64,000 nt of DNA from Octopus sinensis. Its lineage: Eukaryota. Shown here piece after piece: positions 1 to 64,000 of the stretch (position 1 is the stretch's first letter; each line of letters starts with the position of its first letter). Under the pieces are notes generated by a model. It had not been told where the DNA came from. It made no database searches and worked only from the letters and a program-made list of their open reading frames with translations. The position numbers were made by a program, and so were the translations under genes. The DNA lies in NCBI RefSeq assembly GCF_006345805.1, contig NC_043001.1, forward strand, positions 89,404,001 to 89,468,000. The letters run 5' to 3'.

Positions 1-46
1 AAACATAGACATGCACACACACACACACATATACATATACATATAT

Positions 47-205
47 ACGACGGGCTTCTTTCAGTTTCCGTCTACCAAATCCACTCACAAGGCTTTGGTC
101 GGCCCGAGGCTATAGTAGAAGACACTTTCCCAAGGTGCCACGCAGTGGGACTGAACCCGGAACCATGTGGTTGGTAAGCAAGCTACTTACCACACAGCCA
201 CTCCT
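47..205 (-). mobile_element. tRNA-derived SINE family A (5' part)
   Basis: Reverse complement AGGAGTGGCTGTGTGGTAAGTAGC...GGTTCAGTCCC... has A-box and B-box-like motifs. Other copies at about 8437-8590 (+), 13365-13520 (-), 17665-17820 (-), 44888-45030 (-) and 60765-60940 (-). Confidence 0.85.
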
Positions 206-232
206 ACACCTTAATATTTTTATTATTGTTTT

Positions 233-1232
233 TCAGCTCTTCATATCCTGAGTTCAAATTCCACTGAGGTTCAATTTGCCTTTCATCTTTTTGGAGTTAA
301 TAAAGTAAGTTGCAGTCAAGTACTAGGGCTGATGTAGTTGACTTCACCCTTCCCTCAAAATTTCTGGTCTTGTGCCAAAATTAGAAAGAAATTTTATTAT
401 TGTTAGGCAGAATCATTAGCATCCAGGCAAAATGCTTCAAGATATTTCTTCCAGCTTAATGTCCTGAGTTCAAATTCTGCTAAGGTTGACTTTACCTTTC
501 ATCCTTTGAGGATCAAAAAAATAAGAACCAGCTGAACATTGGGGTCAATGTAACTGACTAACCCCTACCTCCCCCAAATTTTCAGGCCTTGTCTTGTGAA
601 TTTAGTTGTAAGGATTATTGTTAGGCTGGTAAATTGGCAAATCATTCAAATGCCAGAAAAATGTACTTTGCAGTATTTTTTCAAGTATTTATTCTGAGTT
701 CAAATCCTGCAAAAGTCAACTTTGCCTTATATCTCTCCAGGGCAGATAAAATAAAATTCCAGTCAAAAAATGGGATTCTATTTAAATGACAACCCTGCCT
801 CTTCTCAAATTTTTGTCAGTTGTATGGCAGAATTGTAGAGGGTTTGACAAAATAATTTTGTGGTGTCTGTTGTGGATTTTTACATTCTGAGCTCAAATCC
901 CACTGAGGTTGACTTTGCTTTTCATCCCTAAGCAGTCAATAAAATAAAGTATCAGATGTCAAGTTCTGGGACTGATGTAATCCATTCACCTGCTTCCTTC
1001 AAGGTGGTTGGCCATATGGCTAAATTAGGATATTGGAATTAATGTTTTATTGTTGTGAGTTGTCTCCTTTTATACCCTAAGAGTTCAATTCCCACTCCAA
1101 GTTTAAATTTTTCTTTCATCATTTTAGGGTTGATGAAATAATGTACTAGTTGAATATTATGGCTCTATTCCCATCTTTTCCATACAACTTGTGACCTTCT
1201 GCATAAGTTAGAAATCCTTATTATAGTTATTA
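233..1232 (+). mobile_element. Five head-to-tail degenerate copies of tRNA-derived SINE family B
   Basis: Recurring GAGTTCAAAT(T/C)C B-box-like motif plus GACTTT(G)CCTTTCATCC core at about 250, 468, 697, 889 and 1082, separated by (ATT)-rich tails. Confidence 0.8.
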
Positions 1233-2363
1233 CTAGCAAGACCTGTGAATATTTCATGCAATTAATGGTAAACCTATTGGGTTATTTCTGAAAACTTTAT
1301 CCAAAATACCTGAAAGTGTAGCCTGTGTTGTGTCTGTATCAAAAGATAGTTGCTCATCTGCTAATCATTGCAAAGTGAAAGAAATTGGAATACAATGATT
1401 ACTTAATACACTTTATATATGCACTTTATATATTTTATGCACAATTTTTTAGACTTAATACACAGCATTCATAAAATAAATATTCACTCTTATTTTTAGC
1501 ATTCATAAAATAAATATTCACTCTTATTTTCCTATTTCCCCCATAAACAAAAAAAATCCTATACATATGATACAACCTTTAGTTAAATTGCATTTCATGG
1601 AATTGCACTCATGTGCATGTGTTAAGAGATAGGTGATATAAAAACTTAGTTCAATTAAAAAAAACAACATTTTTCACTATCCAATCACCACCACCACCAC
1701 ATCATCTCTCTCTCTCCCCTCCTCTCTCTCTCTCTCTCTCTCTGCCTTTCTTTAACCTATCAGAACATCATCCCTCTGCTATAATTATATTTTTAACTCT
1801 CTTCCTCTACCTTCAACTAACTTCTTTAACCACATAATAAATATTACATTCCCCCTTCCTCATGTCATGGAAGCTTCTCTCTCCCTTCTTTTTTTCTTTC
1901 TTCCTTTTTCTGTCTCACCCTTTGCCTTATCCTCTTTTTCATCTCCTTTTCCTTTCTGCTCCCTTTCCCTTCAACTAATCATGTGAAAGCGTTACACCTC
2001 ACGTCATGGATGCTTATCTCTCCCTCTTTTTCTCCCTCCCTCTTTTTCTGTCTACTTTCTATTTTTCTCTATTTTTCTCATGAAAGCGTTACTGATGGGC
2101 TAAATAATACAATGACAAGCGGAATTATTATAAGATTATTATTATTAGGATATTTAAGGTGGTGAACTGGCAGAATTGTTAGTATGCCAGGCAAAATGCT
2201 TAGCGGTATTTTGCTTGTCTGCACGTTCTGAGGTTGACTTTGCCTTTCATCCTTTCAGGGTCAATAAATTAAGTACCAGTTGAGTACTAGGGTCGATGTA
2301 ATCAACCATTTCCCCCCCCCCACCAAATTTCAGGCCTTGTTCCTATAATAGAAAGGATTATTA

Positions 2364-2400
<37 letters not shown>

Positions 2401-2613
2401 GTTTTTTCCTTCTTTCTTCAAATTTTCTTCCGTTTCTTGCCGAGTATTTTCCATACACCTAGGGCAGAGAAGGGCATTGTATGCATTCCCAGATTACACG
2501 CGCAAATTCACAGATAAAATATGTAATTAAAAATTAATAAATAAATAAATTCATGGATGGATGTTATTTTCACAGCGATAGTGCTCTTCTCAGTACATGA
2601 GCCGTTCCAGTTA

Positions 2614-2650
<37 letters not shown>

Positions 2651-2868
2651 TTTATTTACTAAAATAAGTTAGAAACCATGGTCCAGGAATTAGATGGTAA
2701 ATGTTTTTATTTTTCATTTCCTTCGAGAATTTATCCCTAATTAGTGGTTTGGACTTTAACTGTTCTTTCTAGCATAAAGGATTCCTATGATGGAAGCCTC
2801 TTAATGTGTTTTAATGTACACTGTATTTTATATGAATCTATATCTATATCTATATCTATATATATATA

Positions 2869-4100
2869 CAGGGGTTGGACAAAATAATGGAAATACCTTA
2901 AAATTTCAAACAAATTTATTTTTATATGGGGGTAGGACCGCCTTTGGCAGTAATTACAGCTTGAATTCTATGTGGTATGCACTCGTACAAAGTTTGAATT
3001 GTTTCCAAAGGAATCTTTGTCCATTTTTCAGCTAAAATAGTCTCCAGCTCTTGTAGTGGTGACGGTGGAGGATATTGACTCCTTATTTGTTTTTCTAAAA
3101 TGCACTATAGAGGTTCAATAATATTGAGATCTGGGGACTGTGGTGGCCAGATAAGATGTCCAACTTCACTAGAATGTCATTCAATAACAATTTTAGCTGT
3201 GTGAATTGGTGCATTATCATCTTGAAAGATTAAGTTTCCCTTTGGAAATAGTTCTGCAACCATAGGATAAATTTGATCTGATAAAATGCTTAAATAGTCT
3301 TGACTATTAATTCTGCCATGAAGGGAAACCATTGGACCAGCGGATTTCCAAGATATAACCTCCCAGATCATCATAGATCTTCCTCCATGTTTAACAGTTG
3401 GAAGCATCTGGGTCAAATGCTTCTTTTGGCTGTCTCCACACATATACTTGGCCAGTGGTCAGAAATAGGGTAAAGGATGACTCGTCTGAGAAAATAACAT
3501 TCTTCCACTGCTCTAGGGACTAATTCTGTAGGTTTTTACACCACTCTAAATGCTTTGCAACATTTGTTTTTGAAAGTAGTGGTTTTCCGATTGCAGCCCT
3601 CCTGTGAAATCTGGCTTTATGCAGCTCCCAGCGAACAGTTTTTGTGGAAACTGGGTTCTCAAAGTGGTCATTAAGCTCAGCAGTAATTTTGGGAGCTGTA
3701 CTTTTGTGATGCTTTCTAACAATTCGTGCAAGAATCTGATGGTTCCTATCTGAAAGTTTTGGTTTTTTTCCTGAGTTTTGCTTCAATGAGGAGGGTTTTT
3801 TTCCCCCTTTCTCAAAGGCTGTCATTACTTTCAAGACAGTACTTTTTGATAGACCAAACATTTCGGCTGTTTTCGGCTGTTTTCGCTATGCTAGCACCTT
3901 TGAAAGTCAGATCTGTCATTTTAATGAATTTTATTTGCTGTTTCTGATGATATCTGAAAAGAAACAGCAATTTTAGCAAAACATATTAAGCAACACTCAT
4001 ATTAAATCAAAAAACATAAAAATAAACAAGCTTTTGATGGTTTTATAGATATGTCAAAATTATGATGCTAGGTGTTTCCATCATTTTGTCCAATCCCCTG
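2869..4100 (-). mobile_element. Full-length but decayed Tc1-family DNA transposon
   Basis: ~30-bp TIRs (CAGGGGTTGGACAAAATAATGGAAATACCT and its near-perfect reverse complement at 4070-4100), flanked by TA. The - strand carries HTH remnants (ORF 3520..3861) and a DDE region (GGRSMMIW...FQDDNAPIHTAK...WPPQSPDLNIIE...AKGGPTPY) with stops and frameshifts. Confidence 0.93.
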
Positions 4101-4120
4101 TATATATATATATGCATATA

Positions 4121-5035
4121 CTAGCTGATGTGCCTGGTAATCCCTGAGAAAGCGGGGCTCATCCCTTGGTTTCATTCTCATAATTGTTTCACTAATCCAA
4201 TACTAGCAATACAAAGTATGTAGCGCTTAAAACGGTTTTTGTGCATTTACATCGAATACCAAACTGTCTTACATAGGATCTTGTTTTTAAGAATTCCCAA
4301 TAAGTTATGAATACCCAAATTGTGAAGTCAGTTATGTAATAACATGAAATTAGTTACCTGATAGTAAGAATTCAAATAAAGTAACCCTGAAAAGTGCTTT
4401 AATACTATAGAACTTAGGAGGAAAAACTAATAAGGTATGTATACTAAAATCGTGAAGCATGTTACATAATAACAGGCTAATCAGGTATGAGATAATAAAA
4501 ATTCAAAGTAAATAACTCTGAAAAGGGCTTTTGTGCATTCCCAGAGAATATTACCCTCAGCAGCTCTAGTGTTGGTATATTCGTGAATAAGTCACTAACC
4601 GAAATAAGTGGATCTATTGTTTAGGAAAATACTATTTACTTGTTTTAGGGTTGTACTGGATAGATTGCGAAAATAACTCTAAGAGTTCAAATACTAAGAA
4701 ATAAGCATACTCAATTTGATTTATACCAAATAATTTACGAAGATGAAGAGGTTATTTCCTTGGGCTATATTAAGGACCCATTCCAAGGGCAAATGGGTTA
4801 TTTCCCTTGGATGTTTAACTGAAATATGCTAGTTATATGTAGTAGATATAAGGATCCCTTCCAGGGGCGCTATTATCGATTTTTTTTCAACAATCTAAGT
4901 ATGTCACTAGGTTTCCACACATGAGTTCTACTCACGTGACAAGTTTCATAAAAATGTATAAAACTCTGTAGGAAGAGTTAACTAACAAACCCACAAACAA
5001 ACACATCCACAAACAGAATTTTCCACATATGTAGT
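4121..5035 (-). mobile_element. Non-autonomous Helitron-like element
   Basis: On the - strand it ends ...CAGCTAG|T after a decayed GC hairpin. Its 5' region has the same (TTTG/TGTC)n plus 'ttttatgaaacttg' layout as the Helitron at 20461. Internal ~130-bp direct duplication (about 4297-4400 and 4430-4530). Confidence 0.55.
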
Positions 5036-5245
5036 GCGTGTGTGTATATATATATATTTATGCATATATGTATACATGCATATATATATAAGCACACACA
5101 CATATACATACATACATACATACACACACACACATACATACATACATACATACATACATACACGCATGCATACATACATACCCTTACACTCGCACACACA
5201 TCTAAAATTATATTTATATTTATGTGTGCGTGTGTGTGTATATGT
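4980..5245. repeat. Compound (TA)/(CA)/(CATA)n microsatellite
   Basis: Visible directly. Explains the four spurious ORFs at 4978-5362. Confidence 0.9.
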
Positions 5246-5460
5246 GTACTGGGGAACCTCGTTCTCGACTCTGGTAAGCATGGCGCGTCTCATACTTCAT
5301 ATCGTAGTCTTTCAATAACAATAATAAACTTTTATAAAACTATACACATTACGTGTATTTGACTATAATTATAATATAGCTCTAGGAGGACGGACAACAG
5401 TGAGAAACAAAACACAGTAAATATCTCCCATCTAAAACATAAAACAAAGGTAAGCTGTAT
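5230..5460 (+). promoter_or_regulatory. Possible promoter / non-coding first-exon region of the arrestin gene
   Basis: Locally more CpGs than the flanks. Two good + strand donors: CTG|gtaagc at 5274 and AAG|gtaagc at 5450, 2.7-2.9 kb upstream of the ATG. No transcript evidence. Confidence 0.3.
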
Positions 5461-8128
5461 TATTTAGCAGAATTATAATTAATACATCAATTAATATAGT
5501 TATTGTCACTTGTAATCTATTTTCTGTCGGTATGTGTGTCTCTGATTTCAGCTTAGCATGTAACTCTTTCCTGTTAGATTTACGTATTCTCATTTATTAA
5601 AATACGGAGACCTGCTTTCAAAAGGAAGCCTTTTTTATTTTGGAAAACTACTCGTTGGTGTGTCTTTTGGACTGAATATAAATATACATACTCATATATA
5701 TATGTGTGTGGTTGGCATCGATGTTGTGTGTGTGTCTTTTATATACAGGTTTACGCGTAGTTCGTAAGTTGTATCCGTCTGAGATGAATTCTGGGTGAGG
5801 GTATTTGGGGTAAAGTATCGTATGTTAATATCTGAAATGTATGTATGTATATATTTAAATATTCATATATAATTAAAAGACAAACACGCACAATGAATGC
5901 GTGGGGTATATACATATGTATTTTACTTATACGCCTTATAATTGTTACCCTTGTTGAAACGATACTGATGAATGGGTACGGTGTTAAACAAGCAAATGGA
6001 AGAACATGAGTTCAAATCTACTACTGCTGTTTTATTTTGAATGTATTGAAGCAGCACAAATGACACCAATATTTTTACATGGCTTCATTTGACCTAGGAG
6101 TCTGGTGCTTTACGTCATAGCGGAACAAGGATATTAAGGTTAGACAATGTCCAATATACCAAATTCTGCCACCTACATGTATGTCTTTCAGTCATGTTAC
6201 ATGTCATGCCAAATACATAACCGCATTTAACCCCACCCCACTCCTCATAACATTATTACAACATTGATCCCCATCGCCTGCATACATAGTTTAGGGGGAA
6301 AACAAACAACCCACCCACGCGATCAAATTTCCTTGTGGTCGACTTTGCTTTTCCGGGGGTCTTAAAGAGGGCGGTAGAACTCATTCGCTGCTTTGTTTAA
6401 TACCACCTCCTAGCTCATGAGTCCCTTTAGCGGAGTTTTGTCTACAAGCATTTGGACCGAATTGCTGGTCGATCTAAATCGATCTAAAGTTGCACCACTT
6501 CTTAATGCTGTAATACAAGTTGTTCTTATAATCTTCCTCTCCATCAGTCTCTGAGGCCTTGTAAAGTTCAAGGTTACTGCCGTTTCACCTCTCATTTCAA
6601 CCGTAGAAATATTTTTAAAAACATCAGCTGTTTTAAAGTGAGGATCGTTTCACCTACCTATAAACACTTTCCTACGGCTGATAGAAAAAGTTGCGCAACA
6701 GATAAAATATTTGTAGTATAAAGTCCTTTCATGTTGCGAGTTCAAATCATACTATGGTCGAATTTTCCATTCATCTCAACGTGTGTGTGTGTGTGTGTGG
6801 ATTAATAAAAACAATTACCTTAGCAGGCTCTCAAGCTTCTTCAAATATCACTTGGAAATGAGATTGGAAGGAGCTCCAGGGAACTTGTTGAAGAGTGGGT
6901 ATGAATGGTGATTATAGTTCAGATGAATGATCTTTCAGTATGCACCTGTAAGCTGGAGAACGGCAAACACCCCCTCATCTGGATGGAGGCGCTTTCCGTT
7001 TTTGATAGTCAGGATAACCCTAGATCTCAGGTGTGACGTAATAAGCTTTGGGTGACATTCTTTCTCTACATTTCTTTCCATGCCTTCCTGAACTCTATTC
7101 TGTATACCTCTTCCCCATAATATTTGTAATTTGGTTTTGTAATGTCCTCTCATCCATCACCCTTTTGGCAAAATTAAGAAATTATTAGTATTAATAGAGG
7201 TGATGGTGTGGTAGAATCTGTAGGTGCATTACAGAATTAAATTTCGTTTGATTTTGCCTTTCATTCTAGGAATCAATAAAATTAAAATCAGGCCTTCTGG
7301 GAATGGGGAGAGTCAATAAAATTAATACTAGGATTTCTGATTCAGGCAATTATATCCCTGCACTCCATATTTGCAATTTAATTCAATGCCTGTTAGGTTA
7401 ACATGGTATAGAGACAATTCCAGAAGGCTGCTGTTCAGGAAATCTGAGAAGGAAGGTTTAGGAGAGATGATTAATATGTACAGAAATTTCAAACATGCTC
7501 TTATAGCCCACCCTGATGCCTTGTCACTACCATCTTTATCTCTCTAGCTCCATATTAATTATTTCCACCTACTCTTATATATAATATACCTCATGTACAG
7601 TAAAAAAATCTGTTCAGGCCCCATCCTTCATACTCTCACCTTTCATCATCTAATATAAAGTTGCTTCACTCTTTACTGTAGCACCACTCAGTCAGAGTGA
7701 ATCTCAGTCTTGTGAGCTACATGGGACCCCATTGCATCTATGTCACTTTTTGTTAATATTCTGCACATATTAATTGCTATGTAAGCCTTCACTCAGATTT
7801 CACTATTTCATTATGTAATACTGAGGTACAGGAAGACACGACATGGCATATGAGTGTTTTCGGTAGTTTGCCAATTAGCCAAATGATTTTTCTTTAGAAG
7901 TTTGTGTGTATAGCAGATATATCAGTAACAATCTAATGAAAAATGACAATAGTGATCATGACAGTGAGGTGGTGGTTGTGTTGGTGTTGCTGATGATAAA
8001 ATGAAAATATTTTTAGGTAGAAATGAAATATCAATAATAATTTTTTTCTCTTTTTCTCTTCCATGTTATCTTTGCTGTTTGTGTAATAATGACAGCAATA
8101 GCAGCTGCTACAACAACTACAACAAAAT

Positions 8129-8246
8129 ATGGGGGCAACTGAATTGTTTGTGATAGAATTAGCCGACAATCAAGAATGTTATTATTCTGGCACTACATTA
8201 AGTGGCGAGGTTAAAATTGATCTGGCTTACCCACTAGATGTGTCTG
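8129..8246 (+). CDS. ARRDC: Alpha-arrestin (arrestin domain-containing protein), coding exon 1 of 7
   Basis: ATG 8129, MGATELFVIELADNQECYYSGTTLSGEVKIDLAYPLDVS is a typical arrestin-N start (Y.SG..LSG.V). GT donor at 8247 (gtaagt), phase 1. The symbol is family-level only; the paralogue cannot be resolved by eye. Confidence 0.92.
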
Positions 8247-9200
8247 GTAAGTGGCCTTTTACAGAAATTTCCATTATTGTTTCTTCCTTATTTTCTTTTT
8301 TGTCGTTATCTGGCTCCAGGTCAGCCTAGCTTGAGTAGAACTATATCATCCAATGCTTTCCATCCATGACCATTCCATCTAGTATTTTTTCTTTTTTCTT
8401 TCTTTCTTTATATATATATATATGTATATAGTTGTAAGTGTGGCTGCATGGTTAAAAAGCTTGCTTCCCAACAGTCAGGTTTTGAGTTCAGTATCACTGT
8501 GTGGCACCTTGGACAAATGTTTTCTACTATAGTCCTGGGCTGGCCAAAGCATAATGAATGGATTTGGTAGATGGAAACTGAAAGGAGACTGTTGCAAGTG
8601 CTCCTGGTAACATGCAACCCTGTACAATCTGTTGCATGGTTGGGCCATTGGCAACTAGATTGGTAATACCACTTAGCCTGCTTGGTCAGTAAGGTGATTT
8701 TTGAATACTCTGCAGGTTGAAAAACAAGATTCATCAAAAGGAAGATGAATTCAGAAGAGCTGATGGCCATCCACTTAGATGATATACATGTGTAAGTACG
8801 TGAGTGTGTGTTTGAATGTGTGGGAACTTATAAATTCCTGGTTTGTGACCCAAGTATATATTTAGCCTACTAGGGTGGGTTGAACTCTAAGCTGTAGTAA
8901 AGGTAACTAATCCAAGAGATAGAGAACTCTAATAGGAAAGTCTGAAATATGTTCATTGAGTTTATGGCAAACATTTGCACCAACTTTCTGTTATCAGCAT
9001 TCCCAAAAAGGGTGGCTGGTCCAACACAAGCCATTCATCACTGAAAAAAGAAAGAAAAACATCATCTGTGTGGGTAGTCTAACAGTTGGCTATTGGATCC
9101 TCATATGCAAACTCAACAGGAAAATCCAGTGTGTGTGTGTGAGAGAGAGAGACCTTGTCTTGATATCAAGTGATGGTTGTTAAAAAGCATCACTGTTATA

Positions 9201-9965
9201 TGATGGTTAGCTGAAAAGTTCATAGGCTGACTAAGATATTCTTATGGAATGTGACCAAATGAAGTTTATTTTTCGACATAGTTCCCCTTACAATCTATAT
9301 ACTTCTTCCATTGGTGTTGCAGTGCTTGGATACCATTGGTGAAGAAGCTTTCATCCTGTTGCTCAAAAAAACTCAACAGATATGACATCATCATCACTGC
9401 AATACTGGTTTTCAGCCAAGTGATTTTTCATGTTAGGGAACAGATGATAGTAAGATGGGGTCAAATCACGAGAATAGGGAGGGTAATCAACCAAGGACTT
9501 GTGGGTTAGAGAATTATCCTAATGAAACATGATGCTTTTTATCAGTTTTTCTGAGCATTTGTTCTTGATAGCCTTTTATAACTGTCTCAGCAAGATGGCA
9601 TAGCATTCCCCATTGATGGCGTGGTCCTTTTGAAGATAATCAATTAGCACAAAGCCTGTAGCATCCCAAAACCCAAGGCCATCACCTTCCCTGCAGATGA
9701 AATGATTTTAGCCTTCTTTGGAATGGATGTTGAGGGGTGTTTCCACTGCATGGATTGTCTCTTTGTCTCTGACTCAAAGTGATGAAGCCAACATTCATCA
9801 TGGGTTAGGAAACATCCAAACAAACCAGCTGGAAATGCTTGAAATAATGTCAGATTTTCCTGTGATGTGATCTTCCTAGTGCACTTTTGATCAGTTGTCA
9901 GAAGACATGGCACCCACCAAGCAGAAACCTTTGTCATGCCAAATTCATTGTGTAGAATATTCCCA
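9201..9965 (-). mobile_element. Mariner (D,D34D-type) transposase relic with one terminal region
   Basis: - strand WVPCLL (WVPHEL-like), LTHDECWLHH, FH*DNS and YPPYSRDLTPSYYHLFP (YSPDLAP-like) motifs. TIR-like end TA-TGATGGTTAGCTGAAAAGTTC at 9201. Confidence 0.88.
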
Positions 9966-10741
9966 ACTGTTTAAGTGTTTAAGTCTGCAAGTAATCTGGA
10001 TGTGTTATGCTGTGTAGGAACTTATCTTGGCTTCCAAGATGTTAATGAGTTGTTAGACATTTTTCTCACCCCACTACAATAGAGAAATGCTATATTGCTG
10101 TTGCTTAACCCCCAGATCAGCCCTAAAATGATTCATGAGTTGAAGGTGTTGGGTGTGAGATCAAATGCTTTGAAGAGCCATAGAATTAGAAACCAGCAAT
10201 GTACTATGTGCATGGTCACGTGACCTACTAGAAATATTATCTAAGGCCCTTAAATTACATCTTAAATTTTTTTTTTAAATAAGAATATGAACAATATATT
10301 GGATAATGTAGTCCCAGAAGCACTTTTATTGAAAAAAATAAAAGATGGTTACAGCTAGAACACCCTTGATTATAAGTCTGCTGAATTAGGGCTGACCAAT
10401 GTCTAAACACTGGCAAAGAATGATACACGAGATAATATAATCCTAGATATATCATATCTCGGAAAAAAAGATGTGATGGTCATATCTGGAACAATTTTGA
10501 TTGTAGGTTTGCTTGATTGTCAGTTTGCTTGATTAACCAAAAGCCAAGCAACAAAGCAGAACATACTGGATAATACAGTCTTAAGTATACTGTGTGCAGA
10601 GCTAACCATCAATAACAAGGGAGAACATATTGGATAATGTAATTCTAGATATACTATGCCTGAATAAAAGATGGAGTGGTCACAGCTGGAACATCTCACA
10701 GGGCTAAATAACAATTCACAATGTGTCATATTTCTTTGCAG

Positions 10742-10870
10742 GTATTACATTAACATTTAAAGGCTATGGCAAAGCTAAATGGACATCTTCTGATTCTAAC
10801 AATGATGATATTGTGTATGCATCTTCCAGTACTTATATGGATGAGAGAATTACTTTATATGGAACTCCTG
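10742..10870 (+). CDS. ARRDC: Alpha-arrestin coding exon 2
   Basis: tttgcag acceptor at 10741, GITLTFKGYGKAKWTSSDSNNDDIVYASSSTYMDERITLYGTP, gtaagt donor at 10871. 129 nt, phase 1-1. Not in the supplied ORF track in this frame. Confidence 0.92.
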
Positions 10871-12102
10871 GTAAGTCATAATCAGCCATTCTATTCTTTT
10901 CTACGACCACACCTTTTGTATAGTAACTCCTATAATTATCATCATCAGCATCAACGTCATTTAATTTCCCTCTTTCTATGTTGGTATAGGTTGAATGATT
11001 CAACAGGAACCAATAAGCCAGTGAGCTATGCTGAGCTTCAGTATCTGCAGTACTATTCACTCGGGTGATATAAATGATATCATTTATCCCAAATGATATC
11101 ATTTATCATACCTCTTCTTCCTCTTTGACCTACTCCTATTTCCTACACTTCTCCTCCCCCAAACTGATATTCAATTCTATACAGTCACACATGTTTTAAT
11201 GTTAATTTTTCCATGCTTACATGAATCTGACAAACTTCATTGAAGCAGAATTTTGACTGCCGGATATCATTTCTGTTGCCAGCCCTCACCCGTTTCCAAA
11301 CAAGGTAATATTTCCCCATGAACGAACATGTTTTCATGGAAGATTGGAAACAAATAACACCTCTTGTCTGATGGTGATGCTTGTTTACAATTACTATGTT
11401 ACATCAAAACAAAATGTACAAACACACTTACACACACGTATGTGTGTGTATGTGTCATCATCGTCATCGATTTTCTAACATTATTGCGTTCTCATCGCAA
11501 GCATCTACATCATTATTCGCAGAATGGTTGGTATTAAGAAGGGCATCCAGCCGTAAAAACCCTGCCAAAACAGACACAGTAGCCTAGGGTAGTTTTCTAC
11601 CTTGTTGGCTCCTGTCAACCAGCCTACCTATGCATTCATGGAAGATGGATGTTAAATGATGATGATGATGATGATGATATATATATATATATATAAAAAT
11701 ATATAAAAATACAAAATGGGACAAGAACGCAAAACACTCAAAGAGACGACACAAAAATCGGACGGGTCATTCGAAGCCTCTCAGTCAAGAACCGGATCAT
11801 CCTCGCAATTTCGGCTGATTAATCTTGAGATCGCTCCGATCAGGCCAGCCCCAAGGAAAAACTAAGCTACGAGCATTAGATTTCTTGGAAAAAGGATTGA
11901 ATGTATACGAAACAAGGACAGAAAAAAGGTACGATGCCACACGAATATAAATACAAAAAACAATAATAGTAATAACAGGACAAAAACAGTGGGTGTCTTA
12001 CGACTTTAGACAGTTCAACTTAGCTTTGCTGGCGTATTTGGAAAAAAATGCCGTTGCGGTAGACGAAGAAAACGATGTTGTCATGGCGGTGGTCAGAAGC
12101 CG

Positions 12103-12145
<43 letters not shown>

Positions 12146-12799
12146 GTATGTGTATATAAAATCATCATCATCATTGCTGTTATTTGAAATGGTTTGACAG
12201 GAGCCATTGAGCCAGAGAATTTAGCATAGTTTCTGTAGCTGGAGGTCCTTTTTTTTGTGGCATTTGTGAAGCCACCAAGTAACTTGCAAGGCAACACTCG
12301 TCAGCTGCAGGAGATGTAGTATTGAGGAAGATGGCTTTATTGCAGGTGTTGATAAGAACAGAAACAGGTGTTTAGCTGCAGAGGAAATACATGGCTTTCC
12401 CTGCTGGTAAGAGAGAAAAGACATGGTGTGGAAGTAACCTCAAAGAGCAAGGTGAATATAATAGAGAATTGGGCTTGAAGATCAGAAAGAGTGGGCGTGT
12501 AGGTAAGTTCATGAGAATGTGAAAGGAGAGTGACAGGTGGTTGGAGATGGGGATGGAGTTGGATGCAGTGAATGGGGCACACAGGTGAAGGTATGGTCAA
12601 TGGTGCATATCGGTTGGTGGGGTGTGGGGTGAGGGTGAAGCAAATAGAAGTGGGAGGAGGTGGTAAGTGAGAGTAATAGGGAGACAATGTGAAATGTAGG
12701 AGGATAAATGGTATCATTTACAGTAGCTAAGTCAGTAGAGTAATAGAAGATTGATGGAGGGGTGGGTCTTTAAAGATGAGTTGTAGTATAAGGCTTGAT

Positions 12800-13260
12800 A
12801 TATGGGTCTTCTCAAGCACAATGTATTACCAATCATTTCAGTTCTTTGTCATCTCTTCCAAGAGACTCAATATCAGGTTGGTCTTCACTACTTCATCCCA
12901 TGTTTTCCTGGATCTTCCCCTTCTACATGTTCCATTCACATGCAGACCTCAGCATATCTTTCTTGTACATCATATTTGATGCGTCTTATACCCAATTTTT
13001 CTCTCGACATTTATACTTTGTCATAAATGCACACTGACAATACACATCTGGTGAAGTATAGTCACTTCATTTCTTTCTAGTCTTTCTATATCCCCTGCAT
13101 TCATAGCCCAAGTTTCACAACCATGGAGCATTGCTGCGTGAATACAAACATCATGCAATCTGCCTTTCACTCTGCATCTGAAGCCTTTTGTTACCAACAG
13201 AAGTAATAGTCCCTGAATTTTCTCCAGCTAGTTCTTATTCTAGCAACTGTACTTTCAGAA
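12800..13260 (-). mobile_element. Old degenerate 3' fragment of the RTE LINE family
   Basis: Reverse complement aligns by eye with the thumb/C-terminal coding region of the 25.5-kb copy (GRPRKTWDEVVK, KGRLYDAC, AMLHGSETW segments). Confidence 0.75.
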
Positions 13261-13992
13261 TGTCCCTCTCCACTGTATATATCTCATCGTCATTTAATGC
13301 CTGTTTTCCATGTTGGCACCAGCTAGACCATATATATCTATATATACGTAGAGACTATGAGCTTCTATCAGTTTCCACCTACTAAATCCACTCACACGGT
13401 TTTGGTCAGACTGGGGTTATTGTAGAAGATACTTGTCCAAGATACCACACAGTGGGACTGAACCCAAAAGCACATGGTTAAGGAAACAAACTTCTTAACC
13501 ACACAGCCATACCTCCACTTGCATTTATATTATATCTATATAGTTATATCTTCAATATAATTACACTTTTTAATATAACTTCTATATAGTCGCACATTTT
13601 ATATTATTTCTCTATAGTCACTGTTTCAGTATAGTTATATTTTCCATATTACTCATATATAACTACACCTATATTATTTCTGTATTGTAACATCTTCCAT
13701 ATTGCTTCTGTATAGTTACACCTATGATAATTGAACAAATGAGACTCTTCATAGTCTCATTTGCCTTATTACAAATAATCAAATCTCTGACATATTACAC
13801 CTTACCTTCTTTGAAAATGACTTGCTGGATAATGTGCATATAGATAAAGATAGGATGGTTGCACCTGTATTTTGTTTCGCCATAGATTTGCTTGATCAAG
13901 ACTGGCTTCAGGCTGAGTAGCAACAACAACAAGATGATAATAATAATGATAATAATAATAATAATAATAATAATAATAGTAATAATAATAAT

Positions 13993-14360
13993 GAGCGCTC
14001 AGAGAGCGCAAACCTCCACCAAGGCAACACCAGTGTCCTCTCAACGATTAGCCAGAGATGATTTTTAAAATGAGAATATCTGAAATAAACTTGACTGCTT
14101 TCACAAACGAGAATGCTAAAAATGAACCCAGCCACTCTCAAAAATTAAGTAAAAAACAGGAAAAGTCATCCAGAATCCTTGTCTGGTACTGGATCAATCC
14201 CAAAATCTAATCAATTCGTGCCAGTCACGAGGCCAAAGATCCATGAAAGTTTCAGCCCAATCCATCCAGTGGTTTTTGAGATATATTGTCCATGGACAAA
14301 CAAACAGCAGACAAACATGACTGAAAATGATATCTCTGCCTTCGCTAAGGCAGAGGTAAT
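13993..14360 (+). mobile_element. Helentron-associated (HINE/DINE-like) non-autonomous element
   Basis: 5' short palindrome GAGCGCTC and sub-terminal CCTCCACCAAGGC. Perfect 9-bp 3' hairpin CTCTGCCTT-cgct-AAGGCAGAG (14334-14355). Flanked by (AAT)n on both sides. Confidence 0.55.
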
Positions 14361-14367
14361 AATAATG

Positions 14368-14402
<35 letters not shown>

Positions 14403-14601
14403 CTTAGTTTAACCTTAGCTAGCAAAGCATGTCTCTTAGTGACTGACGATATGTGCATCTCTGATCACGAGCAGAAGTAGTGGGGGAGCATCATAGCCAG
14501 CTTTGGGGTCTGAACAATTCACCTCTAGAAATATGAATGTTCCGTTCATCATCCTTAAACAAACCTATAATAATGATAATTGTGTGTGTTTTCCATTTTA
14601 G

Positions 14602-14819
14602 ATCAACTTGAATTACACCGTATGGATTCTGGAGAATACAGGTACCCATTCACATATAATATTCCCCCATTGGTACCATCATCCTGTTCTGGTGATCGGG
14701 GTAAAGTAAAATACAAGTTGATTGCTGTTATACAACGTTTCTGGAAGTCCTTCATAGAAAAGGAAAAAGTTGTCAAGATTTTCAGACCTCTTGATCTGAA
14801 TGCTGAACCAGGTCCCTCA
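14602..14819 (+). CDS. ARRDC: Alpha-arrestin coding exon 3
   Basis: ttttag acceptor, DQLELHRMDSGEYRYPFTYNIPPLVPSSCSGDRGKVKYKLIAVIQRFWK... (G.Y.YPF...P..PSS..G..G.V.Y arrestin-N signature), gtaagt donor at 14820, phase 1-0. Confidence 0.95.
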
Positions 14820-14829
14820 GTAAGTACAC

Positions 14830-15125
14830 AGTACTATCACATCACCATTCAGTATCACTCTTATCATCATCATCACTATCACTACTGTCACCACTGTCGC
14901 CATCAAAATTGCTACCATCGAAACCATCACCCCACCCCCATCATCATCAACAGCGGTATAACCAACATCATTACAATCAACACCACTATCATCATCATTG
15001 TCACTACCAATCACCACCATTAAAACTACCCCCACCAACAGCAACACTACCAACATCACTACCATCACCACCACAATCCGCACCATAGCATCATCTTCAC
15101 CACCACCACTACCACTATTCTCACC
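14830..15125 (+). repeat. (ACC/ATC)n low-complexity tract directly after arrestin exon 3
   Basis: Degenerate CAT/CAC trinucleotide repeats that extend ORF 14580..15023 into the intron. Confidence 0.8.
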
Positions 15126-16028
15126 AATACAGCCATGATCCAATGAGGCGTGTCTGTATGGTTACTCAGTCTGCTAGAAAGTGCAGCTAAATCGCCATCA
15201 AATCACATCCTACTATCTGAAAAAGGAGATGGCACATTTGATATTGTAGTCCTAGATACATTATGCTTAAAGAAACGATGGGTTGATCATGGTTTGAATG
15301 CTTTTATTATTTTTTTCATATATTATATTGCAATTGCTTAACAATAGTGTTGTTGGTTAGATGTTTCTGGTGGGCCAATCTTTGGGTTACTACATTTGTG
15401 ACAGTGAAAGTGACAAGGGAGTGTCTGTAACTCAGTGCAGAACAAATATCACTAGGAAAAGCACTGTTTTTCTAAGTTTCCATGTTAATGTTTACATCCT
15501 TTGCTGACATACAGATGCACACCTGTATGTATGTGCATATACATGCTGGCATACATACACATACATGTGTCTGTGTATGTCTACATAATTGTTGCATACA
15601 TGTATGCATGTATGTATGTATGTATGTATGCATACATACATACATACATGCATATATATAATGGCAAAAGTCACTTACCCCAGGTGCTGTGCTCTGGGAT
15701 TGAACCTAGAAGCATATGTCCACTCTTTTGATAATAGATATTCTTAATGACATTTGACCTGAGCTAAACCACAATAACTTCCCATCACCAGTACTACCAT
15801 CACTTCCACAAAAGACCAGAATCAGTCCTTGTTGCAGATGTTGTAGATTAAATATGTTTATTCCTAGTCAACTTTTATCTTTCACTTGTTTCAATCATTA
15901 GACTGCAGCCATGCTGGAGAACTTCCTTGAAGAATAAATTAGTTTTTTGATACCCTGCATTAAATATGTTTGTCTCCTACTCAGTTGTTAGTTTCATTCA
16001 TGTCTGTCTATTCTCCATTATCTGACAG

Positions 16029-16211
16029 CTTGAAATTAAAGTCCAAGATATCATGGATGCCAGCTGCTGTTGTCTGTCTGATGGAAACATTTTTGCTAAG
16101 CTGTCTGTCAAGAAGAATCGCTTTGCCATTGGTGAAGTGATTGACTTTGATATTGAATTATTGAACCGGAGTAATCGTAATATCAGTTCAGGTACACTAC
16201 GTTTACAACAG
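16029..16211 (+). CDS. ARRDC: Alpha-arrestin coding exon 4 (start of arrestin-C domain, CCC motif)
   Basis: ctgacag acceptor, LEIKVQDIMDASCCCLSDGNIFAKLSVKKNRFAIGEVIDFDIELLNRSNRNISSGTLRLQQ, gtaaga donor at 16212. 183 nt, phase 0-0. Confidence 0.94.
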
Positions 16212-16481
16212 GTAAGATCATACATTTATCACTCTCCTTGTCTCTCTGTCTCTCTCTTTCTGTGTCCCCTTATCTTTCGCTTGTCATTTTTGGTTTTAAT
16301 AATTAATGGATGGAGGGCCCCAAAACGGCTTTGCTTTGGGTATCAGTCGTAAGTTTCACTGTTTTTGTTCTAAAAAATTTCAGTTTTCAACCTACCCACC
16401 CGAGACTGCCCCTAATTCTGTGATATAAACTTCCTGTTTTAAAGTGATCTAAATTAAAACCTTCCATCATCATCATCATCA

Positions 16482-16800
16482 TCATCATAATTCAGTGTCC
16501 ATTTTCCATGCTGGCATGGGTTAGATTGTTTAACTGGGACTAGTGAGCTGGTTTCTACAGCTGGATGCTCTTCTTAACACCAACCACTCCAAGCGTGTAA
16601 TGGGTATATTTTATGTGTCACTGGCACTGGCCACGACTACAGTTTCACTTGGTTTGACATTTCTTTTCGAGCACAGCAAATCACCAAAGGTCTCAATCAC
16701 TTGTCATCGCCTCCATGAGACTCAACAGTTGAAGATCATGCTCCATCACTTTATCCCATATTTTCCTAGGTCTACCTCTTCTGCAGGTTCTCTCCACAGC
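16482..16800 (-). mobile_element. 5'-truncated RTE copy (ORF end + 3' UTR + (TGA)n tail)
   Basis: (CAT)n tail at 16467-16487, CCATGCTGGCATGG hairpin, then the reverse complement of the ORF2 end (GRPRKTW.EVVK.DL). Confidence 0.7.
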
Positions 16801-18292
16801 TGTCTTCATTAAAATTCCACATTAATTTATGTTGGAACCACCAGCTTAATCCTTTTGTTACCATATTTTTATTGTAATAGACTTTGTTTTAATTAATTTT
16901 GAAAATAACAAAGAATTTAGTAACTTAACCTTATCATTATCAAGCTGGTGTTTGTAACATAAATTAACATTGAAATTTGGAAGGAAGGTTTTAACTCAGT
17001 TCACTTTAAATTGTATGATAAAACCAGGAAATTTGTATGATAAAACCAGGAGCAGTATCAAGCAGTTTGGTAGCAAAAAGGTTTAATAATGTCAAAGTTA
17101 TTTTAGTAGAGTTTTCATTATTTGAAAATTGAATAGCAACAAAGGCAGTATATGTCAACAGAAATATGGTAACAAAAGGATTAAAGTTGTTTTTGCCCTG
17201 TCACCATTCACTTCTATATTAATACTGTACCACTCATATGGCAAATGAATTCCTTGTGTTCATTCAAGTCAAAGGTGGCTACACTTACTGCATACTTCAT
17301 GACTTAGGCCTTTTTTTTTTTTAACATTTAGCCAGCAATACTTGTTCATTTTGTTTAAGTACATTTTGTTAAGACTTCTGTCCAGCAGTCTGAAAGATAT
17401 TATTTTTCAGTATGTTTTGAAATGTCATTTGCACATACAACATCAAGTTAAATACCACATGTGAGTGAGATCATCATTTTCAAGCAGTTTAGCTGTCTTT
17501 TCTAGTTGGAGGTTTTCTCTGTTGTTTTCTTTTCCATTGAGGCAACAACACTACCACCACAGTCGCCCACTCACCCATCCATCTATATGGCCATGAATTG
17601 AAAAGTTCACGAGCATGTGACAAGTCAAAAAAACTGTTGTGCTCCAATGTCAGCATATATACAATGGGCTTCTTTCAGTTTCCGTCTACCAAATCCACTT
17701 ACAAGGCTTTGGTCGGCGCGAGGCTATAGTAGAAGACACTTCCCCAAGGTGCCATGCAGTGGGACTGAACCCGGAACCATCTGTTTGGTAAGCAAGCTAC
17801 TTACCACACAGCCACTCCTGCGCCTACATCTTTACATTCTGAGTTCAAATTCTGCTGAGGTTGGCTTTACCTTTCATTGTTTTAGGGTCAATAAAATAAA
17901 TACCAGCCAAGCACTGGGGTCGATGTAATAAACTTATCCCATCCCCTCAAATCGCTGGCCTTTTGCAAAAATTTGAAATCATCATCATCATTACTACTAT
18001 TAATTATTATTATGGCAGAGGTGAGCTGGCAGATTTGTTAGCACATCAGACGAAATATTTAGTAGCATTTCTTCTAGTTCACATTCTCAATTCAAATTCC
18101 ACCAAGTTTGACTTTGCTTTTCATCCTTTGAAGGCTTAATAAAATAAGCACCAGTTAAGCAATGGGGGGGAGGGGTTTCAATGTAATTGAGCAAACCCCT
18201 CCCCTAAAATTATTGGCCTTATATCAAAATTTGAAACAACTTTTATTAGATTTATCACCTTGTTTGTTTGTTTGTTTTTTTCCTTTATTCAG

Positions 18293-18508
18293 ATAGTAGT
18301 ATTTTCTGCTCGAAGAACTGATGGTGCAGATCCTGATTCATATGATTTTACCAAAGTGAAAAAAGAGAAGAATTATATTGACATACACAAGACAGGCAAG
18401 GTACGACCATATGAACAGTATAAAGCTACAGACAAAGTTCGAATCCCTCCAGTTGCTACATCTCATCTTGAGGGCTGTGAATTCATCAATGTCATCTACC
18501 GAGTTCAG
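18293..18508 (+). CDS. ARRDC: Alpha-arrestin coding exon 5
   Basis: ttattcag acceptor, IVVFSARR...KVRIPPVATSHLEGCEFINVIYRVQ (IPP...S.L..C..I.V.Y arrestin-C signature), gtaaca donor. 216 nt, phase 0-0. Confidence 0.94.
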
Positions 18509-18913
18509 GTAACATTTATTTGTTAAATAACTCTTTACTTAGCATCATTTATTTTATAATTGCTTGACAGTGACTCCCACTCTACCTTCGCTTTTCTGAT
18601 AGGTACATTACCTGATAGGCCTGACCACAGTGGCTCAGAAATTGTCTACTATTCTAGACTTGGATATAGTGGCTTATAGGTTACCTGCTAGATAATTTAG
18701 TGCTACTTGTTTGGTAGTTTAGTGATATTAGTTAGATAATTTAGAGTATTAATTATGTAATTAAGAGGTTGTCGATAGATAATTAAGATACCCCTTTAAG
18801 TAATCTCAAAGATACTTATTCACATTTGAATGGAGTTTAATAGTGGCAAACCAAAACATAATATCCATTTCTTTAAATTTGACAAACACGATAAGCAAAA
18901 ATAAATGTCTTTC

Positions 18914-19281
18914 GTGCCGGTGGCACATAAAAAACACCATTCGTGTGTGATCTTTACCTGCGTCGCCTTACTGGCACTTGTGCTGGTGGCACATGAAAAA
19001 ACATTCGAGCGAGGTCGTTGCCAGTGCTGCTGGACTGGCTCTTGTGCAGGTGGCACATAAAAAGCACCATTTGAGCGTGGCTGTTGCCAGTACCACCTGA
19101 CTGGCCCTCGTGCCAGTGGCATGTAAAAGCACCCACTATACTCTCGGAGTGGTTGGTGTTAGGAAAGTCATCCAGCTGTAGAAACTCTGCTAGATCAGAT
19201 TAGAGTCTGGTGCAGCCTTCTGGTTCACCAGACCTCAGTCAAATCGTCCAACCCATGCTAGCATGGAAAGCGGATGTTAAA
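18914..19281 (+). mobile_element. RTE 3'-UTR-only copy with four ~65-bp modules and (TGA)n tail
   Basis: GTGC(C/T/A)RGTGGCAY modules at 18914, 18980, 19044 and 19110, followed by the same terminal ~150 nt as the long RTE copies. Confidence 0.85.
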
Positions 19282-20460
19282 CGATGATGATGATGATGAT
19301 GAATCTAATATCTATTAACTTCTTAGTTAACTTCTTCATTAATTTCTTTGGTTTTCTAATTCTTTGAGGAGAATTACATCCCAAATCTTCATCGCAAGAG
19401 CTATCTATATCTCAAAATAGTAAAGAATTACAACAGTTGTTTGGGTTCTTTGCATTATAAGCAAATGGCTCTCTTCTGACTGTTCAATAATTAGTCATTA
19501 GTGATGCAATATTCTGACTATCTAAGGATGATATAATCCTTTAGCATTTAAACTGGCCATACCTGACCCAAATAGTCTACCAGTTGCATGTTCGAATTGG
19601 CCAGATGCAGCCTCTCTCACCTACCCAACAATGTTATTCTAGAAATAAACAATTGTATCAAAATTTTGAAGCTGTAAGATAATGCATGATTAATTCAAAA
19701 CAGTGTGAATAAATAAGCATTACATTTGACAGAATAATTTGAATGCAAAAAGGATAAAGTGTATCAATTCTGTCAAAATAATTGACTGGGTGGATGTAGG
19801 TGCTATTAATAATGATGTGTCTGTTATCATTAAAATAGAGGTTATTAATGAAATTATTGGTGTAACATTATCACAAGGTTCCTAGACCTGTGGCATTTTT
19901 CTCAAGGTCTGGAAAAACTTTTACCGTATGAAAACATCATAACATATACCATGAACACCATCTTCCACCACCATCTTTATGTGAAAAAACATCACAATGA
20001 CCACAACCAACAGTTGGAGAGTTGCTGCTGCTGCTAACCCAAATGCCAAGCAGTTTAAAATAAAATAATGAGATCACTGTAACTACACATTTCTTGGACT
20101 ACTTCCTACTGAAGATAGGTGTTTGTGCCCAAAATATAAAGGTCTTTTGTAAAACTTTCTGCATGGTTAGAAGCTTTTTTTTTATTTCTCTATGCTTGGA
20201 TTTTCTACTTCTGGACTACAATGCTTCAAGCAAACTGCAATGCTTCAAATGAACTACAATGCTTCAAATGAACTACAACACTCTTATTCTCTTACCATAT
20301 TGTCAAAAGAGCTTACACAGTTATAGAACTTGAGAAAAGTAAACATTTCTCAATTTTGTGACAGATGAAAGGTGCACTGTGTTTGACAATAAAAACTATA
20401 GAAAAATTTTATTATAGTGAAAAAATCCTTCACTAGCAAATCAAAATTTCTCTTCTTTTA

Positions 20461-22021
20461 TCTCTCTATATATAAAACTGAGAATGTGTGTCTGTCTGTC
20501 TGTCTGTGTGTTTCCCTAAAACTTGAGAACTACACAACCAATTTCATTCAAATTTTACACATGCCTTACTTAGGGTCCATGTAGTTTCATGGGCAAAAAA
20601 AATGTTGAACTTCTTACCTAGAGCGAGCCCATAGCAATATCATAACTTCTCCACTATTTCAGTATTACGTGTTAAAAGTGAAACAAAAATATTTCTCTAT
20701 TTTATGTCAGATGCTTTCACTTTAACAATAAAAATAATAATAACAATTGAATTATATGTAGTAAGTAATAATTAAAATCAAACTAAAGTATAATATTATC
20801 GTAACATAACAAAAGTAAAAATAGCAATTGGTATAAAATTGCATCAATGACTTGAACTTGAATCAGTGGTTTCACATGAATGGGAATAAATAAAAAATAA
20901 AATTTAAGTGCAGAAATGGAATAGTCCAGATGGAGGTGTGCACGGCTTTTACATTAAATTATTTGCTAATTAGCTAGCATTAAGTATCTATATGAAGTTT
21001 GGCTGTATGTAATGTCTGTTTTCTCGAAAGATGCTTCTACTGAGTACCACTGTTGGTTTATTTCTGATCCATAAAGGCCTATAGCTTCAACAGAGTACTG
21101 CTTTTTGGTTTACCGTAAGGTTTGTTGTTATTATTATTTCTGTTTAACTATTGTTATCACGTTTGTTGGTTTCTCGTAAGGGAAGCGTTGTTGTGTTGCA
21201 TTTGTTAAATAATTGTAAACCGTACCCCCCCCCCTTTGGTTATTGTTTAAAAATTGAATTGTGTCCCTGTTTGGGGAAATTGACAATATTTTCACCGTTT
21301 ACACGGAAGCATTTTTGTTAAAATGTCTTCGATAGAAGAAAGTCCAAAAATGAATTTCGCTGCAGCCGTCGGCGGGCGGCGACTCATTAAAATTAAAATG
21401 GAAGAAATACAAACCTATTTCGGATTGATCACCGACAAAGATGGTGAATCTAGGATAACACCACCAAACGAAATAAAAAATTAAATTAAAGAAAAGACTA
21501 TTGCCTATAAAGTATACAATGTAGAGAAAAAAAACGATTTGAACGCCTGGAGGAAAGCACCATTGAAAAGTGTCTTGGTGCAACTATGAAAGATATCAAG
21601 TATCTAACCAGAGGCGGTAAATTCGCCACAATAGAAGCAAGATTCGAGTCAACAGAGCATGCAAGGGAGTACTTGACTCGAACCTTGCAAAGTGGAAATA
21701 TTTTATTTTTACCTTTATATCTGGGACGTAGGATGTCCCGGATAAAAATTTTTAATGCCCCCCCCCCCTGAAGTAGAGGTAGGCTGGATTGTAGCCACAC
21801 TTCTATACAAGAGGGAGGACAAGATACAATTGATCGAAATTGCAAGAGACGGGCCTACAATTCCAGTCTGTTATATATTTTGAGTATTGTTATCACTAGC
21901 GATATCAAGATATAAATTTGTATTTTATGTGTAGATGTATATATATATAGATGTACATGTAATATGTAAACATATATATGCACTAGCACTATGACCCGGC
22001 AACGCCGGGTCATAATGCTAG
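20461..22021 (+). mobile_element. Non-autonomous Helitron carrying an internal LINE ORF1-like fragment
   Basis: Canonical ends A|TC (20460/20461) and CTAG|T (22021/22022), subterminal hairpin ...GACCCGGC-aac-GCCGGGTC..., and a (TGTC)n tract near the 5' end. Confidence 0.88.
21323..21860 (+). pseudogene. Disrupted N-terminal fragment of a LINE ORF1 (gag-like/RRM-type) protein inside the Helitron
   Basis: MSSIEESPKMNFAAAVGGRR... with a stop at 21482 and frameshifts in the A-run (~21530) and C-run (~21760). Continues KYLTRGGKFATIEARF...PLYLGRRMSRIKIFNAPP-EVEVGWIVATL. The FAAAV and RIKIFNxPP motifs resemble LINE ORF1 proteins (family knowledge, no search run). Confidence 0.55.
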
Positions 22022-23720
22022 TACTCTATAAACTAAAGACTTGGTTTGGAGAATCTTTCAACTCATCTCATTCTATTACTTCAACAATTATAAATGTAGA
22101 ATTATTGTAGTATATCCTGGTATAAGAAAATTTTTTTCATTTTTTAAAAGTATATAACTTACTGTATTCCATTGAAAATGTTCAGTGAGTTCGCACCAAT
22201 TGTAATGTAATAAAATGAAGCTGTTTCTATAAAAGCTATTATCCTTTTGAATGTTTGTAGAATTTAAGAGATGTCTTCCTCACTCTAATAATTTTAATCT
22301 ATTTTTATGTATTATGACTGGTGAATTTTCTCACCTTTCATTCACTCCCTCCCTGCTGAGATACAAGTATTCCCATTGTTAGAAAATGTCTAATTCAGCT
22401 CTTCTTTAGTTTTGGAATGGTGGGGACCCCTTAATGTCTGTTGAATTGAATCAGTTCCTAAATAGTTATGAGATTTCTGCAATTTATGTGATTCCATATA
22501 ATTCCTTATGAAATTTGCAGTATGAAAAGTATACTGTGATTGTTTGAAATTATATAGAGTTAGCTCTTATAAAAAAAAAGCATTAAACATTTCACAGTGA
22601 AAGACTGTGTTACTGCATTCTCTACATTTTATACAACTGTTGCTATGCACAGTTATCAATGAGACACTTCATGAAAAGCTCTTCTCATTTTCTAGATAAA
22701 CACTCCTCAATTAGCTTTCTGCATATGGTCCAGTTTATTTGTGGCATCATGTATGTTATTCAACATTTGAATTACTAGTGGAACCTGTTGAACTCCTAGA
22801 GGCTATTCCATATTATGCTCATGTCACATTCATAAATGATGAAGAAGATACAATTTCTATAAGAATTTTAGTTCCCTGTGGATATGACAGACATCAAACT
22901 ATTTTAGTTTCTCACAACACAAAGCCTATTCAAACCAAAGCAGTAAATAAGTCAGCTGTGGTTCAAAAAGATCATGAAATAGATAGAATTATTCCCCTAC
23001 CAGTACACCTGTGTCTACATCAAATGTCCTTAGTCCTGTTTTAAAGAATTCCAGGTATATATCATTTCACAGATCACCTGGTTGAGCATTTAAAGTTATA
23101 AATTCTGTTGTTAATAAATTGGGGTTATAATTTTTTTCATTGGTTGCAAAATATCACTTTTATAATCGATAACAATGTGTAGTTGAAAGTTTGAGTTGTT
23201 TGTTACTATAATTGTTTAGAATAAAAATAATGAAATAATATCCCTGTGTGTTTGATAAATGGCGCTAAAGAGTGTATAATGTGTGTTTTATTATACATAC
23301 ATATAGTCCAATCTATGCCTGCATGGAAAACAGATGTTAAATGATTAAATGATGATACATAAATAATAACTATTTATTAAATGGAGGAAACTGTTATGTT
23401 GAGAGCTGCTTATCTTTAAAAATAGTTATGCCTCTTGTATATACTTCTAATATTATGCTAGCAGATGGTCTCTTTCAACTTAGAGAATTATTTCTGGGAT
23501 TTTCTTTATCATAACAATTAGTGCCTCTAAATTATATAATAAGTAGTTTTAAATTATCTACTTTGTACCTAAATATTATCCAACTGCTTCAGTGTTATAT
23601 CTTTTACTTCTCATATAAAATTCTTTCTGTTTGTGACTCTATATTTACTTATATTAGTGAAAATTTATATTCCTTTAGATTAATAAAAACCCTTACATTC
23701 TTACATTGCTGAAAACTTCC

Positions 23721-23945
23721 GTGAGCTGGCAGAATCGTTAGCACGCCGGGCGAAATGCCTAGTGGTATTTCGTCTGCCATTACGTTCTGAGTTCAAATTC
23801 TGCCGAGGTCGACTTTGCCTTTCATCCTTTCGGGGTCGATTAAATAAGTACCAGTTACGTACTGGGGTCGATATAATCGACTTGATCCCCTTGTGTGTCC
23901 TTGTTTGTCCCCTCTATGTTTAGCCCCCTGTGGGCAATAAAGAAA
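23721..23945 (+). mobile_element. Young copy of SINE family B
   Basis: GTGAGCTGGCAGAATCGTTAGCACGCCGGGCGAAATG...GAGTTCAAATTCTGCCGAGGTCGACTTTGCC with CpGs intact. Related copies near 2160, 17830, 18020, 31200, 45315, 53575-54135, 56705 and 61600-61830 (-). Confidence 0.85.
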
Positions 23946-24704
23946 TATATATTAGCAAAACTTAATAATCCCTTACCCTTGTGGAATTCCCTCTTCCTTT
24001 ATATTAATTGAATTCCCTATTCCCTTTACAGGAAATGTCTTATACTTAATTGTTGTATTTGGATTGCAAGATTCTTGATGTGAACCTCTGTGTTGGAGCA
24101 GGTTTTGTTGTATCTTGGGAGGGTCATTATGCCAATAATAAACGCATATACTGGTTTTATTTTTCTTATATTAGTCAACTAGTTAATATTTCAGTTCTAT
24201 ATTTAAGCAATGAGGAATTATATACATTATTTACAATTGACGGATATTTGTCCTCATCTTGTTTGCTAATATTTAACCAATTAACTAATCAGTCTGCAAG
24301 ATTTGTTGAAGTCCTTTTGTCACCATTCATGACCTCATCAGTGACATAGTGAAATTTCTGCTCCATTATATTAATGAAACTTCTTACTCCCTTACATTAC
24401 TTAACCCTTTAACATTCACATTACTCTGTGAAATGTAATGCTTATTTATCCACATTGTTTTGAATTAATCGTGGATTATCTTGTAGCTTTGGGGTCTTGA
24501 TGATATGAATCTTTATTGTTACAATGACATTGTAGAGTAAGCCTGAGGGGCTGGGTCCAGCTGGTTTGAACATAATATTTGGGCTGGATATGGTCAGTTT
24601 AAATGCTGAAGGTTTAAACTCCCTACCTTTTAGCATTCATGAAAGTCTATATACCCTTGTATGTTAATCAAAATGTTTTATTATTTGTATCTTTTTTCTT
24701 GTAG

Positions 24705-24939
24705 TTTCTACCAGAACATGTAGGTTGTTGCTCGGAGCCTTTGGAACATGATGTTGTTATTGGAACAATACCTTACGCAGGTGTCTCTGTACCACAATCA
24801 GAAGTCAATGCTGCACATGATGCTTTACAAGATGCTGCAACAAATTTACCTCCACCACCATCTCAGTCAGTTGTCAGCATCCAACCTGGTCGTTTGCCTC
24901 CACCTCCACCAGGTTTCATTATAGATCTTCCCTCCGAGG
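24705..24939 (+). CDS. ARRDC: Alpha-arrestin coding exon 6 (end of arrestin-C, Pro-rich linker)
   Basis: cttgtag acceptor, FLPEHVGCCSEPLEHDVVIGTIPY...LPPPPPGFIIDLPSE (VIGTIP signature), gtaatg donor at 24940, phase 0-1. Confidence 0.92.
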
Positions 24940-25573
24940 GTAATGTGGCACTTGTTTATTCACTTTTGTCTGTTTGTAAATTCATTGTGGAATCTAAGAC
25001 TCTTATCTGTGATTAACATCATCATCATCTCTTAATATCTGTTTCCCATGCTGGTTCGGGTTGAACGGTTTGATAAGAACTAGGTTTTTACAGCTGGATG
25101 CCCTTCCTAACACCAACGACCTTACCAACTGTAAGCATTTTCATTGTGAGCTTTTCTTCCAACATCTCTACATCTTTCTTGTATCACTTCATTGTTGTGT
25201 GGTCAAAAAACCAGCTCTGATTGAACATCCTATAACACACATTTTCCCATATTTTCTGGCATACAACTTGACATTGTATATAGTGTAGATATGTAGTGTA
25301 AACATTCAAACATTATCACTATCATTCCAAATCATGTTGCATTTCACATGGAACTTTTGAGCCTCCAAAGTTGTCTTGGTGTATAAGTTGACCTGGTTTT
25401 TTTTACTGTAAATCTTGGCCTGAAAAATTTGACAGTAATCAGTCAGTCAAAAGACCAGGTGCAACACAAATCTGTTATTTCAATTATACCAATCTACCTG
25501 TATTAGCTCATGTTTCTCTCTTACTTGTTGCATCTTATTCTTCTCTCTGTTATTTTTAGCAAGCCCTGTGACT

Positions 25574-28038
25574 TCAGGAAACCAACAAGCCACCTGGTCA
25601 CCTACCGATCGGGCCGGCATGCTAGCCAAATCGACTACATCCTCGCCAGAAAAAGGGAAAGATGGCTGCTTATAAATGCCAAAACCTTCCCGGGCGAAGA
25701 ATGCACCCCACAACATAGACTGGTAGTTACTGACTTTAGGATCAGGACTAAGAGGGCGACTAGAAGACGACCAACATGGAGAAGAAGGGTCTGGAAGCTT
25801 AAAGACCCTGCGAATGGACAGAGATTTAGAGATATGTTACTTGAAGCCTTTGACGAAGTGGAAGGGGGTATAGCTACACATGGGGTAGAAGACAACTGGA
25901 CGTTTCTGAGGGACAACCTGCTGAAAGCCGCTGACCAGATCTGTGGCTGGTGCAAAGTCCCCTTAAGACCCAAAATAACATGGTGGTGGAACAATATTGT
26001 TGATAGGGCTATTAGACAAAAGAAACAGGCTTGGAAGGCCTGGAAGAACGGTGGTAGCAGGGAAGTGTATCAGACTGCCAGAAGGGAAGCTAGGAGACAG
26101 GTCTATCTAGCCAGAGGGGAAGCAGATAAAAGAAAATTTGCCAATGTCCTGCGCCGTGAGGATGAAAGACTTGAGGTATTTCGTGTTGCAAGACAGTGTG
26201 TGAGAGAGAATCGAGATGTGGTAGGAGAGAAATGTGTTCGCATGGAGGATGGTTCACTTGCGTTAAATGAGGATGCAAAGAGAGAAGCTTGGAGACGCCA
26301 CTATGAAAGGTTGCTGAATGAGGAAAATGAATGGGATAAAGAGAGTCTGCCGAATGTTGACCCAACAGAGGGACCAGCTATCCGAGTTGATAGTTCCGTG
26401 GTAGCTAAGGCAATTAGAAGCATGAAGACAGGGAAAGCCCCAGGCCCATCAGGAATTACTGCAGAGATGCTCAAAATATCTGGTAGTGTCGGCTATAGCA
26501 TAGTCTCCCGTATAGTTAACCAGGTGATACACGAAGGAGTCATACCCAATGACTGGTGTAGCAGCATAATAGTCAACTGCTACAAAGGTAAAGGCGATGC
26601 CCTAGATACAAATAACTACAGGGGCATCAAGCTGTTGGATCAGGTAATGAAGGTTACGGAGAGGGTTATAGCCCAGTTAATTAGAGAGAGAGTTAGCTTA
26701 GATGATATGCAGTTTGGGTTCGTGCCAGGGAAAAGTACTACTGATGCTATATTCCTGGTAAGACAGCTGCAGGAGAAATACCTAGCCAAAGGTAAGCCCT
26801 TGTACCTGGCTTTTGTTGACTTAGAGAAAGCCTTTGACAGGGTCCCCCGATCCCTTATCTGGTGGTCAATGAGGAAACTAGGGATAGATGAATGGTTAGT
26901 GAGAGCTGTGCGAGCCATGTACAGAGACGCAGCTAGTAAGGTGAGGGTTGGCAACGAGTACAGTGAAGAATTCCGGGTAGAGGTTGGGGTCCACCAAGGT
27001 TCAGTCCTCAGCCCCCTCCTATTTATCATAGTCCTCCAGGCAATAACGGAAAAATTTAAGACAGGATGCCCCTGGGAGCTCCTATATGCTGATGACCTTG
27101 CTCTAATTGCTGAGTCACTATCAGAACTGGAGGAGAAGTTTCAGGTGTGGAAACAAGGATTAGAATCGAAGGGCCTTAGAATCAACCTAGCCAAAACCAA
27201 AGTCCTAATAAGTAGGAAGGTGGACCAACCACAAACGACTTCAGGTAGATGGCCCTGCTCGATCTGTAAAAAAGGTGTAGGTAGAAACTCTATAAGGTGC
27301 ACCAAGTGTAAGCTATGGACACATAAGAGGTGCAGCAATGTCAAAGGAAGGCTAACTAAGAAAATAGTTTTTGTCTGTGGCAGATGCTCAGGAGAAATAA
27401 ACACTGGAAATGTGCAGAGTCCAACTTCTACCACGTTCCAGGGAGACAAACTAGAAGTAGTTGATAGCTTCCGCTACCTAGGAGACCAAGTCAGTAGCGG
27501 GGGTGGGTGTGCTGAAAGCGTAACTGCTAGAGTAAGAATAGCCTGGGCAAAGTTTAGAGAGCTCTTACCCCTGCTGGGGACAAAAGGTCTCTCGCTAAGA
27601 GTAAAAGGCAGACTATATGATGCGTGTGTACGTACAGCCATGCTACATGGTAGTGAAACATGGGCCGTGACAGCTGAGGATATGCGTAAGCTTGCAAGAA
27701 ATGAAGCCTGTATGCTCCGATGGATGTGTAATGTCAGTGTTCATAATCGTCAGAGTGTAAGTACTTTGAGAGAAAAGTTGAACCTAAGAAGTGTCAGTTG
27801 TGGTGTGCAAGAGAGACGGCTGCGCTGGTATGGTCATGTGACGAGAATGGCTGAAGATAGTTGTGTGCAAAAGTGCTACACCCTAGCAGTTGAGGGAACC
27901 TGTGGAAGAGGTAGACCCAGGAAAACCTGGGACGAGGTGGTGAAGCACGACCTTCGAACTTTAGGTCTCACCAAGGAAATGACTGAAGACCGAGTCCTAT
28001 GGAAGTGTGCTGTGCACGAGAGGACCCGGCAGGACTAG
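25574..28038 (+). CDS. RTE LINE ORF2 (C-terminal end of APE endonuclease, RT, PHD-like finger, thumb); open but 5'-truncated
   Basis: SQIDYIL, QHRLVV, YRGIKLL, QFGFVPGKSTTDAIF, AFVDLEKAFDRVP, GVHQGSVLSPLLF, LLYADDLAL, FRYLG, RLRWYGHV and GRGRPRKTW motifs, with no stops over 2.46 kb. Confidence 0.95.
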
Positions 28039-30340
28039 TCAGGCCATATCCCGTGGCCCCTACCTGGGACGTAGTCGATCCACCTGTGCATACCTTCCTT
28101 CTTGTGACACTTGTGAAGACCTGCTGAGGCAAGTGAAAATCAAATCAATCAAAATAGATGAACATCAATGGAATTTGTATCTTTGTGGTACCAGTGCCTG
28201 TGGCACACAAGAAAACCATCCGAACGTGGCCGTAGCCAGTACCGCATCGACTGGCCTCCGTGCTGTGGGAACATGGTGGCACATAAAAACACCATCCGAA
28301 GACCCGGCAAGACTAGTCAGGTCATAACCCGTGGGCCCTACCTGGGACGTAGTCAGTCCACCTGTACATACCTTCCGACTTGTGAAGACCTGCTGAGGCA
28401 AGTGAAAATCAAATCAAATCAAATCAAAACAAATCAAAATAGATGAACATCAATGGAATTTGTATCCTTGTGGTACCAGTGCCAGTGGCACACAAGAATC
28501 CATCCGAACGTGGCCGTAGTCAGTACCGCTTGGCCGTAGTCAGTACCGCTTGTGGTACCAGTGCCGGTGGCACACAAGAATCCATCCGAACGTGGCCGTA
28601 GTCAGTACCGCATCACTGGCCATCGTGCTGTGGGCACATAACAAACACCATCCGGTCGTGGCCGTTCGCCAGCCTCATCTAGCACCTGTGTCGGTGGCAC
28701 ATAAAAACACCTTCCGAAGACCCGGCAAGACTAGTCAGGCCATAAACCATGGCCCCTACCTGGGACGTAGTCAGTCCACCTGTGCATACCTTCCTCCTTG
28801 TGATACTTGTGAAGGCCTGTTGAGGCAAGTGAAAATCAAAGGCCTGTTGAGGCAAGTGAAAATCAAAATCAAAATCAAATCAAAACAAATCAAAATAGAT
28901 GAACATCAATGGAATCTGTATCTTTGTGGTACCAGTGCCGGTGGCACACAAGAGAAAACCATCCGAAAGTGGCCGTAGCCAGTACCGCATCGACTGGCCT
29001 CCGTTCTGTGGGCACATGACAAACACCATCCGATCGTGGCCGTTCGCCAGCCTCATCTAGCACCTGTGTCGGTGGCACATAAAAACACCATCCGAAGACC
29101 CGGCAAGACTAGTCAGGCCATAACCCATGGCCCCTACCTGGGACGTAGTCAGTCCACCTGTGCATACCTTCCTTCTTGTGACACTTGTGAAGACCTGTTG
29201 AGGCAAGTGAAAATCAAATCAAATCAAAACAAATCAAAATAGATGAACATCAATGGAATCTGTATCTTTGTGGTACCAGTGCCGGTGGCACACACTTTGT
29301 GGTACCAGTGCCGGTGGCACACATGAGAACCATCCGAACGTGGCCGTAGCCAGTTCCGCATCGACCGGCCTCCGTGCTGTGGGCACGTAACAAACACCAT
29401 CCGATCATGGCCGTTCGCCAGCCTCATCTGGCACCTGTGTCGGTGGCACATAAAAACACCTTCCGAAGACCCGGCAAGACTAGTCAGTCCACCTGTGCAT
29501 ACCTTCCTTCTTGTGACACTTGTGAAGACCGGTTGAGGCAAGTGAAAATCAAATCAAATCAATCAAAATAGACAAAATAGATGAACATCAATGGAATTTG
29601 TATCTTGTGGTACCAGTGCCTGTGGCACACAAGAAATCCATCAGTGCCGTAGTCAGTGCGGTGGGCACATGACAAACACCATCCGATCGTGGCCGTTCGC
29701 CAGCCTCATCTAGCACCTGTGTCGGTGGCACATAAAAACACCATCCGAAGACCCGGCAAGACTAGTCAGGCCATAACCCATGGCCCCTACCTAGGACGTA
29801 GTCAGTCCACCTGTGCATACCTTCCTTCTTGTGACACTTGTGAAGACCTGTTGAGGCAAGTGAAAATCAAAATCAAATCAAAACAAATCAAAATAGATGA
29901 ACATCAATGGAATTTGTGTCTTTGTGGTACCAGTGCCGGTGGCACGTGGCACATAAGAAAACCATCCGAACGTGGCCGTAGCCAGTACCGCATCGACTGG
30001 CCTCCGTGCTGTGGGCACGTAACAAGCACCATCCGATCGTGGCCGTTTGCCAGCCTCATCTGGCACCTGTGTCGGTGGCACATAAAAACACCATCCGAGC
30101 GTGGCCGTCTGCCAGCCTCGTCTGGCACCTGTGTCGGTGGCACATAAAAACACCATCCGAGCGTGGCCGTCTGCTAGCCTCGTCTGGCACCTGTGTCGGT
30201 GGCACATAAAAAACGCCATCCGAGCGTGGCCGTCTGCCAGCCTCGTCTGGCACCTGTGTCGGTGGCACATAAAAACACCATCCGAGCGTGGCCGTTTGCC
30301 AGCCTCGTCTGGCACCTGTGTCGGTGGCACATAAAATCAC
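28021..30340 (+). repeat. Nested tandem array in RTE 3' UTR: six ~280-420-bp units followed by five 62-bp units
   Basis: Large units start (A/G)AGACCCGGCA(A/G)GACTAG at about 28021, 28299, 28717, 29095, 29466 and 29748. The 62-bp units start at 30041, 30103, 30165, 30228 and 30290. Confidence 0.95.
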
Positions 30341-30789
30341 CCACTACACTCTCGGAGTGGTTGGCGTTAGGAAGGGCATCCAGCTGTAGAAACACTGCCA
30401 GATCTGACTGGACTGGTGCAGCTTTCGGGCTCCCCAGACCCCAGTTGAACCGTCCAACCCATGCTAGCATGGAAAGCGGACGTTAAATGATGATGATGAT
30501 GTGACTATGGGGAGGCTCCTTTATTGTCTTCATTAGAGACAGTATATGTAAGATATGATTTTGTTAGCCTTGTTATAAGAATTATCATGAAGATGGCCGT
30601 GTGGGTTAGGTAAAAATCTGGTACTCTGTTGGTTATAACAAGGGTTCCAGTTGATCTGACCAATGGAACAGCCTGCTCAGGAAATTAATATGCAAGTGGT
30701 TGAGCACATGACAGACATGCATGGCCTTAATGTAGTTCTCACAGAGATTCAGCATGATAGAATGTGACAAGGCTGGCCCTTCAAATTAC

Positions 30790-30932
30790 AGGTACTGCTC
30801 GTTTTTGCGAATTGAGTGGACTGCAGTAATGTAAAATAAAGTGTCTTGTTCAAGGACACATGAGTGGCTGGGAATCGAGCACATGACCTCATGATCATGA
30901 GCCAAATACCCTAACTACCAAGCCATGCACCT
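30790..30932 (-). mobile_element. tRNA-derived SINE family C
   Basis: Reverse complement GGTGCATGGCTTGGTAGTTAGGG...CTCGATTCCCAGCC...GTGTCCTTGAACAAGACACTTTA. A similar copy lies at about 63260-63390 (-). Confidence 0.6.
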
Positions 30933-31679
30933 TTACTATGGATTAGGTATTGAGCTTGCAAATTAAAGAACACTATATTCTACCTTACTGCAGTTTATCT
31001 AGTCATTAGAAATAAGCAGCAGATTGTCTGGAAGTGTTAGCTGCAATAGACAGGTGCTTTGTTCAAGGAGAAAGAGTCAGCTTTCATTGGTTCATGTCAA
31101 AACTGGAGGAAAGTACCATCTTGTCTGAAGCCTAAGTGGCAAGTATTACAAGACATAATGGCATAATCATTAAAGCTTCAACAAAAAAAATGCTGTGGTA
31201 TTTGTTTCTGTTCATTATGCTCTGAGTTCAAACTTCACAAGTTCAACTCTGTTTTTCATCCTTTTGGGGGTTGATAAAATACAGTACTAGTCAAGTATTG
31301 GTGTTGATGGTATTAACTAATTTGCTCCCCTCAAAATTTTACCTAAATTAGAAACCAATTTTAGTTATGTGTACCAAAAATACACATGTAATCTGTTTAC
31401 CTTTTTTGTCTTTTACGTTTTACTCATAGGCTTGTGACCCTGCTGGGGTACTGCCTTGAAAGGTCTATAAGTTCAGTACTTATTTTTAAGCCTGGTACTT
31501 ATTATATCAGTATCTTTTATGGAACCACTAAGTTACAGGGATGTAAACAAACCAACACCAGTTGTCAAGTAGTAGTGGTTTACAAACATATTCACTCATT
31601 CATTGTATAACCAGACTATCAGATGTTATATACTGCTGATAATAAAGCACTTCCAATTCTTTCTTAATTGTGCCCTTCT

Positions 31680-31985
31680 TTTCAACCTTGGCCTAAATTG
31701 TTGAACTAAATTGTCTTCCTATTATTGTGGACACCTTCTGAATGGCTTTCTCCAATCTTTTGGATACCATTTGGCAACTTCAAAAGTCCACCTGTTGTCT
31801 GTGAACATTCTGGCATGTTTGGCCCAGTGGAACTTATGCTCTCAGTTTTCTGTGATCACATCATTCACTACTCCTTTTCCAAATCACCTCATTTTAGATA
31901 TGTTCTTGCAAGATATTCCTAAAATGGATCTTTCTAAAGCCCTTTGTGTTGTTGCCATCAATATTCTTCCATCTTCTTAATATCC
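31680..31985 (-). mobile_element. Degenerate fragment of a second RTE-type (Expander/RTE-1-like) LINE
   Basis: - strand reads TQRALERSILGI...KFHWAKHARMFTDNRWTFEVAKWYPKDWRKP, matching the TQRxMERxMLG...KWRWAGH.AR..DNRWT...WYP C-terminal signature. Confidence 0.75.
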
Positions 31986-32049
31986 TACGTCACACATGCA
32001 TATATGAGTTTCAATTGAGAAGGGAGTCAAGCAAAGATATATATATATA

Positions 32050-32465
32050 TATATGGAAAAAAAAAAGTCAAGGTAGAAAGTGCTAAAATAATTTTATAAA
32101 AAACATTTCAGTACTGGTTTCAGTCATTGAAACTTTTTCAACTGTGAGTATGGAAAACAATTAAATTTTGGAAAACTTAAAAGAAAAGTTTTTAAAAGAA
32201 TATTTGCATAGTGTTCAAATACAGGTGGCATTTTCCTTGTTTCTGCCTGTTTCTAACTCTCTTGTTCAGGCAAAAACAAGGAAAATGCCACCTGTATTTG
32301 AACACTATGCAAATATTCTTTTAAAAACTTTTCTTTTAAGTTTTCCAAAATTTAATTGTTTTCCATACTCACAGTTGAAAAAGTCTCAATGACTGAAACT
32401 GGTACTGATATGTTTTTTATAAAATTATTTTAGCATTTTCTACCTTGACTTTTTTTCCCATATAT
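32050..32465. mobile_element. Foldback / MITE-like element: ~200-bp near-perfect inverted repeat with 17-nt loop, in (TA)n
   Basis: Left arm 32050-32249 is the reverse complement of 32267-32465, with only a handful of mismatches seen by eye. Loop 32250-32266. TA repeats on both flanks. Confidence 0.9.
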
Positions 32466-32519
32466 ATCAACTCGTGTGTTCCTTTTCAACCTACACACAC
32501 ACACACACACACATATATA

Positions 32520-32686
32520 GGTGCAGGTGAGGCTGTGTGGGAAGAAATTTGGTTCATGACCTCATGGTTCTGGGTTCATTCTCATTGTGTAGCACCTTGG
32601 CTAATTGTCTTCTACTGTAGCTTCTGGTCTGCCAAAGCCTTCTGAGTGGATTTGGCAGGCAGAAACTGAAAGAAGCCCATTGTATG

Positions 32687-32724
<38 letters not shown>

Positions 32725-32872
32725 GCTTCTACACAGTTTCTGTCTAAATTCTCTCACAAGGCTTAGAGTTATACTAGAAGATACTTGCCCAAGTTACCAA
32801 GCAGTGGGACTGAACCCTAAACCTTGTGGTTTTGTAAAGCAAGCTTTTTAGCCACACAGCTATGCTTGTGCC
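32520..32872. mobile_element. Two adjacent SINE family A copies in inverted orientation
   Basis: + copy at about 32520-32682 and - copy at about 32722-32872, separated by (TA)n. Confidence 0.8.
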
Positions 32873-32930
32873 TATATAGGCTTTATTTTTTCTTATGTAA
32901 CTTAAAAGTTATTTTGCTATTTCATTACAG

Positions 32931-33196
32931 ACCCTCCGTCCTACACAGAATGTCTCTTGCAAGATCTGGCTGCAGCACGAGCCTCAGCTTCACAGAACAT
33001 ACAAAAGGAGAAAATGGAATTAGGTACTGTACCTTCAGAGAAGCCACCAATCTCTTCTTACACACCCAGTTTCCCTACTGATGATGAACTGACTGGATTG
33101 ATGAATCATTCAAGCCGTACTACCACCATCACCACCACCAATACAAACGTTAACATTAATTCAACCACAGCCGACAGTGACTTTGATCATATTTAA
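32931..33196 (+). CDS. ARRDC: Alpha-arrestin terminal coding exon 7 with PPxY motif
   Basis: ttcattacag acceptor at 32930. Phase 1 gives D-PPSYTECLLQDLAAAR...SDFDHI*, stop TAA 33194-33196. Exon lengths sum to 1365 nt = 454 aa + stop. Confidence 0.9.
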
Positions 33197-33239
33197 TAAC
33201 AAGCACTAAATCCATATACTCCACTGTATCTCTGATCAG

Positions 33240-33279
<40 letters not shown>

Positions 33280-34085
33280 AAAGTGAGCTCTTGATAACCT
33301 TGTTTCCACTACTAATACAAGCATTAATGACAGTTCAAGAAATTTTGACTGTTTTTAATTATATGGGATAATAATAATAACTAATACTAAATGAATTTCC
33401 ATCCTATCTTTGATCTGAGTAAGAGAGCGAAAGGTAACCCATAATAACTTAGTTAACTCCACCAGTATAACCATTAACAACAACTTAACCACTGTTCACA
33501 GTGGTTTCAATAATATGGTTTAATAATACTAACTAACACTAAATTCATTAGTTCCCATCTTACCTCTGATCTGAGAGAGTCAGAGAGCAAAAAAGAACTA
33601 ACGATAACTTTGTTACCATCACTAGTATAAGTATTAATGACAATTTAACCAGTGCTGACAATAATTTCAATAATATGCATTAATAATAATATCTAATGTT
33701 AAATTCATTAATTCATTCTGTATCTCTGATCAGAGAGGGAGGGAGAAAGAGTGAAAGAGAGCCCCTAATAACTTAGTTACCACTACTTAAAATATAACTG
33801 ACTCTTCAACACTGTGCAGTTAGTTTTTTCATTAATATGGATTAATTATAACTAGTGCTAAATTGATTAACCCCTATCTTATCTTTGATCAGAGAGAGAG
33901 AGAGAGTGAAAGAGAGCCCTCAAATAGCTTTGTTACCACTATTAATACAGATATTAATGACAATTGAATAAATTTTGACAGTTTTCATTAATATGGATTG
34001 ATAATAACTAGCACTAAATTCATTCAGTCCCACTGTATCTCAGATCAGAGAGAGGGAGAGAAAGAAAAAGAAAGAAAAAGTGCAA
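33140..34085 (+). repeat. Diverged tandem array of ~156-178-bp units spanning the arrestin stop codon and proximal 3' UTR
   Basis: TGATC(A/T)GA-(GA)n anchors at 33233, 33411, 33567, 33727, 33886 and 34042, each preceded by (A/G)CTAAAT and followed by TTACCAC...ATTAA...AATATGG-like blocks. Confidence 0.85.
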
Positions 34086-34891
34086 AGGAGTGTCCTCAAT
34101 AATTTTGGCCATGGCCTTTCCACTTTAAATGTTGCTACATCCAAACTAAAACATTGAAGTGAAAAGAAAACTGGTTCAAACTTGCATAACCTTTATAGAG
34201 GAATAGATGTTTAGTTTGCTACCAAACTGTGTAATTGAGAAGATGAAACTGAATTGTAATGCTGAAATGATGGAAAATTATGATTATGTTGATAATTCTT
34301 CAAAAGATTCCCTCCGTTTTTCAGAAAATATCTGTCCACAAAACTATTTCTTCTTTATCAAAAGCACCACCTTCTTTATCACTTCATGATTCTGTTTCTG
34401 TTTTCAAGTGTCTATGTCTTCTGTCTATATCAGTCTAAATATATTGTGATATCAGTTTGGACACCCACTCTGCTACACAGCTTTAATATTGAACGTTTCA
34501 TTGGTTACATATAAAGGTCTGTGAATTAGTGCATAACGATGATGTTGAAGAAACAAACTAAAAAATATTACATTTCAGTTTCTTCCTGTTGCTCAGGGCA
34601 TTGTGGGTACTTTTATGCATGCACACACACACGCACACACTGTATTTGCTGGTCTATAAGACACTCTTTCATAAGACAAACCCATACTTTTTTGTGGAGA
34701 AAAAGGTATATTTTGTGTATAAACGAATTTAATATGCTTCATCATACACTCATCCACTCACTATCCCACCTGTAATACAATTGCGTTAGATGCATACCAA
34801 TGTTTTTTTACAATTCAAAATAAAAATGCTCATCTGATACACTGGCGAATTCGGTGGATACACATACATATACGTACATATATATGTGAAT

Positions 34892-34927
<36 letters not shown>

Positions 34928-37900
34928 GTATGTATAAACATAAAATATTTATATAGAATTTATCTCCTTGATTAACAAACCAAAGGGTGGTGCCATGTGA
35001 AAAGCGCCCACCATACTCTGTAAAGTGGCTGGTGTTTGGAAGGGCATCCAGCCATAAAAACCAAGCCAAATAACACTGGAACCTGGTGCAGCTGTCCTGC
35101 TTGCCAGCTCTGGTAAAACTGTCCAATCCATGCCAATATGGAAAATGGATGTTAAAGGATGATGCTGATAAAGATGATGAATACATTATGTAACTTTACA
35201 TCTCATAATGTACAGAACACTCAATTGATTTCTGTCTTCTTCATTTTTTAAGTAAGAGTACTTGGAAGATATATAATATTTAATGCTGCCCTTATATTTC
35301 TGGAAATCATGACCGAGCAAAAATTATAGTAAAGTGAAAGGTAAATTACATGGTCAGAACCCAATAGCATTGTAACATGATTTTTGTCTTTCAGTAGTAA
35401 CTGTTATTTCCTCTTTGCTTACTCCCAGAAAGTATGAAAAATGGCTAATATTTCCTTCAAACTTTGCTTTTGTTACATTTATTCAAACCTCAAAGTATGC
35501 CTCTCAACACATAGCTACGATGCTCCCCCATTACTCCTGCTCATGATCAGAGATGCATGTATTGTCAGCCACTAAGGGGCATGCTCAAGTGATTAAGTCC
35601 AAGCCACTGATAAGTAAATCTGGTATTGAGCAGAATATCTGCTATGATATTTCTGCTTCGGCAACTCAGCACTGAATCTATCTGAAATGTAATGGAAAAT
35701 AGGTCAGTTTCAAAACAATGATGTCCAGGTCTCAGAAGCAAAATTTAAAGGGAATAGTAGTAATTTCCTTTGATTTCTAGATAGAAGCAAATAGGAAATA
35801 ACACTCACTGGCCAAAAAAAAAACAAAAAAATTATTATACAATGTAATCTATACTACAAAATTAATAATAGTAAAATAAAAAAGAACAAAAACAAAAATA
35901 AATAATAGCATAAGCAATAATAAACAAGTGGACTAATGAAATAAATAAATCAACTCGATCTAATTTGGACTATGAATATATTAAAAACCCATTAATGATA
36001 AATTCTAGATTTTGTAGGTTTTAAGCCTATTGAAATAATCAAAGAAGTTAAAGCATATGTAATGTTGTATTTGACTGAGTCATCTGCATGAAACCCTCAG
36101 CCCTTGAGTCACTCTGTGATCAATTCTGTTAAGATTGATCCTGATCCTCATGGAATAGATGAAAAACTGAGACGATTGGCAGTTTACTGTGCTTGAGAAG
36201 ATCAGTCTATTACAGCAAAAAATAATGTTCTAAAAGCTTTCTGTTCATGCTTGTAATCCACTCTGCTACATCAAGCATCCCCCACATTTCATTTCCCTAA
36301 CACCTAGCTCTTTACCACTCCTCTGTCTATGGCACTACTCAGCAACTGTAATCTTGAGAGCAGAATTGGCACATATTTACTCTGTTGCCTCCTCCACCCC
36401 TCCATTGGAACCTTCTATCCCTTATTATCCTCTCTTCCCTTCCCACTCTAATTTCATTGATCACTTCCTTTCTGTGCCTTCAATTATTTCTCTCCTCTGC
36501 CATATTCCATTTTAACACCCTTCTCATGTCAGCCATCACACCCACACACTATAGCAACCCTATATCTTCCTCCCCATCACTCTTACATCTTCTGATCTAT
36601 TCTCCTCCCTTAGCCACTTATATTTCTCACCTTATTCATCTCCATACTATTTCCCATCAACTGCACTTCCCCACTTATTCATCATCCACTACCTTAACCC
36701 CACCCCCCTCCTAACCATCTGTTATCTCCTCTCACACTCTGTTGAAACTACCTGTGCTTTCATCCATTGTCCTTATCTTTTCTGCTCACCTTCTTGTACC
36801 ATGAGAGTTTTCTCCATCATCCTCTCCCTACAATCTTTAACTTCTCAGCTACTCCTACCCCACCTTATATAATATTGGATAGCCATGTCTCCTTTATAGC
36901 AAGACACCTGTGCTTGTCCCTCTATCATACTTTAGTCTTTCAAAGACTGGCATAAAGCCACTTACCTGTCAAATACTCATAGGATCCTTCCTTTTTCCGT
37001 CTTGCAAGTTACTAAGCAACATCACTGGTGCTGGTAGCATTAAAGAAAAGCACCCAATACATACTGTAAAGTGGTTAGCATAAGTTAAGGGCTTCCAGCC
37101 ATAGAAACCATACCAAAGCTGACACAAGAGCTAAGTGTAGCTTTGCAGCTTACCAGATCTTGTCAAACCATTCAACCCATGCCAGAATGATACAAGAACA
37201 TTAAATGATGATAATATATTTGTGAATCATTGTTTTAATGGCCTCCTGTCCATGTTTGCATGGATTGGACAGAGTTTATATCCATATCTGCAGATTTTCT
37301 ATGACTGGATACCTTTCTGTCACCAGCCAGCACCTGTTTTCTTGCTAATTTTTATTTCCTTATAGCCAGACATGTTTTCACAGAAGATTGGAAATGAAGT
37401 ACATCTAGAGGAGTAGTAACTCTAAATGACTTGGGTTCTAGTAACGTGTCCAGTCCATGCCACCATGGAAAAGTAGGAAAGTAGGTGCAAAATGATGATG
37501 ATCATTATTATTCTATTTGAAGAACTTTCAATATTTCTGGTTATTTGCAGATAATTATGCAAGTTTTAATGGATTTAAATATGACAAATTTGTAAAATTC
37601 TACAATTTTGTACTTTTACCCAAGAGATTATTTCATATAAGCTTTAACTAAAAGAGAAAATCAATTTGCTATTTTCTTAAAACTATTTCTATATTGCTTC
37701 AATAGCCTTAAAACCATTTTTATACAGCTTTTTGTTGTTAGTAAATAATATTTAATCTAAAAAAAAAATGGTGCCATATATGAAAGACGTGTTTTATATT
37801 TGATTATTTATATGAAATATCTCCATGTATTCTTCTTTATGTCATCAAATCTAGACAGCCAACACTGTCAGTCATCATCACTATTTGTCATCACTATCAG

Positions 37901-38832
37901 CTTGGCCATCAATTCATTGATTCAATACTCATTTTTTAAAATTCTATTTTAGCTTCCCACAAGACTATTCTTACTAGAGTTCTCTCGTGACATTTTTCTC
38001 TTCCATTTTACTGGACATTTCTTACCCTAAGGGTGGTTTTGTTATTTCTTCTTTCCCTTTTTAAAACAGCTCATCATCACAAAAAAAAAAACACAAAAAA
38101 ACTATGATGAATATGATAGATGATTGGTGGGTACAGACATGTCTTTAATATAATATTTTTCTTTCATCTTATGCTTAAAATTGCATAAATTTCATGCTTT
38201 TATTTTTTTCTTCAGATATTTCCAAATGAATTTTGTATATTTTAAAAAATATTTACCTCTACCAAATCATTGTTGCTGATTCATCATTATTGTAACATAT
38301 TTATTTTTGCTCATCTTTAATTCTGTAATATTTTCTGATCTGTTTTACAAGTGCCATGCAATATTGCATTTCTGTAACTGCAGCAAGTCTTTTCAGTTGC
38401 GATTTCAAATGTGTATCAAATTATTATCTCAAGTAAAATATTGTTGAATACTGTTGAAAATATGTTGCCCTTATATATATATGTGTTTACACACAACGGC
38501 CTTCTTTCATTATCTGTATATCAGATCTAGTCACAAAGCTTTGGTCAGCAAAGAGTTTTGTATGTGTGTGTGTGGGTGTGCATGCATGTATCTGTATTTC
38601 ACCTGTCTTTACTTGTCCACTGACTGTATACAAAAGCAACAAACCGTGAAATTACATCTGGACTCCTTGACATGTCTTGACATGCTGTGTGATCTTTATG
38701 AACAGAAACGACTTGTAACCATGTCCTGACTGTTTTGGCAACAAAAAGAATATCTGGCTGTAGAAAATTTGCCTCAATGAATTCTGTCTGCCCCATGCAA
38801 GCATGGAAAGTGGACATTAACATGATGACAGT

Positions 38833-38863
<31 letters not shown>

Positions 38864-39085
38864 ATGCATTTGTCCTTGCATGAAACACCCAGTGCACAAT
38901 AATTATCATTTAGAAATGAAAATTTGTTGCATATAATCTATATCTGTTGATTTTTATTGGCAGATTTTGTTTTTCTATATCTGACTGTATGTTTTTTTTA
39001 ATCAAAACACAAATGTGGTGTACTCCTTCACATACACACACACTTGGTAAATTATTAAAACAACAGGAAAAATCATGATTTCTGT

Positions 39086-39091
39086 TTTATT
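39086..39091 (-). other. Candidate polyadenylation signal for FBF1 homologue
   Basis: AATAAA on the - strand about 370 nt downstream of the stop codon. The sequence is AT-rich, so a chance match is possible. Confidence 0.25.
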
Positions 39092-39463
39092 AAGAAATGT
39101 ATGTAAAGTATTTTTACAAAATGATATAAATTATTATAATAAGAGCTATGTTAAAATCCGCCCCCACCAAAACGGGAAAACAATATTGACGTATAAATCA
39201 TATAAAGATGTCAAAATATAAATAGGATTATTAAGTTTGATAACGTTTTGGTGACTATTTGGTATTAGCATGGAATGATTTGTCAACACTGAGGTGACAT
39301 GTGGCACAATAAGATAAATGGCCTCAGTGTCAATGCTCTGACAGAGAGGTCTTGCAATGGCTTTGATATCGTGTTTGTACATGACTCGGAGAGCTTTATA
39401 TAAAATGTAAATTAAGATTCTGAATGGTTTTCATAAATAGAGATGGCAGGTGTGGGTCAAGAA

Positions 39464-39547
39464 TCATTTGAGTGTGTAATCAGCAAGGTACTGTGAACGT
39501 TCTAGAGTTGCCAAGTAGAGATTTTCTCCAAACAAAAATTCCTGGTC
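39464..39547 (-). CDS. FBF1: FBF1 homologue terminal coding exon
   Basis: ttttctggacag acceptor, DQEFLFGENLYLATLERSQYLADYTLK* matches the FBF1 C-terminal DRDFLENEQFFLETL motif (from memory). Stop TGA 39466-39464. Missed by the ORF track. Confidence 0.85.
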   Translation of the reverse strand, partial: DQEFLFGENLYLATLERSQYLADYTLK

Positions 39548-40436
39548 CTGTCCAGAAAAGCAAAAACATGTATTTCATTATTTCATATAATAAAGGCAAT
39601 TTGCAGCAAAAATTTTATAGTTGGGTATTAAAGGTATATTAAATCAGATACATCTGGTCACTTAAGTACAAATTTCCCACCAGGCAGGATTAGGTGGATT
39701 AAGAGCAGCCAATATCTTACAGCTCTTTCATTTGTATAAAAGACATTTCAGCACCTTTCTGAGTAGAATGTTTTGAAATTGTATACAGCACAGATATGAT
39801 TGTATAGTTGAAACCCCCATAAACATGACTGTCTTAAATCACACTCTACTGTGTTATGAATGTATACATGAGCCAATGAAGTAGACTTCTGTGTGTTAGC
39901 TAGGCCTGCAATAAAAAACAGTCAAGTCATCCTTAAATTATACCTACTATCTTGTATATGTATGTATAAGGGTGACCTTTGTGTGGTAGCTCAACTTGTA
40001 TGAAACAGAAGCTGAATCATCCTCAATTCCCACACAAGCCTTATGTATGTGTGTATGTATGTCTTGACTTGATAGGAATAGCAACCAGATTACCTTCAAG
40101 TTACTCTCATGTGTATATATATAATAAATACATGATTCAAAGGCAGAGATCTCTACATTGTAGCCAGATCTGATAGAATAGAATAGCAGCCAAATCTCTC
40201 TCACATCAAAGTCTATTATGTATAATCTAAAAAAGAACACTATATAGTAGCACAACCTACTAAAAATAGTAGCTAATTTATCATATTACACTATTGTTTT
40301 ACTGTGTGTGTGTATAGGTGAGGGAACAACAAGCAGGTGTATTAGTTTGATTCTTGGGAAGAATGGAAAAGTCTCTGATGTTTCAAGCCTATGCTCTTTG
40401 ACAGAAAGGGATGAGAGAGAAAACAAATTATACATA

Positions 40437-43400
40437 CAGGTAATCGAGGTAGTCAGAGATAAGGTAATCGAGGTAGTCAGAGTAAGTGATAAAGTACTTA
40501 AGATTAGATTAGTGCTTCACCATAGGTCAACTACCATCATCTCAGCATATGCCCCTCAACCAGGGCTACCGGAAGGACAGAAAGACCAATTCTATGACAC
40601 CCTATTGCGGACTACCTCGTTGACAAATGACAGTGACCTTCTCTTTATGGCAGGTGATTTCAATGGACATGTTGGACGGCATGTCGGGGGCTTCCATGGC
40701 GTTCATGGAGGCTACGGTTTTGGCTCTTGAAATGAGGAGGGAACCAGGCTGCTGGAGTTCTGCGATGCAAATGACCTTATGGTTTGCAATACCAGCTTCA
40801 GGAAACCCACCTCTCACCTACCGTTCTGGCAGACACACTAGTCAGATTGACTGCATCCTCGCCAGAAAGAGGGAAAGAGGGCTGCTTATAAATGCCAAAA
40901 CCTTTCCAGGCGAAGAATGTACTCCTCAACATAGATTAGTAGTTAGCGACATCAGGATCAGAGCTAAATGGTTGCCCAGAAGAAGACCAGCTTGGAGGAG
41001 AAGGGTCTGGAAGCTTAAAGATCCTGCAAATGGACAGAGATTTAGAGACATACTACTCGAAGCCTTTGACGAAATAGAAGGGGATATAGCTTCACTTAAT
41101 GTGGAAGACAACTGGAGATTTCTACGGGACAATCTGCTGACAGCCACTGACCAGATCTGTGGATGGAGCAAAGTCCCATCTCAATCCAGAGTAACGTGGT
41201 GGTGGAACAGTGTGGTTGACAGGGCTATTAGACAAAAGAAACAGGCTTGGAGGGACTGGAAGAACGGTGGTAGCAGGGAATTGTATCAGACAGCCAGAAG
41301 GGAAGCTAGGGGACAGGTTTATTTAGCCAAAGGGGAAGCGGATAAGAAAAAATTTGCCAATGTTCTGCGCCGTGAGGATGAAAGACTTGAGATATTTCGT
41401 GTTGCAAGACAGTGTGTGAGAGAGAATCGTGATGTGTTAGGAGAGAAATGTGTCCGCATGGATGATGGTTCACTTGCGCTAAATGAGGATGCAAAGAGAG
41501 AGGTTTGGAGATGCCACTATGAAAGGTTGCTGAATAAAGAAAATGAATGGGATAAAGAGAGTCTGCCAAATGTCAACCCAACAGAGGGACTAGCCATCCA
41601 AGTTGACAATTCTTTGATAGTTAAAGCAATTAGAAGCATGAAGACAGGGAAAGCCCCAGGCCCATCAGGAATTACTGCAGAGATGCTCAAAATATCTGGC
41701 AGTGTCGGCTATAACCTAGTCACCCGTATAGTTAACCAGGTGATACACGAAGGAGTCATACCCAATGACTGGTGTAGCAGCATACTAGTCAACTGCTACA
41801 AAGGTAAAGGAGACGCCCTAGATACAAATAATTATAGAGGTATCAAGCTGTTGGATCAGGTAATGAAGGTTACAGAGAAGGTCATAGCCCAACTGGTTAG
41901 GGAGAGAGTCAACTTGGACGAGATGCAGTTTGGTTTCATGCCAGGGAAAAGCACCACTGATGCCATATTTCTGGTGAGACAGCTGCAGGAGAAATACCTA
42001 GCCAAAGATAAGCCCCTGTACCTGGCTTTTGTTGACATGGAGAAAGCCTTTGACAGGGTCTCCCGATCCCTTATCTGGTGGTCAATGAGGAAACTAGGGA
42101 TAGATGAATGGCTGGTGAGGGCTGTGCAAGCCATGTACAGGGATGCCGTAAGTAAGGTTAGGGTTGGCAACATGTACACAGAAGAATTCAAAGTAGAGGT
42201 TGGGGTCCACCAGGGTTCAGTACTCAGCCCCCTCCTATTTATCATAGTCCTCCAGGCAATTACGGAGGAATTCAAGACAGGTTGCCCCTGGGAGCTCCTA
42301 TATGCTGACGACCTTGCTCTAATTGCTGAGTCACTATCAGAACTGGAGGAGAAGTTCCAGGTGTGGAAGGAAAGTCTAGAATCGAGGGGCCTTAGAGTCA
42401 ACCTAGCTAAAACCAAAGTACTAATAAGTAGGAAGGTAGACAATCCACAAATGTCTTCAGGAAGATGGCCCTGTTCGATCTGTAGAAAAGGTGTAGGTAG
42501 AAACTCTATAAGATGTACCCAGTGTAAGCTATGGACACATAAGAGGTGCAGCAATATCAAAGGAAGGCTAACTGGGAAAATAGTTTTTATATGTGGCAGA
42601 TGCTCAGGAGCAATAAACACCTGAAAATGTGCAGAGAACAACTTCCGCCATATTCCAGGGAGAAAAACTAGAAGTAGTTGATAGCTTCCATTATCTTGGT
42701 GACCAAGTCAGTAGTGGGGGTGGGTGTGCTGAAAGTGTAATGGCTAGAGTAAGAATAGCCTGGGCAAAGTTTAGGGAGCTCTTACCTCTGTTGGTGACTA
42801 AAGGCCTCTCGCTCAGAGTAAAAGGCAGACTGTATGATGCATGTGTACGAACAGCCATGCTACATGGCAGTGAAACATGGGCCGTGACTGCAGAGGACAT
42901 GCGTAAGTATGCTCTGATGGATGTGTAATGTCAGTGTGCATGCTCGACAGAGCGTTAGTACCCTGAGAGAAATGTTGGACCTAAGGAGCATCAGTTGTGG
43001 TATGCAAGAGAGACGATTGCGCTGGTATGGTCATGTGGCGAGAATGGATGAAGATAGGTGTGTGAAAAAGTGCCAATCCCTAGCAGTGGAGGGAACCCGT
43101 GGAAGAGGTAGACCCAGGAAAACTTGGGCTGAGGTGGTGAAGCACGACCTTCGAACTTTAGGTCTCACTGAGGAAATGACCTGCGACCGAGACCTTTGGA
43201 GATATGCTGTGCATGAAAAGACCAGGCAGGACAAGTGAGTCCAGCCCACTTATGCATGCCTTTCCTCCCTTGGACACACAAAGACCTGTTGAGGCAAGCG
43301 AAGTCGATATTGAACCTCATCCGACGACAGGTACCTATGCCAACCCCACTTTGCTTGCGAAGACCTGTTGGGGCAAGTGAAATCGAAATCGAAATTGAGC

Positions 43401-43836
43401 CAATCCTATGACTGGCATCCGGCAGATGCCAGGACCCCTGGACTGGAGATACGTAAAGAGCACTATCCGAATCGTGGCCGATGCCAGTGCCGCCTCGACT
43501 GGCTTCTGTGTCGGTGGCACGTAAAAAGCACCATCCGAATCGTGGCCGAAGCCAGTGCCGCCTCGACTGGCTTCCGTGCAGGTGGCACGTAAAATGCACC
43601 AACCCAACCGTGGCCGATGCCAGCCTCGCCTGGCTCCAGTGCAGGTGGCACATAAAAAGCACCCACTACACTCACGGAGTGGTTGGCGTTAGGAAGGGCA
43701 TCCAGCTGTAGAAACATTGCCAGATAAGACCGGAGCCTGGTGCAGCCTCCTGGCTTCCCAGATCCCCGGTTGAACTGTCCAACCCATGCTAGCATGGAGA
43801 ACGGACGTTAAACGATGATGATGATGATGATGATGA
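40437..43836 (+). mobile_element. RTE LINE copy 2 (longer 5' end including endonuclease; disrupted), in last FBF1 intron, antisense to gene
   Basis: IISAYAPQ and GDFNGHVG endonuclease motifs. Stop at 40728, frameshifts near 40800 and 42625, deletion near 42907. RT and PHD-like finger present. Three clear 62-68-bp 3' UTR modules (43508, 43576, 43639) and a (TGA)n tail. Confidence 0.95.
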
Positions 43837-44403
43837 TATATAGGAACCTAGAAGAGAGCCTCTACACGATATAAGTACCAATTTGAGATAGGAAAAGAAA
43901 AGGACTCAAACTACATATCTATTGTTCTTACTTTTGTGGTTAAGGAGTGTCTCTGTAACTCTAGGCTGATGAAAAACTAGTCAATGGATTTGGTGGACAG
44001 AAACTAAAAGAAGCCAGTCATATGTTTGTACATATTTATATGTAATGTATGTATGATGTGCATGTGTCTTAAATATTCTCCAATTATTGTGAGCTACAAG
44101 TGGTGACATTGCTGTGATTTCTCCTGTTAACAAATCACCTGCTGCTTAGTGACAGGAAGGACATTTGGCTGTAGAACAATACTTAATACATTCATCTACC
44201 ACATGCTGGCATGGGAAAAATAGACATAAAAATTAAATTGCGTACTAGGCTTACTGTGTTATGCTGTAGAATGCCTGTTATTGATTCTAAAATTAAGTAT
44301 GATAAATGTTTATCTGCTCTTTAATCATACTGTTTAACATCTCATTTGGTTCATAGATAATTGGACAGACACTCAGTACTAGCAAAGAATATTAACACAA
44401 CAA

Positions 44404-44595
44404 AGGGCGGCGAGCTGGCAGAAACATTAGCACGCCGGGTGAAATGCTTAGCAGCATTCCGCCGAGGCTGACTTTGCCTTTCATCCTTTTAGGGTCGATT
44501 AAATAAGTACCAGTTACGCAGTGAAGTCGATATAATTGACTTAATCCGTTTGTTTGTCCCCTTTGTGTGTAGCCCCTTGTGGGCAGTAAAAAAAT
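44404..44595 (+). mobile_element. SINE family B copy with 19-bp target-site duplication
   Basis: AAGAATA(T/C)TAACACAACAA at 44385-44403 and 44596-44614 (one mismatch). Confidence 0.85.
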
Positions 44596-46291
44596 AAGAA
44601 TACTAACACAACAAGAAAACCACATTTTAGAAGACTGCAATGAAAATCAGTTCCCAAAACAAATCATAAATAAATCTGGTTTTTATTTTATCTTTCATCT
44701 TTTACTTGTTTCAGTCACTGGACTACAGCCATGCTGGAGCACCACCTTGAAGGGGTTAGTCAAACAAATCGATCCTAGTACTTATTTTTTAAAGTTTAGT
44801 ACTTACTGAACTGCTAAGTTATGGGGATGTAAATAAACCAATATTGATTGTCAAGCAGTGGAGAAAAAACAAACACACACACACATGATGGGCTTTCACA
44901 TAGTTTCTGATTATCAGATTCACTCACAAGACACTGGGTGGCCAGGAGCCATGGTAAAGAAACTTGCTCAAGGTGCTGTGCAGTGGGACTGAACCTTGTA
45001 GTTGCAAAAAGAGCTTAACCACACTGTCATACCTACAGCTACTATGGTTAAGATTTTTCAATAAATGATAGACAATATATAAACACAATATGAGTCAGAC
45101 AAAAAGATTAAATAACAAATAAATATTTATAGTTCTTTTCTTTTAGAAATTGAGACAAAAGCTCTGTAGTATAAACAGCAATGTATTTGTTGGCAAATGA
45201 TAGATTTGTGGTTCGAGACTCATCATTGAGCATGTTTTTGTGTTTTAAATGAGTGATTATAATGACTAATGTAATTTATATTAAAATCTTAGGTGCTAAT
45301 TTATTATGTTTAAGGCAGTGAGCTGGCAGAATTGTTTACTGTGCCAGACAAAATACTTGACAGCGTTTCTTTTGGCTTTATGCTCTGAGTTCAAATGTCA
45401 TTGAGGTTAACTTGGCCTTTCATCAATTTTGGGTCACTAAAATAAATACCAGTTCAGCACTGGCTTGATGGAATTGACCAGTCCTTCCCCACAACATGTC
45501 TTGTGTCTATAATAAAAAGCTAAGAGAAATAATGGTTGTGACTAGTGTTAGTGACAAGTAAAAGGCATCCAGTAACTATGTAGAGTGGTCAACATTAAAA
45601 AGGGTATCCAGTCACAGAAACCAAGCCAAAACAGATGACTGGAGCCTGGAGCAGCTCTCTGGCTTACCAGCTCTGATCAAACTGACAAACCCATGCTAGC
45701 ATGGCAAACAGATGTTAAATGAAGATAATTGTGTGAGTTGTTTTTTTTTAGCTCACCTCTCTACTCTCTATAATATAGAGACTTCTTTTGTTCCCAGTAA
45801 CTGTGTAATGCCAATGGGAATTTATTAGCTAAGTTCACTTCATGTATTATGTAGAGAAATGACTTTTCAGCCATAGTGAAAGTGATCTTTCAAGGAAGTC
45901 AGGCACTTGGAACAAACACAACAGTGACAATAGAGGAGAGATTCCTCAAGCTGCAGTGTGGGCAATTTGTCTAGTAGAACTAACTCTGAATGTAAACACT
46001 GATACAGATTAGATAGGAGTTATTAGACCATCTGTAAACAATCTACCAAGATACTACTTGAAGCATGCTAAAATATACCCAGTCCATGTTGTAAAGAGGT
46101 TAGTGTTAGCTGTAAAAAATAATCAACAAACAATAAAACATGACATGCATAACAATGATAGCAGTTTTGTTGTGGCATGTACTAAATGACAAAAGACTGG
46201 GTCAAGTGATAAGATACTGAGAGACCAATCTTACTCATGTCAACAGAAAAACAAAATCTAAAATGATGATGATGGTGACATATATAGGCAT

Positions 46292-46685
46292 AGGAGTGGC
46301 TGTGTGGTAAGTAGCTTGCTTACGAACCACATGGTTCTGGGTTCAGTCCCATTGCGTGGCATCTTAGGCAAGTGTCTTCTACTATAGCCTTGGGCTGACC
46401 AAAGCCTTGTGAGTGGATTTGGTAGACAGAAACTGAAAGAAGCCCCCGTTGTATATATGTATATATATATGTATGTGTGTATGTTTGTGTGTCTGTGTTT
46501 GTCCCCCCCAACATCACTTGACAACCAATGCTGGTGTGTTTACGTCCCCGTAACTTTCCTGGTTCAGCAAAAGAGACCGATAGAATAAGTACTAGGCTTA
46601 CAAAGAATAAGTCCTAGGGTCAATTTGCTCGACTAAAGGCAGTGCTCCAGCATGGCCACAGTCAAATGGCTGAAACAAGTAAAAG
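46292..46685 (+). mobile_element. Full-length SINE family A copy
   Basis: tRNA-like head, central (TA/TG)n, and a 3' part ending CAGTCAAATGGCTGAAACAAGTAAAAG. A similar full copy lies at about 49708-50110. Confidence 0.85.
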
Positions 46686-46715
46686 AGGATATATATTATA
46701 TTATATTAGTCTTAC

Positions 46716-47126
46716 CTTGAGAGAATGTATCTTCCATTGTGTTAGCCAGTTGTCAGTTACCATACTGTCCAATGTATCTTGGAAGTTTGTCTGTTGCAGT
46801 GTGTTGCTCACTTGGACAGGAACAAACATAGATGGAAGTTTCTCTGAAGTTTTTAAACTTGCAGCCATAGTGGAAAGTCCTTGAGTTGCCAACTTGGTTT
46901 CAGTCATTGGCACTCGGCACCGGAAACAAAGATGGCTCTTACGTAGTTCTTCCAAACCCTGTCTCTCATGATGCATTTTGATCTGTTGTTCAGCCAGCTC
47001 TTTTTCCCTTTCAGTCAATAAATCCATCTGCTTCAGCAAGTCTTTCCATCGTTGTTTATGCTCCATATCAAGTTTGCTGCTTTTGGTGAGGGCTAACTCA
47101 CCTTCGTCTTTTACTCTGTTGGCATT
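46716..47126 (-). CDS. FBF1: FBF1 homologue penultimate coding exon
   Basis: caatttag acceptor, NANRVKDEGELALTKSSKLDMEHKQRW...WKIHSLK, gtaaga donor. 411 nt, phase 0-0. Confidence 0.88.
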
Positions 47127-48663
47127 CTAAATTGGGAAAGACAAGAAAATCACTGTCAGCAGCTGGTGAGAGAGAGATCATCCCACTGGCTTTAATGAAA
47201 TACCAGTAATACACTGAATTAAAAAAAAAACATCTATACACCTTTAGCCTCTTCAAAGTAAGGGGAAAGAGTACTGCACCAAAGAAAGATATAAAATATT
47301 GTTGGGAAAGGTTGACATAGTGTAAAAAGACTTCTTGTCTTGGCAAGGACTGTATTATAATTCTCACCATTCTTTAATTCCACCATTCATCTCCCAAACA
47401 CTCATTCCCTTTTCTTATCAACTGTATTATTCTGCTGTCATAAGTAATGAAAGCAGAACTTATTACTGTATACAATATAATATCATCATTTTTGTACTGC
47501 CACCTCTACTCTCAGTCACCACTCCCTCTCCTCTGAGCTACTCCACTCATTCTTATCCCCATCTCATTATTACCACCAACCACCCCCATCTCAGTTTTCC
47601 ATATACTATGTTTACTCCTATAAACATCTGACTACCTCAATCCCATATTTTCTATCCATCCCTCACACTCTTACAACCTTATCCACCCTTGATTCTTCTG
47701 TCTCCATGCTGTTTTCTAGTCACCTTGTTAGATACATTATGCTGAGGGTACACTCTGGCACCTCATCACCACCATGTACACCTCTTCTTTCGATACCACT
47801 CCTGCCGCTCCCATCAACCTATGTAAAATGTGAAGCAGCCACAAATCTCTCCCCACACTTTTGAAGAAGACAGCAGGAAAAAAACAGAAGAAAGAGAGGT
47901 ATGAAATGGTAAGGGCACTGAGGTGAGTTGTGTATAGGGGATCCAGAGCTATACTCATATAAAGGCAAGTATGAACAAAAGGTGCAAGGGAACATGAAAA
48001 CATGAAGAAGAGAAATAGATTAGGGTGGTGAGGATTCAGAGAGAGCCATTGAAGGAAAGAGAGGTGAGAGATATGGCAGGTAGGTGAATGAGGGAGAGAT
48101 GAAAAAATGTTGAGGTAGCAGAGAAACTGTGGGAAGACTGCAAGAGAAAATGAAGCAGAGAGAGAGAGAGAGTGTGATGGAAATATGGACTGAACAGTGA
48201 CAACACTAACATTATCACTTTGAGAGAGCTTTCAAGGTCATCAAGATAATTGAAAGAAAGAAAAAGACTGCAGTTAATCAATGGAAGATATTGCCATGGA
48301 CATGGTACAAATGAATCCCCAAACCCATCATCATCATCTGCTGCTGCTTGGGTCAGACAAAATTTGTTCAGGCAGATTTTTTTACAGTTAGATGATCTTC
48401 CCATCACCAACCTTCAAATGTTTCCAACCAAGATGTTTCACACAGTCAGACATGCTTTCACAGAAGACTGCAAATAAACAACAATACTTGTATGGCGAGA
48501 ATGTTAATTTTAAAAATACCACATGATGACAAGACACAATAAGACACACACATATTTATATATAGACACATGCATACACACACACATATACACATGTGTG
48601 TATATATATATATATATATTCACCTGTATATGTGTACGATGATGATGATATATATATATAAAG

Positions 48664-48695
<32 letters not shown>

Positions 48696-48721
48696 TACAT
48701 ATATACAAAACACACGCATAC

Positions 48722-48878
48722 AATGGGTTTCTTTCAGTTTACAAAATCCACTTGCAAGGTTTTGGTTTACCCAGGGATACAGTAAAAGACATTCACCCAA
48801 GCTGCCATGCAGTGGGACAGAAACTGAAACCATGTGGTTGGGAAGCAAGCTTCTTAACCACACAACCACGCCTGCACC
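48722..48878 (-). mobile_element. SINE family A copy (5' part)
   Basis: Reverse complement of the family A head and core. Confidence 0.8.
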
Positions 48879-48984
48879 TAAAATGACAGCACTGAAATAA
48901 TAGCTGCATTAGTTATGCAGTGTAGTAACCATTGTAACATTTCCCTGACCTTTGTGGTAAATAACAAATGTTGTATCAACTTAC

Positions 48985-49203
48985 TGTATATAAAGACTCT
49001 ACTTGTAAAGACCGTTCTCTGATCTCAGCTGCCATTTTGAAAACTTGGGACTTTTCTTCTTCAAACAGTGACTTCTCTTTGTTCATTTTTTTCTGTTCTT
49101 TTTCCAACATCCTCTGTTCTGTCTCTAAAATCTCTTTCTGTTTGGCACATTTTTCGTTTTCTTCAGAAAGGGCCTTCATTGTCACATCAAACTCAGTTTC
49201 AAT
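48985..49203 (-). CDS. FBF1: FBF1 homologue coding exon
   Basis: gcttacag acceptor, IETEFDVTMK...AAEIRERSLQVESLYT, gtaagt donor. 219 nt, phase 0-0. Confidence 0.9.
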
Positions 49204-49707
49204 CTGTAAGCAACAGCAAAAACAATCAACTATGTGTGTGTGCACACACACGCACACACACAACACAAGAGGCTGATAATGAGAATATAATATTGTATTT
49301 TGTTAAAAATATGTTCACTCTATTAATGAGAGTGCCTGTTTTTTTTTGACTCATGGATTTTTATGCAACCCTCCCTCTCTCTAAGTGCATATATATATAT
49401 ATTTATCATCATCATCATCATCATTTAATATCCATTTTCAATGCTGGCATGGGCTAAACAGTTTGACTTGAGGTGGTAAGCCAGAGAGTTGCACCAGCAC
49501 CAGTCTGTTTTGGAATGGTTTCTGCAGCTGGACACCCTTCCTAACACCAACCACTCTAGACAGTGTACTGGGTACCTTTAATGTGTCACCAATATGAGTG
49601 CCTTTTATGTATCACTGGCATACATGTCATCAGCATGGGTGTCTTTTACATAAAAATATATATATATATATATATATATAGGTGCAGGAGTGGCCTGTAT
49701 GTATTAT

Positions 49708-50110
49708 AGGTGCAGGAGTGGCTGTGTGGTAAGAAGCTTGCTTCCCAACCACATGGTTCCCGGTTCAGTCCTACTGCGTGGCACCTTGGGCAAGTGTCTT
49801 CTGCTATAGCATCGGGCTGACCAAAGCTTTGTGAGTGGATTTAGTAGACAGAAACTGAAAGAAGCTTGTCGTATATATATCTATATGTATATATATGTAT
49901 GTATGTGTTTGTTGTTTGTGTCTGTCCCCCCACCAATGCTTGACAACTGATGCTGGTGTGTCTACATCCCCGTCACTTAGCAGATCGGCAAAAAAAGAGA
50001 CCGATAGAATAAGTACTAGGCTTACAAAGAATAAGTCCTGGGGTCGATTTTATTTGACTAAAGGTGGTGCCCCAGCATGACCGCAGTCAAATGACTGAAA
50101 CAAGTAAAAG
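49708..50110 (+). mobile_element. Full-length SINE family A copy
   Basis: Same head, core and tail as the 46292 copy. Confidence 0.85.
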
Positions 50111-50267
50111 AGATATATATATATAGAGAGTTTTCGTCTAGAACTGGATACAAACCCACAAGGTTGGGCAACAGACTTCTTAACCACAGAGCCATATACA
50201 AGTAGATATATAAGAAAAATTTTAAGACAAAACAAGGAAATGTAGACAGTCAAGATTACCACTTTAC

Positions 50268-50411
50268 CTTGGCAGCCTTCACAATATTTTGATGTTCTCG
50301 TTCTTTCCACAATTTCTGTGACACATCTGCTTGGATTTTCTCCTCAGCCAAAGCTCGTCGTTCCTCAACTAATTGTGTCATTAGTCTCTTCTGTTCTTCC
50401 AAAAGATCTTT
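50268..50411 (-). CDS. FBF1: FBF1 homologue coding exon
   Basis: gatgatag acceptor, KDLLEEQKRLMTQLVEERRALAEEKIQADVSQKLWKEREHQNIVKAAK (cf. FBF1 LLEEQKSVM...EERRRLAAE), gtaaag donor. 144 nt, phase 0-0. Missed by the ORF track. Confidence 0.9.
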
Positions 50412-50819
50412 CTATCATCAATAGAACAAACATACACAGAATTAGAGCCATATTTAACACCCATAACTGCAACCAACCATCACCAACGAGGAAGCTTGTA
50501 TGCCAGAAATAGCAATTAAGTCTCACAAGCCACACCCAGTTGTCTTAAAAATGGAAAACACATCAGATAATGTAATTATATATATATATATATATATATT
50601 ATGACTGAGTAAAAGATGGTCATATTTGGAGCATCTTTGATCATACATCTGTTAGTTCAGGACTGGCCTGAGGTTAGATAATAACCACCGTCCCAATCAC
50701 CATTTTTCAAAATCACATCATCTTTTCATTTCCATCACTGCCACCATCATCATTATGACATTCATCTGTCCTCCAATCCACCACATCATACATAAATACA
50801 TATACATCTGTACACAAGT

Positions 50820-53436
50820 TAGAGACATCCTAGTTGAGAAATTTGATGAGAGAGAGGAGGAGCTACAGACTTGTGACATAGAGGGAATTCTTGAGGGACA
50901 GCTTGCTGAGTGCCACAGACCAAATGTGGTGGAATGATGCTGTACAGAGCCATTAGAGCAAAGAAACAGGCCTAAAAGAGTAGGGGTAACAGAGAACAGT
51001 ATCAGATAGCCAGAAGGGAAGCTAGGAGACAGGTATATCTAGCCAAAATAAAAAGTTTGCCCAGCAAAAAATAAGTTTTCCAGTATTCAGAAACATGAGC
51101 ACCAAAGAACTGAAGTGTTTTGGATTGCAAGACAATGTGCGAGAGAAAATTGTGATGTCATGGGAGAGAAATGTATCCACATGGATGATGGTGCACTTGC
51201 ATCTAATGATTTTGCAAAGAAAGAGGCTTGAAAATGCCATTATGAAAAACTGCTGAATGTAAAGAGTAAATGAGAGGAGGAAAGTCTGCCAAATGTTGAC
51301 CCAATTGAGGAACCAGCTACCCGAATTGATAGTACCTTGGTAGATAAAGCAATTAAGGATGTGAAGACAAGGAAAGCCCCCAGCCCATCAGAAATCACTT
51401 CTGAGATGCTTAAAATATCTAACGGTGTGGGTTATGGTCTAGTCACTCGCATTGTAAATCAGGTGGTTCATGAAGGAGTCACACCCAATGACTGGTATAG
51501 CAGCATAGTCAACTGCTACAAAGGTAAAGGTGATGCCTTAGATAGAAATAATTATAGAGGTATTAAATTGTTGGATGAGGTGATGAAAGTTACAGAGTCA
51601 TAGCCTGACTAATTAGGGAGAGAGTTAGTCTAGATGAGATGCAGTTTGGTTTTGTGCCAGGGAGAAGCACAACTGATGCTATATTTCTGGTAAGGCAGCT
51701 GCAAGAGAAATACATAGCCAAAGATAAAACCTTTGGCAGGGTCCTCCAATCCCTTATCTGGTGGTCAATACAGAAACCAGGGATAGACAAGTGGTTGGTG
51801 AGAGCTGTACAAACCATGTACAGGGACACTATCAGTAAGGTGAGAGTTGGCAACGAGTAGTGAAGAATTCAGGGTACGAGTAGGGGTTCACCAAGGATTG
51901 GTCCTCAGCCCCCTCTTGTTCAACATTGTCCTCCAGGCAATAACAGAGGAATTTAAGATAGGCTGCCCCTGGGGGCTCCTCTATGCTGAAGACCTTGTCC
52001 TTATAGCTGAATCACTACCACAACTAGAGAAGTTTTAGGTAAGGAAGCAAGGTCTAGAATTGAAGGGCCTTAGAGTTAACCTAGCAAAAAACAAAGTCTT
52101 AGTAAGTAAGAAGGCAGAAAAATTACAAATCTCTTCAGGTAGATGGTCCTGCTTGATCTGTGGAAAAGGCGTAGGTAGAAACTCCATAAGATACACCCAA
52201 TGTAAGCTTTGGACACATAAAAGGTGCAGCAATATCAGAGGAAGGTTAAAGGGGAAAATAGCTTTTGTATGTAGAAGATGCACAAGTACAATAAACACTG
52301 AATATGCACAGAAAATAGACTCCATCAACTGCCAGGGGGATTAAGCTAGAGGTAGCAGATAGCTTCTGTTATCTAGGTGACCAAGTTAGTAGCAGAGGTG
52401 GATGCTCTGAGAGCATAGCTGTGAGAATAAGATTAGGCTGGGCAAAGTTCAGAGAGCATCTACCCCTGCTTGCAACAAAGGGCCTCTCTCTCAGATGGCA
52501 GTGAAACATGGGCTGTGACAGCTGGGAACATGCGCAGGCTTGAAAGAAATGAAGCCAGTATGCTTCACTGGATGTGCATGTCTGTCAGAATGCAAGCATC
52601 TTGAAAAAAAAGTTGGGAATAAGAGGCATCAGATGTGGTGTGCAAGAGAGTTGACTGCACTGGTATAGTCATGTGATGCATATGGATGAGGACAGCTGTG
52701 TAAAGAAGTGCCAATCTCTAACTGTGGAGGGAACCTGTGGTAGAGGTAGACTCAGGAAGATATGGAACGAGGTAGTGAAGCATCATCTTTGAAGTTTGGG
52801 CTTCATGGAGGCAATGACTAGCAACCAAGACCTTTGGCGATGTGCTGTGCTTAAGAGGATCTGTCAAGGCAAGTGAAATCATAGTCGTGGCTGATGCTGG
52901 TATCATGTTACTGGCACTGTGCCAGTGGCACGTAAAAAACACCTTTTGAGCACTGGGCTTCACAGAGTGGCCGAGTTCCTTTCAAGTGTTTTGCCACACA
53001 GAGGCAACAACCAAGACATTATGTCATGCTTGAAAAGAAGACCCATAAAGAGCACCTTATGTCATGCTTGAGAAGAAGACCTGTAAAAAGTACCTTTCGA
53101 GCGTTGGGCCTCACAAAGGCAAAGTGGCTGAGCTTCTTTCGAGTTTGGCCTCACGGAGGCAATGACCGAGACCTTTGGATTGTCAAGCTTGAGAAGAAGA
53201 CCCATCAAGCCGAGCAAAACCGCAGTCATGGCAGATACTAGTGTCATGCATCCATGCCAGTGGCATGTAAAAGCACTCATTATGCTCTCGGAGTGGTTGA
53301 CATTAGGAAGGGCATCCAACCATAGAAGCCATGCCAAATCAGACTGGAGTCTGGTGCAGCCTTCCAGCTAGCCAACCCTGGTCAAACCATCCAATCCACA
53401 ATGCCAGCATGGACAATGGACGTTAAATGATGATGA
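50820..53436 (+). mobile_element. RTE LINE copy 3 (old, many lesions), antisense within an FBF1 intron
   Basis: Fragmented ORFs 51337..52344 homologous to copy 1, (TGA)n tail, perfect 11-bp TSD TGTACACAAGT at 50809-50819 and 53437-53447. Confidence 0.93.
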
Positions 53437-54210
53437 TGTACACAAGTACATATATACATGCTGCTTTGTTATATTTCAGATTTGTCAAATAGTTAAAGTA
53501 CATATATATTAACTATTTGACAAATCTGAAATATAACAAAGCAGCATCTTTCAAACATTATTTGGCTTTTTTGAGTTCATATTCTGCTGGGGTTAACTTT
53601 GACCCTTATCCATTCAGGACTAATAAGCTCAGCACTGGTGTCAATGTAATTGACTTACCATTTGCCTTTAAAATTGCTGACCTTGTGCCTAAAATTGAAA
53701 CCATGGTGAGCTGGCAGAAGCATTTGCATTCTGACCAAAATGGTTAGTGGCATTTTGTCTGTCTTTATGTTCTGAGTTCAAATTCTCTCAAGGTTGAGTT
53801 TGCCTTTGATACTTTTGAGATCAATGAAATAAATACCAGTCAAGCAATGGAGTTGATGTAATCGACTAGCTCCTTCCCCAAAATTTCAGACCTTGTGTCT
53901 ATGATAGAAAAAAATTATTATTATTATTATCATCATCATAAAAGGTGATGAACTATTAGACAAAATATCTTTTAGTATTTAGTTACATTAAAGAATTCAA
54001 ATCCTGTCAAAGTTAATTTTGTTTCTTATTCTTCTGGGGTCAATAGAACAAGTTCCAGTCAAATCCTGGGTTTAATTTAACTAACTGTATACACTTTATC
54101 CCAAATTTTGTGGCCTTGTGTCTATGTTAAGAACCAATATTTTCACCACATTTCACTACAATATATGTGTCTGTTGATTGACATACAACTAATTAAAAAC
54201 GTGTACTTAC

Positions 54211-54592
54211 CCTGCATTTATCAAGACCAGCCTTCTCTCTGGCCTGCTCTTCTTCCCACAACCGTTTCTCAGCCTCAACAGACACCTGCAATGCCTGGTA
54301 CTTGTTCACCTCTTGCTTCACTTTCCATTTCTCGTCCTCCAACAGCTGGGTCTGACTGTGAAGTTGACACTCCAGTCTTTCAATCAGGCCCTCCAGTCGT
54401 AGTCTCTCACGTCCATTTTCTTCCTGCTGCCTGTTCAACCTTACTTGCAACATCTTCAGCTGTTCATCACGGTTGCGCATTGACACTTCTCTCTCATCCA
54501 GCCCTTGACTCTGCCATCTGTCTAACTTCTGTTGAAACTGACCAAGTTCTTCAGCATTTGTATTCATTTTCTCCATCACAATATTTAGAGAT
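54211..54592 (-). CDS. FBF1: FBF1 homologue coding exon (coiled coil)
   Basis: ctttatag acceptor, RSLNIVMEKM...EREVSMRNRDEQLKMLQVRLNRQQEE...LLEDEKWKV resembles FBF1 RSLNSIIHQMEK...RQRDEQLRALQERL...LLEQERWRV (from memory), gtaagt donor, phase 2-0. Confidence 0.92.
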
Positions 54593-55432
54593 CTATAAAG
54601 ATAATAGTGGATAATCTGAAGCACACGTGATGCCAGTTGATGGTAATTAGGCCTGGCCCTATGATGGTAGCTAAGGTAGAAGTAAGAGACAAAGATATGT
54701 AATAGTAGAGGCTGGTAGCTACAATAGAAGTAGATGATGGTGTTATAGACTTATAACAGAAATGGACAGTAATAAGAGTAAAAGTTGGTGAAGGTGTTTC
54801 AGACATGTGATGGTAGTAAGAGTAAAGAAAGATAAAAGTAATATGGTCGTATGGTAGTAGAATATAATATAATAGAGAAAGGTGCAAACATGTGATGATA
54901 TCTACAGTAGAGGTGATAGTGGTATGGCCTGTAATGATTGTAAGAGTATAGGCAGGTGTAGGCAAAAGATGGTAGAGCATGATAAGTAAAGTAGAAGTTG
55001 GTTATGGCGTTATGGCCACATGATATTAGTGAATGGTACCTACAGCAGAGGAAATTGATCGTAGCATGGTTGTGTGATGGTAGTAGATGTAGAAGTTATG
55101 TTGAGGTTATGTGATGAAGTATAGTTATATAATAGTTGAATAAGAGTCCAAATTTTTGAGAGAGACAGAGACAGAGGAATTCTGACAGGATTCATCATCA
55201 TCATCATTATCATCAACACTGTTTGTTTTCTATGTTGGCATGAATTGGACAGTTTTACCAGAGATGGTCAGCCAGAGAGCTGCACCAGGCTTCAGTCATC
55301 TGTTTTGGCTTGGTTTCTACAGCTGGATGCCTTTCCTAATGCCAACCACTTTACATAGTGTACTGGGTGTCTATTATGTGACAAAGGCAATGATGTTAAA
55401 GAAATATAAGAGATTTTCATGGGCCATCTTAC

Positions 55433-55747
55433 CTGTTTGTTGACTGGAAATTGTTAATTGCTTCCAATTCTTGAAGCTTTGCTTCCTTCACTCTGTTGAT
55501 TGTCTCAGTAAAATCTTGCCTTTCCTGCTGCAAAGTTAGACGATGGGCTTCACGTAGTTGCTGCATCTCGGCAGCTTTCCCTTCTTCAAATACTGCCAGT
55601 GCTGCATAATGACGTTGTATCAAAGCAGATTTCTCATCTTCAAGGCGACAGATTTTTTCAAGATTTTGTTTGAGGAGTTCTTCATTTTCTTTCCTCAATC
55701 TAACCTCTCTTTCCTGCTGGGTATCCTCCATCAACTGAAATCTGGAT
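55433..55747 (-). CDS. FBF1: FBF1 homologue coding exon (coiled coil)
   Basis: cctttccag acceptor, SRFQLMEDTQQEREVRLRKENEELLKQ... resembles human FBF1 QQREERLRRENEEL (from memory), gtaaga donor, phase 2-2. Confidence 0.9.
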
Positions 55748-56139
55748 CTGGAAAGGAATAAAAATGCTTCTAAATATCTCCAGTTGTCCTTTGGTTGAGT
55801 ATGTTACATTTCTTTAACATTTTAAGAGCAAAGAGACAAAGATGGAAGGTGGAGACAGGCAGATAATAATCAGAGGGAGAACAAGAAAGACAGAAAAACT
55901 AAGAGAGACGGGGAGACATACATATACACACAGGCAACCATCAGAGAAAGAGAGGAGAGAAGAGGAGGGGGGAGAGGAGAGAAGAGGAGAAAGAGAGGAG
56001 AGGAAGATGGGAAAGAGAGGAGAGGGTTGAAAGAGAAAAGAGAGGTGAGAGAAACTGAGAAAGATAAGCACATGAAAACGGGGAGAAAGAATGAAAATGA
56101 AAAAGAAAAAGAGACAGAACATCTAACAAGAATGGAAAG

Positions 56140-56188
<49 letters not shown>

Positions 56189-56207
56189 GTCAGTGTGTGT
56201 AACTCAC

Positions 56208-56308
56208 TTATATGATTGTTCAACAGCTTTTATCTCTTCATTGCATCGTTTCTGGATAGTTTCATTTAACATAGTCAAATGTTCCTTCTCTATTTGAAGA
56301 CGGTGTAT
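56208..56308 (-). CDS. FBF1: FBF1 homologue coding exon (start of coiled coil)
   Basis: ctcaatag acceptor, IHRLQIEKEHLTMLNETIQKRCNEEIKAVEQSY, gtgagt donor. 101 nt, phase 0-2. Missed by the ORF track. Confidence 0.85.
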
Positions 56309-57212
56309 CTATTGAGATACATAAACACAGAAGATAGAAGCAGACCACACTGGGGGTACACAGAATATATATAGGAGGTTACACAGGGGTGCAGAAATAT
56401 GGTACAGTGAATAGAGGTGATATTGGGAAACAGTATTTAACCCTTTATCATCATTTTTCTGTTGAAATATGGAATATATCTCTAACAACATGACTAATAC
56501 TAAATAAAAGAATTTGTACAAATAAATAATCATCTCGTCTCTGAATATAATTATATATTATAAGAACCCTGATGCACCCACTTTTTAAGACCTGTCTATT
56601 ACAGGGTACAACAAGAACACCAGATTGCCTTTCGTTACCATATTTATGCTGAAATAAAATACCTTTGTTTCAGTTTTCAAAATAACGAAGAATTTAGTAA
56701 AATAGGCAGCAAGCTGGCAAAATTGTTGGCATGCTGGATGAAATGCTTAGTGGTATTTCGCCCATCACTACGTTCTGAGTTCAAATTCCACCGAGGTCAA
56801 CTTTGCCTTTCATCCTTGCGGAATTGATTAAATAAGTACCAGTTACAGACTGGGGTCAATGTAGTCGAATAGTCTCCTCCTCCCCAAATTTCAGGCTTTG
56901 TGCCTATAGTAAAAAGGATTATTAAGCTGGTGCTTGGAATAAATGAACATGAAATTTTGAAGAAAGATTTTAATGTAGATCATTTTAAAACAGGAATTTT
57001 GAATCATAGAACAAGTAATGATCAGTGGGTTGGTGTCATAAGAGTTATGTGCCTGTTTTTCCATGCATAAACAAGTGCATCTGCATGTAGGAGTTGTATA
57101 TGTAAACGCAAATATGTACTGCATGTATAATTGATTGCATGTATAATGTATAATCAACCATGTAATATGTGTGCAAGTATAAAAGTAAACACATCCCACA
57201 CACATGCATTAC

Positions 57213-57482
57213 CTTAATCTCAGCTTCGGCTAGTGTGGCTAAGGAACCATCTAAGGGTCCCTTAGTAATGTTTGGCACAATGTGAAAACTAGGTTTTGGA
57301 GCATTTAGTTCTGTAAGAACCTGCATACTTTGTTGCTTGAAATCTTGTGAGGTATTTTGGTTATCAGCAGTTTGATAAGTACTGTAGCTGTCCCTGCGCT
57401 TAGGTCGGTCCTCTTTAGTGACATGTGGGGGTTTCACTGCTGGCTCAGCTGATGCGGATGCTGCTAACTTTGGAGATTTCAC
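57213..57482 (-). CDS. FBF1: FBF1 homologue coding exon
   Basis: ttttaacag acceptor, VKSPKLAASAS...LATLAEAEIK, gtaatg donor. 270 nt, phase 0-0. Confidence 0.85.
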
Positions 57483-58037
57483 CTGTTAAAAGAAAATCAA
57501 TTATATACATATAGTCCTACCCATGCCAGCATGGAAGTTGATGTTAAGCAATGATGACGATGATGAGATATACATATATATATCACTTTTAAGTTTATCT
57601 CTTCACAAATTTTCTATAGACTGAAAGTTATGACATTTTATATACGAATACATCTATGTAAACAATGTAATTGGAGATAGAAAAAGAGGTAATGGGTGTA
57701 TATGCACATTTCAGGAATTATTGCCTTTTTATCAGCACCACATCCATTGCTTAAATACCCACTAAACTTAGCAGTGTAAAACTACTGGATAAACTAATTT
57801 ACATATTAAATACATTCCTGACAAATGGTACATATATATTAATTGAAGGAAGAGACACTGTATTTTGTTAGGCAACCATAATATACAAACAAGGATATTA
57901 AAGGTTTATAAGTCAATAATGTGTCCTACTTTTGTGTTAGCAGTGTAATACAATAACTTTTAAGACTGCATATACATATATATACGTACACACACACATC
58001 TATGTACACATATATACACACACATATGTATATACAT

Positions 58038-58186
58038 CACCAGTCTCCAATCTTGATTTATCTGTAGAAACTCTGCCAAATCAAGATTGGAGACTGGTGC
58101 AACCATCTGGTTCGCCAGCCCTCAGTCAAAATCATCCAACCCATGCTAGCGTGGAAAGCAGACATTAAACGATGATGATGATGATA
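58038..58186 (+). mobile_element. Short RTE 3'-tail insertion with a 5' inversion
   Basis: Family terminal sequence plus (TGA)n, preceded by a perfect 22-bp reverse complement (58038-58059) of its own bases 58078-58099. Confidence 0.75.
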
Positions 58187-58269
58187 CATATACACACACA
58201 TGTATATATACATACATACACACACATACATACCATACACACATACGTATGTATGTACATACATACATA

Positions 58270-58693
58270 CAGGGTGCAGTGAAAATGTGTTCTAAATTAC
58301 ACAAAAATGAAAATAACACTGACATCTCATTTTAACAGATATATTTACCAAAATTACATTAAAATTTCTTGAAATACTAAAGATTAAATTTATTCAATAA
58401 AATCAACATTGGCTTCAACCACGGCCTCCATATGACTTTAGAATCTCCTGCAACTCTTCTGGACGGTCTCCTTGTTGGTGAATGTTGCCATAATCCATGC
58501 CTTCAGTTCATCTTTAGTGTTACAAGGAGTTTTGTTGGTCTCTTGTTCAACTGCACCCCAACACATAATAATCAAGAGGGTTGCAGTCTGGGGAGTTAGG
58601 TGGCCAGATGTTAGGGGTGATGTGGTTGCAGAAATTGTCTGAGAGCCATGACTAGGTTCTCCTGCTTGTGTAGCATAGTGCAGAGTCCTGTTG
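58270..58693 (-). mobile_element. maT-type (DD37D) Tc1/mariner transposase 3' relic with one TIR
   Basis: - strand QQDSALCYTSRRT*SWLSDNFCNHITPNIWPPNSPDCNPLDYYVWG has exactly 37 residues between the two Asp. TA-CAGGGTG end at 58268-58276. Confidence 0.88.
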
Positions 58694-59039
58694 TCACTTG
58701 ATGTAAGCCTCTGTGTTAAATCTGAGGCTATGTGGGAAGATGAATGGAGGCATAACATCATCACTAGTGATCACTCTAAACACCATGATGCTGACTGGAT
58801 GTTTGATTTTCATCACTCTTGGTACATGTTTTGGGGACATGGCAAGCCAATGGTTGTTCTGTGTGTTCACCATCTGTTTGTATTGGAGCTTCCAGCGTGA
58901 ATGTCAAGCAGTACAGCATGTTATTTCCAAATTTCTGGCAGAGTGAATTATGTCATGGTGCTGTTTTTCTCACAAACGGTGCCCAACTGACCCTACTATA
59001 CTGCAGACAGATATATTGACAGATATTAATCAAGTTTCT

Positions 59040-59420
59040 TCTATATCTTTGCCCTTTGGAATCTGATTCTGAAGGAATGTTTTTGTGAACTAGCATGTCT
59101 TTTAAGTCCAGATACTGTCTTACAAGTTTTGTGACATATAACACAAGTCCTAAGAGTCAGTTGGTGTCCAAGATCATTACCTACCCGGGCATTTCGATTT
59201 TCATGTGACTTCATATGATACACATATCCTGCTTTTGATAACAGAACATGATCATATATAATAGCCCTATTAAGCTCAGAGTGCTGAATCCTCTTTTCCT
59301 CCAAGGCATTGCAACCAGTCCTAACAGCACCTCTCCATTTGTTCCGATCTAGAACATCATTTTCCCAATCACTTTTGTTCATATCTAGTTTCTTCAGGTT
59401 TTCCTTCACAGTCTTTATAC
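59040..59420 (-). mobile_element. C-terminal fragment of a BovB/RTE-like LINE ORF2 with C2H2-type zinc-finger remnants
   Basis: YKD(T)[29 protein letters not shown]...[13 protein letters not shown]...[17 protein letters not shown], typical of RTE C-termini ending in zinc fingers. A different family from copies 1-3. Confidence 0.7.
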
Positions 59421-59490
59421 ATGCATACATACTCACACATATATACACACACACATATATATACATACATACATATAAACATACATATAT

Positions 59491-59538
<48 letters not shown>

Positions 59539-59835
59539 TATATATATATACACACACATATATATATATATATACACACACATATATATATATATATACA
59601 CACACATATATATATATATACACACACATATATATATATATATACACACACATATATATATATATATACACACACATATATATATATATACACACACATA
59701 TATATATATATACACACACAATATATATATATATATATATATATGTACAGACATATACACACATATACATACACACATACACATGTACATGCACACATAC
59801 ATACACACACATAAACACATACACTCACACACACG
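59421..59835. repeat. Compound (TA)n/(CA)n microsatellite with ~20-22-bp higher-order period
   Basis: About nine repeats of (TA)6-7(CA)4 between about 59520 and 59720, inside a longer TA/CA tract. Confidence 0.95.
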
Positions 59836-60967
59836 AAGCCTGGTTCAGCCTTCTGGCTTGCCAGACCTCAGTCAAACCATCCAACTCATACCAGCATGGA
59901 AAGCGAATGTTAAATGACAATGATGATCATGATGATGATATAGTTGAAGGAGTCCATACAAATCAAAAAATATGGTTAAAAATGTAAATAAATTTGGAAA
60001 AAGCACAAAAGTATATTTTAGAGACTGTTTAATATTTTTGTTACAGCAAGTGATTTAAAATATAACTGGTTTCGATGTGCTTATCTTATCAAATATTAAA
60101 AAGACTTTTTTAGGAAGTCAAAAAGAAAAAAAAATTAGGGGTTAACAGTTTGTACCATAAAATCATTAAATATACAAGAGATAGATCTTGCTCTGGACAG
60201 GTTACTAGGAGAAACTGAATCCCATATTACAAGCTTACAAATCACTTGTATCTGCTGCTGTTTCCTACAGGAATGGTTTATACTAGCCAACAGTATATAT
60301 TTATGACTATGACAACCCTGTAGGAGATACTTAGAGCTAGGTCAAGTGAACTTTTCAGAGCTTAATGCCTTGGCAACAGACACAAGCTGATGGCAACAAG
60401 ATATCATTATTGTGTTTGTATTCAGTTACCAATACAGTTTATCATTTGTCCCAGTATGCCATCAACTCAACCATCTAAACTCAGTGCAATAATAAAAGCT
60501 TTGTTCAGCCTCAGTTTAACATCCACTTTCCCATGATAGCATGGGTCAGAAGGAATTCATTGAAGCTAATTTTCTATTGTCTGGTGCTGTTCCTGTTGCT
60601 AACTAAACCAGTTTGCAAGCAAGATAATATTTCACCATTACCAGACACGTTTCCACATAAGGTTGGATGCAAATAACACCACTTGTGTGGTGGTGATGCT
60701 CACTTACAATTAACATGTGATGTTAAGAGAAGGACACATTAACTCTGACACACACACATATACAATGAGCTTCTTTTAGTTTCCTTCTACCAAATCTACT
60801 CACTCACAAGGCATTGGTTGGCCTGGGGGGGGGTGGATATAATAGAAGACATTTGTTCAAAGTGCCATACAGTAGGACTGAACACAAAATCACACAGTTG
60901 GGAAGCAAGCTTCTCAACTACACAGTCATAACCCACGCCTATATTTATAAAATAACCAAGCATTTAC

Positions 60968-61562
60968 CGTTATTTCCTCAGGTTTTTCTTGGACTGTATT
61001 ATGTTGAAAAAAAAAGGGTTCAGATTTTGATAAGGCACTTGATTTCTCCAGGCCCCCACTTGGTTGAATGGTTGGTTCTGATTTAGTTAAAACACTCGAT
61101 TTTCCTTGGACGGCACTTGCTTTTGGGGTGATGTTAAATTCAAAACTTTCATCAGACTTCGATTTTTCAACTTTCCCAGGGGTTTCTGTCTTAAGTGGAA
61201 GAACATCTTTAAGAGTCAAACTTGGTTTAGCTGGGTGAGAGATCTCGGTTTTGAGCGATTCATTTAATTCAGTATCAGTTGTGGACTTCTTAATTCCTAA
61301 CCAGTCATCATCATCATCATCATCATCTAAAACAATTTCTTTACTCTTCTTTTCTTCTACTGTTGGTTTCGTTGTCTTCTTTGTTTCGTGAGATGTGGAA
61401 GATTTTACTGAGCTCTTTTCTTTACTTATTCCCATTAACCAATCAAAGGTATCATCATCATCATCGTTAATATCATCCAGAGATGTCTTTAGAAAGGACC
61501 CTCTTCGTTTGGATGAATTATCTGACAACAGGGAAGATTTACTTTCACTTTTATCAAGCACT
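60968..61562 (-). CDS. FBF1: FBF1 homologue coding exon (low-complexity Ser/Lys/Asp region with DDWL motifs)
   Basis: Lies in ORF 60926..61561. tgatag acceptor, gtaaat donor, 595 nt, phase 2-0, consistent with both neighbouring exons. Confidence 0.85.
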
Positions 61563-62628
61563 CTATCAATGAGACAAAGAAAATTGGAAATATAACAACA
61601 ACATAAACAATAATTGCTTCTAACATAGGTACAAGGCCTAAAATGTGGATCCTGTTGGAGTGTGGGGTATATAGCTGATTACATTGATCCCAGTAACTAA
61701 CTAGTACTTACCCTGGAGGGATGAAAGGCAAAGTTGATCCCAGCTGAATTTGAATTCAAAACCTAAAGTACTGGTACAAATGCTGCAAGATATTTTTTCT
61801 TGTACTCTAATGATTCTGCTGGCCCACCATCTTAACAACAAAGATGGCTTTCAATAGTACTGGTGCTACATAAAGCACTCTGTACGAAAAGTGATTGGTA
61901 ATCAATTCAAGCTGTGACAATAAAGAGCCTGAGAAGGCTCTTTAGGCTTACTGATGGCAAGGTGACCTCTATAGTGTTGGTATCAAGAAAAAAATATGTA
62001 CCTGATACATTCTGTAAAATAGTTGGTGTTAGGAAGGGGATCCAGCCTTAGAAACCATGCAAAAAAAAAAAACATTTGAGCAAGATGTGGACCTCCAATC
62101 CATTGAGTCTTGTTAAACCATCCTACCTATGCCAAAATGGGAATTTGAAGGAAAATAACTGCAATGAATAGGTGTTTTGTCTATGGGAAGATTTATGTTT
62201 CATCTGTGAATTACCATAGAATCAGAGATAAGAAATGGCTCTGAAAGGTCCTTTGGACTTCATCTACAAAGATACTATCATTTCATTGCACAACTGCAAG
62301 GCTTGTAGTGCAAGATGTTTTATAAAGGTGATGATGATAAGATGAAAGTGATAACGAAAGTAGTAATAATGATGATGACAAGTACTACATAATCCAGTGT
62401 GACTTTTTGTTTCATTTTTTAAGATAGTATTGTTTGGATCAATGTGGCTGCTATTTCTAGTTTGGTTAATTTAAGATGTAGAGGCTACATCATGGGCTCA
62501 AGTGATGTTGCTGTTATTGATAACAATGACAATGGTGGTAATGATAATGATGAAAGTTGTGTCATGAGAGAGAGAGAGAGACAGAGAGAGAGGGAGAGAG
62601 AGAGAGCAGAGCAATCAATGTGGCTCAC

Positions 62629-62731
62629 CTTCCGCTCCTTGTAGTTGATAATGAGGATGATGATGCAGCGACAGAAGGTACATATGAGCCAAAAACGGAG
62701 TCTTCTTCCTTGTTCTTTCCCTGCTCTGATG
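62629..62731 (-). CDS. FBF1: FBF1 homologue coding exon
   Basis: ctgccag acceptor, SEQGKNKEEDSVFGSYVPSVAASSSSLSTTRSG (FGxYxPxV motif recalled from FBF1 proteins), gtgagc donor. 103 nt, phase 1-2. Missed by the ORF track. Confidence 0.82.
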
Positions 62732-62795
62732 CTGGCAGTAATAATGAGAGAACATTAATATAATAGGCCAGCCATAATGAGAAAACATTAATATT

Positions 62796-63072
62796 ATTGC
62801 AGTGTTGGAAGTTGTTTATAAGCCGTTTAAGAAAAACACAAAATCTGTTAGATTCACTTCAACATTTAATTTGTCAAAATATTTTCGTCGCTTTGAGACC
62901 ACAACCTGTTCATTGAGAAAATTCTGTGATGCAGCATGGAATTTTCTCAGTGAACAGGTCGTGATCTCAAAGCGATGGTAATATTTTGACAAATTAAATT
63001 TAAATGTTGAAGTGAACCTAACGGATTTTGTGTTTTTCTTAAATGGCTTATAAACACCTTCCACACTGCAAT
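62796..63072. mobile_element. Palindromic MITE-like element (~130-bp arms, 14-nt loop) in FBF1 intron
   Basis: 62796-62924 pairs with 62939-63072. Mismatches are mostly transitions. Confidence 0.85.
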
Positions 63073-63623
63073 TGTTTTCATTCCAGCACACGATCTCAGA
63101 TCAGGTCACTTGCTATGCAAGTACATCTCTGTAATTAATATTATTATTATTTTAATATTGTTAAGGCAGCAAAACTAGCAGTCGTTTCCATTGTGTATAA
63201 GTGACTTAGATCACTGTATTCCCCTGAACAGGACACCAGTCTGTCACAGGGTTATTCATTTACAGTTGAGTGGACTGGAAACAAAGTGTTTTACACTAGT
63301 ACATAACACACCACCCAGTCCAGGAATCAAAACCATGATCTTGTTTGCAATCCTGAATGCAACACCCTAACCACTGGGCTATGTGCTTTCACCAAGATGT
63401 AAGGAGGTGAAACAAATACTGCAAAGTATTTTGATCAACATTCTAATGAATTTGAACAACAACAATACCCCACCCCTATCTCACTATCCTCTTATCAGTA
63501 AGGTTGATAAGAAATCTAATCAATAGCAATTAACTGATAATAAAGCATTGATTACTGTTGTTCAAGCTAGCAGAATAAAAGATAATTAATTATACACAAA
63601 CTTACAATTAGTAATATGTTTAC

Positions 63624-63818
63624 CCTTCAAAAGATCATCAACCAGGGATTTTTTGTCGTTAGAACCGCCAAAAGTTTCAGTTGGGGAAGATCTTCCAAAA
63701 AGATAATCAAGATTAGATTTTGAAGATTGAGTATTTTCTTGTGGACTGTCATTTAGACCAAGCTCATCAAATATATCATCTTCATTGTTAAATGTCACAG
63801 CCTTTTTGGTAGCAGGTC
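63624..63818 (-). CDS. FBF1: FBF1 homologue, first coding exon inside the window (gene continues upstream beyond 64000)
   Basis: ttttctag acceptor, PATKKAVTFNNEDDIFDELGLNDSPQ...VDDLLK, GT donor at 63623. An alternative same-phase donor lies at 63605. Confidence 0.8.
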
Positions 63819-64000
63819 CTAGAAAAGTTTGAAAAAACAAAAAAATGTTTACTGGATATTTCAATTATTGTTGCATGAACTGAATTAGTTGAATACTAAC
63901 CAAATACTTGTTGGTATAAAATACACTCGAAAATTAGTAACCCTTGTAGTGTATTCCCTCGATTTTAGGGGCTGAGCTCCAGCTTTTGTTGTTAATACTG

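What the first reader, a model, noticed from the sequence alone, without database searches (positions are those of the whole stretch)
28021..30499. RT-linked array of a conserved ~62-nt structured RNA module (hairpin + H-type pseudoknot candidate) in the RTE 3' UTR
Seen in sequence: about 23 copies of GTGC-N-GGTG-GCAC-(A-rich 7-10 nt)-CACC downstream of the RT ORF, many preceded by a GCCAG(T)-variable loop-(A)CTGGC hairpin. The same module occurs four times at 18914-19135, three times at 43508-43665 and twice in copy 3 (52919, 53254). Predicted fold (inference): S1 GTGC/GCAC, a 1-nt L1 that varies freely (C, A, T), S2 GGTG/CACC and an A-rich L3, which is classic H-type pseudoknot geometry. At 53254-53277 both stems covary at once (ATGC/GCAT and AGTG/CACT), and the upstream hairpin keeps its stem while its loop changes between subfamilies. 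A sequence-divergent but structure-conserving module amplified next to an RT suggests a cis-acting RNA device, such as an RT/ORF2 binding site, an exonuclease block, a termination or processing signal, or an unrecognised small ribozyme. I do not recognise it as a described motif, but I cannot search Rfam. Some copies (e.g. 19110, 52919) break S2.
Basis: partly seen in the sequence, partly recalled or inferred. Interest (0 to 1): 0.8.

Follow-up and report, generated by a model that had tools for sequence, protein, structure and literature searches.

The report
Amplified structured RNA module, octopus RTE
The repeats are real: a ~62-nt two-hairpin RNA module of an octopus RTE retrotransposon, normally present 2-6 times before the element's 3' tail, has been amplified here to about 23 copies; its hairpins are conserved in distant RTE relatives, but the proposed pseudoknot is not shown.

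Summary
Observation confirmed with corrections. The 3' UTR (28039-30341) of a 5'-truncated RTE copy holds 23 module cores: 14 full ~62-66-nt modules and 9 partial ones. They form six ~280-420-nt higher-order units plus four extra 62-nt units. Only 10-11 have S2 in the canonical register.

A sister copy of the same subfamily (L012) has 4.5 modules, and other octopod copies have 1.5-6. The array is therefore an expanded VNTR.

Among 49 octopod modules covariation equals the shuffle level. The cited "double covariation" at 53254 is mainly CpG-type transition decay.

Cross-lineage comparison does support structure. RTEs at 50-70% aa identity (L014, L017, L019) carry one homologous module each. S1 keeps pairing with different sequences (GTGC/GCAC, GTGYCG/CGRCAC, ATGA/TCAT, GAGA/TCTC). 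The GGUG loop, A-rich tract and CACY are conserved. An adjacent H1 helix also differs in sequence between lineages.

In L019 the module lies in the RTE 5' UTR, upstream of the GGAAGGGCAUCC domain that forms the octopus "tail".

S2, the pseudoknot helix, never shows compensation. There is no Rfam match.

Best reading: a cis-acting RTE/SINE RNA recognition element, tandemly amplified.

The parts
25510..28038 (+). ORF of RTE copy 'el2' (842 aa, RT + PHD finger). The copy is 5'-truncated at about residue 250 of full-length relatives and has no endonuclease domain.
28024..30092 (+). Six higher-order repeat units: 28024-28301, 28302-28719, 28720-29097, 29098-29468, 29469-29750, 29751-30092. Each has the ORF end and stop, a ~190-nt unique 'U' segment with an (AAATC)n microsatellite, then core A, module B and module C. 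The units are 91-97% identical and each has its own indels.
30093..30341 (+). Four further tandem 62-63-nt C-type modules (30093-30154, 30155-30217, 30218-30279, 30280-30341).
30280..30341 (+). Anatomy of the terminal module. Linker 30280-30296. H1 is TGCCAG 30297-30302, loop 30303-30308, CTGGCA 30309-30314. S1 is GTGT 30318-30321, loop C-GGTG 30322-30326, GCAC 30327-30330. A-rich tract 30331-30337. CACC 30338-30341.
   Evidence: sequence; pairing
30342..30486 (+). Conserved 'tail'. It has hairpin H3 (CCACU/AGUGG, about 30340-30365), the GUUAGGAAGGGCAUCCAGC hairpin at 30366-30384 (an RTE 5'-UTR-type conserved domain), and the RTE terminal motif TCCAACCCATGCTAGCATGGAAAGCGGACGTTAAA at 30453-30487.
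30487..30501 (+). Terminal (ATG)5 microsatellite, which marks the end of the element.
18906..19312 (+). Copy 'el1'. It is a 5'-truncated RTE copy, not a SINE. Four modules lie at 18906-19133, the tail at 19134-19286, then (ATG)n.
43226..43840 (+). 3' UTR of copy 'el3' (ORF remnants 40458-43223). It has a U segment, three modules (43465-43532, 43533-43600, 43602-43663; a degenerate partial copy may lie at 43421-43446), the tail at 43664-43817, then (ATG)n.
52885..53432 (+). 3' UTR of the decayed copy 'el4'. Modules lie at 52885-52943 and 53227-53277, the tail at 53278-53432.

Best explanation
The module is a cis-acting structured RNA element of RTE-clade retrotransposons and of the SINE-like elements they mobilise. 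It has two adjacent hairpins. H1 has a variable sequence. S1 is 4-6 bp with a conserved GGUG-containing loop. An A-rich tract of 7-9 nt and then CACY follow.

In a typical RTE (L019) one copy lies in the 5' UTR. It sits just upstream of a further hairpin (H3) and the conserved GGAAGGGCAUCC hairpin. In the octopod family this whole 5'-UTR-type domain lies between the stop codon and the universal RTE terminal motif, and the H1+S1 part has been duplicated in tandem.

The window's 23-core array is an expanded VNTR-like variant of a UTR that normally has 1.5-6 modules. It was produced by unequal recombination, replication slippage or RT template switching.

Shown: homology, copy-number variation, the higher-order repeat architecture, and compensatory changes in S1, H3 and the GGAAGGGCAUCC hairpin. 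H1 is present with a different sequence in each lineage. One module plus the tail is shared with SINE-type elements.

Inferred: the hairpins are part of the RNA signal that the RTE protein binds for RNP assembly or target-primed reverse transcription. This is by analogy with stringent LINE tails and the R2 3'/5' RNA elements. Also inferred: the extra copies are redundant, or add avidity.
For: - The array and its architecture.
- Canonical copies have few modules. L012, of the same subfamily, has one partial and four full modules. O. vulgaris copies have 1.5-6.
- Cross-lineage homologs occur once each in the L014 and L017 3' UTRs and in the L019 5' UTR and its neighbouring SINE-like element.
- The structural pattern occurs twice in 4.3 kb of L019, against once in 2.4 Mb of control DNA.
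- S1 is 100% paired with 3 of 4 pairs changed on both sides. The covariation score is 0.362 against a shuffle mean of 0.182 +/- 0.036, reached by 0 of 500 shuffles. RNAalifold predicts S1, H3 and the GGAAGGGCAUCC hairpin with compensatory pairs.
- An H1 helix of 5-9 bp ends 1-4 nt before S1 in every lineage, with shuffle P between 0.0016 and 0.15.
- The GGAAGGGCAUCC domain lies 30-100 nt upstream of the start codon in three RTE 5' ends.
- One module plus the tail is shared by old SINE-type copies.
- Literature: PMC5786205 describes a conserved RTE 5'-UTR domain reused in SINEs. PMC4176376 shows that the ORF2 protein of a stringent LINE binds the tail stem-loop. PMC12222951 shows that the R2 protein binds a structured 3'-UTR element followed by an A-rich tract.
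Against: - No protein-binding or retrotransposition data exist.
- The cross-lineage set is small (12 hand-picked sequences, about 4 independent lineages) and was chosen for intact copies.
- Within octopods there is no covariation.
- Single modules fold no better than shuffled sequence (z from -1.4 to +1.0), and their minimum-energy folds often use other pairings.
- RTE relatives L018 and L020 have a 3' UTR of only ~45 nt, with no module in the 3' UTR (their 5' ends are not held). Two RTE 5' UTRs in L054 have the GGAAGGGCAUCC domain but no recognisable S1 module. The module is therefore not universal to RTEs.
- Some paralogous modules are degenerate in more than one copy of a subfamily, so not every copy is constrained.
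Confidence: 0.55

Rival explanations
1. The core folds as an H-type pseudoknot: S1 GUGC/GCAC, a 1-nt L1, S2 GGUG/CACC and an A-rich L3. This pseudoknot is the functional unit, for example a pseudoknotted RT-binding site like the one in the R2 3' UTR.
For: The geometry is sterically possible. GGUG, an A-rich tract of constant length (7-9 nt) and CACY are conserved from octopus to L019. The changes seen in the 3' strand (CACC > CACU > UACU) keep G.U pairing. R2Tg uses a pseudoknotted 3'-UTR element followed by an A-rich tract (PMC12222951).
Against: No lineage-level compensatory change occurs in S2. Two of its pairs never vary, and the others change on one side, apart from the single decayed el4 copy (AGUG/CACU). 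L014 has AACC, which breaks a pair. Paralog types A and B, and module 2 of the el1 subfamily, lack one S2 strand in several copies. When L1 is C or U it can pair with the last G of GGUG. That gives a 5-bp S1 with a triloop, which excludes S2. In C-type modules GGUG pairs with an upstream CACC in the minimum-energy fold. Sequence conservation of the loop is explained equally well by protein recognition.
Confidence: 0.25
2. A neutral minisatellite. The modules are hitch-hiking UTR sequence, expanded by slippage or unequal crossing-over, with no function. The hairpins are by-products of palindrome-rich repeats.
For: Copy number varies freely, from 1.5 to 23. There is no covariation within octopods. 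Fold energies are no better than for shuffled sequence. Some modules are degenerate across a subfamily. Some RTE relatives have no module in their 3' UTR.
Against: Compensatory changes occur in S1 and in the neighbouring hairpins across lineages with only 50-70% aa identity. H1 is retained while its sequence is replaced. The module persists in three different contexts: 5' UTR, SINE body and 3' UTR.
Confidence: 0.2
3. A DNA-level element: an internal promoter or transcription-factor site of the RTE 5' UTR, carried into the 3' UTR.
For: It lies in the 5' UTR next to the start codon in L019. The literature speculates that conserved RTE 5'-UTR sequence may bind regulators (PMC5786205).
Against: The stems covary rather than keeping their sequence, which points to a single-stranded fold. 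The element is retained in 3' UTRs and in SINE-type elements.
Confidence: 0.08
4. A small self-cleaving ribozyme or an exonuclease-resistant RNA.
For: None beyond its compact structure. HDV-like ribozymes exist at the 5' ends of some RTEs (cited in PMC5786205).
Against: No Rfam ribozyme or xrRNA family matches, even at E<=10, in the window or in the relatives. The conserved core is about 25 nt with one short helix.
Confidence: 0.03

Closest known systems
[quoted passage not shown]
   Same: The octopus tail carries the GGAAGGGCATCC domain. In L019 and L054 that domain lies just upstream of the RTE start codon. It is joined to the RTE 3' terminal motif, as in bipartite RTE-derived elements. In L019 the module lies directly upstream of this domain.
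   Different: Here the domain lies in the 3' UTR of an autonomous-type element, and its upstream H1+S1 part is tandemly multiplied. The paper describes sequence conservation only and gives no structure. I could not check whether its alignment includes the S1 core, because the figures and supplement are not held.
3' tail stem-loops of stringent-type LINEs (UnaL2, ZfL2), bound by the ORF2 tail-binding region, PMC4176376
   Same: A hairpin whose stem varies but stays paired and whose loop sequence is conserved. It is shared between a LINE and its SINE-type partners and lies near the 3' end.
   Different: The module lies about 150 nt upstream of the terminal repeat, not directly before it. It is multi-copy. 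It belongs to the RTE clade, not L2. Binding is untested.
R2 retrotransposon protein-binding RNA elements (pseudoknotted 3'-UTR element of R2Tg; 5' RNA element), PMC12222951
   Same: [quoted passage not shown] It sets a precedent for an RT recognising a small folded element, and for both 5' and 3' RNA signals.
   Different: There is no sequence or demonstrated structural homology. The pseudoknot here is unproven.
Tandemly repeated UTR modules and VNTRs of retrotransposons (mouse L1 5' monomers, SVA VNTR) - from general knowledge
   Same: Head-to-tail amplification of a UTR segment, with variable copy number between copies and subfamilies and higher-order repeat units.
   Different: The unit here is a 62-nt hairpin module in the 3' UTR. 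The units include the stop-codon region. No promoter role is indicated.

Membership tests
Any Rfam 15 family | Covariance-model match at the gathering score | tested here: not met
   There are 0 hits at gathering score in the window. Only chance-level hits at E = 4.8-5.9 fall in 27900-30600. Nothing relevant appears in L012, L014, L017 or L019. No tRNA was found.
H-type pseudoknot | Helix S1 supported by pairing and covariation | tested here: met
   Across lineages S1 is 100% paired, with 3 of 4 pairs changed on both sides. RNAalifold predicts it. Within octopods it is 91% paired but with no covariation above shuffle level.
H-type pseudoknot | Helix S2 (loop of S1 paired with downstream CACC) supported by covariation | tested here: inconclusive
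   Two pairs are invariant, and the others change on one side only (G.U) or break (L014 AACC). The one both-side change comes from a decayed copy. S2 is absent from paralog types A and B.
H-type pseudoknot | The fold forms in solution | not testable with these tools
   This needs SHAPE/DMS or NMR. ViennaRNA cannot score pseudoknots, and competing nested folds exist.
Stringent-type LINE/SINE shared 3' tail element | The sequence is shared between the LINE and SINE-type non-autonomous elements | tested here: met
   33 tail-bearing copies were aligned. The old SINE-type copies share one module (TTGCAAG-type H1 plus core) and the tail, and nothing further upstream.
Stringent-type LINE/SINE shared 3' tail element | Stem-loop immediately upstream of the terminal microsatellite | tested here: not met
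   The last module ends about 145 nt before (ATG)n. The position next to the repeat is taken by the CCATGC-NN-GCATGG terminal motif.
Stringent-type LINE/SINE shared 3' tail element | Bound by the cognate RT/ORF2 protein and required for retrotransposition | not testable with these tools
RTE 5'-UTR conserved domain (bipartite RTE-derived unit) | Sequence homology to the domain found in RTE 5' UTRs | tested here: met
   L019 nt 139-240 holds the core plus GGTTGGACGTCAGGAAGGGCATCC before the ATG at 248. L054 holds two RTE 5' ends with the domain. The tail HMM matches the L019 SINE-like element at E = 3e-12.
RTE 5'-UTR conserved domain (bipartite RTE-derived unit) | [quoted passage not shown] | tested here: not met
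   In the octopod family and in L014/L017 it lies in the 3' UTR. No full-length octopod 5' end was available.
Minisatellite / VNTR | Head-to-tail copies with copy-number variation between homologous loci or copies | tested here: met
   TRF finds periods of 62, 125, 187, 278 and 378. Other copies have 1.5-6 modules, against 23 cores here.

The most novel reading that the evidence does not exclude
The H1+S1(GGUG)+A-tract+CACY module, together with H3 and the GGAAGGGCAUCC hairpin, may be an ancient multi-hairpin RNA 'handle' that is not in Rfam. RTE-clade reverse transcriptases would use it to recognise their own RNA and that of their SINEs. It would be the structural basis of the enigmatic conserved RTE 5'-UTR / Ceph-type SINE domain. 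In octopods it has moved next to the 3' end and multiplied. Every 5'-truncated copy would then remain a mobilisable bipartite element, which would help explain the very high SINE/RTE load of octopus genomes. The terminal core may additionally close into a pseudoknot.
Probability: 0.3. Interest if true: 0.75.

Novelty: new variant of a known kind. Interest (0 to 1): 0.55.

Why it matters
Conserved central domains of SINEs, and the conserved RTE 5'-UTR domain, have been known for years only as unexplained sequence conservation. The compensatory changes seen here suggest that they are folded RNA: a string of hairpins. That would turn an open question, why these domains are conserved and what the RTE protein recognises, into one that can be tested by structure probing, binding assays and reporter assays.

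It would also supply a candidate Rfam family. It gives a mechanistic idea for the success of RTE-derived repeats in cephalopods. On a practical level, it warns that the module/tail repeats are being annotated as proteins in Octopus vulgaris.

Tried and rejected
- Rfam at gathering score and at E<=10: nothing.
- Origin from tRNA, 5S or 7SL: ARAGORN and Rfam are negative. Resemblances seen by eye were dropped.
- Exact look-up of the window's ORF: not on record.
- Viral contigs by tail pattern, protein and motif: nothing. The 45 hits to the conserved-domain (GGAAGGGCATCC) pattern were chance matches.
- Genome-contig scan: 120 hits. Only L054, L056 and L068 are real, and these are eukaryotic contamination in MAGs.
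- Covariation within octopod copies: none. This is expected, because changes after insertion are neutral.
- Thermodynamic support: z-scores are not significant.
- The idea that el1 is a SINE: rejected. It and similar O. vulgaris copies are 5'-truncated RTEs with variable truncation points.
- The idea that old SINE-type copies share only the S1 core: revised. They also carry an H1-like TTGCAAG arm.
- More distant RTE 5' UTRs (L054) and the L020 locus: no S1 module was detected by the CM.
- Literature search by sequence strings: no relevant paper.


Full report
**What is in the window.**
The window is AT-rich, microsatellite-rich eukaryotic DNA. An 842-aa ORF at 25510-28038 has an RT domain and a PHD finger. 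It aligns to residues ~250-1061 of full-length RTE-clade proteins. This copy ('el2') is therefore a 5'-truncated RTE.

Three more copies of the same family lie on the + strand:
- el1 at 18906-19312
- el3, with ORF remnants at 40458-43223 and its UTR running to about 43840
- el4 at 51070-53440

All four end in the same ~150-nt tail followed by (ATG)n.

The family is octopod. A pseudo-protein translated from the module and tail hits two Octopus vulgaris 'hypothetical proteins'. The loci fetched through them and through the C-terminus of the RT carry many copies: L010, L011 and L013 from O. vulgaris, and L012 from an ENA assembly.

**The observation.**
nhmmer finds 14 full modules of 62-66 nt and 9 partial ones between 28186 and 30341. 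A pairing scan finds 23 cores in the array. A covariance model of the core gives 19 hits at E<=1 there, while its best hit in 373 kb of prokaryotic and viral control DNA is 15 bits.

The description needs correcting on several points.
- The strict consensus has no match inside the array.
- There are three paralogous core types. A has no H1 and no CACC. B has GUGG in place of GGUG. C has a G.U in S1 and an intact S2.
- Only 10-11 cores have S2 in the canonical register.
- The array is a higher-order repeat. Six units start at 28024, 28302, 28720, 29098, 29469 and 29751. Each contains the last 15 nt of the ORF, the stop codon, a ~190-nt U segment, and A, B and C.
- Four extra C units and then the tail follow.
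- The units are 91-97% identical, and each has private indels.

**The array is an expansion.**
L012 belongs to the same subfamily (88% aa identity). It has ORF end-U-A-B-C-C-C-tail, that is one partial and four full modules. Other octopod copies carry 1.5 to 6 modules, and they are 5'-truncated at varied points, as LINE copies usually are. el1 is one such truncated copy, not a SINE.

The higher-order units have diverged by 3-9%, yet el2 keeps an intact 842-codon ORF. This suggests, as an inference, that the array already existed in the source element.

**Structure within octopods.**
On 49 octopod modules the proposed H1, S1 and S2 pairs form in 85.5% of cells. The covariation measures, however, equal the shuffle control: score 0.118 against 0.116, and pairs changed on both sides 4 against 4.7. 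Fisher tests on the variable pairs give p = 0.25, 0.24 and 1.0.

Three of its four changes are CpG-context transitions, and the copy is rich in C>T changes. Elsewhere ATGC mostly occurs with GCAC. This is what neutral decay after insertion would produce.

Single modules fold no better than dinucleotide shuffles (z from -1.4 to +1.0). Their minimum-energy folds often use other pairings. One example is a 9-bp helix between the H1 loop and the core in long-loop modules.

**Structure across lineages.**
Relatives at 65-70% aa identity (L014 and L017) have one homologous module in a ~280-nt 3' UTR.
- Their H1 is (GA)TGTCAG/CTGACA(TC), against octopod TGCCAG/CTGGCA. That is a C-G to U-A exchange.
- Their S1 is GTGTCG/CGACAC in L014 and GTGCCG/CGGCAC in L017.

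L019 is a full-length RTE at ~50% identity. It has the motif in its 5' UTR (ATGA-TGGTG-TCAT-GATAAAAAA-CACT) and again in an adjacent SINE-like element (GAGA-TGGTG-TCTC-GATAAAAA-TACT). This structural pattern occurs once in 2.4 Mb of control DNA.

I scored a 12-sequence cross-lineage alignment.
- S1 is 100% paired, and 3 of its 4 pairs change on both sides.
- The covariation score is 0.362 against 0.182 +/- 0.036, reached by 0 of 500 shuffles.
- The set is small and hand-picked, so this is supportive rather than conclusive.

Further support:
- RNAalifold independently predicts S1.
- A perfect H1 helix of 5-9 bp ends 1-4 nt before S1 in each lineage, with unrelated sequences and shuffle P from 0.0016 to 0.15.

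S2 is different. GGUG and CACY are conserved in sequence. The changes are one-sided (CACU and UACU keep G.U pairing, AACC breaks a pair), and no compensatory change occurs outside the decayed copy.

**Where the module comes from.**
RTE relatives L018, L019 and L020 have almost no 3' UTR. The ORF runs into ACCCGTCYAACCCATGC-NN-GCATGGAAA..GGACGT(ATG)n. Relative to these relatives, the octopod U segment, modules and proximal tail lie between ACCCG and TCCAACCC, as an apparent insertion.

The proximal tail (GGTTGGCGTTAGGAAGGGCATCCAGCTGTAGAAACACTGCCA) is homologous to sequence immediately upstream of the start codon in three RTE 5' ends, one in L019 and two in L054. It also folds as a hairpin with a compensatory U-A/C-G exchange.

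This fits the description of the published conserved RTE 5'-UTR domain, which is reused in SINE bodies and in bipartite non-autonomous RTEs (PMC5786205). I could not compare the sequences directly. Old SINE-type copies in the window and in O. vulgaris share exactly one module plus the tail.

**Mechanism.**
The most likely reading is as follows. The module is part of a multi-hairpin cis element: H1, S1 with its GGUG loop, the A-tract, H3 and the GGAAGGGCAUCC hairpin. The RTE machinery would need this element on its template RNA.

Two precedents support this by analogy:
- Stringent LINE tails have a variable stem and a conserved loop, and are bound by ORF2 (PMC4176376).
- R2 RNA elements combine a structured element with an A-rich tract (PMC12222951).

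The element persists in 5' UTRs, SINE bodies and 3' UTRs. This argues against a role in translation or as a promoter, and for a role at the RNA/RNP level. The tandem copies are VNTR-like, and their number looks weakly constrained. Binding and function are inferred, not shown.

**Verdict.**
The feature is real, and it is more interesting than a plain minisatellite. The pseudoknot remains unproven. The neighbouring domain is partly known at the sequence level.

Noticed in passing
window 30366-30384, 43688-43706 (and about 20 tail hits across the window): The GUUAGGAAGGGCAUCCAGC domain folds as a hairpin with loop AGGGCA. The octopod U-A pair is C-G in L019, L054, L056 and L068 (GUCAGG..CCGGC), which is a compensatory change. 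The same domain lies just upstream of RTE start codons in L019 and L054.
   Followed up: partly
window 30453-30501; L018 566-613, L019 3390-3433, L020 3900-3941: The terminal motif ACCCGTCYAACCCATGC-NN-GCATGGAAA..GGACGT(ATG)n is conserved among RTEs with only ~50% aa identity. In those relatives the ORF end overlaps it. The palindrome CCATGC/GCATGG keeps its stem while the 2-nt centre varies (TA or AC).
   Followed up: partly
window 30340-30365; alignment A3 columns 76-99: A further hairpin, H3 (CCACU/AGUGG), at the start of the tail also shows both-side changes across lineages. The internal linker ATCCGAGCGTGGCCGT resembles the tail start CTCGGAGTGGTTGGCGT. This suggests that the duplicated unit once ran from H1 into H3.
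   Followed up: partly
window-wide, e.g. 11516-11661, 35011-35161, 45583-45722, 49419-49568(-), 55225-55350(-), 58057-58174: About 20 matches to the tail HMM in 64 kb, roughly one per 3 kb, on both strands. Most are old SINE-type elements with a single decayed module. The four multi-module RTE copies are all on the + strand.
   Followed up: partly
window 43465-43600 (long-loop modules): The H1 loop GUGCCGCCU is complementary to AGGUGGCAC of the core (9 bp). It forms the minimum-energy fold, which excludes both H1 and S1. The short-loop modules have lost it through a 5-nt deletion.
   Followed up: no
L010 10001-10438, L011 10001-10396 (O. vulgaris GCA_951406725.2): Two annotated 'hypothetical/secreted proteins' (P0121, P0122) are translations of module and tail repeats. 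They are probable annotation artefacts.
   Followed up: partly
L054, L056, L068 (GTDB genome contigs); protein P0056: Contigs carrying RTE 5' ends or SINE domains are binned in bacterial MAGs (Terriglobia, Brevinema, an uncultured bacterium, and a Thiodiazotropha symbiont). This is probably eukaryotic host or environmental contamination.
   Followed up: partly
window 12829-13277 (-): A further RTE C-terminal fragment on the minus strand, at 31-45% aa identity to P0001.
   Followed up: no
window 28186-28193, 28471-28478 and other A-type cores: A-type cores are preceded by the perfect palindrome TGGTACCA in place of H1.
   Followed up: no
window 59439-59834: A long compound (AT)n/(AC)n microsatellite block of about 400 bp.
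   Followed up: no
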